Assembly: GCA_050735975.1 (NCBI GenBank)
Contig: JBOHVS010000376.1
Location: 2,986 to 66,985 of the forward strand
From: Candidatus Binatia bacterium
GTDB lineage: Bacteria; Desulfobacterota; Binatia; UBA9968
Length of the DNA stretch: 64,000 nt
Direction of reading: 5' to 3'
Made by a program: the position numbers and the translations under genes. The notes beneath the pieces are model-generated. The model had not been told where the DNA came from. It ran no database searches and saw nothing but the letters and a program-made list of their open reading frames with translations. This document shows, piece after piece, positions 1-64,000 of the stretch (positions are counted from its first letter, which is position 1; each line of letters begins with the position of its first letter).

Positions 1-51
1 GACGATTGGGCGAAAGTCACGATCCAAGCAGCGTGCTGAGAAACTCTGATT

Positions 52-128
52 GCAGGCTGCTCAAAAAGATCTCAGAGGCGAGGCGATTGAGACGCAACGA
101 AGCATATGAGTCTTTTTCAGCAGCCTGC
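52..128. repeat. Palindromic intergenic repeat, family R1 (complete hairpin unit)
   Basis: Arms GCAGGCTGCTCAAAAAGATCTCA (52-74) and TGAGTCTTTTTCAGCAGCCTGC (107-128) are near-perfect reverse complements. Confidence 0.8.
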
Positions 129-130
129 TG

Positions 131-1417
131 CTAGCGAATCAACGTGGCGACGACTTCGACGTGGAATGTGTGCGGGAAAAGATCGATGGGTTGAACGATG
201 GCAAGCTTGTACCCTTGCTTCGCCAGCTCTGAAGCATCACGCGCAAGAGTAGTGGGATTGCAGGAGACGTAGAGAATTTTGGCGGCGCCGAACGACGCGA
301 GGCGCCGGCCGATTCCTTTGGCGCCGGTCCGAGGCGGGTCGAGAACGATCTTGGTAAATCTCTCGCGCCGGCCGAAGCGCTCCAAGGCCTTGGTAACGCT
401 CTCGGAAATCCAGTGGATATTATCGATTCCGTTCAATTGGGCGCTCCGTTTACCGCTCTCGATCGAAGGCCGGTGGCCTTCGACGGCGACGACTTTCTGC
501 ACGCGCTTGGCGATCGATAGGGTAAAGTTTCCTGCGCCGCAGTAAAGCTCCAACACCCGGTCGCCGGCGGCAAATTCTCCGGCGATTAGCAGCTCGCTCA
601 TTATTCTCCGATTTCCTTGTGGATTCACCTGAGTGAAAACATCGGCTTCGACCATCAGGCGAATTCGCTCTTCAGTGTCGACCGAAATCCGCGTCTCTCC
701 CCACGTCCGACGCCACTCGCGTCCGCATACGATCAACCCCCGGATGCGCGGCTCGCCGGTCAGCAGCCCGCCACATGTGTCCTCATCGTCGGCGACAAAT
801 TCTCCAGTCGCCTTCGCCACGATTATGGTTTCATCAGGCTGATCGCCGGTTACGATTTCTATCTGTTCAATGGAGGCGTGGATCGACTTGACCCATTTTC
901 GGAGCGCTTCTATGCAGCCATCGGCTTCCTTGCCCGCAATGAGGCAGTAGCCGATCTCTACAAGTCGATGCGACCCCGGGTGATAGAAACCAAGCCGCTT
1001 GCTTTTGTCCACGTGGAGCCGGACGCGACGGCGGTAATGGAATTCGTTCGCTGAAGATATAATTGGGCAAACCTGGAATTCATCGAGCTTACCGATCCGC
1101 CTGAGCGCATCCTCGATGCTCTTTTGCTTTGCTCGGAGTTGCGTTTTGTACTGCACCTGCTGCCAAGGACAGCCGCCGCACTCGCTTACATACGGGCAGG
1201 GAGGAGTTTGGCGGTCAGGAGCTGCTTCGGTAACCCGGATGACCTCCCCGATGGCGTAGTTCCCTTTCTTCCGGACGAGCCGCGCTGTAACTTTATCCCC
1301 GGGAACGGTGGCCGGGATCATGATCACTTGGCCATCATATCGCGCCACACCATACGGGCCGTAGCTCAGTGACTCGATCTCTAGCGTGATTTCGTTTTTC
1401 GGGTTAGTCTGATTCAT
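131..1417 (-). CDS. rlmD: 23S rRNA (uracil-C5)-methyltransferase, RumA/RlmD family (TRAM + Fe-S Cys cluster + class I SAM MTase)
   Basis: C-terminal 428 codons of ORF 131..1825, with ATG at 1415-1417. TRAM-like N-terminus (YGPYGVARYDGQVIMIPATVPGDKV), Cys cluster CPYVSECGGCPWQ, SAM motif LELYCGAGNFTL, YVSCNP near the C-terminus. The upstream 136 codons of the ORF are antisense to the DUF309 gene and were dropped. Confidence 0.85.
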   Translation of the reverse strand: MNQTNPKNEITLEIESLSYGPYGVARYDGQVIMIPATVPGDKVTARLVRKKGNYAIGEVIRVTEAAPDRQTPPCPYVSECGGCPWQQVQYKTQLRAKQKSIEDALRRIGKLDEFQVCPIISSANEFHYRRRVRLHVDKSKRLGFYHPGSHRLVEIGYCLIAGKEADGCIEALRKWVKSIHASIEQIEIVTGDQPDETIIVAKATGEFVADDEDTCGGLLTGEPRIRGLIVCGREWRRTWGETRISVDTEERIRLMVEADVFTQVNPQGNRRIMSELLIAGEFAAGDRVLELYCGAGNFTLSIAKRVQKVVAVEGHRPSIESGKRSAQLNGIDNIHWISESVTKALERFGRRERFTKIVLDPPRTGAKGIGRRLASFGAAKILYVSCNPTTLARDASELAKQGYKLAIVQPIDLFPHTFHVEVVATLIR

Positions 1418-1450
1418 TGGATTATTAATAGTACAGGGACGACACCGTTG

Positions 1451-1822
1451 ATGGAAGCCCGGAACGATCCACGCTTGCTTAAGGGTATCGACGAATTCAA
1501 TCAAGGATTGTTCTTCGAATGTCATGAGACCCTGGAGGAAATCTGGCTGGAAGAGCACGGCGATGATCGGAAGTTCTATCAAGGCATTATTCAGATCGCG
1601 GCCGGTTATTTCAAGTATCAGCAAGGAGTCCCCGCCGGCGCCATCAAACTCTGGCGGACCGGTTTGGAAAAGATCGAAAGCTACGGCCCGGTTCATCTGG
1701 GATTGAACGTGCAGCCCTTCATCGAAGCCGTAAGAGAAAACCTCAGCGAATTGGAAACCGTCAAAGCATCCGCGATTGATTATCCCTCGCTCAACATCCC
1801 GATTCTGCGACGCGTTTGCTAG
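1451..1822 (+). CDS. DUF309 domain protein
   Basis: Motif FNQGLFFECHETLEEIWLEE is typical of DUF309. ATG at 1451, one codon after the TTG listed in the ORF track. Confidence 0.7.
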   Translation: MEARNDPRLLKGIDEFNQGLFFECHETLEEIWLEEHGDDRKFYQGIIQIAAGYFKYQQGVPAGAIKLWRTGLEKIESYGPVHLGLNVQPFIEAVRENLSELETVKASAIDYPSLNIPILRRVC

Positions 1823-1833
1823 CACCGCGCTGC

Positions 1834-2508
1834 ATGATCCGCTGCATCGACGTTCGAAAAATCTACCGGCAAGGGGAGAACGAGATAACTGTATTGGACT
1901 GTCTCTCGCTCGACGTTCCTGAGGGTCAATTCGCCGTTGTAATGGGACCGAGCGGGTCCGGCAAAAGCACTCTGCTGCACCTGATAGGGGGGTTGGACCG
2001 ACCGACAGCCGGTGACGTGCTGGTGGGCGGTCGCGTTATTTCGCAGATGGCGGATGACGAAGTGACGCTGTTTCGGAGAACCAAAGTCGGCTTTGTTTTT
2101 CAATTCTTCAACTTGCTTCCCAGCTTGACGGCATGGGAGAACGTCTCCCTTCCTTTCGTTCTTGACGGGAAGTCGAAGGCGGAAGCCGACCGGAAGGCGG
2201 CAATCCTGCTGGAAAAGGTTGGACTATCGGCCCGAAGTCGCCACCTTCCCGAGGAGATGTCGGGAGGTGAGGTCCAGCGGGTAGCCATCGCCCGCGCGTT
2301 GGCGTTCGATCCGCCGGTGCTCCTTGCCGACGAACCCACCGGAAATCTGGATTCGAAGACCGGAGAATCGATTTTGCGTTTGCTGCGTCAAATCAATCAG
2401 GAAACTCATTGCACCGTCGTTATGGTGACCCACAGCAAAGAGGCTGCGGAGTACGGCGACCGAACGATTCACCTTCGCGACGGGCGGATTGAGAGAGAGA
2501 GCTCGTGA
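1834..2508 (+). CDS. ABC transporter ATP-binding protein (LolD/MacB/FtsE-like)
   Basis: Walker A GPSGSGKST, signature LSGGEVQRVAIARAL, Walker B LLADEPTGNLD. ATG at 1834 gives the typical MIRCIDVRKIY start. Confidence 0.9.
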   Translation: MIRCIDVRKIYRQGENEITVLDCLSLDVPEGQFAVVMGPSGSGKSTLLHLIGGLDRPTAGDVLVGGRVISQMADDEVTLFRRTKVGFVFQFFNLLPSLTAWENVSLPFVLDGKSKAEADRKAAILLEKVGLSARSRHLPEEMSGGEVQRVAIARALAFDPPVLLADEPTGNLDSKTGESILRLLRQINQETHCTVVMVTHSKEAAEYGDRTIHLRDGRIERESS

Positions 2509-5090
2509 CCTTGCGTTTGCTCCGCTCCGTTTCCTGGGGCCACCTGCGACGCCACCGTGTGAGGACCTTGCTTACCTTTTTAGGGATCGCGCTCGGCGTT
2601 GCGGTCATCGTCGCGATTGCGATGGTCAATCGGTCGCTCACGAGTTCTTTTCAATCGACCATCGATCAGATCGCCGGCAAGGCTGTGTTGCAGGTGTCAA
2701 ATGGTGAAAGCGGGATCCGGGAATCCTTGTTTCCGGTCATACGCGACACCGAAGGAGTAGAGGACGCCGCGGCGGCCGTCGAGGGCTTTTTGCCGGTTAG
2801 CGGAGCGGAACGGGAACGGCTTTACGTCTATGGCGTCGATCTGCTCACGGACTTCGCGATCCGGGAACATCAGTTCGTCGATTCCGAATTTGCCTTCGAT
2901 CAGGCGCTGGATTTCATCGCTCAGCCTGACTCGATCGCCCTGACGGAATCGTTTGCCCGTCGGTTTGGAATCAGTCGGGGCGCCAAGATTACGCTCACCA
3001 CGAGCAGCGGTAAACGCAACTACACCGTTCGGGCTCTTCTAAAAGAACAAGGCGCCGCTAAAGTCTTTGGCGGAAATTTTGCGCTGATGGATTTGCCGGT
3101 TGCGCAGCGGACCTTCGGCAAGGAGGGGAAGCTCGACATTGTCGATCTGACGGTGGAGGAAGGGGTAAAAATTGAGGCCGTCCAAGAGCGCTTGCGTCAG
3201 CGGCTGCAAGGGGCGGCCGACATTGAGCGACCCGGAAAGAGGGGAGAGCAGATAGAGCAATTGTTAACCTCCTTTCGCGTCGGGCTGTTCTTCGTGAGTT
3301 TGATCGCCCTTTTCGTTGGATTCTTCCTCATCTACAACACGGTATCCGTATCGGTCGTACAGAGAAAGCGTGAGATCGGCACGTTGCGCTGCCTGGGGAT
3401 GCGTCGCCGGGAGCTGCTCGGTTTGATCATTTCGGAGGCGTTGGCGCTAGCGATACTCGGCGCGTTTTTCGGAACCCTGTTGGGGTGGCTGTTGGCGCAG
3501 GCCGCGCTAGTCGCAGTAGGAGAGACCGTTGGCAATCTTTTCTCGCTGATGAGCCTTGCTCCAGCAAACCTGACCTTGCGAGAGTTCGGACTTGCCGTCG
3601 CAAGTGGAATAGTTGTGGCCGTTCTTGCGGCTCTGCATCCGGCAGTCGAAGCACTGCAGGTGAGCCCGCTCGAAAATGCCAGACAATCGGCCTGGAGGCC
3701 TGGACTTCAAATAAAGAGGTCTTGGCCGTCGATTTCCGGCTTGCTTTGTCTCTGCGTGGCGCCCATTCTTCTGTTTATATCGCCGTCGCTGCGCGAACCG
3801 GTCAAAGCATTCAGCCTGGGCGTCATCGGAATGCTGGTGTTTTTGCTCGGCGTCTCATTTCTCTGTCCGCTGATCATTAACTCCGGGGTTAGTTTGTTTT
3901 GGCGGTTTGTCGGGCGCTTCCCCGGCTTCTTTTGGGTCGAGACAACATTGGCCTCCGATAGTCTTCGGCGTAATCCAATCCGCGCGGGGATTACCGTGGC
4001 CACGATAGTGATCAGTCTCGCGGCGATCTTTACGATTGCCGCGTTCGTCAACAGCGTGCGAGGCTCACTACTGGCTTGGGTGGATCAAATGGTAACGGCG
4101 GATCTGATCGTCAGCTCCGGGGCAAGAACCGCCGGTCCCAGAAACGTGCCCCTGAAAGAGGATCTGGCGTCCGGTCTGAAGAGGATTCCGGGAGTTAAGA
4201 TTACCGATCTATACCGGTTGATTCGCTCGAATTATCAGGGCAAACCGATTTTGATCGAGTCGTTCTCGGCGCAGGAGTCAAGGAGCGTTCGAACTCTGCC
4301 GATGGCAAAAGGGGACGGCAACGAAGCCTTGCGCGCTATGGGCGAAGGCAAGGGAGTGATCATCAGCGAAAGCTTTGAGAGCAGGTTTGGCAAAGGGATC
4401 GATGATACGGTTGATCTCGCCACGCCGTCCGGAGTCGTTTCCTTTAGAGTCCTCGGGGTCTATGTCGATTATTCCTCTGATATCGGCAGCGTTCTTATCG
4501 ACCGGGCCCTCTATAAGAAGTACTGGCGAGATGATTTAGTGGATGCGTTCGATCTGTGGCTTGAGGCGGAAGCCGATCAACAAACCGTCATTCAGGAGAT
4601 CAAAGAGCGCTACGGTGAAAAATACCAGCTTTTCATCAGCACTCATCGGGAACTCCGGGACTCCGTCGTGAGAATCATGGAGCAGTCGTTCGTGGTCAAT
4701 TACGCCGTTGAGATCGTTGCTGTGGTTGTCGCGATCTTTAGCGTCATCAACACGCTGCTGGCCTCCGTTCTGGACCGTACTCGCGAGATCGGCGTTTTAC
4801 GCGCCATAGGCGCGACTCAGGCTCAGGTTCGAAGAGTTGTCGTTATGGAGGCGGGCTGGATGGGACTCCTGGGAGCGCTTCTAGGTTTGTTCGCCGGCAC
4901 GATTATGGCGTATCACCACGTCGTCTACAATACAAAAGTCCTGACCGGCTGGACTTTTCAGTTTTACTACCCCTATGGCGTGGCGATTTTGTCCTTCATC
5001 GCGGCGGTCATCCTTTGCTTGATCGCGGGCTACGGTCCGGCGCGGCGGGCGGCTTCGACGCCGATCGTCAGCGCCATTGGATACGAGTAA
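2505..5090 (+). CDS. ABC transporter permease, double FtsX-domain (MacB/YbbP-like)
   Basis: 861 aa. GTG start overlaps the ATPase stop (GTGA). Two repeats of the FtsX pattern (REIGTLRCLGM... and REIGVLRAIGA...), each followed by TM helices. Confidence 0.85.
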   Translation: MTLRLLRSVSWGHLRRHRVRTLLTFLGIALGVAVIVAIAMVNRSLTSSFQSTIDQIAGKAVLQVSNGESGIRESLFPVIRDTEGVEDAAAAVEGFLPVSGAERERLYVYGVDLLTDFAIREHQFVDSEFAFDQALDFIAQPDSIALTESFARRFGISRGAKITLTTSSGKRNYTVRALLKEQGAAKVFGGNFALMDLPVAQRTFGKEGKLDIVDLTVEEGVKIEAVQERLRQRLQGAADIERPGKRGEQIEQLLTSFRVGLFFVSLIALFVGFFLIYNTVSVSVVQRKREIGTLRCLGMRRRELLGLIISEALALAILGAFFGTLLGWLLAQAALVAVGETVGNLFSLMSLAPANLTLREFGLAVASGIVVAVLAALHPAVEALQVSPLENARQSAWRPGLQIKRSWPSISGLLCLCVAPILLFISPSLREPVKAFSLGVIGMLVFLLGVSFLCPLIINSGVSLFWRFVGRFPGFFWVETTLASDSLRRNPIRAGITVATIVISLAAIFTIAAFVNSVRGSLLAWVDQMVTADLIVSSGARTAGPRNVPLKEDLASGLKRIPGVKITDLYRLIRSNYQGKPILIESFSAQESRSVRTLPMAKGDGNEALRAMGEGKGVIISESFESRFGKGIDDTVDLATPSGVVSFRVLGVYVDYSSDIGSVLIDRALYKKYWRDDLVDAFDLWLEAEADQQTVIQEIKERYGEKYQLFISTHRELRDSVVRIMEQSFVVNYAVEIVAVVVAIFSVINTLLASVLDRTREIGVLRAIGATQAQVRRVVVMEAGWMGLLGALLGLFAGTIMAYHHVVYNTKVLTGWTFQFYYPYGVAILSFIAAVILCLIAGYGPARRAASTPIVSAIGYE

Positions 5091-5097
5091 GAAAACA

Positions 5098-5150
5098 GGT
5101 TTAGGTTCAGGCTAAGGTCAAGTCTTCAATGTCGAACTTCGAACCTCGAA
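5098..5150. repeat. Family R10 (TTAGGTTCAGG / AAGGTTAAGG type)
   Basis: GGTTTAGGTTCAGGCTAAGGTCAAG ... CGAACTTCGAACCTCGAACC. Similar short modules at 5832, 13732, 21201 and 53283. Confidence 0.6.
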
Positions 5151-5174
5151 CCCTTCTGCGGGAGATGTCGCAGG

Positions 5175-5765
5175 CTAGAGTGTCGGCAACTCGGTAAATA
5201 CAACAAACCGGGCGCGGCGGTTCTTGAGCCGGCAGTCCTCGGTTTGCTCGAAACACGCCGGTGCTTCCTTGCCGTAACTGATCGTCACCAACCGGTTCGC
5301 TTCAACGCCCTGGTTCACGAGGAACTCTTTCGCGATCTGGGCGCGTTTCGCGCCTAGTGCGAGGTTATATTCGGCGGAGCCGGTGTCATCGCAGTGACCC
5401 TCGATTTCGACGCGCGCATTGGGGTGCGCTTTCATCCATTCGCCGTTCTGTTTGAGAATCTGCTGAGCATCGTCCCTTAGGTCGGGGCTGTCGAAATCGT
5501 AGTAGATGTCCTGCAGCGCCGCGCCGGGAGGAGTCACCGCGGCGAGGCCCCTGGCGATCGCCTCCATACTCGAAACGGAACGTGCGGCCGCATTTTCTTG
5601 GGTACTTTGGAGTACCGGCTTCAACACAGCAGGGTTAGAGCTGCTGTTAGAGCACGCGCCGAGAAAAACTGAGAGAAGAATGGCCCCACCGGAGGCGCAA
5701 AGGCTCCGGGATGGGCCCGTGCGTTTTCGAGGCTCTGAGGCTCGCTGATGGAATTTCACGCGCAT
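5175..5765 (-). CDS. OmpA-family peptidoglycan-associated lipoprotein (Pal-like)
   Basis: Lipobox LSVFLGAC. OmpA_C motif IEGHCDDTGSAEYNLALGAKRAQ...L...G. ATG at 5763-5765 chosen over the upstream M. Confidence 0.85.
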   Translation of the reverse strand: MRVKFHQRASEPRKRTGPSRSLCASGGAILLSVFLGACSNSSSNPAVLKPVLQSTQENAAARSVSSMEAIARGLAAVTPPGAALQDIYYDFDSPDLRDDAQQILKQNGEWMKAHPNARVEIEGHCDDTGSAEYNLALGAKRAQIAKEFLVNQGVEANRLVTISYGKEAPACFEQTEDCRLKNRRARFVVFTELPTL

Positions 5766-5843
5766 CGATGTTGCGTATGGTCGCCGGTTATACACGGCTT
5801 GTCAAGTTTTGGCTGGCCTCGGTAGTGACTCAATTTAGGTTCA

Positions 5844-5891
5844 GGATGACAGCCCCATCAAGTGTCATTCTGAGGCGTTAGCCGAAGAATC
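5844..5891. repeat. Family R8 (TGTCATTCTGAG...GAAGAATC)
   Basis: GGATGACAGCCCCATCAAGTGTCATTCTGAGGCGTTAGCCGAAGAATC. Confidence 0.75.
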
Positions 5892-5977
5892 TGGGTTTTG
5901 CGAGAGTTGAACGGGCAGTGGCTCACGAAAATGAGTCACTACCCTGGCCTCGCAGGCTGCCGAAAAAGCCTTATAGG

Positions 5978-6009
5978 CTTCCTGTCTGCGTGCGATGCAC
6001 AGGCAGGCG
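5978..6009. repeat. Family R2 hairpin (CCTGTCTGCG...CACAGGCAGG)
   Basis: CTTCCTGTCTGCGTGCGATGCACAGGCAGGCG. Related copies at 21241-21274 and 48913-48943. Confidence 0.7.
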
Positions 6010-6307
6010 TTGCGCGCACGGCTGAACGCTCTATTGCCAATTGTCAATGTTTTCGGGCCCCTGATTCGGGCCGATGGGTCCCATCATTGGGTACAGCAAT
6101 GAAAGCAGGACTCGCCGCATTGGCCAAATCTGTACTTCGGGCAGCTTGAAGATCACGCGCCAAGGAGTCCGTTCTTGAGTAATTCGTGGCCAATCTTGCC
6201 GCCGTCGGCGTGGTATGAAAGTTGCCCTTAGAGATTGGCGCCGTGCTTACAGGTTGGCCGAAAAAGAGGGAAAGTAGCGTATGGAACAGGAACTCACTTA
6301 TTTGATT

Positions 6308-6775
6308 TTAGGAGCCGTCCCGACGCTGATCTCCGCGATCGTACTTTCGCGCATTCGATCTTTTCCGAAGCGTGTACATCCAGAGGACTCCGCAGGCTCC
6401 GCCGAGGAAATCAATTAAGACGTCAGCGACGAGCGCGCTACGGCTCGGAACGAAGGCCTGATGCAGCTCGTCGCCGGCGGCATAGAGCAAAACCAGGACA
6501 AGAGTCCAAATTGCCCAACCCCACTTCCAGCTTGCCCGCGCTCCACTGTCAAACGCCCGCAGCAGTAGAACGGATAGAATAAAATACTCGGCCCAGTGAC
6601 CGAATTTCCGAAACGCTGAATCAACGGCATCGATCTCTTCTGCCGCGAGGTTGGGAAACAGCCGGGAAACCAGCTCTCTCAATATCGGCGAGGTATTAGC
6701 CGACGAAAAAGTATCGGTGGAGAAATAAAAAATCACCCCGGCCCAGAGCAGAACCGGGGCCCACTTCATGATCAT
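6308..6775 (-). CDS. VanZ-like family membrane protein
   Basis: Four hydrophobic segments and GDELHQAFVPSRSALVADVLIDFLGG, matching the VanZ DExxQxFxPxRxxxxxD pattern. Confidence 0.7.
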   Translation of the reverse strand: MIMKWAPVLLWAGVIFYFSTDTFSSANTSPILRELVSRLFPNLAAEEIDAVDSAFRKFGHWAEYFILSVLLLRAFDSGARASWKWGWAIWTLVLVLLYAAGDELHQAFVPSRSALVADVLIDFLGGACGVLWMYTLRKRSNARKYDRGDQRRDGS

Positions 6776-6787
6776 ACTCAGCTCTGA

Positions 6788-8065
6788 TTATCCCGGTATT
6801 GGTTTCCTAAGCAGCGCGTAAAAACAAGCGGCGATCAGAAATAGCGCAATCAAGGCGGACATCATGGGACCATAGCTTCCGTAGCGGTCGTACACCGCGC
6901 CGGCAACCACTGGCCCGGCGGCGGCTCCCCAAAGGTAAAAGGCGCTCATCGTGCCGCGAATCGTTCCGAAGTATTTTCGCCCAAAGAAGTCGCCCAGCGT
7001 TGCCCACCCCACCGGAAAGATCGATTCGACAACCGTGAAAAGCACGGCAAACAACCACAAATTCCATTCTGATTCACCGTAAGCCAACAAGAAAAGCGAC
7101 GCTGTGCCGACGAGCATGCTTACGGCCATCAGCCTCGGCTTGTTCATGCGATCCGCCAGCCAGCCAAGCAACAAATGGCTGGGAAAACTGACCAACGCCA
7201 TGGTTGCCAGCAGGGCGGCTGCGCGTTGCTCGGAAACGCCTTTCCAAACCATCATCGGAATAAAATGCACGGTGATCGTGTTAAACGCCGCTACGCGCCC
7301 GATGGTTGCTAGAATCATCAACCAGAAGGCCGAAGTTTTCATCGCCTCCCTAACAGTGAAACTAATTTCCGGTTTCTGCGCGTGCGGTAAGGCGGATTGA
7401 GAAGAAGTCGAAGCACTCGCTGCCGAGAACTTCTCCGGAGATTCTCCGTCCGGAAGCAAGCCCATACTCTCAGGAGAGCGGCGCACCGGAAGCGCCAGTG
7501 GAATTCCTATGACGATCAGTCCGAGTCCCGCGATGAAGGCGCCGTAGCGCCAGCCCCATGTGTGAACGGCCAAAGCAAGCAATGGGGTAATAAGCGTTCC
7601 ACCTAAGCTTATCGCGGAGCTGATAAGAGTCATGGCCAGCCCGCGGCGGCGAATGAACCAGGAATTAGCCAAAACCATCGGCGAATGCATAAAGCCCGCT
7701 GAAAATGCGAGCGAGATGACGCCTAAGTAGACCGCGAGAAAGGCATAGTAGCTGTTGACGGTTGCGAGAAGCATGTAACCAATGCCCGACAACGTGATCG
7801 CGATCATAATCATAGGGCGAGGACCGAAGCGGTCAATGAGGTAACCGGCGAACGGGCCCTCGATGGCTCCCTCGGCTCGAGCTAGTGAGAACGCCAGGGA
7901 TGTGGCCGCCCGGCTCAACCCCAGTTCCTGAGTGATGGGCAGGAAAAAGACCGTGAATCCGTAAAGATGAAATCCTCCGCCAAGAAGCCGGATAGCGCAG
8001 CCTACGGCGACCATGCGCCAGCCGTAATAGACTCCGCTGAACTTGGGTTTGAGTAGATCGAGCAT
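6788..8065 (-). CDS. MFS transporter
   Basis: 425 aa with about 12 hydrophobic segments, an MFS-like loop GYLIDRFGPRP and a central hydrophilic loop. Confidence 0.85.
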   Translation of the reverse strand: MLDLLKPKFSGVYYGWRMVAVGCAIRLLGGGFHLYGFTVFFLPITQELGLSRAATSLAFSLARAEGAIEGPFAGYLIDRFGPRPMIMIAITLSGIGYMLLATVNSYYAFLAVYLGVISLAFSAGFMHSPMVLANSWFIRRRGLAMTLISSAISLGGTLITPLLALAVHTWGWRYGAFIAGLGLIVIGIPLALPVRRSPESMGLLPDGESPEKFSAASASTSSQSALPHAQKPEISFTVREAMKTSAFWLMILATIGRVAAFNTITVHFIPMMVWKGVSEQRAAALLATMALVSFPSHLLLGWLADRMNKPRLMAVSMLVGTASLFLLAYGESEWNLWLFAVLFTVVESIFPVGWATLGDFFGRKYFGTIRGTMSAFYLWGAAAGPVVAGAVYDRYGSYGPMMSALIALFLIAACFYALLRKPIPG

Positions 8066-8353
8066 TTTGCGCTAGTCAGGCACTAATCGGGCTTTGTGCT
8101 TCCTGAGGCATGCTGAATCCGGTCGCCTGAAGGTGGACAAAAGACTTCGTCACTCCCGCGGATCCGCCGGAGGACGGGTCAGCCGTAGGCTGAAGCGGAA
8201 GTCTAGGAATGAAAACGCCTCTGCATCCCGTTTTACGGGAATACCCAGAGAGAAAAGTCTTGATACGTGTTAATCACGCAAGCAGCCGGTAGTCAACAGA
8301 ACTGTCAAATGAATCTAAACCTAAAATCGCAAACAAGAAAGATTCTTCGCTCT

Positions 8354-8409
8354 GCCAGACTGTGTTAAAACTCTCCGTTCGCGCTCCAACCAGGCTCAGC
8401 ACGAACGGG
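8354..8409. repeat. Family R9 (CCGTTCGTGCTGAGC...CGAACGG)
   Basis: Matches the reverse complement of 56421-56476 at 51 of 56 positions (counted by hand). Confidence 0.85.
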
Positions 8410-8426
8410 CACCGGACCCGGGCTGC

Positions 8427-9581
8427 TTAACCTTTGCACGTCACCCATTCCCTTGCGTAGCTATTCAAACTTTCGCAGCCGTTCCCGGTTACGACAAGCG
8501 TCTCGCCGAATTGCAAGCCCATCTTTTCATCCTTCGTGATCAGGTTGGGCTGAATTACAATAACCATGTTTTCGCGGAAGATCATTTCTGTTGAATCGTG
8601 ACGCTTCGTGGTCTTGGTTTGAAAGATAGGGGGATACTGGTTCACGCCATGAACCAGGTCGTCGTAGATGCTGTAGCCCCGCTGGTGGATAATCTCGGCG
8701 GCCTCTTCGGCTTCGGAGGTCGACGTTCCATCCTTGATTCCCGCCGTCAGCGTTTCAAACGCTTCGACTGCCGCGTCGTGCATCTTGAGCCATTCAAGGG
8801 TCGGTCCTTCGCCGATGGAAAATGTGCGATGAATCTGCCCGCTGTATCCCGAGTACGCGCCGCTGATCTCGGTGATCAAGCAATCGCCTTTTTGAAGCTT
8901 GCGGCTGGAGTGAAACTGCGCGGGAACGGGGAAGTCCGGACTACGCATGGCCATGCTGCTCATGAAGTGAATTCCGGCATAGCCGCCCTGCTTGAGATAC
9001 ACAGGCTCGATCAGATATGGAATTTCGTCCTCACGCATGCCCTCTTTCAAGCCTTCGGCCAGAGCCTTGATCGATTGATCGGTCAGCCTCGACGCGAGGC
9101 GAATCCGCTCGATCTCCTCAGTGCTCCGCACCGTCCGCATCATCCGCATCTTACCGCCCAGATCAGTAAACGCGGCATTTGGGAATTTCTCGCGCAGCTT
9201 AACGTAGTGTTGATATGGGATGGCGCCGACCAGGCCGATGTTTCGAGATTCCAAGCCGCGTTCCCGGAGTAGCTCTAAAACGCTGTTGCTGGTGTTTGCG
9301 CCAGCCCAGCGAACATCCTTTACAACCGACATCACCCGAGCCATGGGAAAATGATTGAAGAGTTGCATGAGCACGACGGGGTCTTTGTCCTTTTGCATGA
9401 GCACATAAGCTTCCCGGCTGCTGGGCCAGTCGGTCAGCCAATAAACGTCCGAGGCGTAACGTCCCGTGCCATAAACCAAAAGGGCGTCCACTCCCTCTTG
9501 ATCCATCAAAGTTTTAGCCTTCCTGTGGCGCGAAGCCATTTCCTCATTCGAGAATGTCGGAAAATCAGATCGTTGCCTCAT
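8427..9581 (-). CDS. M24-fold (creatinase / Xaa-Pro peptidase-like) hydrolase
   Basis: Creatinase_N-like N-terminal half plus a pita-bread C-terminal half (KGDCLITEISGAYSGYSGQIHRTF ... VHGV ... MVIVIQPN ... QFGETLVVT). Several metal-ligand positions look substituted (see findings). Confidence 0.8.
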   Translation of the reverse strand: MRQRSDFPTFSNEEMASRHRKAKTLMDQEGVDALLVYGTGRYASDVYWLTDWPSSREAYVLMQKDKDPVVLMQLFNHFPMARVMSVVKDVRWAGANTSNSVLELLRERGLESRNIGLVGAIPYQHYVKLREKFPNAAFTDLGGKMRMMRTVRSTEEIERIRLASRLTDQSIKALAEGLKEGMREDEIPYLIEPVYLKQGGYAGIHFMSSMAMRSPDFPVPAQFHSSRKLQKGDCLITEISGAYSGYSGQIHRTFSIGEGPTLEWLKMHDAAVEAFETLTAGIKDGTSTSEAEEAAEIIHQRGYSIYDDLVHGVNQYPPIFQTKTTKRHDSTEMIFRENMVIVIQPNLITKDEKMGLQFGETLVVTGNGCESLNSYAREWVTCKG

Positions 9582-9782
9582 GATTGAGTCCCCCTAAGCA
9601 GTATTCGTGTCTGTGTTTCGATGAGCGAATTCCTTCTGTAGCATTGATTCGGTTTTATGAGCAATAGCACGATCCTGCGATCCTTAACTCACTCTACGCC
9701 AAAGGTCGTACTGGACATTGCTTCCTCGACATGCAAATGTTTTACGGAGCTTAAAATTTACCTGCATCGACGGAGAAAAAAC

Positions 9783-10640
9783 ATGAATAGATCGTTTTTT
9801 GCGCATCGCGCTCTGATAGCGCTCTGTCTGTCCGTGATTACAGCCTGTGGTTTTGCGCAGGCGCAGCCGGCCACGGAATACCAACCACAGGTTGGGCAGG
9901 AGGGGAAGGACGTGATCTGGGTGCCGACCCCGCAGGCCTTGGTGGACAAGATGCTCGACCTGGCGAAAGTCACGCCGCAAGATTACGTTATTGATCTCGG
10001 CTCGGGCGATGGGCGGACGGTTATTACCGCAGCCAAGCGCGGCGCTCGCGCGCTCGGCATCGAATACAATCCGGAGATGGTCGAGCTATCGAAGCGCAAT
10101 GCTGCCAAAGAAGGCGTCGGCGACAGAGGCAGTTTTGTCAAATCCGACCTCTTTGAGAGCGATTTCTCACAGGCCACAGTCATTACGATGTTTTTATTGC
10201 CTGAGATAAATCTGAAGCTTCGCCCGAAGATCCTCGATCTCAAGCCCGGCACTCGGATTGTTTCGAATTCCTTCACGATGGGAGAATGGAAGGCGGACGA
10301 AGAAGCCACCGTCAAAAACGGTTGCGCATCCTACTGCACGGCTCTTCTGTGGATTGTGCCGGCGAAAGTGGAGGGCGCCTGGAAGGTGCCGCAAGGAGAG
10401 CTAACGCTTAAGCAAAAGTTTCAGATGCTGTCTGGAACGCTCAAATCCGGCAATGTTGCCGCGCCGATCACCAATGGCAGGCTGAACGGCGATCAGATCA
10501 GTTTCACCGCAGGCGGCGCCCAATACACCGGCCGGGTGAGCGGTAACACGATCGAGGGAACCGTGAGATCGGCGGGCATCGATAAAAATTGGACAGCCTC
10601 CCGTACAGCGAAGGCCGCTGCGACACCTTCACAGTCTTGA
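9783..10640 (+). CDS. Class I SAM-dependent methyltransferase with N-terminal signal peptide
   Basis: ATG at 9783 preceded by GGAG. Signal-like MNRSFFAHRALIALCLSVITACGFAQA. Motif I VIDLGSGDGRTVITAA. C-terminal beta-rich extension. Confidence 0.75.
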   Translation: MNRSFFAHRALIALCLSVITACGFAQAQPATEYQPQVGQEGKDVIWVPTPQALVDKMLDLAKVTPQDYVIDLGSGDGRTVITAAKRGARALGIEYNPEMVELSKRNAAKEGVGDRGSFVKSDLFESDFSQATVITMFLLPEINLKLRPKILDLKPGTRIVSNSFTMGEWKADEEATVKNGCASYCTALLWIVPAKVEGAWKVPQGELTLKQKFQMLSGTLKSGNVAAPITNGRLNGDQISFTAGGAQYTGRVSGNTIEGTVRSAGIDKNWTASRTAKAAATPSQS

Positions 10641-10706
10641 GCGAGTGCTGCAGGAATCTACTATTTGCCGTTTACCCTTCGAGACACGCCCAGGGCGAAC
10701 GGCAAA

Positions 10707-10729
10707 CGAGTCTTTTTCAGCAGCCTGCT
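10707..10729. repeat. Family R1 half-site
   Basis: CGAGTCTTTTTCAGCAGCCTGCT contains the 20-mer GAGTCTTTTTCAGCAGCCTG, identical to the right arm at 108-127. It overlaps the stop of the amidohydrolase gene. Confidence 0.75.
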
Positions 10730-11732
10730 AAAGCTTCAACAACCGTCTAGCATTCCCCTCCAACATCAACTGCTTTTCCGACTCAGGGCAGTCCAGCGCT
10801 TCGATTTTTTCGACGGCCTTCCAATCACCGAGGTTATACGGGTAGTCGGTGCCGACCATGATGTGATCCGCTCCGGCGAGCCGGCGCAGATAGTCGATGG
10901 TATCGACGCGGTAGATCATGTTGTCATAGTAGATGTTCTTCAAATAGGCGCTGGGGGGTTTCTGGGCCTGGGGCGCGCGGGCGCCGGCACGCACCTGGAA
11001 TCCCTGATCGAAGCGGCCTAAATGGTAGGGGAAAAATCCACCGCCATGCAGAACGCAGAGTTTCAGATTAGGAAAGCGATCAAAGACGCCGCTGTAGGTC
11101 ATATAGCCCAGCGAGAGGGCGCTGTCCGCCGGATTGCCGCAAATCAGCTTCAATCCGTAAGGCCCCATGCGTTCGGCCCCAGCGACGTCTTCCGGATGCA
11201 TTACAATCAACGCATCGAGTTCCTCAGCTTTTTTCCAAAACGGATCGAAGTCATGGCTATTGTAGTACTGACCGTTGACGTTTGAACCGATGTAACCACC
11301 GGAAAGCTTTAACTCGCGTACGGCCTGCTCCAGGACTTTGGCGGCTCGCGGCGGATCTTGCAAGGGAACAGCGGCGATTCCCACGAACCGGTCAGGATGC
11401 TTCTTGATCAGCTCCTTGATCCCTTCGTTGTACAGCCGGCACCAGTTCTCGCCTTGCTCGCCGGTCAGTTGATATCCGAGGGTAGCTGTATGCGATTCCA
11501 GCGCGGCGACGGCGAGTTTAGACTCTTGCATCATTGCCAGGCGGGCCTCGACGGCGGCCAGGTTTGGATGCAAGACAAACTGCGGCGCTCCCGCGAACGA
11601 GAGCGCCTTCTCGCCGTCTTTGGTTTCTGAAAGCTCAACGCCCAGGCTTCGGCCGTGACGCTTGGCTTCTTCCAGAAGACTCGACGGGACATAGTGGTGA
11701 TGAATATCGATGGCGGAAATTGACATGGACAT
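10728..11732 (-). CDS. Amidohydrolase_2 family protein (ACMSD/LigW/LigJ-type, COG2159)
   Basis: N-terminal IDIHHHYVP, then HGGGFFPY and VGTDYPY motifs. SD GGAAGGA upstream. Confidence 0.85.
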   Translation of the reverse strand: MSMSISAIDIHHHYVPSSLLEEAKRHGRSLGVELSETKDGEKALSFAGAPQFVLHPNLAAVEARLAMMQESKLAVAALESHTATLGYQLTGEQGENWCRLYNEGIKELIKKHPDRFVGIAAVPLQDPPRAAKVLEQAVRELKLSGGYIGSNVNGQYYNSHDFDPFWKKAEELDALIVMHPEDVAGAERMGPYGLKLICGNPADSALSLGYMTYSGVFDRFPNLKLCVLHGGGFFPYHLGRFDQGFQVRAGARAPQAQKPPSAYLKNIYYDNMIYRVDTIDYLRRLAGADHIMVGTDYPYNLGDWKAVEKIEALDCPESEKQLMLEGNARRLLKL

Positions 11733-11799
11733 TTTGATCCTTCCAAATGATGCGGTAATGATTATCCCGCGGGAGCGACTTTGTCTGAACCAGAGAATA

Positions 11800-11862
11800 G
11801 ATTCTTCGCTCCGCTCAGAATGACATTTGCGAGCGATGTCATCCTGAACGAAGTGAACGATC
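11800..11862. repeat. Family R8, two units in inverted orientation
   Basis: GATTCTTCGCTCCGCTCAGAATGACA / TGTCATCCTGAACGAAGTGAACGATC. Confidence 0.75.
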
Positions 11863-11886
11863 TAAAGTATTTTAACTCACCAGGAT

Positions 11887-13560
11887 CTAGTTCGTCTTGC
11901 AGATTTGTTGCCGCCGGACTTTGCCGGGAAAAACGTCATTGCAATGGCCGTCCTCTACGACCGTCCGGCCATTGACGATCACGGCCTTCATTCCGGGCGG
12001 ATGTCGCTGCACTTCCTGCGCATCGATGATTTCAGGCAGCTTTTTGCTGACCAGGTCATCGATCTTGTCGGCGTCAAATACAGTAATATCGGCCGGCATT
12101 CCTTCTTTCAGGACGCCGCGGTTCAGCCGGAGTTTCTGCGCCGGGAATCCGGTCAATTTCCAGACCGCTTGTTCGAGGCCGAACAGATTCTTTTCACGCC
12201 GCCAATATCCTAGCACTTTCGTCGGTGCGCCGTGCCAGAAGAAGCGATCCAGATGCGCGCCGACGTCAGTGCCGATCAGGCTCGTGTCGGACTTGATCAT
12301 TTCCGCCAGAAGTTCCATGTGGGCGTTCGCCAGGCCGTAATAGACACCGCGAGAACGGAGGTTGTCTTCGAGCCAGGTATCGAAGAAGGCGTCGACCGGC
12401 GGCTTCTCGGTGATGCGCGCGATTTCTTGGGCGTTCTTGAGCTCGAGCCTTTTCAGCCCGGGGTTTTCAATGTGCTCGAAGACGACCCGGTCCCAACCGT
12501 GCCATTCGACGAATTCCGGTTTCCCCGCTGCCGCCATGCGCTCTTGCTCCAATTTTCTTCTAATATCTTTGTTCTCAAGCTGGGCCCGAAGGTCGCTTGA
12601 ACCCTTGATTGCCTCCCAGGTCGGCAGGCCGTTCAGGAAGAAGCAATCGTCGATCGTAAAGCGGCGAATGTGCTGGTACGGGATCACCACGCCATAGATG
12701 TCTTGGCCGCGCTTTTGGGCTTCCGCCATATAAGTCATCGCCTTTGGGCCGTCGGATTTTTCTCCCGGTCGGACGCGGAACTCATTGCCGATTTGCGTCG
12801 CGTGAATCCTTTCGAGCATCGCCGGTACGCCGGTTTCCGGCTTGAGTATCATGCTGAATCCGTTGAACTGAAAGCAGCCGTTGAAGTCGCTTGCCACGTT
12901 TGCCAACTCAACGATTTCGTCGTGTGAAGCGAAGGTGCTGGGGGTTCCGGCGTGGATAGCGGGGCCGCCGCGCGGGCTCGTGGAGAAGCCGATGGCGCCC
13001 AACTCCATTCCTTCACGCACCATTTTTTTCATCGCGTCGAGTTCTTCAGGGTTCGCTTCTCTGGCATAGGCAGCTTCGCCCATGACCGTCAGTCGCACAG
13101 GAGAATGAGGCATCAAAGGGGCGACGTTCACGGCGATTTTACCTTCAATATAGTTCAGGTATTCACCATAGGTATTCCATCTCCAATCCTTGTCATCGAC
13201 GTATTTGTCCAACACGCGCCGTAGATAATTAACCAGAACCTGGCGCGGCTCGGTTTTCTGCGGCACCGGCGCGCAAGAGGCTCCGCAGTCGCCGATCACG
13301 ATGGTTGTCACCCCGTAGTTCACGACAGGGTTGCCATGCGGGTACTGCACGACGAAAGCATCCATGTGGGTATGGGAGTCGATGAAGCCCGGCGCGACCA
13401 CGTGTCCTTTGGCGTCTATCTCTTTTTTCCCAGCGCCGACGTTCTTACCGATAGCTGTGATCTTTTCATCTTCGACGGCGACATCGGCTTCGAATCCGGC
13501 GCTTCCAGTGCCGTCCACCACCAGTCCGTTTCGGATCACCAAGTCATGAGCCATAATCAC
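11887..13560 (-). CDS. N-acyl-D-amino-acid deacylase (D-aminoacylase) family amidohydrolase
   Basis: DLVIRNGLVVDGTG ... VAPGFIDSHTHMD, plus a C-terminal GMPADITVFD motif. SD AAGGAGG upstream. Confidence 0.85.
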   Translation of the reverse strand: MIMAHDLVIRNGLVVDGTGSAGFEADVAVEDEKITAIGKNVGAGKKEIDAKGHVVAPGFIDSHTHMDAFVVQYPHGNPVVNYGVTTIVIGDCGASCAPVPQKTEPRQVLVNYLRRVLDKYVDDKDWRWNTYGEYLNYIEGKIAVNVAPLMPHSPVRLTVMGEAAYAREANPEELDAMKKMVREGMELGAIGFSTSPRGGPAIHAGTPSTFASHDEIVELANVASDFNGCFQFNGFSMILKPETGVPAMLERIHATQIGNEFRVRPGEKSDGPKAMTYMAEAQKRGQDIYGVVIPYQHIRRFTIDDCFFLNGLPTWEAIKGSSDLRAQLENKDIRRKLEQERMAAAGKPEFVEWHGWDRVVFEHIENPGLKRLELKNAQEIARITEKPPVDAFFDTWLEDNLRSRGVYYGLANAHMELLAEMIKSDTSLIGTDVGAHLDRFFWHGAPTKVLGYWRREKNLFGLEQAVWKLTGFPAQKLRLNRGVLKEGMPADITVFDADKIDDLVSKKLPEIIDAQEVQRHPPGMKAVIVNGRTVVEDGHCNDVFPGKVRRQQICKTN

Positions 13561-13678
13561 GGAACCTCCTTCTTGAGATAATTCGCTTATCCCACCTAAC
13601 TCGGGCGGCTGTCAACCGTACTCAAGCCGCTGAAAAAAGGCCCATCTGCTTCGTGTCGGTCACGAAGTTCTGATTCAT

Positions 13679-13787
13679 CGCGCCAAGACGCCAAGCCCGG
13701 CAATAGACCTTATCTTCGACCCACTCTCAACCAGCCTTAACCTCAACCTGCTTTATCCCTTAGCGTCCTTTGCCCCTTTGCGCGAGA
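13679..13787. repeat. Family R6 enclosing an R10 module
   Basis: CGCCAAGACGCCAAG ... CCTTAACCTCAACC ... GCGTCCTTTGCCCCTTTGCGCG. Confidence 0.75.
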
Positions 13788-13918
13788 TAAAGTTTGTCGG
13801 ATGCTTTTTCATCCGGCCAGGACGCAGAAGGACGGTTAGGCTTTTTAGACCAAGGACTTTGCAGTAGTTATCGACGCTGGAACCTTTTAATTCTTGCGAG
13901 ACTTCAACTCTCCTCCGA

Positions 13919-13957
13919 AAGCAAAAAGCCCGGCTGGATGGGGACCCAGTCCGGGCT
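13919..13957 (-). terminator. Rho-independent terminator candidate downstream of tctA
   Basis: On the minus strand: stem AGCCCGGACTGGG / CCAGCCGGGCT (one bulge), 7-nt loop, followed directly by TTTTTGCTTT. Confidence 0.55.
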
Positions 13958-14062
13958 ATGATAGTTAACCGAGGTTTTAGCCGTATCCGGCAAAACGCGT
14001 TGACTATGGATCATGAAAACGCATGCAGCTGTATCCCGTGTTCTGTGCGCCGGCCGCCAAAA

Positions 14063-15562
14063 CTACATCGCGTCTCCGGGCCGCTCGTATTGCGTCTTGC
14101 CCATGCGCTCTTTGATTGTCGGATAGGCGATAGTGAAGATGGTGATGGCGATGAGAATCACCACGCTTGGAAACATCAGCCACTTGGCGCCATAGGCCGC
14201 AGTGGAGATCCAAAGATAGTTCTCCGCGATTTTGCCGAGGGTCAGTCCAAGGATCAGGGGCGGCCGCGGCCAGCCGAAAGAAACCATGAAATAACCAATC
14301 ACGCCGAAAAGGAGCATCACCACCATATCTTCGATTGCGTTATTTGCGGTAAACGAACCGATAAATATTAGAAACAACAAAAACGGGATCAGCAGCGAGC
14401 CGCGAATAAAGGTGAGAGCCGCAAGATGATTCAGGATTAGGAAGCAGACCGCCGCGACGATGAGATTCGCGATGATGAGCACCCAGACCATCGAGAAAGT
14501 CACATCGAGGTGGGTCTTGAGCATTTCCGGTCCGGGATTCAAGCCGACAATGAGAAGGGCGCCAAGCAGTAGTGCCATAGACCCGCTGCCGGGAATACCG
14601 AACGCGACCGTAGGAATGAGGTCCCCGCCGCGGGTTGAGTTGTTGGCCGCGCCTGGACCAAGCACTCCCTCGATGACACCTTTGCCTGCCAGGGATTTGT
14701 CCTTGAGGCCTTGCACTGCATGAGCATACGAGATCCATTGGGCAACGCTAGCGCCTAATACCGGTAAGATTCCGAAGTAAACCCCGATAAGGCTACAGCG
14801 AACTACCAGCCAGAAATTGCGAAAGGCGTCCTTGACCCCCTCCATAACGCCGGTGAGTTTTTGATGCTTGTTGCTGGCGATGCTCGTGCCTCGAACAGCG
14901 AGATCGACGATTTCAGGAACGGCGAATAGGCCGACAACGACAGGCACGAGATCAAGTCGATCCCAAAGATAAAGAGTTCCGAACGTGTAACGTAAGGATC
15001 CGGTCTGCGGATCCACTCCGATGGCGGCAAGCATCAAACCAATGCCGCCGGCCAGCAGCCCTTTGATCAAGGAAGCTCCAGCCAGGGTGCCTATAAAAGT
15101 GATACCCATGATCGCGATAATAAACAGTTCCGGGGAGCCGAAGAGTAGAACCAGGGGACGCATGATCGGGATCGAAATGGCTAGGGACACAGCGCCGACG
15201 AGAGCGCCGATAACCGAACTCGTAATCGCGGCGCCCAGCGCCCGTCCTGCTTCGCCGTTTTTCGACATCGGATAGCCGTCGAGTATCATAGCCGCCGCAG
15301 AGCCCTCGCCGGGGATGCCGAACAGAATTGAGGTCAGGTCTCCAGTAGTGCCCGTTACGGCAAGCATGCCGAGCAAGAACGCAAAAGCTTCTATCGGGGT
15401 CTTAATCGTGTAAGAGAATGGCAGCATCAACGCCAGGGTGGCTAGCCCGCCTAGCCCCGGAAGGAGACCCACAAAGAAGCCAATCGCTATTCCTATCAGC
15501 AAGTAGCCGAAGGCCGGCCAGGCGACAACTTGCCAAAATCCTGAAACAAATGCCTCTAGCAT
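14063..15562 (-). CDS. tctA: Tripartite tricarboxylate transporter large permease TctA
   Basis: 499 aa polytopic protein with an N-terminus and Gly-rich TM pattern typical of the TctA family. Confidence 0.9.
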   Translation of the reverse strand: MLEAFVSGFWQVVAWPAFGYLLIGIAIGFFVGLLPGLGGLATLALMLPFSYTIKTPIEAFAFLLGMLAVTGTTGDLTSILFGIPGEGSAAAMILDGYPMSKNGEAGRALGAAITSSVIGALVGAVSLAISIPIMRPLVLLFGSPELFIIAIMGITFIGTLAGASLIKGLLAGGIGLMLAAIGVDPQTGSLRYTFGTLYLWDRLDLVPVVVGLFAVPEIVDLAVRGTSIASNKHQKLTGVMEGVKDAFRNFWLVVRCSLIGVYFGILPVLGASVAQWISYAHAVQGLKDKSLAGKGVIEGVLGPGAANNSTRGGDLIPTVAFGIPGSGSMALLLGALLIVGLNPGPEMLKTHLDVTFSMVWVLIIANLIVAAVCFLILNHLAALTFIRGSLLIPFLLFLIFIGSFTANNAIEDMVVMLLFGVIGYFMVSFGWPRPPLILGLTLGKIAENYLWISTAAYGAKWLMFPSVVILIAITIFTIAYPTIKERMGKTQYERPGDAM

Positions 15563-15750
15563 GTAGCTCTCCTAATGAAAGTCAGCCAACTCGGACGATG
15601 CTCCTTACCCTATCTTTCAGTCGTCGTCAACAAGTTTATTAGATTAGTTGGCGCGGAGTTATTTCTCCAAAGCCCATTTCATTTTTTCGATCACTTCCCA
15701 TGGAAAGTTGGCCTGAGCGTGGGAGAGCGCCCGTACAGCATCGGCATCGG

Positions 15751-16236
15751 TTAAGCTCCAAGCCAGGTAAAGACCACTCCTTCTGGAAACGGGAGATTGA
15801 GCAGCCTTACGAACAGCCCGTAGAATGCGAGCCAAGCGAAAACTGTCAGACCCAAGGAAATTCCCCAGCCTTCCCGCGACTGGATTTTAAGGTATGAGAA
15901 GACGAGCAAAGGGATTGTAATAGAGAATCCCAGCAGCCAAATGCCGATAAAAAAGCCAAAGATCCAAGAGAATATGTTAATCGCGCGGCGCCGGGCCGTA
16001 ACCGGGTCGACTCCCTTGGTGAACTGGAAGTCCATGGGCGTGGCGCCGGAAGGCTCTTTCCTTACGAACCCCTTCAAGTCAAGGACGACTTGGACAAAAG
16101 CCAAGATCACCATCGGAATTCCAATGGCCCAGGGATAGAGTCGCGCCTGCGGTCTCCATTCCATTGACATGTAGACCCACACGATGAAAAAAACCAACCA
16201 AACAAGGCTGAAAATGGCTCGCGGTCTCAGCTTCAA
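15751..16236 (-). CDS. tctB: Tripartite tricarboxylate transporter small permease TctB
   Basis: 161 aa with 4 TM segments, upstream of tctA on the same strand. TTG start with SD AGGAGGA 5 nt upstream. Confidence 0.7.
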   Translation of the reverse strand: MKLRPRAIFSLVWLVFFIVWVYMSMEWRPQARLYPWAIGIPMVILAFVQVVLDLKGFVRKEPSGATPMDFQFTKGVDPVTARRRAINIFSWIFGFFIGIWLLGFSITIPLLVFSYLKIQSREGWGISLGLTVFAWLAFYGLFVRLLNLPFPEGVVFTWLGA

Positions 16237-16248
16237 ATTAATATCCTC

Positions 16249-17274
16249 CTAATCGTTCCAGCCGTAGAGTTTCATCGCATTGGTGCGTATTATCTTGTCT
16301 TTTTGCGGGTCGGTGATGTCCTTTCTACCCGTCATCGTCGATACCATGTAAGGGAAACTGCCGTCCCAGTGCGGATAGTCCGAGGCGAACAAGATGACAT
16401 CGTCGCGGATTTTTTCCAATACGTAGGGCAGGGTAGCTTCTTCCGGCTCGGTTGCGTAAAACCAGTTGCCGGCGGTCATATACTCGCTCGGTTTCTTTTT
16501 CAAAAGCGGCGCCTCGGATTGCCGCTTTTCCCATTCCTCATCCATGCGGTCCATCCAGTAGGGAACCCAGCCGCAGCCGCATTCCAAAAAGGCGATTCTC
16601 AACTTGGGAAATTTTTCCGGCACGCCCCCGTACATCAACGCGGCACAATCGAGCAGTGTCTCAAAGGGCCTGCCGATCGTGTGGCGGAATAGAAAAGTAT
16701 CGAAACGGATCTCACCGGCCGGTCCTTGGCGCGAATTGTGAATCAGTAGCGGCGCATTGAGTTTCTGCAGCTCTTCATAAATAGGCCAGTATATCGGTTG
16801 GCCGATGTGTTCCTTCATACCAAACGTGCCGACGGTGATCCCTGAGAGGCCGAGCTTGGCGATGGCGCGATGGGTCTCCTTGCAGGCGGCATCGACATCC
16901 TGGAACGGCACCAGGCCGACGGCTTTTAGCCGCGGGCTTTCCGCGCAAATGCTCGCTACCCAGTCGTTGTACGCCCGGCAAAACGCCGCCGCATAATCTT
17001 TCTCGGGCAGCATCGTCACTCCAAAGCCGCCGGTCGGGAAGAGGACCGAAATGTCGATCCTCTCAGTATCCATATCGCGAAGACGAGTTGGCACGTCGGT
17101 GATATTCATGCCAAGCTTGCCGTACATGCTCGAATCCCAAACGTCGTTGGGGAGAAGCGAGCCTTGCCTCCGGCAATAGGGCTCTTCCATAAATTTGCGG
17201 ATGTCCGCGTCGCGATCCCTTACATGGCCGTCGGCGTCGATAACCTTCACGTTTTCTAAATTAGGACTTGACAT
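16249..17274 (-). CDS. Amidohydrolase_2 family protein (COG2159)
   Basis: VIDADGHV, ECGCGWVPYW and FASDYPHWDG motifs. ATG at 17272-17274 with SD GAAGGAGGA. The longer ORF start at 17328 was rejected. Confidence 0.85.
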   Translation of the reverse strand: MSSPNLENVKVIDADGHVRDRDADIRKFMEEPYCRRQGSLLPNDVWDSSMYGKLGMNITDVPTRLRDMDTERIDISVLFPTGGFGVTMLPEKDYAAAFCRAYNDWVASICAESPRLKAVGLVPFQDVDAACKETHRAIAKLGLSGITVGTFGMKEHIGQPIYWPIYEELQKLNAPLLIHNSRQGPAGEIRFDTFLFRHTIGRPFETLLDCAALMYGGVPEKFPKLRIAFLECGCGWVPYWMDRMDEEWEKRQSEAPLLKKKPSEYMTAGNWFYATEPEEATLPYVLEKIRDDVILFASDYPHWDGSFPYMVSTMTGRKDITDPQKDKIIRTNAMKLYGWND

Positions 17275-17324
17275 AGCTGTTCCTCCTTCAAGCAAGATAT
17301 TGGAGTGCTGGAGTGTTGGGCATC

Positions 17325-18374
17325 TCACGCTGCGAAACGCACCTGTGCCGGATTGAGCGCGCCGTGCTTGGCTTTGTTCGCTGTAATCTCCAACGATTCG
17401 GGAATCTTCTCCATCCCTTCGAGCTTATGGGTGATCATCGGATCTATGCTGATTCGTTTTTGCGCGATCAAACGGGCGGCAAGGACCATTTGTTTAGGGG
17501 TCGCCAATTCCGGCGGAAACATATAGGTGACCTTCTTGGCTCGCAGATAATTGAAATCGAGGGTCACCGGCTCGTGAAAGTGAGGGATGCTCAGGATCTT
17601 TCCACCTGGCGCCACGCAAGCGACGGCGTCGGTAACGGTGGACCCGCCGGAGAGTCCCATCTTCGGGCTGCCGCTGGCGGCTTCGATGACAAATGGCGCG
17701 CCTTTGCCGTCCGTGATCTCCATCACTCGCTCGACGACGTTCTCCTTCGATGCGTTGATGGTGATATCGGTTCCAAGTTTGCGGGCCATTTCCAGGATGT
17801 CGTCTCTGCGATCTACGCCGATTATGGTGTCGGCGCCTGCGGCTTTGGCCGCCTGCGCGCAGTTGAGCCCCATGACGCCTTGTCCCAAGACGAGTGCCAC
17901 GTCACCCAACGTGATCCCGAGCGCCTGCACGTTGAAAATGCAGCTGGTGAGCGGCTGGATCGCCGCGACTTCCCAATCACTGACGCTTTCCGGCATTTTT
18001 GCGAGCGCATCCAATGGCACCGCGGCGCATTCCGAAAAGCAGCCGGGAAAGTCTCTGCCAATCGTTCCAACATGCGTATGGGTGGCGCCGACCCGATCGC
18101 CCACACGCAAGCCGTACTCGTTCTTTTCGTCGACATCCACGATCTCGGCGCAGAACTCATGTCCGAACAGTTGATGCGGTCCTTTAGCCAAAGCTTTTTT
18201 GACTTTATCGTAGCTGTTGGAGCGCTCGCCATAGAAGAGTTGGACTTCAGTCACCGAGGGTTGGACGACTTTTGTTTTGACGACCGCCCAGCCGGGCTTG
18301 AGATCAGGGTAAGGAACATCCTCAAGCCGCATTTCGTTGAAGGCGTGGGTCACCCAACCTCGTATGGTCTTCAT
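17325..18374 (-). CDS. Zn-dependent alcohol dehydrogenase (MDR superfamily)
   Basis: GHEFCAEIVDV (catalytic Zn region) and Rossmann motif VLGQGVMGLNCAQAAKAAGA. Confidence 0.8.
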   Translation of the reverse strand: MKTIRGWVTHAFNEMRLEDVPYPDLKPGWAVVKTKVVQPSVTEVQLFYGERSNSYDKVKKALAKGPHQLFGHEFCAEIVDVDEKNEYGLRVGDRVGATHTHVGTIGRDFPGCFSECAAVPLDALAKMPESVSDWEVAAIQPLTSCIFNVQALGITLGDVALVLGQGVMGLNCAQAAKAAGADTIIGVDRRDDILEMARKLGTDITINASKENVVERVMEITDGKGAPFVIEAASGSPKMGLSGGSTVTDAVACVAPGGKILSIPHFHEPVTLDFNYLRAKKVTYMFPPELATPKQMVLAARLIAQKRISIDPMITHKLEGMEKIPESLEITANKAKHGALNPAQVRFAA

Positions 18375-18470
18375 TAAGCGCGCTCCTTTGCCGCATCGTG
18401 CTTACCATAGTGGCAAATTGCAGGTCAACAGGCCGTTGAAAACGGCTCATCTAGCCTGCCAAGGGGGCGG

Positions 18471-18566
18471 GGAGCAAGGAGCATGGAGCAAGGAGCATGG
18501 AGTTGGGCCGGAGGTCAGACGTCAGAGTTTAGTTCAAAGTCGCTGACTTCTGATCTCTGACATCTG
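18471..18566. repeat. Family R3 (GGAGCATGGAG ... GGCCGGAGGTCAGAC)
   Basis: Contains AGTTGGGCCGGAGGTCAGAC (18501-18520), identical to 48791-48810. Internal inverted arms GGAGGTCAGACGTCAGAG / CTGACTTCTGATCTCTGAC. Confidence 0.8.
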
Positions 18567-18671
18567 CGCCATGATTTCTTACACTTGGCATCGCTCGGCC
18601 AAGCCTTTTTTTGTCGGATTGAGGTGTGATAAGAGGAACTCATAATTAGATGACCGGACAACATTAAACTG

Positions 18672-19868
18672 ATGGATTTTTGTCTTTCACCCGAGGAAGA
18701 AAGCCTGCGTCGAAGAGTCGAACAGTTTGTTCGCGACGAGCTGATTCCTCGGGAGCCGGAGTTCGAAAACGCTCCGGATATCTTCGAAGGCAGTCGATGG
18801 AAGAGCCGCGCCAAATTGAGCCGCGATCCAGAAATCAAGCGCTACGTCGAGATCATGGAGGAATTGGAAAAGAAAGCGGAAGCCAAAGGATTATGGTCTC
18901 TCGACGTGCCAAAGGAATTTGGCGGGGAGCAAGTCAGTAATGTTGCGATGATCGCTATCACGGAAGAGCTGGAGAAGACTTCGATCCCTTTTGAGCTCGG
19001 CAATCACGTCTCGAATATTCTTTATAATTGTAAAGACCACCAGAAGGAGAAGTTCCTTTGGCCCTGCATCCGCGGCGAGAAGACATCCGCTTTCGGGCTT
19101 ACCGAGCCGGCATCCGGCGCGGATCCCTCCATGCTGCAGACTACCGCGACGCCGGACGGAGATTACTTCATCGTCAACGGCACGAAGATGTTTCCAACAT
19201 TCGCCGATGTCGCGGATTTCGTTCAGCTGTTCGCCCGCCTGCCGGGCACTCAGGGGCGCGAAGGAATCACCTGTTTTCTGATCGAGACAGGGACGCCGGG
19301 CTATCGTGTTGTGCGCAGCATTGCCACCATCGCCGGGACCGAGCCCTGTGAGCTCGTATTCGAGGATTGTAAGGTTCACAAGGATCAGGTCCTCGGCGAA
19401 ATCGGCAAAGGCTGGCAGTTGAACCAGGCTTGGCTCGGCGCCAGACGTTTTCAGGTGGGCATCCGCGCTCATGGACAGTCCCATCGAGTTTTGCGCTGTG
19501 TAGCGGGGTTGCTGCGCGGTGATCCCAACGATACCGGGCGATTCGCGCAGCCGCTCGGACGTTTTTTGGGAGAACTGGAGACGCTGCGAGCGCTTACGTA
19601 TTTCGGCGCTTGGAAGGCGGACCAGAAAATGGACGTTCGTTGCGAGGCCGCCGGCGTGAAACTGTTTGCGACGGAGCTGTTGCACAAAGTCGTTGATTTT
19701 GGCTTGGAAGTGGCCGGAGCTGCGGGGCTGCGAAAAGAGCATGTGCTGGCCCGAGCCTTCCGGCATGCAAGGGCCAGGCGCATTGTCGAGGGGCCGTCGG
19801 AAATCCAGCGCCATATCATCCAGCGCGCGCTGTTTCGGGAAGGAATCGCCATGATGGAGTTGCCGTAA
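18672..19868 (+). CDS. Acyl-CoA dehydrogenase (catalytically complete)
   Basis: FGLTEPASGADPS, NGTKMF, and the C-terminal RRIVEGPSEIQRHII with Glu at the MCAD catalytic position. Confidence 0.9.
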   Translation: MDFCLSPEEESLRRRVEQFVRDELIPREPEFENAPDIFEGSRWKSRAKLSRDPEIKRYVEIMEELEKKAEAKGLWSLDVPKEFGGEQVSNVAMIAITEELEKTSIPFELGNHVSNILYNCKDHQKEKFLWPCIRGEKTSAFGLTEPASGADPSMLQTTATPDGDYFIVNGTKMFPTFADVADFVQLFARLPGTQGREGITCFLIETGTPGYRVVRSIATIAGTEPCELVFEDCKVHKDQVLGEIGKGWQLNQAWLGARRFQVGIRAHGQSHRVLRCVAGLLRGDPNDTGRFAQPLGRFLGELETLRALTYFGAWKADQKMDVRCEAAGVKLFATELLHKVVDFGLEVAGAAGLRKEHVLARAFRHARARRIVEGPSEIQRHIIQRALFREGIAMMELP

Positions 19869-19945
19869 TGCAGGCCTTTTTGCTCGGCCTACAACACAGG
19901 TTTCTCGGCAGGCGGTCTACAGTGTAACTATCGCCTTGTTCAGGT

Positions 19946-21073
19946 ATGGATCTTAAATTAAGTGAAGAAGAAAAACTCGTCAGAGAAACTGCCGCGCAAT
20001 TCGTTTCACGCGAGCTGATCGCCCGTGAGGGCAGATATCTAAAGCAGGAGGAATCTTTTTTGCCGCCTGGCGACCCGCCGCGCCGTGAGCTCGATCCGGA
20101 AGTTCGAGCGACCCTCGCGAGGGTTGCGAAGGGCATCGGTCTTTGGGCGCTGGAGCTTCCGCCGGAGGCGGATAGCCCGGCGCCAAGCGCCATGGCGCGC
20201 GTCTTGATCTATCGCGAGTTCGGCCGAACCATCCTGCCTTTTGCGCCTCCGTATATTCCAGCCTTGATGGCGAACCATGCTCACGCGGAAGCACTTGCGG
20301 ATGGTGAGATGTCTCTCGCGCTTGCCTTCGATCAAATTCATAAGAGTGGGACCCCGGGCGGCGTCGAGACGCGGTTCCGTCCAACGACGGAAGGTTATGT
20401 CTTGAGCAACTCCGACGTTGAGGCGCTCGATCCGGCTGTGGATCTTTACCTGTTGCCGGCACGGGAACAGGGCACCAACCGCGTGTGTCTGTTCTTGCTG
20501 CGCCGCGACACCCGTGGGTTCTCCATTGGCGACGAGGTCGATCTTACAACGGATTCGACGGTTGCGAGACTGACGTTGCGCGACTGCAGGGTGCCGGCGG
20601 ACGCTCTCATAGGCTATGAGTACGAAACCGCCGCGATCGTCGCCAGCGAACAGTTGCGGATCGCCGCCCGTTGTTTGGGGATTGGGATGCGTTGTCTGGC
20701 AGATTCTATAGAGCATGCGCGCAACCGTATAACGTTCGGCCGGCCGCTGGCCGCCCGGCAGTCTATCCAGTGGATGCTGGCGGACTTGTCCATCGACTTG
20801 GGCACCTGCACGTGGCTGACCCTGGAGGCGGCCTGGCGCGCCGATCAAGAACGGCCTTATTTCATGGCAGCCGCTCTGGCGAAGAAGAGAGCCGCCAAAA
20901 TGGCCTTCGAGGCGGCAGACACGGCAATCCAAATACACGGCGGATACGGAGTTTGCAAAGAGTTCCCGTATGAAGGGTTCTATCGGGAAGCGCGCTTGCT
21001 GCGGCTGCTTTACGGACGCGAAGCGGAACTGGACCGAGCGATCGGGGAAAAGTTTCTAAAGGCTGAAAGTTGA
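19946..21073 (+). CDS. Acyl-CoA dehydrogenase-fold protein with degenerate FAD/substrate motifs
   Basis: The ACAD C-terminal helical domain is recognisable (ITFGRPLAARQSIQWMLADL, IQIHGGYG). The TEPxxGSD motif is replaced by AFDQIHKSGT, and the YEG Glu position reads LLYGREAE (Tyr). Confidence 0.8.
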   Translation: MDLKLSEEEKLVRETAAQFVSRELIAREGRYLKQEESFLPPGDPPRRELDPEVRATLARVAKGIGLWALELPPEADSPAPSAMARVLIYREFGRTILPFAPPYIPALMANHAHAEALADGEMSLALAFDQIHKSGTPGGVETRFRPTTEGYVLSNSDVEALDPAVDLYLLPAREQGTNRVCLFLLRRDTRGFSIGDEVDLTTDSTVARLTLRDCRVPADALIGYEYETAAIVASEQLRIAARCLGIGMRCLADSIEHARNRITFGRPLAARQSIQWMLADLSIDLGTCTWLTLEAAWRADQERPYFMAAALAKKRAAKMAFEAADTAIQIHGGYGVCKEFPYEGFYREARLLRLLYGREAELDRAIGEKFLKAES

Positions 21074-21133
21074 TGATTTCCATTCTCGAGTTTTCAGTCC
21101 AGTAGAACTCGAGAGTGTTGGAAAACCTGTTTA

Positions 21134-21297
21134 CAGGCCGGTCAAAAAGATCTCAGATGCGAGGCGCGCATTCCGAGCAGATTGGGAAGGCTGAGGCCGA
21201 GCTTAACCTTAACCTCAAGCAGCGAGTGGAACGAGCGCAACGCCTGCCTGTGCGGCGCACGCAGACAGGAAGCGGGTGAGTCTTTTTCAACGCCCTG
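21134..21297. repeat. Composite: R1 arms enclosing R10 and R2 modules
   Basis: Left arm CAGGCCGGTCAAAAAGATCTCAGATGCGAGGCG, internal GCTTAACCTTAACCTCAAGC and CGCCTGCCTGTGCGGCGCACGCAGACAGG, right arm TGAGTCTTTTTCAACGCCC. Confidence 0.75.
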
Positions 21298-21308
21298 GGA
21301 GGGAGACC

Positions 21309-22460
21309 ATGCGACGTAAGAACGTGTGCTTCATAAGCTACGGTTCGACAGAGTATTCGAGGAAATCCGAGGACTCGGTGTTGACCCACTATGCAAATGC
21401 CATACGCCAGGCGCTGCAGCGAATCGGTCTGCACAAAAAAGAGATCCAGGGGCTTTCGATTACGACGCAAGCGAGTCCCGATTTCTCGCCGCACGTGGCC
21501 GAGCAACTGGGACTGGAACTGGATTGGGTGTTGAACGGAGATTACGGCGGGGCCGGTGGCGTTATGAGCGTGCGCCGGGCGGCGGATGCGATCGAGGCGG
21601 GCCATATCGAGATGGCGGTGCTTGTCGGCGGCAACTCGTTCGATAAGAGCGTCCCGCACCAGCGGCCGCTGGAATATCAGCGCGCTAACTATGTGGATGT
21701 TTATGGTTACGGCGGGCCCAATAGCCTCATGGCGCTGATTCAACGCCTGCATATGGAGCAGTACGGGACGATCATCGAGCAGATAGGAAAAATTGCCTTG
21801 GCCCAGCGTTACAACGCGCTGAACAATCCGCAAGCGTTGTTTCGCGAACCGATGAGCATGGATGATTATTTGAATTCACGGATGATCTCCGATCCGATTC
21901 GTCTCTTCGATTGCGTGATGCCATGCTCGGGCGCCGAATGCATTATTCTCGCCTCCGAAGAAAAAGCAAAGAAGATCACCGATAAGTTGGTCTATCTGGT
22001 CACTGACGCGGAGAGGGTGCATTATCAGGTCGGCAACATGGCGCCGGATAAGACGACGTTTGGGACGAAAGTGGTCGGCGATCGTCTCTTCAGCGAGGTT
22101 AAACGGGAAGATATCGATCTATTCGAGATCTACGACGACTACCCGATCGCGGTCATGATTCAGATCGAGGATCTCGGCTATTGTAAAAAAGGCGATGGGG
22201 GAAAGTTTGTCGATTCCCACGACTTGACCTATAAGGGCGATTTCCCTGTGAACACCGGCGGAGGCGAGCTTTCGGTCGGACAGGCAGGTTTAGCCGGCGG
22301 TTTCCTTCATATTGTCGAAGCGCTGCGTCAGCTGAGGGGCGAGTCTGAGGGGCACCAGGTACAGAAAGCCGAGCGCGCGTTGGTAACCGGTATCGGTTGG
22401 CTAAACTACGGGCGTAATCTCGGCACCACGGCTGGCTTGGTCATCGAAAGGAGAAAATAA
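21309..22460 (+). CDS. Thiolase-fold protein, SCP2/Ltp-type, lacking canonical catalytic residues
   Basis: ATG at 21309 after GGGAGGGA. The upstream part of ORF 21276 lies in a repeat. SCP2-thiolase-like C-terminus ...ALRQLRGESEGHQV..., but the Cys/His positions are substituted (see findings). Confidence 0.8.
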   Translation: MRRKNVCFISYGSTEYSRKSEDSVLTHYANAIRQALQRIGLHKKEIQGLSITTQASPDFSPHVAEQLGLELDWVLNGDYGGAGGVMSVRRAADAIEAGHIEMAVLVGGNSFDKSVPHQRPLEYQRANYVDVYGYGGPNSLMALIQRLHMEQYGTIIEQIGKIALAQRYNALNNPQALFREPMSMDDYLNSRMISDPIRLFDCVMPCSGAECIILASEEKAKKITDKLVYLVTDAERVHYQVGNMAPDKTTFGTKVVGDRLFSEVKREDIDLFEIYDDYPIAVMIQIEDLGYCKKGDGGKFVDSHDLTYKGDFPVNTGGGELSVGQAGLAGGFLHIVEALRQLRGESEGHQVQKAERALVTGIGWLNYGRNLGTTAGLVIERRK

Positions 22461-22897
22461 TGGCGGAATCAAGTCAGCCAAAGAAGAGTTTGCCCAAGAT
22501 CAATCCTATCGATCAACCCTACTGGCAAGGCGCCGCGGCCAGCAGGCTCCTGCTGCAGAAATGTAAGGATTGCGGCAAGCTTCAGTTTTTTCCCAGGCCG
22601 GTCTGTCTAGATTGCTTCAGCGGCAATCTCGAGTGGGTGCAAGCGTCGGGCAAGGGCAAGATCCACAGCTTTACCTGGGTGCGCGTGCCGCGCAGTCCGG
22701 CGTTTAAGGGAGAGACCCCGATTTGCTACATCAACGTTATCCTCGATGAAGGAGTCATCATGGAAAGCCGCCTCCTTGGGAACGGGGCGGAAGGAGTCAA
22801 GCTCGGCGACCGGGTGAAAGTCGCTTTTCAGGAGACGCATGATCCCGCAATCAAGTTGCCGGTGTTTGAGCTGGAGGGGCAATCCGCGCGGGAATGA
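22460..22897 (+). CDS. DUF35 OB-fold / Zn-ribbon protein (thiolase partner)
   Basis: Start overlaps the upstream stop (TAATG). Zn ribbon CKDCGKLQFFPRPVCLDC followed by an OB-fold segment. Confidence 0.85.
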   Translation: MAESSQPKKSLPKINPIDQPYWQGAAASRLLLQKCKDCGKLQFFPRPVCLDCFSGNLEWVQASGKGKIHSFTWVRVPRSPAFKGETPICYINVILDEGVIMESRLLGNGAEGVKLGDRVKVAFQETHDPAIKLPVFELEGQSARE

Positions 22898-23733
22898 CGA
22901 TAAGCAGCGTATTCAACCGGCACGCTGGAAAGGTAACAATGGTATTCCAACATTTACTGTTTGAAGTTCGCGATCAGGTAGCGTTCGTGACATTTAACCG
23001 ACCGGAGTCGATGAACGCGTACAACCGGCAGATGACGCGGGAGCTGATCGACGTGTGCAGGCATTGTGAGGGGGAGAGCGGGATCCGCGCGGCGATTTTT
23101 ACGGGAGCAGGCGACAAAGCTTTTTCCGCGGGGATGGATTTAAAGGAGCGGGCCGAAGCTCCCTTTTCGTTCATCGAACGACGTTATCAGAAGCTTGCCG
23201 CGACCATCTATACCCAGGCGCGCGCCGTGGCGGCTATCACAAAGCCGACCATTGCGGCGATCCGCGGATACTGTCTGGGTGGAGGTCTCGAGTTCGCGCT
23301 CGCGTGCGACATGCGGATTGCGGCTGAAGACGCCAAACTCGGGCTCACGGAAGTTCGGCGCGGGCTTATACCAGGGGCAGGCGGCACGCAAAGGCTGGCG
23401 CGCCTGGTAGGCACGGCCAAAGCATTGGAGATTTGTCTAACCGGCGACGCCGTGAGCGGGAGCGAAGCGTACCGATTGGGTCTTGTAAATGCGGTAGTGA
23501 CCCCGGATGCGGTGCTCAAAACGGCGGAGGATCTCGCTAACAGAATTCTTAAGGGAGCGCCGATGTCGGTAGCGTTTATCAAGGAAGCCATCAACAAAGG
23601 CATCGAGCTGCCGCTGGAACAAGGGCTTCGACTCGAAGCGGATCTGTCCGCCCTCGTTGCCACAACGGAAGACAGCAAGGAAGGGCCGCGCGCGTTTGTT
23701 GAGAAGAGAGAGCCGGTGTGGAAGGGAAAGTAA
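22894..23733 (+). CDS. Enoyl-CoA hydratase/isomerase (crotonase)
   Basis: VTFNRPESMNA, TGAGDKAFSAGMDLKE, GYCLGGGLEFALACD, GLTEVRRGLIPGAGG. ATGA overlap with DUF35. An alternative start at 22939 is possible. Confidence 0.9.
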   Translation: MTISSVFNRHAGKVTMVFQHLLFEVRDQVAFVTFNRPESMNAYNRQMTRELIDVCRHCEGESGIRAAIFTGAGDKAFSAGMDLKERAEAPFSFIERRYQKLAATIYTQARAVAAITKPTIAAIRGYCLGGGLEFALACDMRIAAEDAKLGLTEVRRGLIPGAGGTQRLARLVGTAKALEICLTGDAVSGSEAYRLGLVNAVVTPDAVLKTAEDLANRILKGAPMSVAFIKEAINKGIELPLEQGLRLEADLSALVATTEDSKEGPRAFVEKREPVWKGK

Positions 23734-23737
23734 ACAA

Positions 23738-23854
23738 TTTTGGATTTTCGATTTTAGATTTTCGATTGTCGGGGAATCAATCAACTCCAAATTCCAAAGT
23801 TTGTTCCGGAGTGTCTTGGCTATAATCTAAAATCCAAAATCAAAAATCTAAAAT
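23738..23854. repeat. Family R5 palindrome (AATCTAAAATCCAAAAT)
   Basis: Arms TTTTGGATTTTCGATTTTAGATTTTCGATT and AATCTAAAATCCAAAATCAAAAATCTAAAAT. The 17-mer at 23824-23840 is identical to 35754-35770. Confidence 0.8.
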
Positions 23855-23865
23855 GGAGTGAGTGA

Positions 23866-24681
23866 ATGGAGAGTCAGAAAGTTCTTTACGGCGTTAAAGA
23901 CAAAATTGCATGGATCACGTTGAGTCGGCCGGAATCCTTGAATGCCGTCAATCAGGAGATGCAAAAAGATATTATCAAGTTTTGCCGAATAGCGAACGAG
24001 GATCGGGAGGTTCAAGTCGTCATTTTCAAAGGAGCCGGAGAGAGGGCGTTTTCCGTCGGAGGCGACATAAAGGACCGGGCAAAGGCGAACGCCGAGGCCG
24101 GCGCAGGGCGGGAATCGCCGCTGGCGAGTAGACAAGCAAGGTTTACTTCCGGTATCCGGACACCTCCGCAAGCCATAGCAGCTCTCAACAAGGTCTCGAT
24201 CGCGTTAGTTCACGGCTATGTGATCGGGACGGGATTGTTGATGAGCCTTGCCTGCGATATCCGTATCGCCGCGGACAATGCCAGATTGGGGCTTAGCGAG
24301 GTCCGTCTCGGATTCATCCCGGCGTCAGGAGGGACACAGCGGATGGCGCGCCTCGTGGGCATTCCGAAAGCCCTGGAGATTTGTCTTTCCGGTGAACTTT
24401 TTGACGCGCAAGAAGCTTATCGAATCGGTCTCGTCAATCAACTGGTCGCCTATGATCAGTTGATACCGGCGGGTGAAAAAATGGCGCAATCCTTTATCAA
24501 AGGCGCTCCACTGGCAATGCGTTATATCAGGGAAGCGATTTACAAGGGAAGCGACCTTTCGCTGGAGCAAGGACTTCGATTCGAATCCGATCTTGCCGGG
24601 ATGGTGTCGAACACCGAAGATGCCAAGGAAGGGCCGCGCGCATTCGTTGAGAAGCGGCCGCCGGTGTGGAAAGGCAAGTAA
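23866..24681 (+). CDS. Enoyl-CoA hydratase/isomerase (crotonase), tandem paralogue
   Basis: ITLSRPESLNA, GAGERAFSVGGDIK, GLSEVRLGFIPASGG. The C-terminus KEGPRAFVEKRPPVWKGK is nearly identical to the upstream paralogue. Confidence 0.9.
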   Translation: MESQKVLYGVKDKIAWITLSRPESLNAVNQEMQKDIIKFCRIANEDREVQVVIFKGAGERAFSVGGDIKDRAKANAEAGAGRESPLASRQARFTSGIRTPPQAIAALNKVSIALVHGYVIGTGLLMSLACDIRIAADNARLGLSEVRLGFIPASGGTQRMARLVGIPKALEICLSGELFDAQEAYRIGLVNQLVAYDQLIPAGEKMAQSFIKGAPLAMRYIREAIYKGSDLSLEQGLRFESDLAGMVSNTEDAKEGPRAFVEKRPPVWKGK

Positions 24682-24685
24682 GAAG

Positions 24686-24816
24686 ATAGAGACAGAGACA
24701 GAGAGGGGATTCTGAATACTGGCTCCTGAGTAAAGAGAGACAGGAGCCGACAGAAAGATATGGACGGAGATGAAGAGGGAAGAGCGCGACGTTCCGAAGT
24801 GTTCTGTCTCTGTCTG
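24686..24816. repeat. Family R7 (AGACAGAGACAGAGA)
   Basis: AGAGACAGAGACAGAG at the left end, reverse-complementary CTGTCTCTGTCT at the right end. Confidence 0.75.
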
Positions 24817-24825
24817 GAATGAGTT

Positions 24826-26382
24826 ATGAGTCATTCGTTATTGATGGGCGACGGCTTGCGCCGCAACGCCTATAAATTTCCTGTAAAAATGGCCGCGCGC
24901 GATCGTTACCGCCAAATTACCTACGGCGATTTGAACCGTAGAGTGAATCAGCTCGCAAACGGGCTGCTCTCGATGGGCGTTCGCAAGGGCGACTCGGTTA
25001 CTGTGCTGGCAGGAAATCGCATCGAGCATTTGGAAGTTCTTTTCGCGACTGCCAAGATCGGCGCATTGGCGATTCCGCTCGATATCAAATGGCGCGCGCT
25101 TGAGCTGGGTTCAGTGTTGTCGTTTTTCAAACCGCGCGTGCTGATTTTGCAGGACGAGTGCGTTGGTGAGTTCAAAAAGGCAAGGGCGTCGTATGACCTC
25201 AACTTCTTGAAAACCGTCGTCACATCAGACTTGAATTATGGCGGCTTGCTCGGAGGCCAGAGCGTAGCGGAGCCGCCGGTAAAGGTCAATGAAGATGATC
25301 CGTTTGCCGTGCTGCTCACCTCCGGTACTACGGGGTTTCCCAAGGGATGCCTCGCCAGCCACAGGACTTTCGTTTTTCACTGCATCAACAACGCCATCGA
25401 GAAAGGGCTTGGTGTTCACGACCGCGCAATCCTCGGGTCGCCTATCTACTTCAACGCGGGCCGTTCGTTCACCTTGGCGATCATCTACTATGGCGGCACG
25501 ATGTTTCTTCACGAGCGATTTGACCCAGAAGAGATTCTCAAAACTATCGAACGCGAGAAGATTACCTATATGGGCGCGGTGCCGACGATGTGCGAGCGCA
25601 TGCTGCAGGTCCCGAATGTAGAGCACTACGACACGAGCTCTCTGCGATGCCTTGCCATCACAGGGGGGAAAGTGCATGAGCCGATCCTGCAGGCGCTCAG
25701 GAAATACATCACTCCGAACATCTATCGGACCTACGCCTCCACCGATTCCGGGCAGATGGCGATTTCGAAGCCGGGAGATATCGAGACAAAACCACTGGCT
25801 GCGGGCCGTCCGGTTTGGTGCGTTGAATTGCGCGTCGTGGATGACAATAACAATCCAGTCGCGGTGAACGAAGTCGGCGAGATCGTCTGCCAGAGCCCGC
25901 TGGCGACTCAGGGCTATTATATGAACCCCGAGGCAACCAACGCGGCCTTCCGCGACGAGTGGTTCTACACGGGCGATCTCGGCTATTTCGATGAAGAAGG
26001 GTACTTGTTTGTCGTCGGGCGCAAGAAAGACATGGTCAAGAGCGGCGGCATCAGTGTTTATCCTTTAGAGATCGAAGGCGTTCTTTATAAGCATCCCGAG
26101 GTTGTCGAAGCGGCGGTGATCGGCGTGCCGGATCCGCAGTGGGGCGAAGCGGTCAAGGCCGTGGTCACCCTCAAGGAGGGATCGCGAACCACCGGCGAGG
26201 ATCTCATAGGTTTTTCCAAGGAATGGTTGGCGCCCTACAAGGTTCCCAAATCAGTGGACATCGTTTGCTCATTGCCGCACACAGAGACCGGAAAAGTAGC
26301 GAAGGAAAAACTCAAGGAAGCAATTCTCAACCAAACAAGCTTAAGACCGGACCGAGATAACTTGAACTCTAATCGAAGGTGA
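24826..26382 (+). CDS. AMP-forming acyl-CoA synthetase/ligase
   Basis: AMP-binding motifs LLTSGTTGFPKG, YGGTM, FYTGDLGYFDEEGYLFVVGRKKDMVKSGG. Confidence 0.9.
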   Translation: MSHSLLMGDGLRRNAYKFPVKMAARDRYRQITYGDLNRRVNQLANGLLSMGVRKGDSVTVLAGNRIEHLEVLFATAKIGALAIPLDIKWRALELGSVLSFFKPRVLILQDECVGEFKKARASYDLNFLKTVVTSDLNYGGLLGGQSVAEPPVKVNEDDPFAVLLTSGTTGFPKGCLASHRTFVFHCINNAIEKGLGVHDRAILGSPIYFNAGRSFTLAIIYYGGTMFLHERFDPEEILKTIEREKITYMGAVPTMCERMLQVPNVEHYDTSSLRCLAITGGKVHEPILQALRKYITPNIYRTYASTDSGQMAISKPGDIETKPLAAGRPVWCVELRVVDDNNNPVAVNEVGEIVCQSPLATQGYYMNPEATNAAFRDEWFYTGDLGYFDEEGYLFVVGRKKDMVKSGGISVYPLEIEGVLYKHPEVVEAAVIGVPDPQWGEAVKAVVTLKEGSRTTGEDLIGFSKEWLAPYKVPKSVDIVCSLPHTETGKVAKEKLKEAILNQTSLRPDRDNLNSNRR

Positions 26383-26404
26383 GAAAGGTCGCGAACAACA
26401 ACGT

Positions 26405-27271
26405 ATGGATTTGGAGCCGAGAGAACACTATTTCATTCATGATGGCTTAAAGCTTCATTATTGGGAGTGGGGAGATCCTAAAGCGGAAACTTTTGTTTTC
26501 GTCCATGGTATCCGGGATCAGGGCCGGAGCTGGGAGCCGTTTATCGCTTCGATGATGGCGTTAGGTTGTCCCATCAAACATGCAGTCGCGCTTGATTTGC
26601 GCGGGCATGGCGACAGCGAGTGGCCTAACACGAGTCGCGGCTATCAACATGAAGACTTTCTTACTGACTTGTCAGGTCTGCTGCGCCACCTGGACAAAGA
26701 AACTTTGACTCTGGTCGGCCATTCTCTTGGCGGGAGCATGGCGCTGCTCTACGCCGGAACTTTCCCGGAAAAAATCAAGCGCATGGTGTTGCTTGAATCA
26801 CTCGGCCCGTTTGCGCGCTCCGATGACGAGGTGCCGGAAATTATGGCCGAAAGGTTGGATGGAAGGAACTATATCGAGATACCTTATCCGTATGCGTCGT
26901 TAAAAGACGCCGCCAAGGCGCTGCAAAAAAGATTTCCCCTCATCCCCGATCGCGCGGCGGCGCACATGGCTCTGTACGGGACGAGAAAAAATGGACAAAA
27001 CTATCGCTGGAGGCATGATCCGATCCTTCGCTATCGCACAACGACCATGCTCTCGGAGGGTCAGATCGAAGCTTTCATTCGACGGGTTAAATGTCCGATT
27101 CTATTTGTTTACGGCACCGAAAGCGATTTCATGCAATCGGTGCGCGGCCCGCGCGCGAAGCATTTCAATAACGCCCGGATAGTTCCGATTGAAGGCGCGG
27201 GTCATCACATTCCGCACGAGAAGCCGGACGAGGTGGCGAAGGTTATTGCGCCGTTTCTGTTTCCTGATTAA
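26405..27271 (+). CDS. Alpha/beta hydrolase
   Basis: HGIRDQGRSW oxyanion region, nucleophile elbow GHSLGG, C-terminal GAGHHIPHEKP. Confidence 0.85.
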   Translation: MDLEPREHYFIHDGLKLHYWEWGDPKAETFVFVHGIRDQGRSWEPFIASMMALGCPIKHAVALDLRGHGDSEWPNTSRGYQHEDFLTDLSGLLRHLDKETLTLVGHSLGGSMALLYAGTFPEKIKRMVLLESLGPFARSDDEVPEIMAERLDGRNYIEIPYPYASLKDAAKALQKRFPLIPDRAAAHMALYGTRKNGQNYRWRHDPILRYRTTTMLSEGQIEAFIRRVKCPILFVYGTESDFMQSVRGPRAKHFNNARIVPIEGAGHHIPHEKPDEVAKVIAPFLFPD

Positions 27272-27422
27272 ACAAAAACCCATCCAGGCGGCCCTGAGCA
27301 GAGTCGAAGGGTTGCGAGCTTTTCTTAAAGATCTCCGGTCTTGGTCCAAAACGCTTTCTTTGTTATGGTGCGACCTATCCATTTTACGATCAGTGCCGCG
27401 ACTTGACGTTTGGAGGTGAACC

Positions 27423-28238
27423 ATGGTCGAGATGAAAACCGTTTTAGAAAAAATCGATGAGGACTCCGGAGTCGCGTGGTTGACGTTAAACCGACCCGAA
27501 AGGAAGAACGCCATGAGCCGGAATCTGATTGCGGAGACGATCAGCATTCTCAAGGAACTGCGCGACAACGATAGAATTCGCTGCATCGTAACGACCGGAG
27601 CGGGAAATTCCTACTCTTCCGGGCTGGATCTCTATGACCTGAGGGAAAGTTGGAAGCGCAAGAGGAGATGGGACGAAGGGGGTTCGACTTATGAGATCGT
27701 CAAGTTGCTGCGCGCGTGCCCGCAAGTCACGGTTGCGGCCGTCAACGGTTGGTGTCTGGGCGGTGGCATGGCTCTGTTAAATGGGCACGACCTTGCGGTG
27801 GCCGCCGAATCGGCGATGTTCGGCATGCCGGAGATCATTCGGGGCAGCTATGGCGCTGTTGCAACGTCTACACTTTTCCACACAGGCATACCCTTCAAGA
27901 AAGCTTTCTACATCCAGTTAACAGGGAGAAATCTCACAGCAACTGAGGCGGAAAGAATCGGACTCGTTTCCCAGGTAGTGGCTGATAATCAACTGCTGCC
28001 GTACGTCGAGGCGCTGGCGAAAGAAATCGGCTCTCGAAACGGCGCGACTTTGGAGAGCGCAAAAATCGCGGCCTATATGGAAAAGGATATGGATTTTGAC
28101 ACCGCGCTTCGCACCGACGATCTCGTTTCGCACCGAATGAGGTATTACACCAATCCGTTAAGTGACGTGGAAGGCTACCTCCATTCTCAGAAGGGCGGCG
28201 GGAGCACGCGATATGTGAAACCGGAGGATAGAAAGTAA
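27423..28238 (+). CDS. Enoyl-CoA hydratase/isomerase family protein
   Basis: LTLNRPERKNAM, NGWCLGGGMALL, FGMPEIIRGSYG. SD GGAGGTGA upstream. Confidence 0.85.
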   Translation: MVEMKTVLEKIDEDSGVAWLTLNRPERKNAMSRNLIAETISILKELRDNDRIRCIVTTGAGNSYSSGLDLYDLRESWKRKRRWDEGGSTYEIVKLLRACPQVTVAAVNGWCLGGGMALLNGHDLAVAAESAMFGMPEIIRGSYGAVATSTLFHTGIPFKKAFYIQLTGRNLTATEAERIGLVSQVVADNQLLPYVEALAKEIGSRNGATLESAKIAAYMEKDMDFDTALRTDDLVSHRMRYYTNPLSDVEGYLHSQKGGGSTRYVKPEDRK

Positions 28239-28293
28239 CAGCGAGGAGCGGTTTGTCAAAGATTTTACTGGCTGCTCGAACATAGGACTTGAA

Positions 28294-30690
28294 ATGGACA
28301 AAGCGCCTCAATTTCTTAGCAGTTATAGAGCGCTGGACTTAACCGGCCTCGCTGGGCAGCTTTGCGGCCGTGTGCTGGCTGATCTTGGAATGGAAGTTAT
28401 AAAGGTCGAGGGGCCCGGCGGCGATCCAGTTAGAAGATTGGAACCTGTCGCGGAGTTAGGCGGGACTTCCTTAAGCCTTCCATTCGCTCATTTGAACGCC
28501 AACAAAACGAGCATGGTGCTCGATCTCCAAAATGCCCAAGGGCGAGAGACGTTCTTGCGTCTGGCCGAAAATGCTGACGTGGTTCTTGAGAGCTTTTCGC
28601 CGGGATTCATGGATTCGCTGGGCTTCGGGTACAAGCAGCTCGCGGAGGTTAATCCGCGGCTGGTAATGGCCTCGATCACCGGCTTTGGTCAAACCGGTCC
28701 AGGCAAGAACTACCCTTGCGCTGATATCGTCGCGGCGGCGATGGGTGGGCTGATGTATATTTCAGGGGATCCATCATTGCCTCCGTGCAAGGCGCCGGAA
28801 ACACAAGCTTACTACTTCGGCAGCCTCTTCGCCGCGATAGGGGTATTGGCCGCTCTGTACCATCGCGAGCAGTGCGGTCGCGGGGACTACGTCGACGTGT
28901 CCATGCAGGAGGCCCTGGCAACTCACGAGCATCTCATACGCCTCTACGCAAACGAAGGTCAAATCGTCAGACGGCAAGGGAGCCAGCACGGGCAGGTGGC
29001 CCCGGCGAGAATTTTTCCCTGTAAGGATGGGTATGTCTATCTATATGTTACGCGCCAGCATTGGAAGCTTTTTCTTGAGCTTTGGACTGGTCATCCGGTA
29101 GAGATGGACGGCGCGGAATGGGCGAACAATTTATACCGGCGGGCGCGCGTCGAGCAGATCAATCAACTGGTCTCGGAATTTACGAAGCAATACACGAAGG
29201 CAGAACTGACGGAGCTGTGCCAGGCGCGCGGTCTTCCGTGCACTCCCGTTAACAGGCCGGGTGATTTTATCCGCGACGAACAGGTTCGGACGCGCGGCTT
29301 TGTCTCGGAGATTCAATATCCTTTCGGCAAAGTCGAGCAGGTGGCGGCGCCGTTTCTAATAAACGGCAGCCGGCCGGAAGTGAGGCCGGCGCCCGCTCTC
29401 GGCGATTGCCAGCACGCGGCGCAGAATCGAGATCGCAATTCAGCGGAGCAAATGACAGCCAACGCTGCGAATGGTGGCGCGGGTGCGAGCCCTCCGTTGA
29501 AGGGAATGAGAATCGTCAGCTTCGATCATGTTCTAGCGGGTCCTTACGGCACGACGATTCTGGCCGAGCTAGGCGCCGACGTGATCAAGGTCGAATCCCG
29601 TAAGGGCGGATTGGACCCGTTCAGATTTTTCGGCACGGGCGAGGATCCGAATCTCTCTCCTCGGTTTCTCGAATTCAATCGCAACAAGCGATCGATTACA
29701 GTGAATCTCAAGACTGCCGATGGGCCAAAGATCATTCTAGACTTGGTGCGCCATTCGGACGCCGTGCTCGATAATTACAGCGTGGACGTTATGTCTAAAT
29801 TTGGGCTGGGCTACGACGATCTTTGCCGCGCCAGACCGGATATCATCAATTTGAGAATGCCCGGACTCGGCTGCACGGGTCCGAAGCGATACTACTCTAC
29901 TGTCGGCGTGAACATCACCGCATTCACTGGTCTGACCTATCTCTGGAATCATCCGGGCAAAACCAATCCACCGATCGGGTCGCAAACGGTCTTTCCCGAC
30001 TACGTCTCGGGGGTGCTGGCAGCGATCTTGGTCGTGGCGGGCGTTTTATACCGCAAACGGGCGCAAAAGGGCGCTTTCATCGACATGTCTCAAGGCGAGG
30101 TGACGGCCTATATGATCGGCGCGAGCCTGATGGAGGCAAAGGCTTTGGGCCGCGAGCCCGAGCCCATGGGCAACCATTCCGCGTTTGCGGCGCCGCATCA
30201 CTGCTACCCTTGTAAGGGAGAGGAACGTTGGTGCGTCATCGCTGTCGAGAATGAGGAACAGTGGCGCTCGCTGGCTGAAACTCTCGGCCAAGACGTCGAG
30301 CGCGATCAACGATTCAAAACCGTGGAGCAGCGGCTTCGGCATCGGGACGAGCTGGACGCTCTGATCGCGCAATGGACCCGAGAGAGGGACTGCTATGAAG
30401 TCATGCGCGCTCTGCAGAGAGTCGGCGTTCCCTGCGGTGTCGTGCAGAACGGCGCCGATTTGACCGCCGATCCTCATCTTAGAGAACGAGGTTTCATCAT
30501 CGGAGTCGAAAATGCGAGGCTGGGACGAGTGGTGTTGCCGAGTTTTCCGCTACGATTCGCCAACGCGAAATTAGATCCGAGATGGGAATTCCCGGAGCTC
30601 GGGCGTGACAATGAAGCGGTGCTGCGCGACGTCCTCGGCTACACCGGTGAAAAGATCGAGGGGCTTGCCACCAGGAATGTGTTGGCATAG
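28294..30690 (+). CDS. Family III (CaiB/BaiF) CoA-transferase, tandem A-B two-module fusion
   Basis: 798 aa. Module A is about residues 1-375 and module B about 400-798, joined by a low-complexity linker (...NRDRNSAEQMTANAANGGAGASPP...). Each module has the N-terminal Rossmann-like (L/V)xDLxxxxAG / GxxVIKVE signature. Confidence 0.9.
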   Translation: MDKAPQFLSSYRALDLTGLAGQLCGRVLADLGMEVIKVEGPGGDPVRRLEPVAELGGTSLSLPFAHLNANKTSMVLDLQNAQGRETFLRLAENADVVLESFSPGFMDSLGFGYKQLAEVNPRLVMASITGFGQTGPGKNYPCADIVAAAMGGLMYISGDPSLPPCKAPETQAYYFGSLFAAIGVLAALYHREQCGRGDYVDVSMQEALATHEHLIRLYANEGQIVRRQGSQHGQVAPARIFPCKDGYVYLYVTRQHWKLFLELWTGHPVEMDGAEWANNLYRRARVEQINQLVSEFTKQYTKAELTELCQARGLPCTPVNRPGDFIRDEQVRTRGFVSEIQYPFGKVEQVAAPFLINGSRPEVRPAPALGDCQHAAQNRDRNSAEQMTANAANGGAGASPPLKGMRIVSFDHVLAGPYGTTILAELGADVIKVESRKGGLDPFRFFGTGEDPNLSPRFLEFNRNKRSITVNLKTADGPKIILDLVRHSDAVLDNYSVDVMSKFGLGYDDLCRARPDIINLRMPGLGCTGPKRYYSTVGVNITAFTGLTYLWNHPGKTNPPIGSQTVFPDYVSGVLAAILVVAGVLYRKRAQKGAFIDMSQGEVTAYMIGASLMEAKALGREPEPMGNHSAFAAPHHCYPCKGEERWCVIAVENEEQWRSLAETLGQDVERDQRFKTVEQRLRHRDELDALIAQWTRERDCYEVMRALQRVGVPCGVVQNGADLTADPHLRERGFIIGVENARLGRVVLPSFPLRFANAKLDPRWEFPELGRDNEAVLRDVLGYTGEKIEGLATRNVLA

Positions 30691-30734
30691 AAGCGAATGA
30701 GCCAAGCAAACGTAAATCCGCAAGGAGGTGTCGG

Positions 30735-31775
30735 ATGAAAATGTTCATTTTAGCGGTCTTTTGTCTATGGGCCGCCAGTTCATCGGCTGCGGCGCAGGGG
30801 AAACCATCAAAGGTAGCCGAGCTCGGCGCCTACTCGGGAGCGGATCGCCAAAAAATTCTTGAGGCAGGAGCCAAGAAGGAAGGCAAGGTGGTTTGGTATA
30901 CGACCCTGATCGCTTACAAGGAAATCGTAAAGCTTTTTGAGGGGAAGTATCCGGGAATAAAGGTTGAGGCCTACCGATCTAACTCTACCGATCTCCTTAA
31001 AAGGTTCCTGGCGGAAGCGCAGGCGGGACGCCATTTAGTGGACGTTATAGAAACCACTCCTCCTTCCCTAATGGCCGGACGGGACGCCAAACTTCTTGCG
31101 CCGTATTTCTCGCCCCATTTGAAATTATATCCGGATGACTCCAAAGAAGAAGCCGGTAAGGGAACGGTTTTTTGGACAACGGACCGTGAATCCTTGATCG
31201 GTCTGGGCTACAACAAAAACCACATCAAGACGGCGGATGTTCCGAAAAATTTTGCCGATCTCTTGAAGCCCGAATACAAAGGAAAGTTCGCCGTCAGCGG
31301 GGACGCCACGGGAGCCCGAATGATCGGCGCTATGTTGCGCGCCAAAGGCGAAGAATTCGTTAAACGGCTAAAGGATCTGGATGTCAAAATGCACATGGTA
31401 TCAGGAGGGGCGCTTCAAGAGTTGCTCGCCGCGGGCGAAATGGCGATGTCGTTTTCCATTTTTCGTAATCACGTACAGGTCACTCAGGGCAAAGGTGGGC
31501 CGACCGAGTGGGTTCCCCTTGACCTGGTGGTGGCGAATGCGGGAGGCGCGGCTCTGCCGGCTCATACCAACAATCCCCATGCGTCGCTCCTGTTTATCGA
31601 TTTTCTCATCAGTCCGGAAGGACAAGATCTGCTGGCGGAAAAATTCAAGTACGCGAGTTCTATGAAACAATACCCATTCAAGCGCTGGTATCCGGAAAAG
31701 GGCCTGACGACGGACCAATATGAAAAGAACTTCAACAAATGGCAGAAGCTGCTGCGGCAAATTGCACGACGATGA
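30735..31775 (+). CDS. ABC transporter periplasmic substrate-binding protein (family 1, Fe3+/thiamine/polyamine-like)
   Basis: Signal peptide MKMFILAVFCLWAASSSAAAQ. SBP_bac_1-like pattern (VVWYTT..., AGRHLVDVIE). Confidence 0.85.
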   Translation: MKMFILAVFCLWAASSSAAAQGKPSKVAELGAYSGADRQKILEAGAKKEGKVVWYTTLIAYKEIVKLFEGKYPGIKVEAYRSNSTDLLKRFLAEAQAGRHLVDVIETTPPSLMAGRDAKLLAPYFSPHLKLYPDDSKEEAGKGTVFWTTDRESLIGLGYNKNHIKTADVPKNFADLLKPEYKGKFAVSGDATGARMIGAMLRAKGEEFVKRLKDLDVKMHMVSGGALQELLAAGEMAMSFSIFRNHVQVTQGKGGPTEWVPLDLVVANAGGAALPAHTNNPHASLLFIDFLISPEGQDLLAEKFKYASSMKQYPFKRWYPEKGLTTDQYEKNFNKWQKLLRQIARR

Positions 31776-31804
31776 TACAGCCGTCCATCGGTTAAACGTG
31801 AATC

Positions 31805-33541
31805 ATGAGCCGGGCGCTGGAGATCAGTCCGCGAGTTTGGGCCCGGAGTTCGGGGCGAGCGTCTAACCCCAACTTCTGGCTGTTTATCGTAACAGCGGCT
31901 GTTCTCGTTTATCTTGTCGTTCCACCGTTTTTCTTTATCCTCTCGGCAAGCTTTACAGCCGAGACCGGCACCAACGTCGGCGAGCTGACCTTAAAACATT
32001 ACGCCAGCATTGTAGGTTCGGTGGATGATTTCGGTGTCCTGCTCTGGAATTCGTTTGTTTTTTCCGTTGGCAGCGCGCTTGGAGCGTTGTTCTTTGGCAC
32101 TCTTCTGGCGTGGCTGGCGGAGCGCACCAATGCTCCCTTTCAAAGTGTCGCCTACGTTTCCGCGTTCGTCTCCTTCGGAATCCCGGGGATTGTTAAAGTC
32201 ATAGGTTGGATACTTTTGTTGGGGCCGGAAGCGGGTCTGATCAACGTTATCGCCGAAGACCTCACTGGCATCTCGCCGGTATTTAATCTTTTTTCCATGC
32301 CGGGAATGATCATGGTGGAGGCCTTCGTCTGGACGCCGGTGGTTTTCTTGCTTATGGCAACTCCGTTCCGATCCATGGATCCGACTCTGGAGGAAGCGGC
32401 GCTGACGGCGGGAAGCAATAACTGGCAGGTCTTCCGCAGGGTGACTCTTCCCCTGGCCCTGCCGAGTGTGCTCGCGGTATTGATCTTAACCTTCGTCCGT
32501 TCGCTGGAGGCCTTCGAGATTCCAGCTCTAATAGGGCTGCCGGCAGGCGTCGAAGTTCTGACTACGAAGATTTATCTCCAGATTCGAACCGGCTTTCTGC
32601 CGAGATACGGCGAAGCGAGCGCCTATTCCGTCCTATTGATCGCGCTCGTCGGCGTGGTTTTGCTTTTCTATCATCGCGTAACTTCGCAGGGCTATAAGTT
32701 TTCAACCGTTACCGGAAAAGGCTTCCGACCCCGGCGAATCGATCTGCGTTTTTGGCGCTGGCTGGGTGGAGCGATTCTGCTGATCCTTCCTCTACTGCAG
32801 ATTCTTCCACTGGTGGCTTTGACGTGGTCGTCCTTTCTGCCATACGTCCAGCCGCCGTCCCAAAAGGCCCTGGCGGCTCTCTCATTGGACAACTACTCGT
32901 CGGCTTTCAGCGACGGCGCAATCATCTGGGCGGTGTTGAACAGTCTTTTTGTCAGCGTGACATCCGCGACTGCGGTGGTGGCGGTAACCTTCGTCGCCGC
33001 TTGGGTCGTGGTGCGGACGAATATCTCAAAGCGCTGGACGCTAGACCATTTGGCGACCGTCCCTTTAGTGTTTCCGGGACTCGTTATGGGTGTGGCTATT
33101 TTGAAGATGTATCTAACTTTGCCGGTGCCCATATACGGAACTCTATGGATTATCTTCTTCGCATTTTTGGTTCGATATCTTCCTTACGGCATTCGCTTTA
33201 GTTATGCGGGACTGCTGAGCATTCATCGAGAACTCGAGGAGAGTTCCGCAACGTGCGGCGGCAACTGGAGGCAAACGGTCAGAAAAATTCTCTTTCCGCT
33301 GATGCTGCCCACTCTGTTCGCCGGCTGGATCTACGTCTTTCTCATCACCATTCGAGAGCTGTCGGTGGCACTGCTGCTGTACAGTCCGGGCTCCCAAGTC
33401 GTAGCGGTTGTCATTTGGGAGCTTTGGGATAATGGAAGAATTGGCGAAGTGGCGGCGTTTAGCTTGGTCTTCACTCTCGGTACGGTGTTGCTCGCAGCTT
33501 TCTTCAAGCGACTCGCTCACCAACACAGCCTCAACGTCTAG
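31805..33541 (+). CDS. ABC transporter permease, duplicated BPD-type (FbpB/ThiP-like)
   Basis: 578 aa with about 12 TM segments and two EAA-like loops (MDPTLEEAALTAGSNNWQVFRRVTLP and HRELEESSATCGGNWRQTVRKILFP). Confidence 0.85.
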   Translation: MSRALEISPRVWARSSGRASNPNFWLFIVTAAVLVYLVVPPFFFILSASFTAETGTNVGELTLKHYASIVGSVDDFGVLLWNSFVFSVGSALGALFFGTLLAWLAERTNAPFQSVAYVSAFVSFGIPGIVKVIGWILLLGPEAGLINVIAEDLTGISPVFNLFSMPGMIMVEAFVWTPVVFLLMATPFRSMDPTLEEAALTAGSNNWQVFRRVTLPLALPSVLAVLILTFVRSLEAFEIPALIGLPAGVEVLTTKIYLQIRTGFLPRYGEASAYSVLLIALVGVVLLFYHRVTSQGYKFSTVTGKGFRPRRIDLRFWRWLGGAILLILPLLQILPLVALTWSSFLPYVQPPSQKALAALSLDNYSSAFSDGAIIWAVLNSLFVSVTSATAVVAVTFVAAWVVVRTNISKRWTLDHLATVPLVFPGLVMGVAILKMYLTLPVPIYGTLWIIFFAFLVRYLPYGIRFSYAGLLSIHRELEESSATCGGNWRQTVRKILFPLMLPTLFAGWIYVFLITIRELSVALLLYSPGSQVVAVVIWELWDNGRIGEVAAFSLVFTLGTVLLAAFFKRLAHQHSLNV

Positions 33542-33550
33542 CCCGAATTA

Positions 33551-33602
33551 TGTCCGGACATTTTTCAATCTGCAATTTACAGTTTGCATTTTGCAATGCA
33601 TG
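33551..33602. repeat. Family R4 (TGCAAA/TTGCA-rich)
   Basis: The reverse complement of 33551-33600 matches 47611-47660 at 46 of 50 positions (counted by hand). Confidence 0.85.
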
Positions 33603-33730
33603 AATAATACGACTTAGCGCCCACCGTTTTGCGTAGTCTTTCTTCTTCAGTCGATTGACAGGATACACCCCTTGGAGTAGACGTGGCTCAGCGAAGTCAT
33701 TGCGCCGAAAAACAACGCAAGGAGGTATCG

Positions 33731-34726
33731 ATGATGACGAAGATCGCCTCGGCTGTTCTCGCCGTTCTATTCTCCGGCTTTTTGAGCAACGGAGTTGCGG
33801 CCACCCTTGATCAAGCCAAAAAAGAAAGGACCGTAGTCCTTTACGGCGCAGGCAATGTTGAGCACTGGCAGAAGCTTAACACGGCCTTTCAAAAGAAGTA
33901 CCCGTTTCTCAAAGTCGAGATGTTTCGCGGCAATTGGGAGAAAGTGCGAAATCGCGTTATGACCGAGGGACGCGCGGGCAGTCATTTCGTTGATGTCCTG
34001 CAGATCGACGGCATCAACGGCTGGGTGCTCAAGGAGGAGGGTTATCTTCAGGCCCACAAGTCCGCCGAAACGGAAGCTTTCCCGGAAGCATTTCGTGATC
34101 CGTCGGGCATGCTTCCCTGTTGCCTTGACACGCTTACCAATGTCATCGGTTTCAACACTAGCCTTGTAAAAAAGAACGACGCGCCCAAGAGCTATCAAGA
34201 TCTCCTCAATCCCCGATGGAAAAACAAGCTTGGGATGGATGCCGACGAGGGCGAGTGGTTCGCGGGGCTGGTTACGGTATGGGGAAAAGAAAAAACCGTT
34301 GACTACTTCCGGACCTTGATGAAACAAAATCCGTCGTTGCGCCGGGGGCACACGCTGCTTGCGAATCTTACCGGCGCCGGTGAGTTTCCCGTCGCCGTGA
34401 ATTTGTTCGGTTACCGTGTTATGGAAATGAAGGCTCAAAGCGCAACCATTGACTTGATTAAAGCGGATCCACTCATGGTTCGGCCGGCGCATATGGCGCT
34501 GGCACGGCGAGCCCCCCATCCGAATGCCGGGCGACTTTATATTGATTTCGCTCTTTCCGTTGAAGGACAACAGATCATGGCGTCCTTAGGTCGGACCGTT
34601 GTCCGTCCGGGAGTGAAGCCCAAGTATCCTGAATTGACGGAAGGATTGAAGCTTTATCCTATCAAGCCCGAGATGGCCAAGAATTACGAGGAGCTTTCGA
34701 AACTGTATTACTCGATTGTGAAGTAG
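33731..34726 (+). CDS. ABC transporter periplasmic substrate-binding protein, paralogue of 30735..31775
   Basis: ATG at 33731 after GGAGG. Signal peptide MMTKIASAVLAVLFSGFLSNGVAA. AGSHFVDVLQ parallels AGRHLVDVIE in the first SBP. Confidence 0.85.
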   Translation: MMTKIASAVLAVLFSGFLSNGVAATLDQAKKERTVVLYGAGNVEHWQKLNTAFQKKYPFLKVEMFRGNWEKVRNRVMTEGRAGSHFVDVLQIDGINGWVLKEEGYLQAHKSAETEAFPEAFRDPSGMLPCCLDTLTNVIGFNTSLVKKNDAPKSYQDLLNPRWKNKLGMDADEGEWFAGLVTVWGKEKTVDYFRTLMKQNPSLRRGHTLLANLTGAGEFPVAVNLFGYRVMEMKAQSATIDLIKADPLMVRPAHMALARRAPHPNAGRLYIDFALSVEGQQIMASLGRTVVRPGVKPKYPELTEGLKLYPIKPEMAKNYEELSKLYYSIVK

Positions 34727-34757
34727 ACAGCGACGATATGAAGAGGAGGAAACGACG

Positions 34758-35579
34758 ATGGCTGAGTATCAAACTCTTTTAGTCAACAAGAATGACGGCG
34801 TGACGACGGTCACATTGAATCGCCCGGAGAAGCGGAACGCTATGAGCCCGCAGCTCCATCGAGAGATGTATGATCTGCTCAACGATCTCCGTTACGACAA
34901 GGACACGAGAGTCATCGTGATCACGGGGGCGGGAGAAAGCTTCTGCGCCGGACAGGATTTGAAGCAATATTTTCTCGAAATGGATTCTCAACCGGAACGA
35001 GTGCGGGACGAGGTGAGGGAAAAATCCCGCCAGTGGCGAAATGAGATCCTACGCAAAATGCCGCAGCCGGTGATTGCGAAGATCAACGGTTGGGTGTTTG
35101 GCGGCGGGTTCACCGTGGTAACCGGTTGCGACATCGCCATCGCGGCGGACGACGTGCAGTTCGGACTTTCGGAAGTCAATTTCGGCCATTTCCCCGGGGG
35201 TGAAGTGACCATCGTATTGACGGAGCATCTGCAGCCCAAGCACGGGCTCTACTACGCGCTCACGGGGAAAACCATGACCGCGAAAGAAGCCGAGCGCATC
35301 GGTTTGATCACCAAGGCTGTGCCGCGCGCCGATTTAGATAAAGAGGTCATGGAGATTGCGAATAACCTAAAAGAAAAGGCGCCGTCGGCGCTAAACGCCG
35401 TCAAAGAAGCGTGGTACTACACTTTCTACTCCAACCCGGAAGTCGCCTATGAAATATCCGGGTTGATTTCCGACAAGGCCAAACAAGCGATCGGCGGCCG
35501 GCCCGGATTACAACAATTCGCTCGCAAAGAATACCGGCCAGGACTCGGTTCGTATAAATTTGACGAAAAGAAGGAATAG
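34758..35579 (+). CDS. Crotonase, hydroxycinnamoyl-CoA hydratase/lyase (HCHL)-like subfamily
   Basis: VTLNRPEKRNAMSPQLHREM, GAGESFCAGQDLKQYF, NGWVFGGGF, GLSEVNFGHFPGG, C-terminal ...QQFARKEYRPGLGSYKF, which resembles the HCHL tail. Confidence 0.85.
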   Translation: MAEYQTLLVNKNDGVTTVTLNRPEKRNAMSPQLHREMYDLLNDLRYDKDTRVIVITGAGESFCAGQDLKQYFLEMDSQPERVRDEVREKSRQWRNEILRKMPQPVIAKINGWVFGGGFTVVTGCDIAIAADDVQFGLSEVNFGHFPGGEVTIVLTEHLQPKHGLYYALTGKTMTAKEAERIGLITKAVPRADLDKEVMEIANNLKEKAPSALNAVKEAWYYTFYSNPEVAYEISGLISDKAKQAIGGRPGLQQFARKEYRPGLGSYKFDEKKE

Positions 35580-35657
35580 ATCACGGGATTTTATTTCTTG
35601 CACTCCAGAAGTGTGAAAACATTTCATGTTGCCAACCGTAGTGACAAAAAACCTTTA

Positions 35658-35778
35658 TCGCGCCAAGACGCCAAGAACGCAAAGAAAATTCTTTTTTTCT
35701 TCGAACTTGGCGGCCTTTGCGCCTTTGCGCGGGACACTGAATCGGAAATCGCAAATCTAAAATCCAAAATTAAAAGTG
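35658..35778. repeat. Composite R6 + R5
   Basis: CGCCAAGACGCCAAG (35661-35675, identical to 13681-13695) ... TTGGCGGCCTTTGCGCCTTTGCGCG, then AATCTAAAATCCAAAAT. Confidence 0.8.
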
Positions 35779-35786
35779 GGGAAGTA

Positions 35787-36941
35787 ATGGATTTCCGATT
35801 GCCCGAAGAGCTGCAGATGCTGAAAGACACGGTCAGGAAGTTCGTCGACAACGAGCTGATTCCGATCGAGATGCACAGCCAGGAAGATAATGAGCTCAAG
35901 CCCGAGATCCGTGAGAGATTGGAAAAGAAGACTAAAGAGATGGGGTTGTGGATGTTCGATGTGCCGGAAGAGTATGGCGGCGCGGGGCTCGGCAGTCTGG
36001 CGCAAGTCTTGGTATGGGAAGAGATGTGCCGCACCATCGCCCTCCCGTCGCGCGGGCAGGGAATATTCGGACCGGAAGTGCGGCCGATTCTCTATGCGCT
36101 GAACGACGAACAAAAACAGCGCTTCTTCTATCCGATCCTTAGAGGCGAGAAGCATTTGTGTTTCATGCAGACCGAGCCCGATGCCGGCTCTGACCCGGGG
36201 TCGATGAAGACGCGCGCCGTGCGCCAAGGAGATCAGTACGTCGTCAACGGCACCAAGCGCTTCATTACCGGAGCGGACAAAGCGGATTTTGGCCAGCTTA
36301 TGGCCGTGACCGACCCGAGTAAAGGCTCGCATGGGGGCATCTCTTGCTTCATGGTCGATATGAAATCGCCGGGGCTCAAGATCACTGCCAGATATAAGAC
36401 CATGATGGGCGAAGAGCCGTGCGAGATCGTTTTTGACGATCTCAAAGTGCCGGCCCAGAATCTCGTGGGCGGAGAAGGCGAGGGCTTCAAGCTGGCGCAA
36501 AAGTGGCTCGGTATCGGTCGCCTGAAACATGGCGCGCGCGCTTTGGGCGTCTCGGAGCGCTGCATCGAAATGGGCTCGCGCTACGCGAAGCAGCGCGTCA
36601 CGTTCGGCAAGCCGCTTTCCGAACGGCAGGGGATCACTTTTAAACTTGCCGATTCTTACGTTGAACTGCACGCGGCGCGTCTGATGGTCTACCAGGCTGC
36701 GTGGAAGAACGACCAAAGAGAAGACATCCGCACCGAAGCCTACATGGCCAAGATGTTCGCCGACGAAATGTCCTTCCGCGTCGTCGATCGCGTGCTGCAG
36801 ATTCACGGCGGCATCGGTCTGACGCTGGATCTGCCGCTAGCAAAGTGGTTTGTCGATCAGCGCAGCCGGATGATTACCGAAGGCGCGTCCGAAGTTATGC
36901 GCATGGTCATCGCCCGGGAAGTTTTAAAGAAATACAGTTAA
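35787..36941 (+). CDS. Acyl-CoA dehydrogenase
   Basis: ATG at 35787 gives MDFRLPEELQMLKDTVRKFVD, parallel to the 42133 paralogue. The upstream 63 codons of ORF 35598 are repeat sequence. QTEPDAGSDPGS, ITEGASEVMR. Confidence 0.9.
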   Translation: MDFRLPEELQMLKDTVRKFVDNELIPIEMHSQEDNELKPEIRERLEKKTKEMGLWMFDVPEEYGGAGLGSLAQVLVWEEMCRTIALPSRGQGIFGPEVRPILYALNDEQKQRFFYPILRGEKHLCFMQTEPDAGSDPGSMKTRAVRQGDQYVVNGTKRFITGADKADFGQLMAVTDPSKGSHGGISCFMVDMKSPGLKITARYKTMMGEEPCEIVFDDLKVPAQNLVGGEGEGFKLAQKWLGIGRLKHGARALGVSERCIEMGSRYAKQRVTFGKPLSERQGITFKLADSYVELHAARLMVYQAAWKNDQREDIRTEAYMAKMFADEMSFRVVDRVLQIHGGIGLTLDLPLAKWFVDQRSRMITEGASEVMRMVIAREVLKKYS

Positions 36942-36958
36942 CCGCGTTTCAAAACGAA

Positions 36959-37129
36959 TTCACCGCGGAGACGCTGAGGGCACGGAGAGGGAAAAGGATT
37001 TTCACCACAGAGGACACGAAGAGCGCGAAGGAAGAAAGCATCGTTTTCAAAATCGATCATTATCAGTCTTCGTGGCCTTCGTGACCTTCGTGGTGAGGAT
37101 TTCTCTGCGAACTCTGAGCCTGTGGTGAA
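36959..37129. repeat. Nested double palindrome (family R11, single copy in the window)
   Basis: Outer arms TTCACCGCGGAGACGCTGAGGGCACGGAGAG / CTCTGCGAACTCTGAGCCTGTGGTGAA. Inner arms TTCACCACAGAGGACACGAAG / CTTCGTGACCTTCGTGGTGA. Confidence 0.75.
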
Positions 37130-37155
37130 ATAACACTTGCTCCTCTGGTCGGGCT

Positions 37156-37551
37156 CTAGTTTCCCTGCGCGAAGGACAGCTCCCAACGGTTCCCGTCCGG
37201 ATCGAAGAGATTGATGGAGTAATTGATTCCGTCCCTGTGGGGCCGGACTTTTTCAATATTGGCGCCCATTTCTTTTAGCGCCACTAGAGCCTTCTCTTGC
37301 TCCTGCCATGGAATATTGAGCGTGTGATGCGGGTCGACGGCTCGCGGGCCCTTTGAGGCGTCGAAAAGATGGACTTCGAAATTGCCGAGCCGGACGTCCA
37401 CTTCCTTGACCTGGCCGGTCTTGATCTGTTGTTCATCAGGGGTAACTCGACGCACCACTTCTCCGCCCAGCACTTTCGTGTAAAATTCTTCCGCTTTACC
37501 GAGATCCTTGGCGCTCATGGCGAACGTTCTTAGTCCTTTAATGTCAAACAT
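37156..37551 (-). CDS. VOC/glyoxalase-bleomycin resistance family protein
   Basis: 131 aa with a paired beta-alpha-beta-beta-beta pattern: GLRTFAMSAKDLGKAEEFYTKVLGG ... HHTLNIPW ... FDPDGNRWEL. Confidence 0.8.
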   Translation of the reverse strand: MFDIKGLRTFAMSAKDLGKAEEFYTKVLGGEVVRRVTPDEQQIKTGQVKEVDVRLGNFEVHLFDASKGPRAVDPHHTLNIPWQEQEKALVALKEMGANIEKVRPHRDGINYSINLFDPDGNRWELSFAQGN

Positions 37552-37630
37552 GAGAAACCTCCCGAATAGGATTTTGCCCTCAGGTTATTTCCGCGCTGAC
37601 TAGGTTGTCAAGTAGCCTGAATGGAGGATA

Positions 37631-37834
37631 GTGGTTCAATTTGGCCCAAGATCCCTCACGGAGCTTGTCCTGAGACTCTTCGCTGCGCTCGGGTCCGACT
37701 ATACGCATCGCGACCCATCGATGGGGCTCGAGTTTCGAAAGTTGCTGCAAGAACGAGCCGGTCGCGGCGAGATTCCCCAATCCGCCGTGCAGAAGATTCT
37801 GTACGATAACCCTAGCGCTTTCTATGGGCTGTGA
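37631..37834 (+). pseudogene. 5'-truncated amidohydrolase_2 remnant (C-terminal ~65 aa only)
   Basis: LGSDYTHRDPS matches the family GSDYPHxD motif (compare FASDYPHWDG in 16249..17274). The terminal KILYDNPSAFYGL is the typical family C-terminus. No N-terminal barrel is encoded upstream. Confidence 0.5.
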
Positions 37835-37857
37835 CGACGACCGCGACAGAAGTCAAA

Positions 37858-37937
37858 GGTCGGAGGTCAGAAATCAGAGGTCAGACGGCAGAGATCGGAG
37901 ACCCTTCCTCGATACTCTTTGCACTTTGCTCTTTGCC
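37858..37937. repeat. Family R3 copy
   Basis: GGTCGGAGGTCAGAAATCAGAGGTCAGAC ... GCACTTTGCTCTTTGCC. Abuts the AKR stop codon. Confidence 0.7.
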
Positions 37938-37939
37938 AG

Positions 37940-38920
37940 TTAGATATTGACTCGATCCATATCTCTGGCGCGCGGGCCGGCGGCAACTCCAGGTGGAAAG
38001 ACCGCGTTTAACCGGTTCAGGTCGTCTTTGCTGAGCTTGATGTCGACGGCCTTGAGGTTTTCCTCCAAATGCCGGCGGCTCTTGTTGCTGGGAATCGGGA
38101 TGATGTCTTCGCCCTGGGCCAGCAACCACGCAAGCGCGATCTGCGCCGATGTCGCTGATTTCTCTTTGGCGAATTCTTCGAAGCGGGTGAGCAGGTTTAG
38201 ATTGTGCTCGATGTTGCCCGATTGAAAGCGCGGGTGATTGTTACGGCTGTCGTTTTCGGAAATGTCATTACGGCTATGCACGGCACCCGCGAAGAAGCCT
38301 CGTCCGAGAGGAGAGTAGGCCATGAAACCCATGCCGAATTCCCGGCACGCCTGAATGTTGCCGGCTTCGGGATCGCGGGACCACAATGAATACTCCATTT
38401 GCAATGAGGCGATGGGATGCACTTTTCGCGCCCGGCGGATGGAATCGGCGCTCGCTTCCGAAAGACCGACATAACGGGCCTTGCCTTGCTCTACGAGCCG
38501 CGCCATGGCGCCGACCGATTCCTCGACGGGGACTTTAGGATCGACGCGCGACATGCAGAATATGTCGAGACAGTCGATGCCGAGACGCTGCAGGCTTTGC
38601 TCGCAGTTCTGAGTTAAGTAATCGGGTGAGCTGCCGCTGCGATTTCCACTCTCATCGGGCGCGCGGGGGCTACCCGACTTGGAATGAATCACGATCCTTT
38701 CGCGCCTGCCTTTGAGCGTTCGGGCGATCAATTCGTGATTATGGCCGTTGCCGTAACTGGCCGACGTATCGAGAAAGTTGATGCCGAGATCGAAGGCGCG
38801 GTGCAAGGTGGCTATGGATTCGTTGTCATCGGCACTCCCATAGACACCGGACATGCTCATGCAGCCGAGGCCCAACCGCGAGACCTCGAACCCGGTAGTT
38901 CCGAACTTGCGATATTCCAT
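37940..38920 (-). CDS. Aldo/keto reductase
   Basis: ATG at 38918-38920 gives MEYRKFGTTGFEVSRLGLGCMSMSG. Also FDLGINFLDTSASYGNGHNE and YVGLSE. Confidence 0.9.
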   Translation of the reverse strand: MEYRKFGTTGFEVSRLGLGCMSMSGVYGSADDNESIATLHRAFDLGINFLDTSASYGNGHNHELIARTLKGRRERIVIHSKSGSPRAPDESGNRSGSSPDYLTQNCEQSLQRLGIDCLDIFCMSRVDPKVPVEESVGAMARLVEQGKARYVGLSEASADSIRRARKVHPIASLQMEYSLWSRDPEAGNIQACREFGMGFMAYSPLGRGFFAGAVHSRNDISENDSRNNHPRFQSGNIEHNLNLLTRFEEFAKEKSATSAQIALAWLLAQGEDIIPIPSNKSRRHLEENLKAVDIKLSKDDLNRLNAVFPPGVAAGPRARDMDRVNI

Positions 38921-39039
38921 ATAACTTCCCTGTCGCTGATGGCTAAGGAGGAACGGGCCGAGGTCAGAAGTCAAGGGTTGAAAAGCTTTGCTTCTCTATC
39001 CATGACTCCACCTCCTTAGCAATTATCACCGCATTTCGA

Positions 39040-40665
39040 CTACCCAGTCTCCCATTTGACTGAGATCGAGCTGTGGACCCGCTTTACTCCAGGCACATTG
39101 CGTGCAGCCTCTTCGGCGGCGGCTTTTTGCTTTCCCGATAGGACCGCGCCGGTAAGGTAGGCTGTATCATTAACAAACGCCACGACCACGCCCTCGACCG
39201 CCCGCTGGTGAATAGCTCTGTCTATCTGATTTTCTATCGCTTTTTGCCACGAAGCCGCCGAAGGGGGCGGATTAGCGTCCGGAAATTTCTTTTCCGGCGG
39301 CGACACATCGGACGGTCCGCCGGGTGCCATGTTACTGCTGCCAAGCGGGTTTCCGTTTGTCCCTGGAGGGGTGGGGATGGGTTTCAACGTCGTGGGGTCT
39401 CTGTCGCGCGGCGCTTGCTCGCTCTCAGGTTTTTGTGCGGTAGCGAAATCCTGGTACGGCGGAAGCTCAGGCGCCGGCTGCTTCTTTTCAAGCACACGGT
39501 CAAAAAAACTTTGCGATAGGGGATGATTGGATCCGTAAAATTCCCACAGACCAATCATACCCATCCCGATGACCAGCAACCCTGCCACTTTTGTAGTCCT
39601 GCGTCCTGCCTTTCGCGCGAACGGCGCTGGGATCGGTTCGCTGAATTCGCTGAAAATGCTGGCTGTTTCCGGGGGCGGCAATCTCCATTGATCCTCCAAC
39701 GGGGGATCCTCTGACGGGGGATCATCCAACGGTTTTCGAGCCGTCAACGTGCGTACGCGTCTAGAAATCGTGTCACCGTTCGGATCAAGCCAGGACAACG
39801 CAACGGAATCATCTTCTGGATCATGCAAAACTTTTTTAGAAATCCAATTTCGGTATAGGTCCGCGTTGAGCCGCTCTGCGTGAATAGGCTGCCGCATCTC
39901 GTTCTGCAGAGCGCATGCGTTGATCGCGCGAGGGTTGGCGCTTTCTTCAACGAAAACACGGTCGTTGACGGCCCTAAGATCATACCCGTCAGGGAAAACG
40001 ACGAGCCCTCTTACCTTGATGTCAGATGTCTGTCTGTGATCGTCAAAGAAGGCGGTAAGCTTATCTTCAACGATTCTCATCGCTTGCTTCGCTCGCCTGA
40101 CCGGGTTGTCAATCGGGAAGTCTCTTCCATCGGATAGGGTCAAGAGCCAAGGTCCTTCAGGAATTAATGATTTATGAACACTCGCCTGCTCAATGCCACA
40201 AGGATCGACGATTGCCGCGACCGTAATCCCGTGAGGAGCGACCGCCAGGAGATCGGCGTCGAGATCCATTCCAAACCATGGTGTCTCGCTCGGGTCCAAT
40301 CGTGAGAAGGCTTCCGCCAGGTTTTCATTGATCTTCTTCTTAAAGCCGGAAGCGTCGTAAGGCTTACGACGAGATTCCGTTTGTTGATCAACTTGATCAA
40401 GAGGTGGCGTGATTTCGGATTCTGGCTCAGGGGATGATGTCGCCTGCAGTTCTTCTGCGCTGCTGTCAGTAATCTCGGTTGGACGTTGCTGGTTCAGATC
40501 CGCCCCGCACTTTCCGCAAAATCCGTCAACTTGCTCGCCTAAATTGCCGCACGATGGACACTGCTGGCCGGAGGCTTGGTCTGGAGGCGCAAAGCGCAAA
40601 CCATGATTTGGGCAATAGTTATAAGAATCAGGATATACTAAACGACAAAGCCGACAGTATTTCAC
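39040..40665 (-). CDS. Membrane-anchored multidomain protein: double Zn-ribbon + degenerate NERD-like domain + TM + Pro-rich linker + BON domain
   Basis: GTG start. CRLC..CPNHG and CPSCG..CGKCG ribbons. DADLLAVAPHGITVAAIVDPCG ... DNPVRRAKQAMRIVEDKL resembles a NERD layout. TM segment VAGLLVIGMGMIGLWEFYG. C-terminal VVVAFVNDTAYLTGAVLSGKQKAAAEEAARNVPGVKRV is BON-like. Confidence 0.65.
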   Translation of the reverse strand: MKYCRLCRLVYPDSYNYCPNHGLRFAPPDQASGQQCPSCGNLGEQVDGFCGKCGADLNQQRPTEITDSSAEELQATSSPEPESEITPPLDQVDQQTESRRKPYDASGFKKKINENLAEAFSRLDPSETPWFGMDLDADLLAVAPHGITVAAIVDPCGIEQASVHKSLIPEGPWLLTLSDGRDFPIDNPVRRAKQAMRIVEDKLTAFFDDHRQTSDIKVRGLVVFPDGYDLRAVNDRVFVEESANPRAINACALQNEMRQPIHAERLNADLYRNWISKKVLHDPEDDSVALSWLDPNGDTISRRVRTLTARKPLDDPPSEDPPLEDQWRLPPPETASIFSEFSEPIPAPFARKAGRRTTKVAGLLVIGMGMIGLWEFYGSNHPLSQSFFDRVLEKKQPAPELPPYQDFATAQKPESEQAPRDRDPTTLKPIPTPPGTNGNPLGSSNMAPGGPSDVSPPEKKFPDANPPPSAASWQKAIENQIDRAIHQRAVEGVVVAFVNDTAYLTGAVLSGKQKAAAEEAARNVPGVKRVHSSISVKWETG

Positions 40666-41148
40666 GGTCTCATCTAAACATACTGAAAATAGTGCCGCAA
40701 CATTGCACGCGCACTTAACGAACTTACCTAACCGCCCTTGATTCCGAAGGGGATGTCATAATCCTTTTCAATCTTCTTTTCAAGAAATTTCTGAGAAACG
40801 CAGCTATCGTGTATTGGATCCGGTAAGAAAGTTCTTTAAGAAACCCAAAGGACTTATTTAGGTCTTCCCCTGAACTGCAAGCGCGCTTTGCTCTTTCGTG
40901 GTTGCAGGGCGGTATGTTTGGATATCTACGGGAAGGCAAAGAGATCGTTCGATTTCGTCTTCCAGGCGTCCAAGAAGGCGAGGATACTCCTTTCTAAAAT
41001 GGACCAAGTTTGTACGGGACTCCGAGCAATGAGAAATCTGACAGGGGTTTCGTCAAAGGGCTTTACGGGCGATAGCAAAAGTTGATAAAGAGATTGAGTT
41101 CGGTCCCGACCAAAAGAAAATTCACGATAGAAAGAAGGAGGGTGCCAA

Positions 41149-41973
41149 ATGGCAGTGACGAAAGAATACAAGACGGTCAAAGTTGACAAAGAAGACGGGA
41201 TCACGTGGGTCATTTTGAACCGGCCGGAGAAGAGAAACGCGATGAACCCGCAGCTTCACTACGACATGCTCGAAGCGCTGACGGAGCTGGAGGTCGACAA
41301 GGAAACGCAAGTGGTGGTAATTACGGGCGCCGGGCCGAGCTGGTGCGCAGGGCAGGATCTGCGCGAGTACTTTCGCGGCACCGACGATAACGCGATCGAA
41401 AGACGTAAGGCGAGCTGGGCCTCTCAGGAGTGGCGCTGGCGCAGGCTGTTCACCTTCCCAAAACCCACCATCGCCATGGTCAACGGGTTTTGCTTCGGCG
41501 GGGCTTTCACGCCGCTCATCGCCTGTGATTTTGCCATCGCCGCCGAGGACGCGATCTTTGGTTTGAGCGAAATCAACTGGGGTATCTTTCCGGGCGGATT
41601 GGTGAGCCGGGTTTTGGCGGATGCTATGAGTTATCGTGACGCCATGTACTACATCATGACGGGAGATCCGTTCGACGGCAAGAAGGCCGCGGAGTTGAAG
41701 CTCGTGAATTACGCTGTACCGAAGGAAAAGCTGCGTGAAGAAACAGTCAAGCTGGCGAAGAAGCTGATGGAGAAGAATCCGCAGGTGCTTAGAGCGGCGA
41801 AGGAAGTTTACAAGTACTGCCGCAATATGGATTACAACCAGGCCGAGGATTACATGTCGGCGAAGGGAACCGCTTTGCGGCTGAGCGATCCGGAAAAGGG
41901 ACGCGAGACCGGTATGAAGCAGTTCCTTGACGAAAAGACCTACCGGCCGGGATTGGGCACCTACAAGCGATAA
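41149..41973 (+). CDS. Hydroxycinnamoyl-CoA (feruloyl-CoA) hydratase/lyase-like crotonase (HCHL subfamily)
   Basis: Colinear with Pseudomonas HCHL as I recall it: KTVKV..EDGI.WVILNRPEKRNAM, KPTIAMVNG.CFGG, FGLSEINWGI.PG, NP.VLRAAK, and the diagnostic tail GMKQFLDEKTYRPGLGTYKR. SD AAGGAGGG upstream. Confidence 0.9.
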   Translation: MAVTKEYKTVKVDKEDGITWVILNRPEKRNAMNPQLHYDMLEALTELEVDKETQVVVITGAGPSWCAGQDLREYFRGTDDNAIERRKASWASQEWRWRRLFTFPKPTIAMVNGFCFGGAFTPLIACDFAIAAEDAIFGLSEINWGIFPGGLVSRVLADAMSYRDAMYYIMTGDPFDGKKAAELKLVNYAVPKEKLREETVKLAKKLMEKNPQVLRAAKEVYKYCRNMDYNQAEDYMSAKGTALRLSDPEKGRETGMKQFLDEKTYRPGLGTYKR

Positions 41974-41974
41974 G

Positions 41975-42117
41975 CAGACAGAGACAGAGATGAAGAGACA
42001 GAGAGGGATGAAGAGATAGAGACAGAGAAAAACAGACAGAGATAGTGAAAGAGATAGAGCCCTTGAAGGCCATTAGGTTCTTGGGCGGGATCTCTGTCTC
42101 AAATCTCTGTCTCTGTG
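41975..42117. repeat. Family R7 copy
   Basis: CAGACAGAGACAGAGATGAAGAGACAGAGAG ... TCTCTGTCTCAAATCTCTGTCTCTGTG. Confidence 0.75.
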
Positions 42118-42132
42118 TAATGGTTGATCAAC

Positions 42133-43299
42133 ATGGATTTCAACTTACCCGAAGAGCTTCAGGTACTGAAGGAAACGGTTCGAAAGTTCGTCGATCGAGA
42201 GCTGATCCCTCTGGAGCGGGAGTGCCGCCCGGAGGGCGAGGAGATGCCGGAAAAGTTCATTAAGCCGCTGCAGGAAAAAGCGAAAGCCATCGGATTGTGG
42301 TTGCTTGATGTGCCGCAGGAATATGGCGGGGCCGGTCTCGATCTGCTCAGCCGGTGCGTGATCATGGAAGAGGTGGCGCGGACGGTCGCGATTCCTTTTC
42401 GCTACGCGCCGATCTTTGGCCCTGAAGTGAGGCCGGTGCTGTTTCATTGCAACGAGGAGCAGAAAGAGCGGTTCCTTTTCCCGGTCATGCGGGGAGAGAA
42501 GCGTATGTGCTTCGCGCAGACCGAGCCGGATGCAGGCAGCGACCCCGCGGGGATGAAAACTCGCGCCGTTAGAGACGGCGATCATTATGTTGTCAATGGC
42601 ACAAAGCGCTTTATCACCGGTGCAAAAAACGCTGATTACGCGCAAGTGATCGCGGTCACCGATCCCGAGAAACGGGCGCGCGGCGGCGTTACTTGCTTCA
42701 TTGTCGACATGAAGGCTCCGGGAGTTACGCTTGAGCGGCTTTGGCCGACCATGATGGGCGATACGCCGGGTCAAATTCTATTCGAGAACGTACGAGTGCC
42801 TGCGGCCAACATTATCGGCGGCGAAGGCCAGGGCTTCTCCATCGCCCAGAAATGGATTCAAGAGGGACGCATACGCGGGCACGGCGCGCGGCCGGCCGGC
42901 ATCGCGCAGCGGGCGCTCGATATGATGATCGAGTACTCCAAGGTGCGGACGACGTTTGGCCGTCCGCTTTCGGATCGCCAGGCGATTCAGTTCATGATCG
43001 CCGACTCGGCGATGGAACTGCACGCCTGCCGATTGATGGTTTACGAATGCGCCTGGCGTCATGACCGGGAGGAAGACGTTCGCCAGCTTTCCTATATGAC
43101 CAAGATCATGTGCGCCGAAATGGCGAGCCGAGTCGTGGATCGCTCGATCCAAGTTCACGGCGGTGTCGGGCTCACTCGCGACCTGCCTCTCGAATGGTGG
43201 TACCGCCAGGTGCGGAGCATCCGCATCACCGAAGGGACGCCGGAAGTCCTACGTTGGCGACTAGCAGAACATCTCATCAAAAGTCATAAACCATTATGA
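42133..43299 (+). CDS. Acyl-CoA dehydrogenase, paralogue of 35787..36941
   Basis: MDFNLPEELQVLKETVRKFVD, QTEPDAGSDPAG, NGTKRFITGA, ITEGTPEVLR. Confidence 0.9.
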   Translation: MDFNLPEELQVLKETVRKFVDRELIPLERECRPEGEEMPEKFIKPLQEKAKAIGLWLLDVPQEYGGAGLDLLSRCVIMEEVARTVAIPFRYAPIFGPEVRPVLFHCNEEQKERFLFPVMRGEKRMCFAQTEPDAGSDPAGMKTRAVRDGDHYVVNGTKRFITGAKNADYAQVIAVTDPEKRARGGVTCFIVDMKAPGVTLERLWPTMMGDTPGQILFENVRVPAANIIGGEGQGFSIAQKWIQEGRIRGHGARPAGIAQRALDMMIEYSKVRTTFGRPLSDRQAIQFMIADSAMELHACRLMVYECAWRHDREEDVRQLSYMTKIMCAEMASRVVDRSIQVHGGVGLTRDLPLEWWYRQVRSIRITEGTPEVLRWRLAEHLIKSHKPL

Positions 43300-44549
43300 C
43301 GGCGATCGCGGATGCAAGTTCCCTAGCCCGCGTTGCGGGAGAGGGTCAGGGTGAGGGTGCAACCGCTCTCCTGCCCGGCTTCCGTGTCCTGGATTTGAGT
43401 TCTTCGATGGGGGCATTTTGCGGCAAGCTGCTGCGCGACCTGGGAATGGACGTTATCAAGGTCGAACAGCCGGGAGGCGACGCCGCCCGCTCCGAGCCGC
43501 CCTTTGCCAAAGGCCATACTCACCGCGAAGGAAGCCTTCGTTTCGCGTACCTCAACGCGGGCAAGCGCAGCATCACGCTCGACATCACGAAGGAGACCGG
43601 CCGGAAGCTCTTGTTCGACTTGGTGGCGCGCTCTGATATTGTGCTGGAAACCTTCGAACCGGGCTATCTGGCCGCGCACCATATCGGCTACGAGTCCATG
43701 ATAGCACGCCAGGAAAAAATAATTTTGGTTTCCCTCACCGGTTTCGGCCAGGACGGACCCTACGCTCATTTTAAGACACCGGATATCGTTGGCACGGCTA
43801 TGGGCGGTTTGCTCTATATCAGCGGCGATCCAAAGCTCACGCCATGCAATCCACCGGAGACGCAATCGTATTATTACGCGAGTCTTTTCGCGGCTTACGG
43901 CGTGATGCTCGCGCTCTGGCAGCGGCAGACGCGCGGCATCGGCGCGTTCATCGATGCGTCGATTCAAGCGAGCATGGCGCTGCACGAGCACGTCGCTTTC
44001 AACTATTCGGCGGAGGGGCGGGTGATGAAGCGCGCCGGCAGCCAGCACCAGCACAATGCGCCGGCCAATCTTTTTAAGTGCAAGAACGGTTACATCGCGC
44101 TCTTCGTCACGCAAAATCACTGGCCGCTTCTGCTGAAGGTTTGGGAAGATCATGCGCCGGAGCTCGACGATCCAAAGTGGATCAACAGCAACTTGCGGCG
44201 CGCTAACGCCGACTATATCAACGCGCAAGTGACTTCTTTCACTTCCCGGTTTCTCAAAGAAGACCTCGCCGAACTGATGCAAAAGCACGGCATACCGGGT
44301 CTGCCGGTCAACTCGCCGTCAGACTTTATGAAGGACCCGCACATACGGGCGCGGGGGTTTTTTAGCAAAGTCACACACCCGGTGCTTGGTCCCTATGATC
44401 AGCCGGGCAGCCCATTCATGGTGGACGGCAAACGCTCGGCGCCTTTGCCACCGCCGCTTTTGGGGCAGCACAACGAGGAAGTGTTTTGCGGCGAACTCGG
44501 TCTCACCCGGCGAGACCTGGAAGTGTTGGTCGCGGACGGCGTGATCTGA
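43296..44549 (+). CDS. Family III CoA-transferase, A-type subunit
   Basis: ATGA overlap with the ACAD. Colinear with module A of the 798-aa fusion (for example GGLLYISGDPKLTPCNPPETQSYYYASLFAAYGVMLAL versus GGLMYISGDPSLPPCKAPETQAYYFGSLFAAIGVLAAL). Confidence 0.9.
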   Translation: MTAIADASSLARVAGEGQGEGATALLPGFRVLDLSSSMGAFCGKLLRDLGMDVIKVEQPGGDAARSEPPFAKGHTHREGSLRFAYLNAGKRSITLDITKETGRKLLFDLVARSDIVLETFEPGYLAAHHIGYESMIARQEKIILVSLTGFGQDGPYAHFKTPDIVGTAMGGLLYISGDPKLTPCNPPETQSYYYASLFAAYGVMLALWQRQTRGIGAFIDASIQASMALHEHVAFNYSAEGRVMKRAGSQHQHNAPANLFKCKNGYIALFVTQNHWPLLLKVWEDHAPELDDPKWINSNLRRANADYINAQVTSFTSRFLKEDLAELMQKHGIPGLPVNSPSDFMKDPHIRARGFFSKVTHPVLGPYDQPGSPFMVDGKRSAPLPPPLLGQHNEEVFCGELGLTRRDLEVLVADGVI

Positions 44550-44550
44550 A

Positions 44551-44641
44551 TGCGAATGTCAAATTGCAAAGTGCAAAACGGAGATTGTGAAATTTCGGAC
44601 AAAGATTTGCGTTTTGCAATTTGCATTCTGCAATTTGCATT
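44551..44641. repeat. Family R4 palindromic copy
   Basis: AAATTGCAAAGTGCAAAACG ... CGTTTTGCAATTTGCATTCTGCAATTTGCA. Lies between the two CoA-transferase genes and contains the spurious ATG 44587. Confidence 0.8.
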
Positions 44642-44655
44642 GGACCGGGGAATCC

Positions 44656-45870
44656 GTGCATAGCGCGAATCGTATACTCGAGGGCGTTCGCATCCTGACT
44701 TTCACGACCGGGTACGCCGGTCCTTACGCCGGCAGGTTGTTGTCCGGGTACGGCGCCGAAGTCATTAAAATAGAGTCGCGCAAAGGCGGACTCGATACTT
44801 TCCGCCATTACGGACAGCACAAAGATATCGACGCGGCGCCCAGGTTCATCGAATGCAATCTCGGGGTTCGCTCCTTTTCCGTGAACCTTAAACACCCTAT
44901 CGGGGTTCGGCTCATCAGGGAGTTGGCCGGCAAATCGGATGCGATCTTGCAGAATTTTCGGCCCAGGGTGTTGGATAAACTGGGTTTGGGCGACGACGAA
45001 CTCAGAAAGGTCAACCCCAAACTGGTAATTTTGAAATTGCCGGGCTTCGGTTCCGAAGGACCCAAAAGCGGCTATGGGACCTGGGGATTCAATCTCACGG
45101 CCTTTTCCGGCATGACCTACCTCTGGAATCATCCTGAGCAGGATCGACCCATCGGCAGTCAAGGAGTTTATCCCGACCATCTGGGCTTCATTATGGGGCC
45201 GACCATCATGGTCGCCGCGCTGCTGCGCAGCCGGCTCACAGGGAAGGGAGTCTCCGTCGATCTGGCGCAGATTGAAGGCACCGCCTACACGCTGGGGTCG
45301 ACGTACTTGGATGCGGCCGTGAACAGCCGTGATCCACAGCCGAAAGGCAACCGCGACCCGGTTGCCGCGCCCCACGGCTGCTACCCCTGCGAGGGGGAGG
45401 ATCGTTGGTGCGTCATCTCAGTTCGGACTGAAGAAGAATGGCGTAGCTTTTGTCAAGTCATCGGCCAGACGGAATTGGCGAGCGATGCTCGTTTCGCGGA
45501 CCTTCAGTCCCGGATAAAGCATCTCCGTGAGCTTGACGTTATTGTTCAGCGATGGACGGAAGCGAGAAGCGCGGAAGAGGTGATGGCCAAGCTCCAATCC
45601 ATGGGCGTCCCCGCCGGTGTTGTGCAAACCGGCGCGGATCTCCTCAAGGACCCGCAGTTGCGACACAGGAACTACTTTGCCGCATTTTCGGACTCCCTTA
45701 TCGGTCCTTTCGAAATTCCTCGCGGCGGATTTTTGTTCAAAGGGATGACTGAAGAACCGCTGCGGCTGCCTAACAGGTTCGGCTCCGACAACGAGCAAAT
45801 TCTGGGAGATATTCTAGGTTACGACAAAGCATCCATTGCCAAGTGGCAAACCGAGGAAATTTTGACTTAG
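44656..45870 (+). CDS. Family III CoA-transferase, B-type subunit
   Basis: Colinear with module B of the fusion (IESRKGGLD, NLTAFSGMTYLWNHP, IGSQGVYPDH). GTG at 44656 is preferred because ATG 44587 lies inside a palindromic repeat. The start is uncertain. Confidence 0.85.
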   Translation: MHSANRILEGVRILTFTTGYAGPYAGRLLSGYGAEVIKIESRKGGLDTFRHYGQHKDIDAAPRFIECNLGVRSFSVNLKHPIGVRLIRELAGKSDAILQNFRPRVLDKLGLGDDELRKVNPKLVILKLPGFGSEGPKSGYGTWGFNLTAFSGMTYLWNHPEQDRPIGSQGVYPDHLGFIMGPTIMVAALLRSRLTGKGVSVDLAQIEGTAYTLGSTYLDAAVNSRDPQPKGNRDPVAAPHGCYPCEGEDRWCVISVRTEEEWRSFCQVIGQTELASDARFADLQSRIKHLRELDVIVQRWTEARSAEEVMAKLQSMGVPAGVVQTGADLLKDPQLRHRNYFAAFSDSLIGPFEIPRGGFLFKGMTEEPLRLPNRFGSDNEQILGDILGYDKASIAKWQTEEILT

Positions 45871-45966
45871 ATACGTAGATGAAGTTGAGATTGTTTTGGT
45901 GATTTTTACCCTCGCCCTTTGGGAGAGACAGGGTGAGGGGAGCAGGCCGTTAGTGGATCCGGCTGA

Positions 45967-46503
45967 GTGATTAACCCACCTGAAAGCATCGAAACGCGAA
46001 GGTTGCGGCTGCGGAAACCGGTGCTAGAGGACGCCGAAGTCATTTTTCGGCAGTATGCCCAGGATCATGAGGTGACGAAGTATCTCACCTGGTATCCAAA
46101 TCGATCGGTAGAGCAGACTCGAGAATTTGTTCGTTTGTGCATCGCCGCTTGGGAGGCGGAGAAATCTTTCCAGTGGGCGATCGTTCAAAAGAAACGGCAT
46201 CAGCTTATCGGGATGATTGGCTTCAGAGTCGACGGGCACAAATGGGAATTGGGTTACGTGTTAACTCGGGCGTATTGGGGTAGAGGATACATGACCGAGG
46301 CCGTCAAAGCTCTCGTAGACTGGGCGTTAAAGCAGTCGGAGGTTTATCGTATCTGGGCGGTTTGCGACGTGGAGAACCCCGCTTCGGCTCGCGTGATGGA
46401 TAAGGCAGGTATGACGAGAGAAGGTATTCTGCGTCGCTGGTCCATGCACCCGAACATTAGTGACGAACCGAGAGACTCTTACTGCTATTCCATAACGAAG
46501 TAG
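45967..46503 (+). CDS. GNAT family N-acetyltransferase (RimJ/RimL-like)
   Basis: TRRLRLRKPVLEDAEVIF, IGMIGF, RAYWGRGYMTEAVKALVDWA, NPASARVMDKAGMTREG. Confidence 0.85.
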   Translation: MINPPESIETRRLRLRKPVLEDAEVIFRQYAQDHEVTKYLTWYPNRSVEQTREFVRLCIAAWEAEKSFQWAIVQKKRHQLIGMIGFRVDGHKWELGYVLTRAYWGRGYMTEAVKALVDWALKQSEVYRIWAVCDVENPASARVMDKAGMTREGILRRWSMHPNISDEPRDSYCYSITK

Positions 46504-46555
46504 CCGTGATCTGCGGCGGGGCGCGCTGAGCGATGCTGCTTCAGGGGAATCTCGA

Positions 46556-47560
46556 CTAGACTTTCGTCTTCTCCCCTATGCGCGAAAAAACCTTTTTGGC
46601 GTTGCCTTCGGTGATCTTCCGCTTGTCCTCGTCGCTGAGCCAGTCGATAGACTGGAATAGTGGTACGATGTCTTCGAAGTTCCGCCCGGTCTTAGGATCG
46701 ATCGCGTTGACCGCGCCGAACATCTCCGTGGCGAACAAGACATTGTCGACGCCGAGCCGTCTGATCAACAGTTCCATCGATTGTTTATCGTAGATCGCCA
46801 TATCCCAGTAAACTCTCCGGGCCGCCTCTTCAAACGGCTCGTAGCCCTCCTTGACGTGCATGCCGCGGTGGCGGTTCCACTGGTAGGGGATTGCTCCGCC
46901 GCCGTGCGGGATGATGATCTTTAACTTGGGAAAATCTTTAAAAACTCGGGACTTCAGCAGTTCCACAGCGCCAGAATGATGCTGCGCGATGTAATAGGAG
47001 TTGGTCAAATGCATTGCCGGATGAAGCGAGGCGCTGGCATGGATCGTGCCTGGCACGTCCAACTCCACCATCTTATCCCACAGTGGATACCACCATTCGC
47101 TTCCCAGCGAGGGGCTCAGTGGCTCGCGACCGCCGGCTACGTCGGGATTTACGTTACAGCCGACGAATCCGAGTTCTCTTACGCAGCGCTCAAGCTCGTC
47201 GACCCACTCCTTGGGGTTGACGCCTGGCGATTGCGGCAATTGACAGACCGGCGAAATCTTGTCCGGCCAGAGCCTGGCAACGCGCGCGATCAAATCGTTG
47301 CACGCTTCGCTCCAGTAACGACTAACAAGCGGGGAGCCGAAATGATGCCCCATCGCCGAGGCTTGCGGCGAAAAGAGCAATCTATCGATTCCCGATTCTT
47401 TCATGCGCTTGAACTGTCCCTGCATGGACTGTGCAAGCTGCTCGTCGCTGATCTGCAGTTTTGCCCGGACGGGCTTGGCAAGATCGGTGATCTGCCGGCC
47501 CCGGTACGCCGGCAGTTCCAAAGGGGCGGTCGTGTAGTGGGTATGAGCATCAATAATCAT
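46556..47560 (-). CDS. Amidohydrolase_2 family protein (COG2159)
   Basis: MIIDAHTHY, IIPHGGGAIPYQ, C-terminal EDKRKITEGNAKKVF. Confidence 0.85.
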   Translation of the reverse strand: MIIDAHTHYTTAPLELPAYRGRQITDLAKPVRAKLQISDEQLAQSMQGQFKRMKESGIDRLLFSPQASAMGHHFGSPLVSRYWSEACNDLIARVARLWPDKISPVCQLPQSPGVNPKEWVDELERCVRELGFVGCNVNPDVAGGREPLSPSLGSEWWYPLWDKMVELDVPGTIHASASLHPAMHLTNSYYIAQHHSGAVELLKSRVFKDFPKLKIIIPHGGGAIPYQWNRHRGMHVKEGYEPFEEAARRVYWDMAIYDKQSMELLIRRLGVDNVLFATEMFGAVNAIDPKTGRNFEDIVPLFQSIDWLSDEDKRKITEGNAKKVFSRIGEKTKV

Positions 47561-47610
47561 CCTAGATCCTCCTGTCTCTGTTGGCGCGCACTGCTAGACT
47601 GCATTATTCA

Positions 47611-47739
47611 TGGATTGCAAAATGCAAAGTGTAAATTGCAAATTGAAAAATATCCGGACAGGGAACTGTCCCTCGTTTTCGACCTGTTAAGGTGTTATTC
47701 ATTTTGACTTTTGCACTTTACAATTTGAAATTTGCAATG
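47611..47739. repeat. Family R4 palindromic copy
   Basis: TGGATTGCAAAATGCAAAGTGTAAATTGCAAATTGAAAAATATCCGGACA ... TTTTGCACTTTACAATTTGAAATTTGCAAT. Confidence 0.85.
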
Positions 47740-47879
47740 AAAGAGAACACGACAGTTCGTTGATAGTGTTCCCCGGCCCCGTGAATAATCCGGGTTAGCC
47801 CGTTCGATTGTCACCCCATACTCTTGTCTGCTATAGGTGACCTGATTTTAAATCCCAAGCCCGAACGGAGCGCCTCGTC

Positions 47880-48743
47880 ATGCCAGACATACCGCGCCTC
47901 AATGGCGTAATCAAAGCTTTGGAGCAAGGCAAAATCGCTTTCGCCGCATTTACTCCCGTCGACATTGAGAGCGCCACGGCTATGGCAAGCTCTCCGCTTG
48001 ACGGCGTCGCTTTCGAAATGGAGCATGGTCCGTTGGATTTTCCCGGATTAAGAAACGCTCTCCAGTATATGCTTGACAGACGTCAAATTGTCGAGGCCGG
48101 AACCCTTGCCCCCAAAGTAACTCCAATGGTGCGGATTCCCCCAAACGGGGTCGAGATGAACCAATGGATTGCCAAGCAGGTGCTGGACATCGGCGTGTTC
48201 GGCATTATTTTCCCCCATATCAGCACCGTGGAGGAAGCTTGGAACGCCGTCTGTGCGTGCCGCTATCCTCGCCTCAAAGAGGCTCCGCTCTACGACCCGC
48301 CTGGTATTCGCGGCGATGCGCCGACCCGCGCGGCGCGCTACTGGGGACTTACCCAGCAAGAGTATTACAGGCGGGCCGACGTCTGGCCGCTCGCACCCCA
48401 CGGGGAAATCCTTGCCGTCATTCAATGCGAGGACACGCGCGCGATCGGCAACCTGCCGAAGATTCTTAAAGAGGTGCCCGCAATCGGCGTGGTTATCATC
48501 GGCGAAGGCGACCTGAGTCAAGAGCTTGGCCATCCGAGGGACTACGACCACCCGGTGGTTGCCGATGCCATCAATTCTATTCTGAAAATATGCAAAGAGC
48601 ACAACGTACCATGCGGTCATCCTCATCCGGACGGCAAGAACATCGAGCGTCTGATTGCGAGCGGCTACCGGTTTCTGATGCCTCCGGCGCCCCGTTCTTT
48701 CGCGCTTCTTGAACAGGGTCGTAGGTTGTCGGGGAGGAGCTAA
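47880..48743 (+). CDS. HpcH/HpaI family aldolase
   Basis: DGVAFEMEHGP, MVRIPPNG, ILAVIQCED, VVIIGEGDLSQELG, matching the HpcH_HpaI layout. Confidence 0.85.
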   Translation: MPDIPRLNGVIKALEQGKIAFAAFTPVDIESATAMASSPLDGVAFEMEHGPLDFPGLRNALQYMLDRRQIVEAGTLAPKVTPMVRIPPNGVEMNQWIAKQVLDIGVFGIIFPHISTVEEAWNAVCACRYPRLKEAPLYDPPGIRGDAPTRAARYWGLTQQEYYRRADVWPLAPHGEILAVIQCEDTRAIGNLPKILKEVPAIGVVIIGEGDLSQELGHPRDYDHPVVADAINSILKICKEHNVPCGHPHPDGKNIERLIASGYRFLMPPAPRSFALLEQGRRLSGRS

Positions 48744-48760
48744 CTCTAGCAGGGTACGAA

Positions 48761-48890
48761 CGAGCAAAGAGCAAAGGAGCATGGGGCAGGGAGTTGGGCC
48801 GGAGGTCAGACATCGGAGATCAGAGATCAGCGGGGAACAAAGAGCATGGAAAAGGAGCCTGTTCAGCTCTAATTTCTGATTTCTGTTCTC
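48761..48890. repeat. Family R3 copy
   Basis: GAGCAAAGAGCAAAGGAGCATGGGGCAGGGAGTTGGGCCGGAGGTCAGACATCGGAGATCAGAGATCAG ... TTTCTGATTTCTG. Confidence 0.8.
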
Positions 48891-48912
48891 ATCGCCCTTA
48901 GCGATAGATTCG

Positions 48913-48975
48913 CGCCTGCCTGTGCCGGCACGGCAGACAGGCGTCTCGTCTCTGAGATCTTTTTGAGCAACTTGC
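48913..48975. repeat. Composite R2 + R1 (inverted orientation)
   Basis: GCCTGCCTGTGCCGGCACGGCAGACAGGC, then CTCTGAGATCTTTTTGAGCAACTTGC. The reverse complement shares the 20-mer TGCTCAAAAAGATCTCAGAG with 58-77. Confidence 0.8.
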
Positions 48976-48978
48976 TAA

Positions 48979-50931
48979 TTAAGAGTTGCCGCTCTTGGTG
49001 GCCGCAAGATGCACGGCAGGCGTAGCACCCTTGTTCCATTCATGTAGGAAGGCGAAGCTGCCAAGCGCCAAGCCGAGTCCATCAACAATCAGCCAGGGTC
49101 CTTCCCAAGTGGGGAGCATCAGGAGAAGGCCCGCCGCGCAAAAAAGCCCACGTTTCGTCCACCCCATCTCGCGAAAGAGATAACCGGCGCAGCCAATGGC
49201 GAGTAGGAACGTCCCAAGCGCGCAAGCGCTAATGGCAAGCAGAATTTCTCCGAGACCGCCCTTGAGGATCAGGGCAGGGTGGAGCGCAAAGACAAACGGG
49301 ACGACGTAAGCAGCGATGCCGAGTCTCATTCCCGTCCACCCGGTCTTCCAAAAGTCGGATTGGGCTATGGCGGCCGCCGTATAAGTGGCGAGACAGTCCG
49401 GCGGCGTGATCAGGGAAAGCATCCCAAAATAGAACAGGAACAGATGGGCGGCGAGTGGGTCCACCCCGAGCTGTGCCAGCGCGGGTCCGACGAGGACGGC
49501 GAGGGTGATATACACGACGGCGGTGGGCATTGACATGCCGAGGAGGATGCAAACGATCGCGGTGAGAGTAAGGAGGAGAAAAACATTGCCTCCTGAGAGA
49601 GTCGTCAAGATCAGAGAGAGTTTAAATGTGAGACCGGAAAGCTGCAGGGCGCCAATCACGAGTCCGGCCAAAGCGGTAATCGCGATAATGTTCAAAAGCG
49701 TCCGCCCCGCCTCTTGAATACAGGTAAAAATCCCTTTGAGCGTCGGTCGAGTCTCTTTCTGAAAGGCGCCGACAACGAAGGTAAGGACCACGGTTGCCAT
49801 TCCCGCTTTTCCCGCCTGCCAGTTTTGAAACATGAGCGTGTAAACCAGGAAGACGAGCGGGAGCAGAAACACCCATCCAAACCGCATCACGCGGCGCAGC
49901 TTTGGAATCTGTGCCTCGGGCAGCCCGCCGAGGCCATGCTTGGCTGCTTCCAAATCGACCTGAGTGAAAAGGGCAAGATAGTAGAGCCCGGCCGGAACGG
50001 CCGCGGCGAGAGCCACCTGGCCGTACGGAATGTTCAGAAACTCGGCGATCAGAAAAGCGGCCGCTCCCATGACCGGCGGCGTGATCTGACCCCCATTCGA
50101 GGCGACGGCCTCGATCGCCGCGGCCACATGTGAAGGATAGCCGGCGCGCTTCATCATCGGGATCGTGATGGCGCCGTCGATAGCCACGTTGGCCACCGCG
50201 CTCCCTGAGACCGTTCCAAAAAGACTGGAGGAGACCACGGAGACTTTGGCCGGCCCGCCTCGATACCGTCCCATGGCGACCAGGGCCACGTCCGTTATGA
50301 ACTTGTCGCCGCCCACGGCATAGAGAGCCTGGCCAAAAAAGATGAACGCCACGATGACGCTGGCCGCGACGCTCAGGGGAATGCCGAGGATGCCGCTGGA
50401 GTCGAGATACAAATAGCTGGCGATGCGCTCCCACGAAGATCCCTTCGCATACAGCAGACCTGGAAAGATATAGGCGAACTTCGCGTACAGAATGCACGCG
50501 AGCGCAACCCAGACAAGCGCCCACCCTGCAATTCGGCGGGTGGCTTCCAGGATGAGAAACACAGCGAGCCCGCCCAGGAGCCATCGCTCGGGGACGAGGA
50601 GGCCGAGTTGGTATGCGATCGACGGATACATGACCACGATGTACCCGCCGGTGAGGAGACTGCCGGCGGCGAAGAGCCAGTCGTGCCACGGCACCCGATT
50701 GTCGGGCTCACCTGTCCGGCACTTGACGCGGAAAAACAGGCTCGCCATTCCTAGAGCGAAGAAGAGCCCCAGGAATTGTTCTTTGAAGAAGATGAGGTTA
50801 AAAAAAATGTGAACTTCGCCGGCCCAAGCGGCGCTGACGATCGTGAGCGAGCAGAGGAAAAACCGCTCGAGCACCCTCAACGGGCCGGTCAGCGAGCGGA
50901 ACTTCGTCGCTCCTGTAAAGTCGTCGCTCAT
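48979..50931 (-). CDS. TRAP transporter fused permease (TAXI-type, DctQ-DctM-like fusion)
   Basis: 650 aa polytopic membrane protein immediately downstream of a TAXI solute receptor gene on the same strand. Confidence 0.85.
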   Translation of the reverse strand: MSDDFTGATKFRSLTGPLRVLERFFLCSLTIVSAAWAGEVHIFFNLIFFKEQFLGLFFALGMASLFFRVKCRTGEPDNRVPWHDWLFAAGSLLTGGYIVVMYPSIAYQLGLLVPERWLLGGLAVFLILEATRRIAGWALVWVALACILYAKFAYIFPGLLYAKGSSWERIASYLYLDSSGILGIPLSVAASVIVAFIFFGQALYAVGGDKFITDVALVAMGRYRGGPAKVSVVSSSLFGTVSGSAVANVAIDGAITIPMMKRAGYPSHVAAAIEAVASNGGQITPPVMGAAAFLIAEFLNIPYGQVALAAAVPAGLYYLALFTQVDLEAAKHGLGGLPEAQIPKLRRVMRFGWVFLLPLVFLVYTLMFQNWQAGKAGMATVVLTFVVGAFQKETRPTLKGIFTCIQEAGRTLLNIIAITALAGLVIGALQLSGLTFKLSLILTTLSGGNVFLLLTLTAIVCILLGMSMPTAVVYITLAVLVGPALAQLGVDPLAAHLFLFYFGMLSLITPPDCLATYTAAAIAQSDFWKTGWTGMRLGIAAYVVPFVFALHPALILKGGLGEILLAISACALGTFLLAIGCAGYLFREMGWTKRGLFCAAGLLLMLPTWEGPWLIVDGLGLALGSFAFLHEWNKGATPAVHLAATKSGNS

Positions 50932-51000
50932 GGCCTGAACATCCGATCGCTGTTAGAAACGACTGCAACTTTGCGCGGAATCAGAAAGAGCAGGCCTCCG

Positions 51001-52038
51001 TCACTTTTGACCCAAGAGCTTTTCCTGGGCCCGATCCATCTCCGACTTCCAGGCTCCTTTCTCTTTGTAGAACTTAACGGCAGCCGGATGATAAGGAATC
51101 GTGATGTCGGCCGAGACTGCGCGCTTGCCCGTCCACTCGCGAAAGACCGGGTGTAGCGGCGGCAGTTGGCCCAGGTTGTCCCAGAGCGCCCTGAGGACTG
51201 CGGTGACCACTTGGTCGGACGCGGCCTTGTGCGTGGCGAAATAGATATCGTAGGTTTCAAAGCACGTTTCCTCGACGACGCCAGTCGAAGCTCCCGCTTT
51301 TATTTTGGTGGGGTAGTAACCGGGCACGGCGGACCGGAGACGTTTCTCGCCCTCCGGGGAGCAGTCGATTGAAACATAGCGGACGCCGACGGCCGCATCC
51401 GCCTCTTTCATTTTGGCCGAACCCAGCGCGTGGGTGCTGACATCCGCCCGCCCCTGGATGAGCGCGTCCATTCCATCGTTGACCGCCGGCACCGGCACAA
51501 CCGTCACGTCGTTCCACGTCATCCCCGCGCTGGACAGGATGCCGAACATGTTGTACCAGACCGCGAGGTGCGCGGGATATTCACCCGTGACGCGCTTTCC
51601 CTTGACGTCTCGCATCGACTTGATGCCGGAGTCCTTTCTGACGACCGCGGCAGCCCTCAACGGAGCGCCGCGCATGACAAGCCGAGTGTTGGGCGAGTGC
51701 TGGAACGGATTGCGGCCACCGACCTGGAGCTTCGGCCCCGCATAAGCCATCCCCATATCGACGCCGTTTACTATGCCGAAGTCAAGCTCGCCGTTATTGA
51801 CGAGGGGGAGGAAAGTGCTGGTCCCCGAGTAAGGTTGAACCGTCGCCTGAACGGGCGAGTTTCCACTGACTACCTTGGCGAGCCCGCTGGCAAGCGCATA
51901 GAAGAGCGTGCCGGGGGTGTTCGTCCCGATGGTAACCGAGCGCGGCAGATTTTGGGCCTCGGCGGGAGCGAGGTAAAGAAGGGCGAAGACTAAATAAGTA
52001 ACAAACAAAATCGTCTGTCCACTCTGGCCTGTGTGCAT
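51001..52038 (-). CDS. TAXI-family TRAP transporter solute receptor
   Basis: Signal peptide ...LLYLAPAEAQ. VTIGTNTPGTLFYALASGLAKVV and YKEKGAWK are typical of the TAXI (TIGR02122-like) family. Confidence 0.85.
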   Translation of the reverse strand: MHTGQSGQTILFVTYLVFALLYLAPAEAQNLPRSVTIGTNTPGTLFYALASGLAKVVSGNSPVQATVQPYSGTSTFLPLVNNGELDFGIVNGVDMGMAYAGPKLQVGGRNPFQHSPNTRLVMRGAPLRAAAVVRKDSGIKSMRDVKGKRVTGEYPAHLAVWYNMFGILSSAGMTWNDVTVVPVPAVNDGMDALIQGRADVSTHALGSAKMKEADAAVGVRYVSIDCSPEGEKRLRSAVPGYYPTKIKAGASTGVVEETCFETYDIYFATHKAASDQVVTAVLRALWDNLGQLPPLHPVFREWTGKRAVSADITIPYHPAAVKFYKEKGAWKSEMDRAQEKLLGQK

Positions 52039-52100
52039 ATGAATTCCCTCCTAATGAAGCAAGAATGTCACTTGAACCGCTTGGCGATGATGATCCCTCT

Positions 52101-53255
52101 TCACCTTCCCCAAAGCTGCTTGGTGGCGATGCGCGCGCCTTCGGCCATGGCTTCGAATTTCGCCCAGGCGATCTGCGGATCGCCTACCCGAGGCCCCAAG
52201 CCGCAATCTGTGCCGGCCATGACATTTTCGCGGCCCACGATTTTGGCATAGCGGACGAGGCGGTCGGCTATTGCCTGGGGGTGCTCTACGATATCAGTGG
52301 CATGGCCGACAACGCCTGGTACGAGCACCTTGTCTTCTGGGAATTTGACCTCTTCCCACACGCGCCATTCATGCTCATGACGCGGGTTGGCGGCTTCGAT
52401 CGAGTAGGTATTGGCGCGCACCTTCAAGATCAGATCCACAATATCACGCAAGGGAATGTCGTACTTATGCGGCCCGTGGTAGCTCCCCCAGCAGGTATGA
52501 AAGCGTATTTTATCCGGCGCGATGTCTCGGAGACCGTGGTTGAGCGCATCCACCCGCAGCGCGGCGTATTTTCGATACTCCGGAACCGTCATGTGCGACA
52601 TGAACTGCCAGCCGTCCGGCAGATCGGGATCATCGATCTGGAGCAGGAAGCCGGCGTCCACGATAGCTTTGTATTCTTCGTGCATGGCGTCGGCAATCGC
52701 GAACAGGTAGGTTTCGTCGCTTGGGTAATAGTCGTTCTTCATCCAGTGCTCGATGGTGCCGGGGGCGATGGCGGGGAGAAACGCTTCTTCAAATCGCCGT
52801 CCTTGAAGCCCGCTTTTGAAGTCGTCGATCTCTTGCTGCAACGCTTTCTGGCCGGCGTACTTCAGCGGAGCGTTGCAAAAAACTCTCCTGACGTTTTTGC
52901 CTCGGATGGCGCCGAATCTCTTGCGAAAGTAGTCGCCGAATTCCACCATGTCGCGCGCGAATATCATCGACGCCCTTTCTTCGGGCCCGGCTTCCCGTTC
53001 GATGAAGCCGCTGAGACGCTCGCGGGCATAGCGTGAAAAGTTGGATTTGCCGACCTCGCCGTCGTTGATGATATCGAGCCCGCAATCAAGCTGCTTTTTT
53101 ACAACTTCCGCCACCAGGCTACGCACTCGCCGCGCGAGCGCTTGCTGATCGACCGATTGGCCCGCAATCTGAGCGGCGTGCATCTGTTTAAGATCCTCCG
53201 GTTGCGGCAAAGCTCCGGCATGGGTGGTTAGGGTCCTGTCGGCACTGTATTTCAT
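52101..53255 (-). CDS. Cobalamin-independent methionine synthase (MetE C-terminal)-like Zn enzyme
   Basis: TIM-barrel MetE_C-like pattern with Zn-ligand motifs IRFHTCWG (HxC) and AGTDCGLG (C). Confidence 0.8.
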   Translation of the reverse strand: MKYSADRTLTTHAGALPQPEDLKQMHAAQIAGQSVDQQALARRVRSLVAEVVKKQLDCGLDIINDGEVGKSNFSRYARERLSGFIEREAGPEERASMIFARDMVEFGDYFRKRFGAIRGKNVRRVFCNAPLKYAGQKALQQEIDDFKSGLQGRRFEEAFLPAIAPGTIEHWMKNDYYPSDETYLFAIADAMHEEYKAIVDAGFLLQIDDPDLPDGWQFMSHMTVPEYRKYAALRVDALNHGLRDIAPDKIRFHTCWGSYHGPHKYDIPLRDIVDLILKVRANTYSIEAANPRHEHEWRVWEEVKFPEDKVLVPGVVGHATDIVEHPQAIADRLVRYAKIVGRENVMAGTDCGLGPRVGDPQIAWAKFEAMAEGARIATKQLWGR

Positions 53256-53422
53256 TGATCCTCCGGTTTGTCACAGTTTCGCGTTGAACCCTAAACCCGA
53301 GACCCTAAACTATAAACTGTCTTTTTCGCAGGGATTCGCTCACGTTTTGGGCGAGAGCAAAATCGAAAGCATGTTCACCGCTAAAGCTCAACGGGCGCGT
53401 AATCGTTTGTTGATAATCCACC

Positions 53423-54091
53423 TCAAGCATACGCGTCGTAAATCCCATCGAATTTGGCCAGCTTGAAGCGAACCATGTTGCGGGCGGCCGCTCGAACCAA
53501 CTCGTGATCACGAGGAGTGTTTGCATTGCGCGCGATGGTCTCGGCGGCTAAGGCAGTGTGCTCTTTATCGACTTTGCCGTGCACGATGAAAAACGTTCTG
53601 GCTCTATTATCAAGGCCATAGTGCTTTTCCAAGGAAGTGTCGAACTCCTCGGAATAGCGACAGACCATCGTTTCATTAACCAAGGCCCCGGCGCGGCTCT
53701 CCGCCTGCGTCCCGAGAAACATCCCCCGGATGATGGCTGCCGTGTGGGCGACGCACTCGTAGATCATGATCTCGTTTTCGAAGTTTTCATCCTTCAAACC
53801 CATGGCCGCTCCGAATCGCTTCATCAGATCGGGATGGGACTGCTCTTCCACAAACAACTCTGAGAACTGCTGGTAAACCGTTTGGTTGCTGGCATTCTTC
53901 ACCATGCAGAACGCCAACCCTTTGTTGATTGCGTGATTGCAGAGATAGTGCTGTATCGCGAAGCCTCGCAGCCGCTTTTCCGAAAGCTTGCCTTCCCGGA
54001 GCTCGGTGAAAAACCGGTTGCTTATCAGCTGCTCCACTCCCGGCTGGATAATCTCGCGCAGCAGCGAGCCGACAAAATTCTGGGGTTCCAT
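53423..54091 (-). CDS. Heme-oxygenase-like fold protein (TenA/PqqC / iron-containing redox enzyme family)
   Basis: All-helical, 222 aa. FFTELREGKLSEKRLRGFAIQHY opening is typical of the TenA/PqqC fold. Also carries EEQSH and DKEH pairs. Confidence 0.6.
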   Translation of the reverse strand: MEPQNFVGSLLREIIQPGVEQLISNRFFTELREGKLSEKRLRGFAIQHYLCNHAINKGLAFCMVKNASNQTVYQQFSELFVEEQSHPDLMKRFGAAMGLKDENFENEIMIYECVAHTAAIIRGMFLGTQAESRAGALVNETMVCRYSEEFDTSLEKHYGLDNRARTFFIVHGKVDKEHTALAAETIARNANTPRDHELVRAAARNMVRFKLAKFDGIYDAYA

Positions 54092-54711
54092 ACGCGCTTT
54101 TCCCTACAATCAAGGTGATAGACAGAGGAACAGTCTCAAAGCAAAGACCAACTGTCAAGTGACCTGACGCGTCTTGCTGCCGTCCAAACTGGACTGCCGG
54201 CACAGGTTGGCAGCCGTGGAGGCGGCAATTATCGGAACCGCCGGCATGGGCCTCGGAAAATGCTCTCAAAAATTCAAAGTTAAACTTTATATTTAGTTAT
54301 TGATTGCGCTGTTAAATGTTAAACTTCTGATCATCGCCAGCTGCCTACTGGGGCCGAAAAATCTTTTCGCCACCACCTTGACGCGAGCATCTGCCGGCCT
54401 TACCCTAGAATATAGGTAGCTAGGTCCGGCAAAGACGCAGCTGGGTATCGAACGTCTACATCACCTGTCTCATGGCCACCCTGTTATTTTGTCCGACAGC
54501 CAAGCTTGCTTGCCGATACTTTGGGAATCCGGAGATCGAGGAGGCCATGAACGAAAAACTGTTCTAAATCGTCTAACTAGACGACGGGGGACACTTACTA
54601 TGACGCGCGCATGGACCGGCCTTCGGGATCGGCCGGAGCGGGTGTGAATTCACATCATTGCCCGGAAGGCTGCATTTAACGAGGGGCTGTATAGACTTAA
54701 GGAGAAATAGA

Positions 54712-56241
54712 ATGCCACCAGATTTTGAACGTGAAGAAAGTGTAACTCCTGCTGACCAGATTGAGGATGAAGCCGTCGAAGGAAACGAGAAAGAGCTCGA
54801 ATTCGACGCGGAAACAGCTACAGAGGAAGATCTGGAAGGGGAGAGTGACGTTCGAGGCGAATCTACAGGAGGGAGCGATCCTATTACGATGTATCTGCGC
54901 GAGGTTGGCTCCGTTGCGCTCCTCAGTCGAGAGCGCGAGGGGGAACTGGCGCAAAAGATGGCGGCGGGTAAGAACGATATTTTCGAGGCGCTGTTCTCGA
55001 CTCCATGGGCTCTGCGGCACGTGTTTGACGCAGGCAGGGCCGTGCTTGAGGGCGAGCTAGCGCTTACTGATCTCGTCGAAATTGCAGAAGAAGACGAGAA
55101 GTCAGGCGATGACACGCTCGACACCAACCATCTTCGCAAGGTCTTTGCTAAGCTACGTCGTCTGAATCGGGCAAGGGAAGAGGTGGACCGCGGCTTAAGA
55201 CGGGTTAATCTTTCAGCGCCGAGGAGCGCGGCTCTCGGCCAGAAGCGCTCCAAGCTGAACCAGGAGATCTGCGGTACCATCCGGACTCTTAATCTCTCCG
55301 CATCGCGACAACAAGAGATGATCGCGGTCGTGAAGCGTCATGCCGACCGTGTGGTGGCTTTGCTCCAGCAGTTGGAGACTTTAGCTAAAGGCAGGCAAAA
55401 GATCGCCGTTCGCGCTGAAATCGAGGAGATAGAGAAATCAGTCGGGCTCTTGGCCGCGGACATCAAGGCGCTCAGAGAGCGGGTACGAGAAGCTGACGCT
55501 CGTGTAAGCATCGCGCGAAAAGAATTCACCGAAGCCAACCTGCGGCTGGTAGTTAGCGTTGCAAAGCGTTATTTGAATCGGGGGTTGGGTTTTTTGGACC
55601 TCATCCAGGAGGGCAATCTGGGGTTGATGCGGGCCGTCGAAAAGTTCGACTATCAACTCGGCTACCGCTTCTCCACGTATGCGACGTGGTGGATCCGGCA
55701 ATCTATCCAGCGCGGAATCATCGATACCGGCCGGACGATTCGTATTCCGGTCCATCGGGTCGAGCTTAGAAACAAGATCCGTCAGAAAGCTCGTGAGTTG
55801 GAGCGAAGACTCGGCCGCGAACCCAGTTCCGAAGAGCTGGCTAAAGATATGAATATGTCTGTTTCCGATCTCCTCAAGGTCGTTCAACTTCACGGCGAGC
55901 CGGTGTCACTCGAGACCCCCGTGTGGGAAGACGACGCGTCGCTCGGAGATTTTGTGGCGGACCGCCGCGGCCGCCAACCGCACGAAGACGCAGTGGAGGG
56001 GGACCTGCGCAGCGTGGTGCGAAAATCGCTAGCAGTTCTGACACCCCGGCAGGAGAAGGTCATCCGAATGAGGTTTGGCATCGATGAAACAAGGGACTAT
56101 ACGCTCGAGGAGCTGGGGGATATGTTCTCCGTTACCCGGGAACGCGTCCGTCAGATCGAACAGAAATCGTTACAGATTCTGCGTAACCCGAATCGTAGAA
56201 GACCCTTAAATCCGGGAACGACGGACGCCACGGCTGCATAA
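54712..56241 (+). CDS. rpoD: RNA polymerase sigma-70 factor, RpoD-like
   Basis: ATG at 54712 after AAGGAGAAA. Region 1.2 [11 protein letters not shown], region 2 [11 protein letters not shown]...[35 protein letters not shown], region 4.2 [23 protein letters not shown]. Confidence 0.9.
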
Positions 56242-56263
56242 CCGGACCTGCGGCGCCGCGGAG

Positions 56264-56866
56264 TAAGTTAAGGCTCAGGTTAAGGTTGAATTGTCGATCT
56301 TAGCCTTAGCCTCGACAGATTGATTTTCCGAACTTCGAACGGTTATATATTTAAAGATCCCTCACTTCGTCAGACTGTGTGGAAAACTAGCCGACTAAGT
56401 ATTGGAAATGACAATCGGTACCCGTTCGTGCTGAGCCTGGTCGAAGCGCGAACGGAGAGTTTTCACACAGGCTGCCGTTCGGGATGACGCCGCTGTCATT
56501 TCGAGCTCAGCGAGAAATCCTTGTCCCGAGTCCACCGAGGGATCTGTTTTGTCTTGCGCGTCACACCTCAGCCTTCGCCTGTTCTCTTCTGCCTTAACCT
56601 TAACCTCAGAAGCTGGGAAAAAATTAGCCGTTGCCCTTCGACGAGCTCAGAGCCTGCACTGAGTTTACCGAAGTGACGAACGGCTAAGTACTCAAATTCC
56701 CATTGTGCTATACCGCTCGTGGTGAGCATGTCGAACCATGAGCGGATTCTTTCACAGCCTCTCAGCCTGATCTACCGGTAACCTGTTCTCCTGGCGCGTT
56801 CTCTGATAGGTTTAGACTTAGAAACGTCGAACGTCCTTAACGTTAAAGCGGAACCTTAGCCTTTCT
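56264..56866. repeat. Composite array of R10, R9 and R8 modules filling the rpoD-pepN spacer
   Basis: In order: R10 (56264-56316), R9 (56421-56476), R8 (56481-56520), R10 (56568-56610), R9 variant (56712-56760), R10-like (56809-56866). No ORF over 60 codons in the spacer. Confidence 0.75.
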
Positions 56867-56929
56867 CCCGTTACGCTGCCGTCTGCCTTGAGCCGAATTG
56901 AAATGGCTATTCAGGATTGGAGCCCGCCG

Positions 56930-59476
56930 ATGCCGGAAGAGAAACCCTACAGATTGCCTCTAAGTCTCACGCCCGAGCGTTATGAGATTCGATTGACGCC
57001 GGATTTGTCCGCCGCGACCTTCGTGGGCGAGGAGACCGTGTTCTTTGAAGTTCATGAGCCGATCCAACGGATCATTCTCAATGCCGCGGAGCTGGAGTTT
57101 CAAGCGGTTTCTATCGAAGGCGCCGGTGGCAAAGCGCTTGCGGCAAGCACGACTTTTGACAACGAGAATGAACGAGCGATCCTGAACTTTCCTGAAATAC
57201 TTGAGCCGGGACCATGGCAGTTGCGGCTCGTGTTTTCCGGGATCTTGAACAATAAGCTTCACGGCTTCTATCTTAGCACCTATAAAGATGCTAACGGCCG
57301 GCAGAAAGCGCTCGCTTCGACTCAGTTCGAATCCACCGATGCGCGCCGAGCATTCCCATGCTGGGACGAACCGGCCTTCAAGGCGGTTTTCCAGGTTACT
57401 CTAGTGGTGGAGGAGGGTTTAACAGCAATCTCCAACACGCAGGTCCTGCGCGAGACTTCTCTGCGCGCGATCGGAAAGAAAGAGGTCGTTTTCGCCGATT
57501 CAATAAGGATGTCGACCTATCTCGTTGCCTTCATCGTCGGCGAGTTTGAGGCAACCGAGCCGGTCCTTGTAGGCAGCGCGCCACTGCGCGTCTGGGCGGT
57601 CCCGGGAAAACGCCGGCTCGCAAAGTTTGCTCAGGAGGTGGGAGCTTTTTCTCTCTCTTATTTCAGCAGCTACTATGGCATCCCTTATCCGGGCGACAAA
57701 TTGGATTTGGTCGCAATCCCCGATTTTGCCTCCGGCGCGATGGAAAACTTTGGCGCCATCACGTTTCGCGAGACGGCTCTTCTCGTTGACGAAGAGAAGG
57801 CAACCCGTAGCGAACTCGAACGCGTAGCGGATGTGGTGTCGCACGAGAACGCCCACATGTGGTTCGGCGACCTGGTTACGATGCGTTGGTGGAACGGGCT
57901 GTGGTTGAACGAGGCCTTCGCCACCTTTATGGAAATGCTCGCTGTCGACGCGTGGAAGCCGGGGTGGCGGCGCTGGGACAGCTTTACGGTTTCTCGCGCT
58001 GCCGCGATGCAGGTCGATGGTCTCAAGAGTACGCGCCCGATCGAGTTCCCGGTGGAAAAACCTGAGGAGGCCGCGGGCATGTTCGACGTCTTAACTTACG
58101 AGAAGGGCGCGTCGGTGTTGCGCATGCTGGAGCAGTATCTCGGAGCCGACGCCTTCCGCGACGGCATCCGCTTGTATTTGCGGAGGCACGAATACGCGAA
58201 CGCGGAGACCACGGATCTGTGGGACGCTCTGGAAGAGGCCACGCATCAGCCGGTGCGCGCCTTGATGGACACGTGGATCTTCCAGCCTGGACATCCGCTG
58301 ATCAGTGTCGAACGAGAAGGTCGCGCCCTGATTTTATCGCAACGCATATTTCGTTACCTCGGCGACGGGGATCCTCAAGGCGCCAAGTGGCACGTGCCGA
58401 TTTTTCTGCGCATGAACACGGAACGAGGCGTCACCGATAGGTGCGTTCTTTTGACGGATCGAGAACTGCGCATGGAAGTTTCCGATGACGTAGACAGGGT
58501 AGTGGTTAATGCCGGCGGGCACGGGTTTTACCGCGTTCGTTACAGTTCGGATCTCATGGCCGCTGTCAAAGAAGGGGTACAAAAGAATCTTCAGCCGGTC
58601 GAGCGCTTCAACCTAGTCAATGATAGTTGGGCGACGGCACTTGCCGGGTTGAGCTCGTTGACCGACTATCTGGGCTTGATCGATCTAATGCGCGACGAGA
58701 TCGACGTAAACGTTTGGACTTCCGTGATCGCCTCTTGCCATCACCTGAACCGAATTTTCGATGAGAACCAGTCTAGCGCCTTCCGTGAACGGATCCGCGG
58801 TGATCTGCTCCCGGCTGTTGAGCGCCTCGGCTGGTCGCCGGCTGAAGGCGAATCGGAGTTGCAGAGCCAGCTCCGCGGCGACTTAATTGGGGCTCTTGGC
58901 ACGCTGGCAGACGACAAGGCGTGCCAGGCGCGGGCGCGGGAGTTCTACTCGCAATTCGAGAAAGACGCGAATGCAGTCGATCGAAACTTGGTTCCGGCTT
59001 TAGTTTCGATTGTCGCCTACACCGGGTCCGGCGAGGACTATGAGAAATTTTATCCCAGATTTAAGAACGCCCAAACTCCACAGGAGGAAACGCGCTATCT
59101 TTTCGCCCTGGCGGCTTTTCGGCAACTACCCTTGATCCAGCGAACCTTGGACTTGACTGTTAATGGCGAGGTGCGCACGCAAAACGCGCCGTATCTCATG
59201 CGGAGCCTTCTTTTAAACAAGGACGCGAGGGCGCAAGCCTGGTCATTCATGAAAAACCACTGGGAAGAGATGACAAGGCAATACCCCGACAACTCCATTC
59301 CACGCATGTGCGAAGGCATCATCGGGCTGGTCACTCCTGAGCTTGAATCCGACGTCAGAGACTTCTTTGCCCGTCACCCCGTGAAGCAGGGAGCCAAGCA
59401 ACTCGAGCAGCACATGGAACGGCTACGCATCGCGCTTGCTTGCAAAGAGCGCTGGAAGGATTTGCTGCGAGAGTAG
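56930..59476 (+). CDS. pepN: M1 family aminopeptidase N
   Basis: GAMENFG exopeptidase motif and HENAHMWFGDLVTMRWWNGLWLNEAF (HExxH-x18-E). ERAP1-like C-terminal domain. Start uncertain: ATG 56930 has GGAG upstream, with alternatives at 56903 and 56888. Confidence 0.9.
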   Translation: MPEEKPYRLPLSLTPERYEIRLTPDLSAATFVGEETVFFEVHEPIQRIILNAAELEFQAVSIEGAGGKALAASTTFDNENERAILNFPEILEPGPWQLRLVFSGILNNKLHGFYLSTYKDANGRQKALASTQFESTDARRAFPCWDEPAFKAVFQVTLVVEEGLTAISNTQVLRETSLRAIGKKEVVFADSIRMSTYLVAFIVGEFEATEPVLVGSAPLRVWAVPGKRRLAKFAQEVGAFSLSYFSSYYGIPYPGDKLDLVAIPDFASGAMENFGAITFRETALLVDEEKATRSELERVADVVSHENAHMWFGDLVTMRWWNGLWLNEAFATFMEMLAVDAWKPGWRRWDSFTVSRAAAMQVDGLKSTRPIEFPVEKPEEAAGMFDVLTYEKGASVLRMLEQYLGADAFRDGIRLYLRRHEYANAETTDLWDALEEATHQPVRALMDTWIFQPGHPLISVEREGRALILSQRIFRYLGDGDPQGAKWHVPIFLRMNTERGVTDRCVLLTDRELRMEVSDDVDRVVVNAGGHGFYRVRYSSDLMAAVKEGVQKNLQPVERFNLVNDSWATALAGLSSLTDYLGLIDLMRDEIDVNVWTSVIASCHHLNRIFDENQSSAFRERIRGDLLPAVERLGWSPAEGESELQSQLRGDLIGALGTLADDKACQARAREFYSQFEKDANAVDRNLVPALVSIVAYTGSGEDYEKFYPRFKNAQTPQEETRYLFALAAFRQLPLIQRTLDLTVNGEVRTQNAPYLMRSLLLNKDARAQAWSFMKNHWEEMTRQYPDNSIPRMCEGIIGLVTPELESDVRDFFARHPVKQGAKQLEQHMERLRIALACKERWKDLLRE

Positions 59477-59515
59477 GAAGTCCAGGGTACACGCGAGATC
59501 GAGCGCGTTAAGTAT

Positions 59516-60175
59516 ATGAGTAAAGCGAAGTTGGTATCTTGGTTTTTCCTTGCGCTGTCGCTTTCGGCCTGTACCGCCTATCGAGTGGCGGGGCAGGTCC
59601 AGTCGGGGAGACAGGCTCTTATGATCAGTAACTCCGAAGCCGCTCTGGCTTATTTCCAAGAAGCTGTCAAAACCGACCCCGATTACATATATCAATTCTC
59701 GTTATACCGGCAGGGAGTTTGGACCTACCTCGGCCGCGCTCAATACAATTTAGGTAAGTTGCAGGAGGCCCGCCGATCTTTTGAGCGAGCGCTTTCAATT
59801 TATTCCGACGATTACTTGGCCAGGGTCTATTTAGGTTTGACCCTGGCGCGCATGGGCGATCAATCGCAAGCTCGCAAACAAATCGAGGCCGGACTCAAGG
59901 GTCTTTATGACTGGCTGGAGTATATCAACGCCGCCCGGCCATTCGAGGCGTACTGGGACCCCAGGCGTGAGATTCGCTCCGCAATCGACCAAAGTCTCGC
60001 GATGATTTCAAGCAGGGACATCGATTGGCCGGCGCTGATCGCCAACGGCGAGTGGATCGGCCAGAGGATGGAGCAAGAGATCGATTACGTCAGGAGAGAG
60101 GAACAGCGAGAGTTGTTTGAACGCGATCGGTTTGGCAGGCCTGAATTCGGACTTGGCATAGGCATCGGGTTTTGA
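59516..60175 (+). CDS. TPR-repeat lipoprotein
   Basis: Lipobox LALSLSAC. TPR-like helices (ALAYFQEAVKTDPDY, LQEARRSFERALSIYSDDYLARVYLGLTL). Confidence 0.7.
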   Translation: MSKAKLVSWFFLALSLSACTAYRVAGQVQSGRQALMISNSEAALAYFQEAVKTDPDYIYQFSLYRQGVWTYLGRAQYNLGKLQEARRSFERALSIYSDDYLARVYLGLTLARMGDQSQARKQIEAGLKGLYDWLEYINAARPFEAYWDPRREIRSAIDQSLAMISSRDIDWPALIANGEWIGQRMEQEIDYVRREEQRELFERDRFGRPEFGLGIGIGF

Positions 60176-61065
60176 CTGAAGTGTCGAGCAAGAAGGGTCA
60201 GGTCTTTATTTTTGCTGTTGGGACTCGTTTTCATCAGCCGGCTAATCGTAGAATAGTGCAAGTCCAAGAAATCAGCGACTTCCACCTGACTATACCCATA
60301 CCTGGTTACGGCCTCTGAGATCGCTTTATCTCTTGACGGCTTTCGACTTTTAGCGGTCTTGAAGAGCTGTTCAAGCGATGGCCGTCCTATGTAGCGCTGC
60401 CCTCTGGGTATCTCCTGGATCTCCATCTTCTCCGCAAGGTGAGGTAGCAATCCCTCGACAAAACCCTCAACTCCTAATAGGCTCTGTCCTTTTAAGTCAT
60501 TCCAAAGCGAAGGTCCCTCTGTTCCATCGCCCACAAATTCTCGGTACTTCTCCCGCGCCTGGGTCCTTCGTTGACCGAACTGGCTTAATATCTCCTCTGT
60601 CGTAAGACATCCATGGACGGGAACCATGCCCGCAGTCGCCCGGTAACTGCTCCACTTCCATTGCCGGGGCTGTTTGACCGATCGGGCTCTGACCGGGTTA
60701 AGCACCACGTAACGACAGACCTCAAGAAAATGCGTGTCTTTTTGTACAAGGATTCCCTTAAACCGCCCCTGAAACACGTGCCCCACCCTGCGGTGCCGCC
60801 GGTTGAAGGCTTGGGTGTAGACTCCGTTGAGCTGGCGCATCCCTTTGGACAAATTCCCATCGGGCGTCTCAATCACCAGATGATAATGATTATTCATCAG
60901 GCAATAGGCATGACAGATCCAGTGGAACCGCTCATTGACATGGGTGAGGGTGCCCAAGAATAGCTTTCGATCAGCGGCATCCTTGAAGATCGCCCTTTGC
61001 TCATTTCCCCGTGACGTTACATGATACAGGGCGCCATCAAAATCGATTCTCAACGGTCGGGCCAT
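60085..61065 (-). CDS. HUH/Y1 transposase-like protein (IS200/IS605 or RAYT-like) with C-terminal DnaA_C-like HTH
   Basis: ATG at 61063-61065. YHVTSRGNEQRAIF, HUH motif NNHYHLVI, catalytic-Tyr region EVCRYVVLNPVRA. C-terminal YGYSQVEVADFLDLHYSTISRLMK. The last ~37 codons run past the left inverted repeat into the neighbouring gene and may be read-through. Confidence 0.8.
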   Translation of the reverse strand: MARPLRIDFDGALYHVTSRGNEQRAIFKDAADRKLFLGTLTHVNERFHWICHAYCLMNNHYHLVIETPDGNLSKGMRQLNGVYTQAFNRRHRRVGHVFQGRFKGILVQKDTHFLEVCRYVVLNPVRARSVKQPRQWKWSSYRATAGMVPVHGCLTTEEILSQFGQRRTQAREKYREFVGDGTEGPSLWNDLKGQSLLGVEGFVEGLLPHLAEKMEIQEIPRGQRYIGRPSLEQLFKTAKSRKPSRDKAISEAVTRYGYSQVEVADFLDLHYSTISRLMKTSPNSKNKDLTLLARHFSQNPMPMPSPNSGLPNRSRSNNSRCSSLLT

Positions 61066-61110
61066 GGGGCTCTTATAACCAATCAAACAGCAATAGTAAA
61101 GACCTGACCC
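60195..61110 (-). mobile_element. Putative 916-bp element bounded by a 25-bp imperfect inverted repeat around the Y1 transposase gene
   Basis: 60195-60219 GGGTCAGGTCTTTATTTTTGCTGTT versus the reverse complement of 61086-61110 (AACAGCAATAGTAAAGACCTGACCC): 23/25 matching, with a 14-bp perfect core. Confidence 0.5.
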
Positions 61111-61334
61111 CCTATTTTCCGGTTTCTGGCGTTCCAAGTATAGGTCGTAGTTCCGCTGGAGTCGGTGATGGTCAAAAGATTTCCATTATTGTCGTAGGTC
61201 AACGTCTTATCGCCAAACGTCGTTTGGTGGTTGGCCGCATTATAAGCAGTCGAGCTTATCTCTTGGGGGAGACCTGTACGGGCAAATGTCCCGCCGACTT
61301 TGGTTCTGCTGCCGTTTATCGTATTGTCTGCGAT
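61083..61334 (-). pseudogene. YD-repeat (RHS-family) gene fragment
   Basis: Start-less open frame of about 83 codons directly after the cls stop: ...TTFGDKTLTYDNNGNLLTITDSSGTTTYTWNARNR... fits the YD-repeat consensus. Similarity ends at about 61119, next to the right inverted repeat. Confidence 0.5.
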
Positions 61335-62591
61335 TCACAACTGCTCTTTTAGTGGAATCGTGAAGATTTCCAAGAATTTTTCCTTCCATGGACGCGCTTT
61401 CCACGCTTCGTGAGTCAGTCGCTTCGAGTGCTTCAGATCTTCTTGAAAAGCTTTCTCGAGCTCGCCGGCGATGCCTCGGTCGTAGACGATAAGGTTTATT
61501 TCTTCGTTCAGGGCGAACGAGCGGTTATCGAGATTCGTGCTTCCCACCGTGGCCCAGATTCCGTCAACGACCATTGTTTTGGCGTGCATCAGGGCGGGCT
61601 GATACTCGTAGATCTCGATGCCGCCCAGCAACAAGGGTCCAAAGCTGTTGCGGCTGGCCCAGTAAACCAGCTTGTGATCGATCTTGCCTGGAAGCAGAGC
61701 CACTACCTTGACGCCTCGTTTCACCGCGTTCAGCAATGCCTCTTGCATGCGCTCATCGGGCAAGAAATAGGGGTTAGAAAAATGGATCGTCTTGCGCGCA
61801 GAGCTAATGGACAGCAGGAACAGCATGTAAGATTCGAAGCTGCCCCCGAAAGGCGAGCTCTTGACGATCTGGGTGTAGGCTTTCCCCTGCGGCTCCAGCG
61901 TGGGGAAAAAGGCGTCGCCGCCGAGCGCTTTTCCGGTCGTTTCCCGCCAACTCTCGACGAAGGCGGCCTGGAGTTGCTGGACGATCGGTCCTTCGATTCT
62001 GGCGTCGGTGTCGCGCCAGTGATCCTCTTGCCGGCCGTCGCCGATCCAGGCTTCGCTCACGCCGTGGCCGCCGGTAAAGCCGATTTTTCCGTCGATCACA
62101 AGGATGCGGCGGTGATTTCGGTAGTTATAGCGCAAGAGCTCCCAAGGCGTGATGAATTGAAACAATTTGATGCGCCGAAACCACTCCAGTTGGCATCCTG
62201 ATTTTTTCCAAAGTTCGGGGATATCTTCGGGGATTTTGCTGCCGCCGTGCGAGTCGATCAACAAGTGCACTTGCACGCCTGCCCGGCAACGCTCGGCAAA
62301 AGCCTCGGCAATCTCGTAGGCAATGGCGCCGTCCTGATAGAGATACTGCGCATAGGTAATGCTCCGGCGCGCGCTCCGAATGGCTTTGAGCATCGCCGGA
62401 AAAGTTTCATCCCCGTTAAGCAGGATTTGTACCTGGTTGCCTCCTACGATCGGAGCGTTCGTATGCGCTGCGATCGTGGGAAAAAACGACGGTTCGCCGA
62501 GAACAACGTCGGGGATTTCAGTGATCGGGGTCACACCCGCACAGCCGAGGGGCAGGAAGATAAATATAAACACCCACCTGGTCAAGATCAT
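61335..62591 (-). CDS. cls: Cardiolipin synthase / phospholipase D family (two HKD motifs)
   Basis: NHRRILVIDGKIGFTGGHGVSE and MHAKTMVVDGIWATVGSTNLDNRS. Single N-terminal hydrophobic segment. Confidence 0.9.
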   Translation of the reverse strand: MILTRWVFIFIFLPLGCAGVTPITEIPDVVLGEPSFFPTIAAHTNAPIVGGNQVQILLNGDETFPAMLKAIRSARRSITYAQYLYQDGAIAYEIAEAFAERCRAGVQVHLLIDSHGGSKIPEDIPELWKKSGCQLEWFRRIKLFQFITPWELLRYNYRNHRRILVIDGKIGFTGGHGVSEAWIGDGRQEDHWRDTDARIEGPIVQQLQAAFVESWRETTGKALGGDAFFPTLEPQGKAYTQIVKSSPFGGSFESYMLFLLSISSARKTIHFSNPYFLPDERMQEALLNAVKRGVKVVALLPGKIDHKLVYWASRNSFGPLLLGGIEIYEYQPALMHAKTMVVDGIWATVGSTNLDNRSFALNEEINLIVYDRGIAGELEKAFQEDLKHSKRLTHEAWKARPWKEKFLEIFTIPLKEQL

Positions 62592-62644
62592 CGAAGTTAA
62601 ATATCAATTCTGCCGATTTCCAACAAGCTCTTTGAAGAGCAGTG

Positions 62645-62780
62645 GGCTGGGAGCATGGAGGGAAGGGTAGATATCAGAGGTCACAAGTCAGAGGTCAGAA
62701 AAAATCAGTCGAAGCTCGAAACTCGAATTTCGCAATTGGATCCGACCGCCTCCGGCTCCTCGCTCCATGCTCCCAGCTCG
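62645..62780. repeat. Family R3 copy with long-range arms
   Basis: GCTGGGAGCATGGAGG (62647-62662) pairs with CCTCGCTCCATGCTCCCAGC (62758-62777). Internal CAGAGGTCACAAGTCAGAGGTCAGA. Confidence 0.75.
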
Positions 62781-63007
62781 ATGCTCGTTCCCGCCCGGCC
62801 TGTTTACGCCTGTCATGCGATCGTGTTAGGTTCGGGGTCATCGACATGCGCACTGCGGGGAGATCGTGTGTCCCTCAAGTTAAGTTATTTGATAAGACTT
62901 ACCCCGTGGAAGTAAACGCCCCGATTGAGCTTCGGATAAGTAACTCCCGTTCACCTTTCGACCGATGCTCAGGATGAACGGCATACATACTGGAGCGATT
63001 GGCAGTT

Positions 63008-63040
63008 TCCGTTCGTGCTGAGCTTAGTCGAAGCATGAAA
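63008..63040. repeat. Family R9 partial copy
   Basis: CCGTTCGTGCTGAGCTTAGTCGAAGCATGAAAC, with a related palindrome CCGTTCACC...GATGAACGG just upstream. Confidence 0.7.
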
Positions 63041-63129
63041 CCCATTTAACGGTCATTAATTGCAATAAAGCGTCGCGCTGGCTTGGCTTCGCTAATTCTC
63101 AAATCTTGAAAAAAATAGGAGGTGACTTT

Positions 63130-64000
63130 ATGAACTTCAATCGCCGGGGTTTTCTCAAAGTGAGCATCGGTGCGGGCGCCTCGCTATTGCTTCCGCCCGC
63201 CGACATGCCGGCGCAGGGAACTCCGTTGCTGCAAAAGAAGATCCCATCGAGCGGCGAGAGCATCCCAATCATAGGCATCGGCACGGCCCGGCGATACGAG
63301 GCGATCAAAACAGAGGCGGAGAAGGTACCGCTGAAAGAAACGATTCGCCAATTCAAAGAGTTGGGCGGCAAAGCAATCGACAGCTCTCCCACCTACGGCA
63401 CCGCGGAAGCGGTGGTGGGCGAGCTTGTGGAGGATCTAAAGGTTCGCGAGTCGCTGTTTCTGGCCACCAAGGTGAGCCTGCGCAATGCCGGGCGGGAAGC
63501 AGGGCTTCAGCAAATCGAGCAGTCGTTCAAGAGGCTGCGCACCAACAAGATCGACCTTATTGCCGTTCACAATCTGCGCGACACCCAGACGCAGCTTCGC
63601 ACCCTCCGCGAGTTGAAGCAGGCCGGTCGCATCCGGTACGTCGGCATCACGACGTCATTCGATAAGCAATACGGTGAGTTCGAACAAACGATGAAAGACG
63701 AGGCTCTGGACTTCATCCAGGTGGACTATGCCTTAGACAATCGGGATGCGGGGGAAAGGATCATACCGCTCGCGGTGGATCGCGGGATGGCGGCGATGAT
63801 CAACCTGCCCTTCGGGCGCGGGCGGCTGTTCAGCGCCGTACAAGGCAAAAAGCTGCCGGAGTGGGCCGGCGAGTTTGACTGTGGGTCGTGGGCTCAGTTC
63901 TTTCTCAAGTACATCGTGTCTCATCCTGCCGTTACGTGCGCCGTGCCTGGTATGGCCAAGGCCGAATACGTTGTGGACAATCTCGGCGCCGCGCGGGGGC
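63130..64000 (+). CDS. Aldo/keto reductase with twin-arginine signal (3' end outside the window)
   Basis: My own translation; the ORF is not in the track because it has no stop inside the window. SD AGGAGGTGA, then MNFNRRGFLKVSIGAGASLLLPP..., IDSSPTYGTAE, RYVGITTS. Open to position 64000. Confidence 0.85.
   Translation, partial: MNFNRRGFLKVSIGAGASLLLPPADMPAQGTPLLQKKIPSSGESIPIIGIGTARRYEAIKTEAEKVPLKETIRQFKELGGKAIDSSPTYGTAEAVVGELVEDLKVRESLFLATKVSLRNAGREAGLQQIEQSFKRLRTNKIDLIAVHNLRDTQTQLRTLRELKQAGRIRYVGITTSFDKQYGEFEQTMKDEALDFIQVDYALDNRDAGERIIPLAVDRGMAAMINLPFGRGRLFSAVQGKKLPEWAGEFDCGSWAQFFLKYIVSHPAVTCAVPGMAKAEYVVDNLGAARG

Follow-up and report, generated by a model that had tools for sequence, protein, structure and literature searches.

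Two paralogous modules of CoA-transferase, acyl-CoA dehydrogenase and HCHL-family hydratase/lyase in a Binatia genome, with a proposed role in shortening propionic-acid side chains

Results and discussion

The window, by which we mean the whole stretch of 64,000 nucleotides analysed here from a Candidatus Binatia bacterium, contains two paralogous three-enzyme modules, each consisting of a family III CoA-transferase, an acyl-CoA dehydrogenase (ACAD) and a hydratase/lyase of the p-hydroxycinnamoyl-CoA hydratase/lyase (HCHL) family. To judge from the sequences, the modules most likely remove two carbons from propionic-acid side chains with no ATP spent, and they most likely represent a variant of a known plant-phenolic pathway.

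Organization and conservation of the two modules

The original prediction had described two cassettes of an HCHL-like crotonase followed by an ACAD. Both pairs were found as described, with each crotonase above the family cut-off and an ACAD 3' of it, but the third component had been overlooked, the family III CoA-transferases of both cassettes lying outside the pairs as delimited. Cassette 1 (28294-36941) comprises a fused CoA-transferase, an inserted ABC uptake system, HCHL1 and ACAD1, and cassette 2 (41149-45870) comprises HCHL2, ACAD2 and the CoA-transferase subunits A and B (Table 1). The start of subunit A overlaps the stop of ACAD2 by 4 nt. ACAD1 begins with MDFRL (35787) and ACAD2 with MDFNL (42133); the listed TTG codons are not the starts.

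Neither cassette contains an aldehyde dehydrogenase, a MarR regulator, a feruloyl-CoA synthetase or a vanillin dehydrogenase, and no 3-hydroxyacyl-CoA dehydrogenase, thiolase or Etf gene was found in either. The AKR gene at 37940 is not a conserved neighbour in relatives. Scanned for promoters and terminators, the 33.5-47 kb region yielded no more sites than shuffled sequence, and so no operon boundaries.

Table 1 Features of the two modules and their surroundings in the window.
Feature	Position	Strand	Basis or context
Crotonase-fold enoyl-CoA hydratase, 5' of the fused CoA-transferase	27423..28238	+	164 bits, under the HCHL threshold
Family III CoA-transferase of two fused modules; activating enzyme for cassette 1	28294..30690	+	Two CoA_transf_3 stretches
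Solute-binding protein, double ABC permease, second solute-binding protein; insert in cassette 1	30735..34726	+	
HCHL1 (P0001), 273 aa, divergent Q-type HCHL-family hydratase/lyase	34758..35579	+	NF006588, 283.7 bits
Spacer with repeat; source of a false N-terminal extension on the ACAD1 ORF	35580..35786	.	Translation
ACAD1, acyl-CoA dehydrogenase	35787..36941	+	Pfam domains; adjoins HCHL1 in 12/16 relatives
Small VOC/glyoxalase-fold protein, convergent with ACAD1	37156..37551	-	Kept in related loci L133, L135, L136 and L140
HCHL2 (P0003), 274 aa, Q-type HCHL-family hydratase/lyase	41149..41973	+	NF006588, 414.2 bits; 2J5I match, E 2.5e-99
ACAD2, acyl-CoA dehydrogenase	42133..43299	+	Pfam domains; adjoins HCHL2 in 14/19 loci
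Family III CoA-transferase subunit A	43296..44549	+	Conserved 3' of ACAD2
Family III CoA-transferase subunit B	44656..45870	+	Listed ORF start 44587
GNAT acetyltransferase, conserved downstream neighbour of cassette 2	45967..46503	+	Copies 65-70% identical in related loci L039 and L040

Both three-part modules are conserved across related genomes. Orthologues of HCHL2 occur in 38 of 41 related genomes and are 72-93% conserved across the order; the arrangement HCHL2-ACAD2, with subunits A and B or a fused CoA-transferase behind it, was found throughout the order as well as in MAGs of Acidobacteriota. Of 16 related loci, 11 have the fused CoA-transferase 5' of HCHL1, some as its immediate neighbour, and the full series with HCHL1 and ACAD1 is present in 11-12 of the 16 relatives. 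Many relatives carry the ABC transporter insert while others are without it, and the crotonase upstream of the fused CoA-transferase keeps its position in some. We considered and rejected a chance neighbourhood of HCHL and ACAD genes, given the adjacency in 14 of 19 loci for the second pair and 12 of 16 for the first, together with the shared ACAD clade described below.

Both crotonases belong to the HCHL family

Family membership was assessed with the NCBIfam model NF006588, 'p-hydroxycinnamoyl CoA hydratase/lyase', using its curated equivalog cut-off of 276 bits on the whole-protein score. HCHL2 scored 414.2, a third paralogue on contig C302 scored 321.6, and HCHL1 was a marginal pass at 283.7; HCHL1 and HCHL2 are 45% identical. 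At about 57% identity to the Pseudomonas fluorescens enzyme (PDB 2J5I), the fold can be taken as certain. The solved FerB structure (PDB 7XWC) ranked 12th among the PDB matches, after the P. fluorescens variants. We then built a family tree with IQ-TREE from 111 rows, 108 of them family members, with the ordinary crotonases of the window as the outgroup. All three paralogues fell inside the HCHL family, HCHL1 in a 5-row subclade (aLRT 99), whereas the ordinary crotonases sat on branches longer than 4. By sequence, both crotonases are true HCHL-family members rather than ordinary hydratases, and the grouping with ordinary enoyl-CoA hydratases that the original prediction had named as one refutation did not occur.

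The loss of Tyr239 is the usual state of the family

HCHL2 was aligned by HMMER to P. fluorescens HCHL (PDB 2J5I/2VSS). Tyr75, Glu143 and Gly151 are kept, Ser123 is replaced by Thr and Tyr239 by Ser. The motifs read earlier in HCHL2, namely FGLSEINWG around the catalytic Glu, EDYMSAK in the Tyr239 region and the C-terminal tail GMKQFLDEKTYRPGLGTYKR, are all there. The catalytic Glu143 lies in a G-L-S-E-(I/V)-N motif, which reads FGLSEVNFG in HCHL1. In HCHL1, Glu143, Tyr75, His38, Gln70 and Arg98 are present, and the Tyr239 column holds Gly in the MAFFT alignment and a Glu or gap-adjacent position in pairwise alignments, so that it is not Tyr in either case. Of the aromatic pocket, Trp146 and Tyr/Phe75 are kept; the equivalent of Tyr75 is Tyr74 in HCHL2, and it is Tyr or Phe across the clade to which both proteins belong.

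The replacement of Tyr239 is real in both proteins, but the step from there to possibly non-phenolic substrates is not supported on this basis. In the P. fluorescens enzyme we take Tyr239 to come from the neighbouring subunit and to bind the 4-hydroxyl of the substrate, with Tyr75 presumably the second phenol-side residue. Across the 108 members of the family tree, however, Tyr239 is confined to one nested "canonical" subclade with MarR-ech-vdh-fcs operons, and it is also absent from the HCHLs in MarR-HCHL-FerA operons of Sphingomonadales, which lie beside protocatechuate/gentisate genes. Binatia orthologues carry A, S, G, T or M at this position. The missing tyrosine is the usual state for most of the family and Tyr239 the exception; its absence alone is therefore no sign of a new specificity.

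A distinct clade with its own dehydrogenase lineage

On their residues, the window HCHLs form part of a distinct clade, here called Q-type, marked by His38, Gln70 and Arg98 and by a small side chain at 239. The first three are invariant in 40 Q-type sequences, while 35 canonical sequences have N/M/Q instead. These signature residues probably line the substrate pocket. Between the tandem copies of one Binatia family, only 13 sites vary, Q70M, Y75F and R87Q among them, and their concentration at residues 64-91 and 125-126 marks the positions as specificity sites. Elsewhere, Q-type HCHLs adjoin genes for FerA-type ADP-forming ligases, TctC receptors, LigXa-like Rieske oxygenases and Mo aldehyde oxidases, and in Binatia family f3 and some Alphaproteobacteria they are paired with a FerA-like ligase.

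ACAD1 and ACAD2 are SCAD/MCAD-like enzymes with all three ACAD Pfam domains (N, M and C) and, as predicted, are closely related (56% identity over 385 residues). The catalytic Glu is kept in an (I/R)ITEG motif in both; that of ACAD2 aligns with the YEGT Glu of the Thermus ACAD 1UKW, and ACAD1 aligns through the same motif. A single clade (aLRT 97), with members from Binatia-type bacteria, Acidobacteriota and Alphaproteobacteria, unites the ACADs adjacent to Q-type HCHLs and is set apart from the HcaD type; ACAD1 groups here with ACADs adjoining alphaproteobacterial Q-type HCHLs. Q-type HCHLs, as the tree places their neighbours, travel with a dedicated ACAD lineage across three phyla.

Proposed chemistry and candidate substrates

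In the proposed scheme, the CoA-transferase would move CoA from a donor thioester to a 3-substituted propionic acid, and the ACAD would oxidize the acyl-CoA to the 2-enoyl-CoA with electrons passing to ETF. The HCHL-family enzyme would then hydrate the double bond through its Glu143 equivalent and split the 3-hydroxyacyl-CoA in a retro-aldol step to give an aldehyde and acetyl-CoA. The released acyl-CoA could donate CoA in the next round, giving a 'CoA loop' without a need for ATP. That the ACAD partner is conserved speaks for a desaturation of saturated acids ahead of hydration and cleavage, as had been proposed for dihydro acids, although the idea is not new (see hcaD and Pcd below).

We prefer the reading, held at about even confidence, that the modules act on plant- or lignin-derived 3-arylpropionates and differ from each other in specificity, the most likely candidates being compounds of the phloretate, dihydrocaffeate or dihydroferulate type. 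Counting for it are the aromatic neighbours of the Q-type clade and the aromatic catabolism genes of the same genome, which encodes LigB-type dioxygenase homologues, at least six LigXa-like oxygenases, gentisate-dioxygenase-like and LigI-like proteins and a FerA-like ligase. Against it count the lack of an aldehyde dehydrogenase or MarR gene in the cassettes and of the phenolate ligand Tyr239. An anionic substrate, such as a dicarboxylate, would be just as compatible with the invariant Arg98 and His38, the BbsEF-like CoA-transferases and the TctC receptors. A rival with appreciable but clearly lower probability keeps the module logic and replaces the 4-hydroxyphenyl group by a non-phenolic aryl, alicyclic/terpenoid or omega-carboxy propionate-type acid, with Arg98, His38, Gln70 and Arg87 binding a polar or anionic group. 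The missing Tyr239, the invariant Q-type triad, the variation of the Binatia tandem copies at putative specificity sites and the recurrent TctC-type receptors speak for it, as do the near-universal presence of the gene across the order and its 72-93% conservation, unusual for a peripheral aromatic pathway. The CoA-transferases also score best on dicarboxylate-type enzymes (best NCBIfam match, succinate--glutarate CoA-transferase), but these matches, like those of the ACADs, are far under their cut-offs. Moreover, Tyr239 is commonly absent in the family, including FerA/MarR-linked operons beside protocatechuate genes, the pocket retains its aromatic residues Trp146 and Tyr/Phe75, and aromatic O-demethylase-like and aldehyde-oxidase genes adjoin Q-type members. 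Slightly less probable again is the stronger proposal that Q-type HCHL, its ACAD lineage and BbsEF-like transferases form an ATP-independent CoA loop that shortens non-phenolic acids, for example omega-carboxy or alicyclic propionates, through a two-carbon retro-aldol cleavage, as a core, near-universal Binatia trait rather than a peripheral ferulate route.

That the crotonases only hydrate, within a beta-oxidative route whose dehydrogenase and thiolase/aldolase are encoded elsewhere, for example by the thiolase-like aldolase/DUF35 pair at 21276-22897, is improbable. The large cluster at 18.6-28 kb does carry more ACADs and crotonases as well as a thiolase-like protein and an acyl-CoA ligase, and HCHL1 barely exceeds the family cut-off; yet the C-terminal tail specific to the family is preserved in both proteins, which fall inside the HCHL family, and the units conserved in relatives contain CoA-transferase, HCHL and ACAD without a dehydrogenase or thiolase. 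A crotonase that itself cleaves is not expected to have these two nearby, which matches the cassettes. Very improbable is operation in the reductive or condensing direction, as hydroxycinnamoyl-CoA reduction of the caffeate respiration kind or as condensation of aldehyde and acetyl-CoA. Transferase CoA loops are known from caffeate respiration, and the best structural matches of ACAD2 include caffeyl-CoA reductase CarC (PDB 6FAH; 232.8 bits), but CarC is no closer to ACAD2 than generic short-chain ACADs, the cassettes carry no Etf genes, and caffeate reduction has no role for a lyase. A role in formaldehyde/3-hydroxypropionyl-CoA or DMSP/MMPA metabolism (DmdC/DmdD-like) was dropped, its sole support being weak, sub-threshold best matches to an AcrC-like ACAD and, in the PDB list, to 3-HP-CoA dehydratase.

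Thousands of related database proteins are labelled 'p-hydroxycinnamoyl-CoA hydratase/lyase' or 'vanillin synthase', and the Q-type clade departs from all assayed members in its pocket-region residues. The clade is coupled to activation by CoA transfer instead of ATP-dependent ligation and to a dehydrogenase lineage of its own. If arylpropionates are the substrates, the modules would let an abundant, uncultured soil lineage use reduced plant phenolics at a lower energy cost and might supply biocatalysts that make aromatic aldehydes without a ligase; otherwise, a large clade of proteins would be wrongly annotated.

Comparison with known systems

HCHL/Ech of P. fluorescens AN103 (2J5I/2VSS) shares with the window proteins the NF006588 family, full-length alignment, Glu143, Tyr75, Gly151, Trp146 and the C-terminal tail. 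The window proteins differ at Tyr239 (Ser/Gly), Ser123 (Thr), Asn38 (His), Met70 (Gln), Gln98 (Arg), Pro149 (Phe) and Asn152 (Gly), and fall in a separate clade of the family tree. Canonical loci read MarR-HCHL-ALDH-Fcs, whereas the cassettes lack fcs, vdh and MarR and have ACAD and family III CoA-transferase as partners. The FerA/FerB operons of Sphingomonadales (ADP-forming feruloyl-CoA synthetase and hydratase/lyase) resemble the window in that their HCHLs also lack Tyr239, with Thr/Ser/Met/Phe at 239, Ile/Leu149 and Gly152, but these keep Met70 and Gln98, have Asn/Ala/Ser at 38, belong to the other main clade and rely on a ligase in place of CoA-transferases.

The pairing of an ACAD with HCHL to handle dihydro acids has known precedents. 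The phloretoyl-CoA dehydrogenase Pcd (PFLU3296), encoded in the P. fluorescens SBW25 ech operon, feeds saturated 3-arylpropionyl-CoA to HCHL (2025, PMC12642758), and hcaD of the Acinetobacter hcaABCD genes encodes an ACAD beside HCHL for the same entry of dihydro acids (PMC3560178), an adjacency also seen in Acinetobacter loci L116 and L126. ACAD1 and ACAD2 fall in a separate clade and share just 28-32% identity with the HcaD-type ACAD of Acinetobacter; they appear not to be orthologues of Pcd/HcaD, but their function may be analogous. Those systems activate with ATP-dependent Fcs, the window with CoA-transferase. The same trio of family III CoA-transferase, ACAD-fold enzyme and crotonase occurs in BbsEF/BbsG/BbsH (benzylsuccinate) and CaiB/CaiA/CaiD (carnitine), and the window transferases, two-subunit or fused, resemble BbsEF. 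However, the Bbs and Cai crotonases only hydrate or dehydrate, whereas those of the two cassettes belong to the C-C-cleaving HCHL family and stand without a downstream dehydrogenase or thiolase.

HCHL-family crotonases, ACADs and CoA-transferases in two cassettes

The original prediction proposed two pairs, each of a crotonase resembling hydroxycinnamoyl-CoA hydratase/lyase (HCHL) and an acyl-CoA dehydrogenase (ACAD), and as an observation it was borne out: the ORFs lie where it placed them, and both crotonases, HCHL1 and HCHL2, belong to the HCHL family. They share 45% identity, and both exceed the 276-bit cut-off of NF006588, the NCBI equivalog model for p-hydroxycinnamoyl-CoA hydratase/lyase. 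HCHL2 could be aligned over its whole length to HCHL from P. fluorescens (PDB 2J5I/2VSS, the latter with vanillin and acetyl-CoA; E 2.5e-99), whose numbering is used here. Counted along this alignment, it retains Tyr75, Glu143 and Gly151, carries Thr in place of Ser123 and, as predicted, has Ser instead of Tyr at position 239 (EDYMSAK). HCHL1 retains Glu143 and Tyr75 and also has no Tyr at position 239. The downstream ACADs are related as well (56% identity), and the catalytic Glu was found in them; a 63-codon N-terminal extension of the ACAD1 ORF is translated repeat sequence.

Each cassette also contains a family III CoA-transferase (CoAT), which the original prediction overlooked. In cassette 1 it is a fused protein, and an ABC uptake system intervenes between it and HCHL1. 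In cassette 2 the start of CoAT A overlaps the ACAD2 stop. A CoA-ester cluster lies upstream of cassette 1. Besides two adjacent ACAD-like genes, in the second of which Pfam recognises neither the N nor the M domain, it encodes an AMP-forming ligase, a thiolase-like protein, an alpha/beta-hydrolase and two ordinary crotonases.

Another contig of the same genome (C302) carries a third HCHL-family paralogue (NF006588 321.6 bits) with Glu at position 70, Phe75 and Ser123. About 7 kb from it lies a second ACAD1 copy, which may stem from recent duplication or from heterogeneity among strains; assembly contamination is 5.4%.

Table. Features of the two cassettes and related genes.
Feature	Position	Strand	Remarks
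CoA-ester cluster	18672-27271	+	upstream of cassette 1
Fused CoAT, cassette 1	28294-30690		798 aa, two CoA_transf_3 modules
HCHL1 (P0001)	34758-35579		crotonase fold; NF006588 283.7 bits
ACAD1	35787 (true start, MDFRL)		all three ACAD domains
VOC/glyoxalase protein	37156-37551	-	small, single-domain; convergent with ACAD1; position kept in at least four related genomes
HCHL2 (P0003)	41149-41973		crotonase fold; NF006588 414.2 bits
ACAD2	42133 (true start, MDFNL)		all three ACAD domains
CoAT A, cassette 2	43296-44549		separate gene, directly 3' of ACAD2
CoAT B, cassette 2	44656-45870		separate gene
Amidohydro_2 protein, possibly LigI-like	46556-47560	-	35% identity to a Polymorphobacter amidohydrolase adjoining a protocatechuate dioxygenase gene
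HpcH/HpaI-type aldolase	47880-48743	+	
Third HCHL paralogue, and ACAD with 91% identity to ACAD1	C302:9064-10065 and 17236-18048		

Conservation of both modules

Both modules recur as a three-gene architecture of HCHL, ACAD and CoA-transferase in two paralogous versions. Database proteins at 80-86% identity carry the names of Candidatus Binatia or 'Deltaproteobacteria' MAGs, and 38 of the 41 related genomes searched yielded HCHL2 orthologues (72-93% identity). HCHL2 is directly followed by ACAD2 in 14/19 related loci (13/18 without the unpublished genome G006), with CoAT A next at every locus whose flank is long enough. Longer stretches read HCHL2-ACAD2-CoAT A-CoAT B, or HCHL2 and ACAD2 followed further on by a fused CoAT, and Acidobacteriota MAGs carry a cassette 2-type operon at 70% identity. 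Cassette 1 is conserved to an equal degree: among 16 loci, one of them an uninformative G006 locus, HCHL1 is followed by ACAD1 in 12 and has the fused CoAT on its upstream side in 11, in some cases directly adjoining without transporter genes. No 3-hydroxyacyl-CoA dehydrogenase or thiolase genes were found within the conserved units. One Binatia family lacks the ACAD and CoAT partners; in their place stand tandem HCHL2 copies together with a TctC/TctA transporter and an ADP-forming acyl-CoA synthetase of the FerA type.

In related loci a small VOC-fold gene is frequently convergent after ACAD1; the copy in the window may act as an epimerase or in aldehyde detoxification.

Tyr239 and the Q-type signature

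HCHL homologues were extracted from 80 named loci of a species-level genome collection and, in addition, from plasmid records, key columns were tabulated, and a tree of 111 rows was built with IQ-TREE. Tyr239 (YLY or YIY) is restricted to one nested subclade, the canonical enzymes of Pseudomonas, Burkholderiaceae, Acinetobacter, Halomonadaceae, Acidobacteriaceae and actinomycetes, whose genes are located in MarR-ech-vdh-fcs or comparable operons. Elsewhere in the main clade to which this subclade belongs, position 239 is occupied by Thr, Ser, Met, Phe, Ala or His; many of these members adjoin MarR and FerA-type ligases (Sphingomonadales, Hyphomicrobiales), and one from Polymorphobacter adjoins protocatechuate and gentisate dioxygenase genes. 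Ala is likewise present there in PDB 6P5U. This distribution marks Tyr239 as a derived feature of that subclade, so its absence is no evidence for a non-phenolic substrate, and this argument of the original prediction is not supported.

The window HCHLs belong to a second main group (50 rows, aLRT 93), here called Q-type, together with Acidobacteriota and many Alphaproteobacteria. Between 35 canonical and 40 Q-type sequences, Asn38 to His, Met70 to Gln and Gln98 to Arg discriminate fully, and Gln87 to Arg, Thr36 to Gln and Leu130 to Phe differ further; His38, Gln70, Arg87 and Arg98 are also present in HCHL1. By comparison with other crotonases, in the numbering of 4-chlorobenzoyl-CoA dehalogenase and the rat enoyl-CoA hydratase, residues 70-75 and about 92-99 would line the acyl pocket. 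In the tandem HCHL2 copies of Binatia family f3 (L034:9261-11020, L035, L046; ~95% identity), the 13 differing positions all fall within residues 64-91 and 125-126, with Q70M, Y75F and R87Q among the changes. The pattern resembles a natural switch of specificity confined to these sites, or else a patch of gene conversion.

The ACADs adjoining Q-type HCHLs unite in a single clade (16 rows, aLRT 97). Within it, ACAD1 clusters with alphaproteobacterial ACADs located between a FerA-like ligase and a Q-type HCHL (56-63% identity), and ACAD2 with Binatia and Acidobacteriota copies.

Substrate of the modules

Some clues favour an aromatic acid, others a different substrate. On the aromatic side, Q-type HCHLs of other genomes adjoin genes for FerA-type ligases, for LigXa/VanA-like Rieske oxygenases and for molybdenum aldehyde oxidases. 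The window's own genome encodes a FerA-like ligase, homologues of LigB-type dioxygenases, several oxygenases resembling LigXa, gentisate-dioxygenase-like cupins and LigI-like amidohydrolases, one of the last in the window. A different substrate is suggested by the invariant Arg and His of the Q-type signature, by BbsEF-like transferases whose best (sub-threshold) matches are dicarboxylate CoA-transferases, by recurrent TctC-type receptors, and by the near-universal presence and high conservation of the HCHL2 gene within this taxonomic order.

The Amidohydro_2 protein, the HpcH/HpaI-type aldolase beside it and a neighbouring TAXI-TRAP transporter may together represent a fragment of a ring-fission lower pathway. 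In two alphaproteobacterial loci (L056:5623-7992 and L061), the gene for the large subunit of a molybdopterin aldehyde oxidase/xanthine dehydrogenase stops 9 nt short of a Q-type HCHL gene; its product is a candidate aldehyde-oxidising partner substituting for Vdh.

Proposed pathway and comparison with known systems

In the pathway that we propose, the transferase would move CoA onto a 3-substituted propionate, the ACAD would desaturate it, and the HCHL-type enzyme would hydrate the product and cleave it by retro-aldol reaction to an aldehyde and acetyl-CoA; the thioester product would serve as CoA donor for the next round. The order of desaturation and then cleavage, the part of the predicted interpretation that finds support, has published precedent in Pcd and hcaD. 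A 2025 study (PMC12642758) showed that P. fluorescens cannot grow on phloretate or the corresponding methyl ester without Pcd (PFLU3296), the ACAD encoded in its ech operon, and proposed a route from phloretoyl-CoA via p-coumaroyl-CoA to Ech; hcaD is part of the hcaABCD set (PMC3560178).

We read the modules of the window as an uncharacterised variant of the pathway that cleaves phenylpropanoid side chains in a CoA-dependent, non-beta-oxidative manner. The ACAD of the precedent is non-orthologous (the one occupying the hcaD position in hca clusters of Acinetobacter shares just 28-32% identity with ACAD1 and ACAD2) and its ligase is ATP-dependent. The variant has a new clade signature, an ACAD lineage of its own and a CoA-transferase in place of the ligase.

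Follow-up and report, generated by a model that had tools for sequence, protein, structure and literature searches.

A probable BbsEF-type heteromeric CoA-transferase encoded by split genes, with a fused paralogue, in a Candidatus Binatia contig

Two adjacent genes on a contig of a Candidatus Binatia bacterium (JBOHVS010000376.1), here called A and B, encode family III CoA-transferase proteins, and only the product of B carries an aspartate at the catalytic position of the family. A third gene, upstream on the same strand, encodes both kinds of module in a single chain. The locus raises the question of whether A and B encode the subunits of one heteromeric enzyme, and whether an enzyme with such an Asp-less partner would be new. 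The stretch of DNA that was analysed, hereafter called the window, is 64,000 nucleotides long, and these three are its only family III genes. In a profile search PF02515 (CoA_transf_3) matched each of them over its full length, with scores of 292 bits for A, 297 bits for B and 641 bits in two stretches for the fused gene (cut-off 23.3).

Gene A (43296-44549, plus strand) encodes 417 amino acids, a BbsE-like, Asp-less family III subunit that is predicted to be non-catalytic. Gene B (44656-45870, plus strand) encodes 404 amino acids, a BbsF-like, Asp-bearing subunit and the predicted catalytic one. The ATG of A overlaps the stop codon of an upstream acyl-CoA dehydrogenase gene by 4 nt (ATGA). 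Close homologues of A are 402 amino acids long, and for this reason A may actually begin some 15 codons further downstream. The open reading frame of B offers two candidate starts on the plus strand, 44587 and the GTG at 44656. The GTG is preceded by GGGGAA, and the 404-residue form that begins there is 100% identical to entry P0391 of the public protein collection. The two genes are separated by a plus-strand spacer of 106 bp (44550-44655) that contains TTGCAAT/TTGCATT repeats, able to fold into a long, imperfect hairpin. In a related contig the spacer measures only 27 bp, and for that reason its content here resembles a REP-like insertion. A and B also lie next to each other in three other contigs (L003, L084 and L085).

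The fused gene (28294-30690, plus strand) encodes 798 amino acids. Its A-type module spans residues 1 to about 383 and its B-type module residues from about 396 to 798; the linker between them (nt 29443-29478, residues about 384-395) is poorly conserved and disordered. The gene ends 12.6 kb upstream of A, consistent with the distance of about 13 kb given in the original prediction, which had also proposed that A and B are colinear with the two modules. The alignments bear this out: A aligns to fusion residues 4-374 with 45% identity (E 2e-118) and B to residues 402-798 with 43% identity (E 2e-119), as against 26-28% for cross-matches to the opposite modules and 25% between A and B. E-values near 1e-118 rule out chance similarity of the split and fused genes. 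It is unlikely that the fusion was recently duplicated in tandem and one copy then split, since identity between split and fused copies is only 43-46% and each has its own conserved context. An AlphaFold2 model of the fusion was obtained with a pLDDT of 84 and a pTM of 0.90, the linker falling below a pLDDT of 50. Each modelled module superposes on family III chains with TM scores of 0.76-0.90, and the best Foldseek matches of the model were 9fn0_B and 9fn0_A. The fusion would be a single-chain paralogue of the same design, serving another pathway.

In the family III mechanism, an aspartate attacks the donor acyl-CoA to give an acyl-aspartyl anhydride and then an aspartyl-CoA thioester, from which CoA passes to the acceptor acid. 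The column of this residue was read from a MAFFT alignment with Frc, YfdE and CaiB of Escherichia coli (catalytic Asp169) and human SUGCT. At the position of Asp169 of Frc and CaiB, a tyrosine is found in A (Tyr192, TAT, 43869-43871, plus strand), in the N-terminal module of the fusion (Tyr173, nt 28810-28812, plus strand) and in 9fn0_A. An aspartate is found in B (Asp174, GAC, 45175-45177, plus strand), in the C-terminal module of the fusion (Asp569, nt 29998-30000, plus strand), in 9fn0_B, where it is D178, and in all of the homodimeric references. The asymmetry that had been claimed for both the split and the fused versions is thus present, and the motifs PETQSYYYASLF in A and VYPDHLGFIMG in B were confirmed. 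Among 120 close homologues of A, the residue in this column is Tyr in 118, with a single His and a single Phe. In 120 fused homologues the N-terminal module has Tyr (112) or Phe (8), and the C-terminal module has Asp in every case. Close relatives strongly conserve Tyr192 together with the surrounding PETQSYYYASL, so the pocket of A could have a use of its own. The equivalent of Asn96 of Frc is retained by B and missing from A; it is Asn in 89% of B modules and mostly Ser or Thr in A modules. By fold and sequence A is a member of the family, and because the Asp169 equivalent is absent (Tyr192) it is not a predicted catalyst.

The best PDB match of A was 9fn0_A (E 2.5e-51) and that of B was 9fn0_B (E 8.8e-55). 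These are the two different chains of the benzylsuccinate CoA-transferase BbsEF. A further PDB entry, 9fol (December 2025 release), names a D178-CoA adduct in its title, and the D178 numbering of the chain-B aspartate that aligns with Asp174 of B, derived here from HMMER coordinates, agrees with that title. Since the BbsE-like chain of 9fn0 also has the tyrosine and the title of 9fol names D178, the Tyr/Asp asymmetry is a property of the known BbsEF kind, as far as this can be read from sequences and PDB entry titles. Of the original prediction, the pairing of A and B as a heteromer is strongly supported, and the view of an Asp-less partner subunit as undescribed does not stand. A literature search found no description of a family III subunit that lacks the Asp, nor of family III enzymes in fused form.

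The distribution of the two module types was surveyed in the best 150 cluster representatives (50% identity) for A, a sampling that is biased because the representatives were chosen by similarity to A. Two modules were present in 140 of the 150. Of the 138 representatives with two near-complete modules, 129 had the A-B order and two the B-A order, and the C-terminal module carried Asp in 134; all eight single A-type representatives lacked Asp. Trees were built from fused and split modules by neighbor joining on simple distances. In the larger tree, of 410 modules, A-type modules, B-type modules and solitary, homodimer-type enzymes formed three separate groups. The A clade had 167 tips, 156 of them Asp-less; the B clade had 156 tips, 153 of which were Asp-bearing partner modules; and the solitary-gene clade had 72 tips, including Frc, YfdE, CaiB and SUGCT. 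Reference sequences were partitioned correctly into the A, B and solitary clades in 221, 240 and 140 of 243 bootstraps, respectively, and in the first tree the exact A/non-A split was supported by only 53 of 100 bootstraps. Clustering of A and B with ordinary homodimeric enzymes, which would have spoken against the original prediction, was looked for in these trees and was not seen; A and B fell in separate clades, apart from the homodimeric references.

Gene adjacency was examined in 80 unrelated genome loci obtained from a contig search with very general family III peptide patterns. The search yielded only relatives of 30-36% identity and no close Binatia genomes, and the loci serve as a background set. 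For 13 of the 16 Asp-less split genes, a neighbouring family III gene with the Asp was found on the same strand no more than 1 kb away. The other three comprise two genes at or close to the end of the available sequence and one whose partner is 1.8 kb distant. Such a neighbour was found for only four of 71 otherwise unpaired Asp-bearing genes (Fisher p = 5e-6, raw table).

The pair is part of a conserved cassette that begins with a gene for an enoyl-CoA hydratase/lyase resembling HCHL, hydroxycinnamoyl-CoA hydratase/lyase (41149-41973, plus strand). Its product scored 414 bits against NF006588 (cut-off 276) and matched PDB entry 2j5i over its full length (E 2.5e-99). In the alignment to 2j5i Glu143 and Tyr75 are kept, Ser123 is replaced by Thr and Tyr239 by Ser. 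These four we take to be catalytic and substrate-binding residues of HCHL, and because of the two replacements the HCHL-like protein may not take 4-hydroxycinnamoyl-CoA. The next gene (42124-43299, plus strand) encodes a short-chain-type acyl-CoA dehydrogenase with three ACAD Pfam domains and overlaps A by the 4 nt noted above. Its best PDB relatives are of the SCAD type, with CarC caffeyl-CoA reductase among the top matches. The order hydratase/lyase, dehydrogenase, A, B is syntenic in three other contigs (L003, L084 and L086), and a GNAT acetyltransferase gene (45967-46503, plus strand) accompanies the cassette in related contigs.

Several explanations other than a BbsEF-type heteromer with one active site were weighed. 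A and B might be two independent homodimers encoded side by side, B being an ordinary CoA-transferase and A an inactive binding protein or an enzyme of different chemistry. Most characterised family III enzymes are indeed homodimeric, as in the PDB entries for Frc, YfdE, CaiB and SUGCT, and the 106 bp between A and B leave no translational coupling. However, the spacer shrinks to 27 bp in the related contig, A-type and B-type modules are fused in both orders, Asp-less genes nearly always adjoin an Asp-bearing gene, and A and B are closest to the two chains of a solved heteromer, with which they share their clades. These observations argue strongly for the obligate heteromer that was originally proposed, and independent homodimers appear very improbable. 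A heteromer in which both sites work, with the A site using Tyr192, a neighbouring carboxylate or, in some relatives, Glu, or carrying out a second reaction, is also regarded as unlikely. It would fit the strong conservation of Tyr192 and its flanks among close relatives, and the overall conservation of A modules, which is similar to that of B modules (0.48 versus 0.51). The A-clade module has Glu in the Asp column of 16-18 fused representatives and retains Asp in 10 or 11; because 10 of the 129 representatives of A-B order retain it, A-type modules are evidently not always dead. Against this, the D169E, D169A and D169S variants of Frc, all available as structures, have been reported to be inactive, and the column varies greatly across the whole A clade (Tyr, Glu, Ser, His, Gln, Phe, Ala, Trp, Arg, Gly and others), unlike a catalytic residue. 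A modules also lose the Asn96 equivalent, and the title of 9fol names only the D178 adduct.

It may also be supposed that the pair is a true BbsEF orthologue, with (R)-benzylsuccinate or a different fumarate adduct as the acid that it activates when hydrocarbons are degraded anaerobically. BbsEF provides the best PDB matches, JGI has named close homologues "BbsE subunit" and "BbsF subunit", and an acyl-CoA dehydrogenase gene and an enoyl-CoA hydratase-family gene adjoin the pair in the manner of bbsG and bbsH, which accompany bbsABCD in bbs operons (PMC10818641). The identity to BbsEF is only 30-32%, however, the adjoining hydratase is of the HCHL hydratase/lyase type, and BbsE and BbsF are more distant from A and B than many fused relatives. 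The window contains no glycyl-radical enzyme, and neither a BbsAB-type thiolase pair nor a BbsCD-type dehydrogenase lies beside the A/B pair. Orthology was rejected on gene context and identity and is scarcely credible, and the JGI names are best read as over-specific. For the same reasons, namely the low identity, the lack of bbs and bss genes and the HCHL-like lyase context, the substrate of the pair is almost certainly different from that of BbsEF.

The reading preferred here, and held with good confidence, is that A and B form a BbsEF-type heteromer in which B supplies the sole nucleophile and A is non-catalytic, that the fused gene encodes a single-chain paralogue, and that the role of the pair is likely of an arylpropionate type. 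Homology, the residue asymmetry, clade membership, the adjacency pattern and the occurrence of fusions are observed here, and we infer the physical assembly of the pair, its single active site and its function. The fusions and the adjacency lend indirect support to an assembly of the alpha2-beta2 or alpha-beta form. Asp174 of B would form the acyl-aspartyl anhydride and then the aspartyl-CoA thioester, from which CoA would be passed to the acceptor acid. A, with Tyr192 and no Asn96 equivalent, would complete the dimer as a conserved partner without catalysis of its own, leaving one working active site in each A-B unit. From the conserved cassette of HCHL-like lyase, acyl-CoA dehydrogenase, A and B, it is inferred that the pair probably activates an arylpropionate-like acid, the substrate being a weak guess. 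A 3-arylpropionate-like acid would be activated without ATP, its CoA ester would be turned by the dehydrogenase into an enoyl-CoA, and the lyase would cleave this to an aldehyde and acetyl-CoA. For the next round, CoA could be donated by acetyl-CoA or another thioester of the pathway, in analogy to the reuse of succinyl-CoA by BbsEF.

The pairing of genes A and B is real, and the predicted enzyme is of the already solved BbsEF type; it offers no new mechanistic principle, since an asymmetric BbsEF structure already exists. For annotation, family III genes without the catalytic Asp should not be named pseudogenes or lone enzymes. Such genes point to an enzyme of two subunits or of one fused chain, with a single predicted active site, and enzymes of this kind abound in the catabolic islands that uncultured Binatia, Chloroflexota and other groups carry. 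The single-chain A-B versions are very common in uncultured bacteria and seem to have gone unstudied. The automatic names now in use, among them "BbsE/BbsF subunit" and "CaiB-like", point wrongly to toluene or carnitine metabolism. The cassette with the HCHL-like lyase suggests the hypothesis of an ATP-independent shortening of aromatic side chains. A broader and tentative proposal, possible but doubtful as a whole, is that BbsEF is the lone studied example found of a very large, mostly uncultured class with one active site, occurring far more often as A-B fusions than as split genes. The Asp-less pocket with Tyr192 would then be a specificity or regulatory site and not a relic, and arylpropionate-like acids would reach the dehydrogenase and the HCHL-type lyase through an ATP-free CoA loop driven by the split pair.

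Among known systems, Frc/YfdW, YfdE, CaiB and human SUGCT share their Pfam family and fold with A and B, and their Asp and Asn96 equivalent with B, whereas A has neither residue. They differ from the pair in having identical subunits, two Asp sites, solitary genes and a separate clade. Known HCHL side-chain cleavage routes usually begin with an ATP-dependent CoA ligase acting on a cinnamate. The neighbouring gene product is a full-length relative of HCHL with Glu143 and Tyr75 kept, but here a CoA-transferase and an acyl-CoA dehydrogenase would precede the lyase step. BbsEF is likewise built of two paralogous family III subunits, an E-like chain with Tyr and an F-like chain with Asp (D178). A corresponds to its chain A and B to its chain B by sequence, tree and fold (TM 0.90 and 0.76, from the model of the fused paralogue). 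It differs in its modest identity to the pair and in its surrounding genes, bbs and bss genes being replaced here by the HCHL-like lyase context; the window also has a fused version in one chain, and the solved BbsEF is not single-chain. A further parallel, by analogy only, may be drawn with BbsCD, the heterotetrameric alcohol dehydrogenase of the toluene pathway, to which the title of von Horsten et al. 2021, a reference in PMC10818641, ascribes "inactive pseudoenzyme subunits". BbsCD belongs to an unrelated enzyme family, the short-chain dehydrogenases, but would resemble the A/B pair in combining a catalytically dead paralogous subunit with an active one.

Three genes of the window encode family III CoA-transferases. 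Gene A is an open reading frame (ORF) of 417 amino acids on the plus strand (43296-44549). Gene B lies in a plus-strand ORF at 44587-45870 with a GTG start at 44656, preceded by GGGGAA, and its 404-amino acid product is the exact form of a public protein collection entry (P0391). The fusion gene, also on the plus strand (28294-30690), is an ORF of 798 amino acids. All three products matched Pfam family PF02515 (family III CoA-transferases) over its full length, with two complete modules in the fusion, and no further member was found when all window ORFs were scanned with the family profile. In BLASTP comparisons, A aligned with fusion residues 4-374 at 45% identity (E 2e-118) and B with residues 402-798 at 43% identity (E 2e-119), whereas the crossed pairings gave only 26-28% and A and B shared 25%. 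The original prediction that A and B are colinear with the two halves of the fusion is therefore correct, far beyond chance. The start of A (window 43296-43340) can be placed in two ways: close homologues have 402 amino acids and cover only 94-96% of the 417-residue ORF, and the ATG at 43296 overlaps the stop codon of the preceding dehydrogenase gene (ATGA). Either start is possible.

The catalytic position was compared in an alignment of Escherichia coli Frc, YfdE and CaiB (K-12 genome), human SUGCT, both chains of the benzylsuccinate CoA-transferase BbsEF (structure 9fn0), A, B and both fusion halves. Residue 169, the established catalytic nucleophile, is Asp in both Frc and CaiB. This column holds Tyr in A (Y192), the fusion N module (Y173) and 9fn0 chain A, and Asp in B (D174), the fusion C module (D569), 9fn0 chain B and all of the homodimeric references, confirming the predicted Tyr/Asp asymmetry. 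At the position of Frc Asn96, 89% of B modules also have Asn, but A modules have mostly exchanged it for Ser or Thr; gene A carries Thr119. Mean column conservation is similar in A modules (0.48) and B modules (0.51), and some positions are conserved specifically in A modules, such as those matching Frc 241 (Arg) and 266 (Gly), which are candidate contributors of A to the B active site. Nearly equal conservation, conserved positions of its own and the frequent loss of Asn96 together mark the A-type pattern as the probable signature of a maintained, non-catalytic subunit, not of a decaying gene.

Phylogenetic trees were calculated by neighbor joining on corrected p-distances, with representatives sampled by similarity to A. 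In a first tree of 296 modules, A, the fusion N module and 9fn0 chain A fell in one clade of 144 tips, and Frc, YfdE, CaiB and SUGCT grouped apart, among themselves; the precise A/non-A split was supported at only 53%. Both A (49%) and B (48%) had the same fused protein, P0241, as their nearest relative. A shared a clade of 10 tips with the fusion N module, and B a clade of five tips with the fusion C module. By these placements the split and fused forms are interleaved, and the histories of the two subunits are congruent. A second tree added all family III genes of 80 unrelated genome loci, for 410 modules. In it, 167 tips (156 Asp-less) made up an A group and 156 tips (153 Asp-bearing partner modules) a B group; a third group of 72 tips included 67 solitary genes together with the four homodimeric references. 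Across 243 bootstraps the references were correctly partitioned in 221 for the A group, 240 for the B group and 140 for the homodimer group. A and B thus do not each cluster with ordinary homodimeric enzymes, a placement that would have contradicted a heteromer.

The genomic neighborhoods of the 80 loci, obtained by scanning genome contigs with broad family III peptide patterns and representing generic family III genes of many phyla, served as the background for gene adjacency. Thirteen of 16 split Asp-less genes had a same-strand family III neighbor within 1 kb, which always carried the Asp. Of the three exceptions, two were located at the edge of the available sequence or close to it, and the third had a partner 1.8 kb away. 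Such a neighbor was found for only four of 71 Asp-bearing genes that do not partner an Asp-less gene (Fisher's exact test on the raw adjacency table, p = 5e-6). The pairs originated from Dehalococcoidia and other Chloroflexota, Acidobacteriota, Lachnospiraceae, Oscillospiraceae, Stellaceae and one cultured Paenibacillus, and occurred in both gene orders. Six genes of the set were fused, one in B-A order. The Asp-bearing module comes first in the fusions P0255, P0318 and L007:611-3307 and in the split pairs of loci L006, L008 and L028; this reverse order implies independent fusion events. One Dehalococcoidia metagenome-assembled genome (MAG) carries two fused Tyr/Asp CoA-transferase genes in tandem (L015:3466-5907 and 5968-8376). 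The proposal that A and B work as a heteromer is well supported at the sequence level by the three-group tree, the adjacency of Asp-less with Asp-bearing genes and the fusions.

The structure of the 798-residue fusion chain was predicted with AlphaFold2 from an alignment of 67 fused homologues (mean pLDDT 84, pTM 0.90; residues 384-395 below pLDDT 50). So high a pTM for a two-module chain speaks for a confident prediction of how the modules are placed relative to each other, as would be expected of an intramolecular pseudo-heterodimer.

The residue pattern extends to relatives of these proteins. In 118 of 120 proteins closely related to A (identity of 79% or more; largely metagenomic, with a few labelled Candidatus Binatia), Tyr occupies the Asp position. 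Among 120 relatives of the fusion (63-78% identity; MAGs of Binatia, 'Deltaproteobacteria' and Acidoferrales), 112 carry Tyr and eight carry Phe in the N module, every one has Asp in the C module, and the linker ranges from 27 to 70 residues without conservation. A phmmer search with A against 1.84 billion cluster representatives gave 45,635 matches at E ≤1e-3, and 140 of the best 150 of these were two-module proteins of about 800 amino acids. The best 150 were split into modules and aligned to the family profile, yielding 138 proteins with two near-complete modules, in the order A-B in 129, B-A in two (P0255 and P0318) and unclear in seven. The B-side module retained Asp in 134 of the 138. 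The A-side residue varied widely, with Tyr in 37, Glu in 16-18, Ser in 11, Asp in 10-11, His in eight, Gln in eight and Phe in seven, besides Ala, Trp, Arg, Gly and others. Asp was absent from all eight single-module A-type representatives among the best 150. Given the Glu and Asp residues at the A-clade position in fused representatives (among P0241-P0390), the A module may not be inactive in every lineage. The most interesting by-product of this survey is how widespread the predicted one-active-site design is among uncultured bacteria, above all in the form of single-chain fusions; no report of such fusions was found in the literature searched.

Upstream of A are an enoyl-CoA hydratase family gene (ECH, 41149-41973, plus strand) and an acyl-CoA dehydrogenase gene (ACAD, 42124-43299) that overlaps A by 4 nt, and a GNAT gene lies downstream of B. 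Three other contigs (A 84-86% identical) share the arrangement ECH-ACAD-A-B, with a binding-protein gene and then GNAT behind it. In one long contig (L086:7430-8211) the B gene was annotated in two pieces, of 76 and 107 amino acids, probably an assembly frameshift error rather than a real loss. ECH scored 414 bits against a cut-off of 276 for the NCBI p-hydroxycinnamoyl-CoA hydratase/lyase model and aligned over the full length with Pseudomonas HCHL (2j5i; E 2.5e-99), keeping Glu143 and Tyr75, with Thr for Ser123 and Ser for Tyr239. These four are catalytic and substrate-binding residues of HCHL, and Tyr239 binds the 4-hydroxyl group of the substrate. With Ser at this position, the substrate of the HCHL-like protein may not be a 4-hydroxycinnamoyl-CoA. 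ACAD is of the short-chain type, with the caffeyl-CoA reductase CarC among its better structural relatives. In the most economical reading, the A/B transferase would activate a 3-arylpropionate-like acid, ACAD would form the enoyl-CoA, and the HCHL-like lyase would release acetyl-CoA together with an aldehyde; one of the pathway's thioesters would be reused as CoA donor, like succinyl-CoA in the toluene pathway (pathway outline, PMC10818641). The substrate class is tentative, more probably wrong than right.

The fusion lies in a separate beta-oxidation-like cluster (window 18672-28238 and 30735-36941). Besides two acyl-CoA dehydrogenase genes, of which the second matches the C-terminal domain alone, this cluster encodes a thiolase-like protein, four enoyl-CoA hydratases, a CoA ligase, an alpha/beta hydrolase, ABC transporter parts and another dehydrogenase. 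It is similar to clusters that degrade the side chains or rings of bulky acids. The Amidohydro_2 family includes decarboxylases and hydratases of aromatic acids; three such genes (10728-11732, 16249-17328 and 46556-47560), together with TTT, TRAP and ABC uptake systems, point to a large organic-acid catabolism island. A TTGCAATTTGCATT-type short repeat occurs in 10 copies (at most two mismatches; 0.74 expected), all in intergenic spacers (33577-33597, 44563-44641, 47614-47648 and 47725-47738). The copy in the A-B spacer can fold into a long imperfect hairpin (MFE -31.7 kcal/mol, z = -2.4); it is missing from a related contig, where this spacer is 27 bp. The repeat resembles a REP-like element or an operator present in several copies. 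A minus-strand ORF of 350 amino acids (60085-61137) carries an IS200-like Y1 transposase domain (PF01797, E 5.8e-10); its product may be a REP-associated tyrosine transposase connected with these repeats.

The closest characterized enzyme is BbsEF. The best PDB sequence match of A was 9fn0 chain A (E 2.5e-51) and that of B was 9fn0 chain B (E 8.8e-55), the other chain scoring much lower in each case; both chains are annotated as benzylsuccinate CoA-transferase subunits. The same PDB entries came first when the fusion model was searched with Foldseek. Counted along the HMMER alignment, the chain B Asp aligned with B D174 is residue 178, and the experimentally trapped covalent intermediate of BbsEF (9fol, titled as a D178-CoA adduct) is therefore on its B-like subunit. 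The A-like subunit of BbsEF has the same Tyr substitution as gene A. The idea that an Asp-less partner subunit is undescribed is thus not supported, since 9fn0 already combines Tyr in chain A with D178 in chain B; having an Asp-less partner is characteristic of the known BbsEF kind. A and B differ from BbsE and BbsF in that identity is only 30-32%, and the window genes include no glycyl-radical enzyme and, adjoining the A/B pair, no BbsAB- or BbsCD-like genes. For these reasons the 'BbsE/BbsF subunit' labels that JGI gives to close homologues of A and B should not be read as a functional call. The A/B pair is probably a new addition to the BbsEF-type, one-active-site heteromeric family III CoA-transferases.
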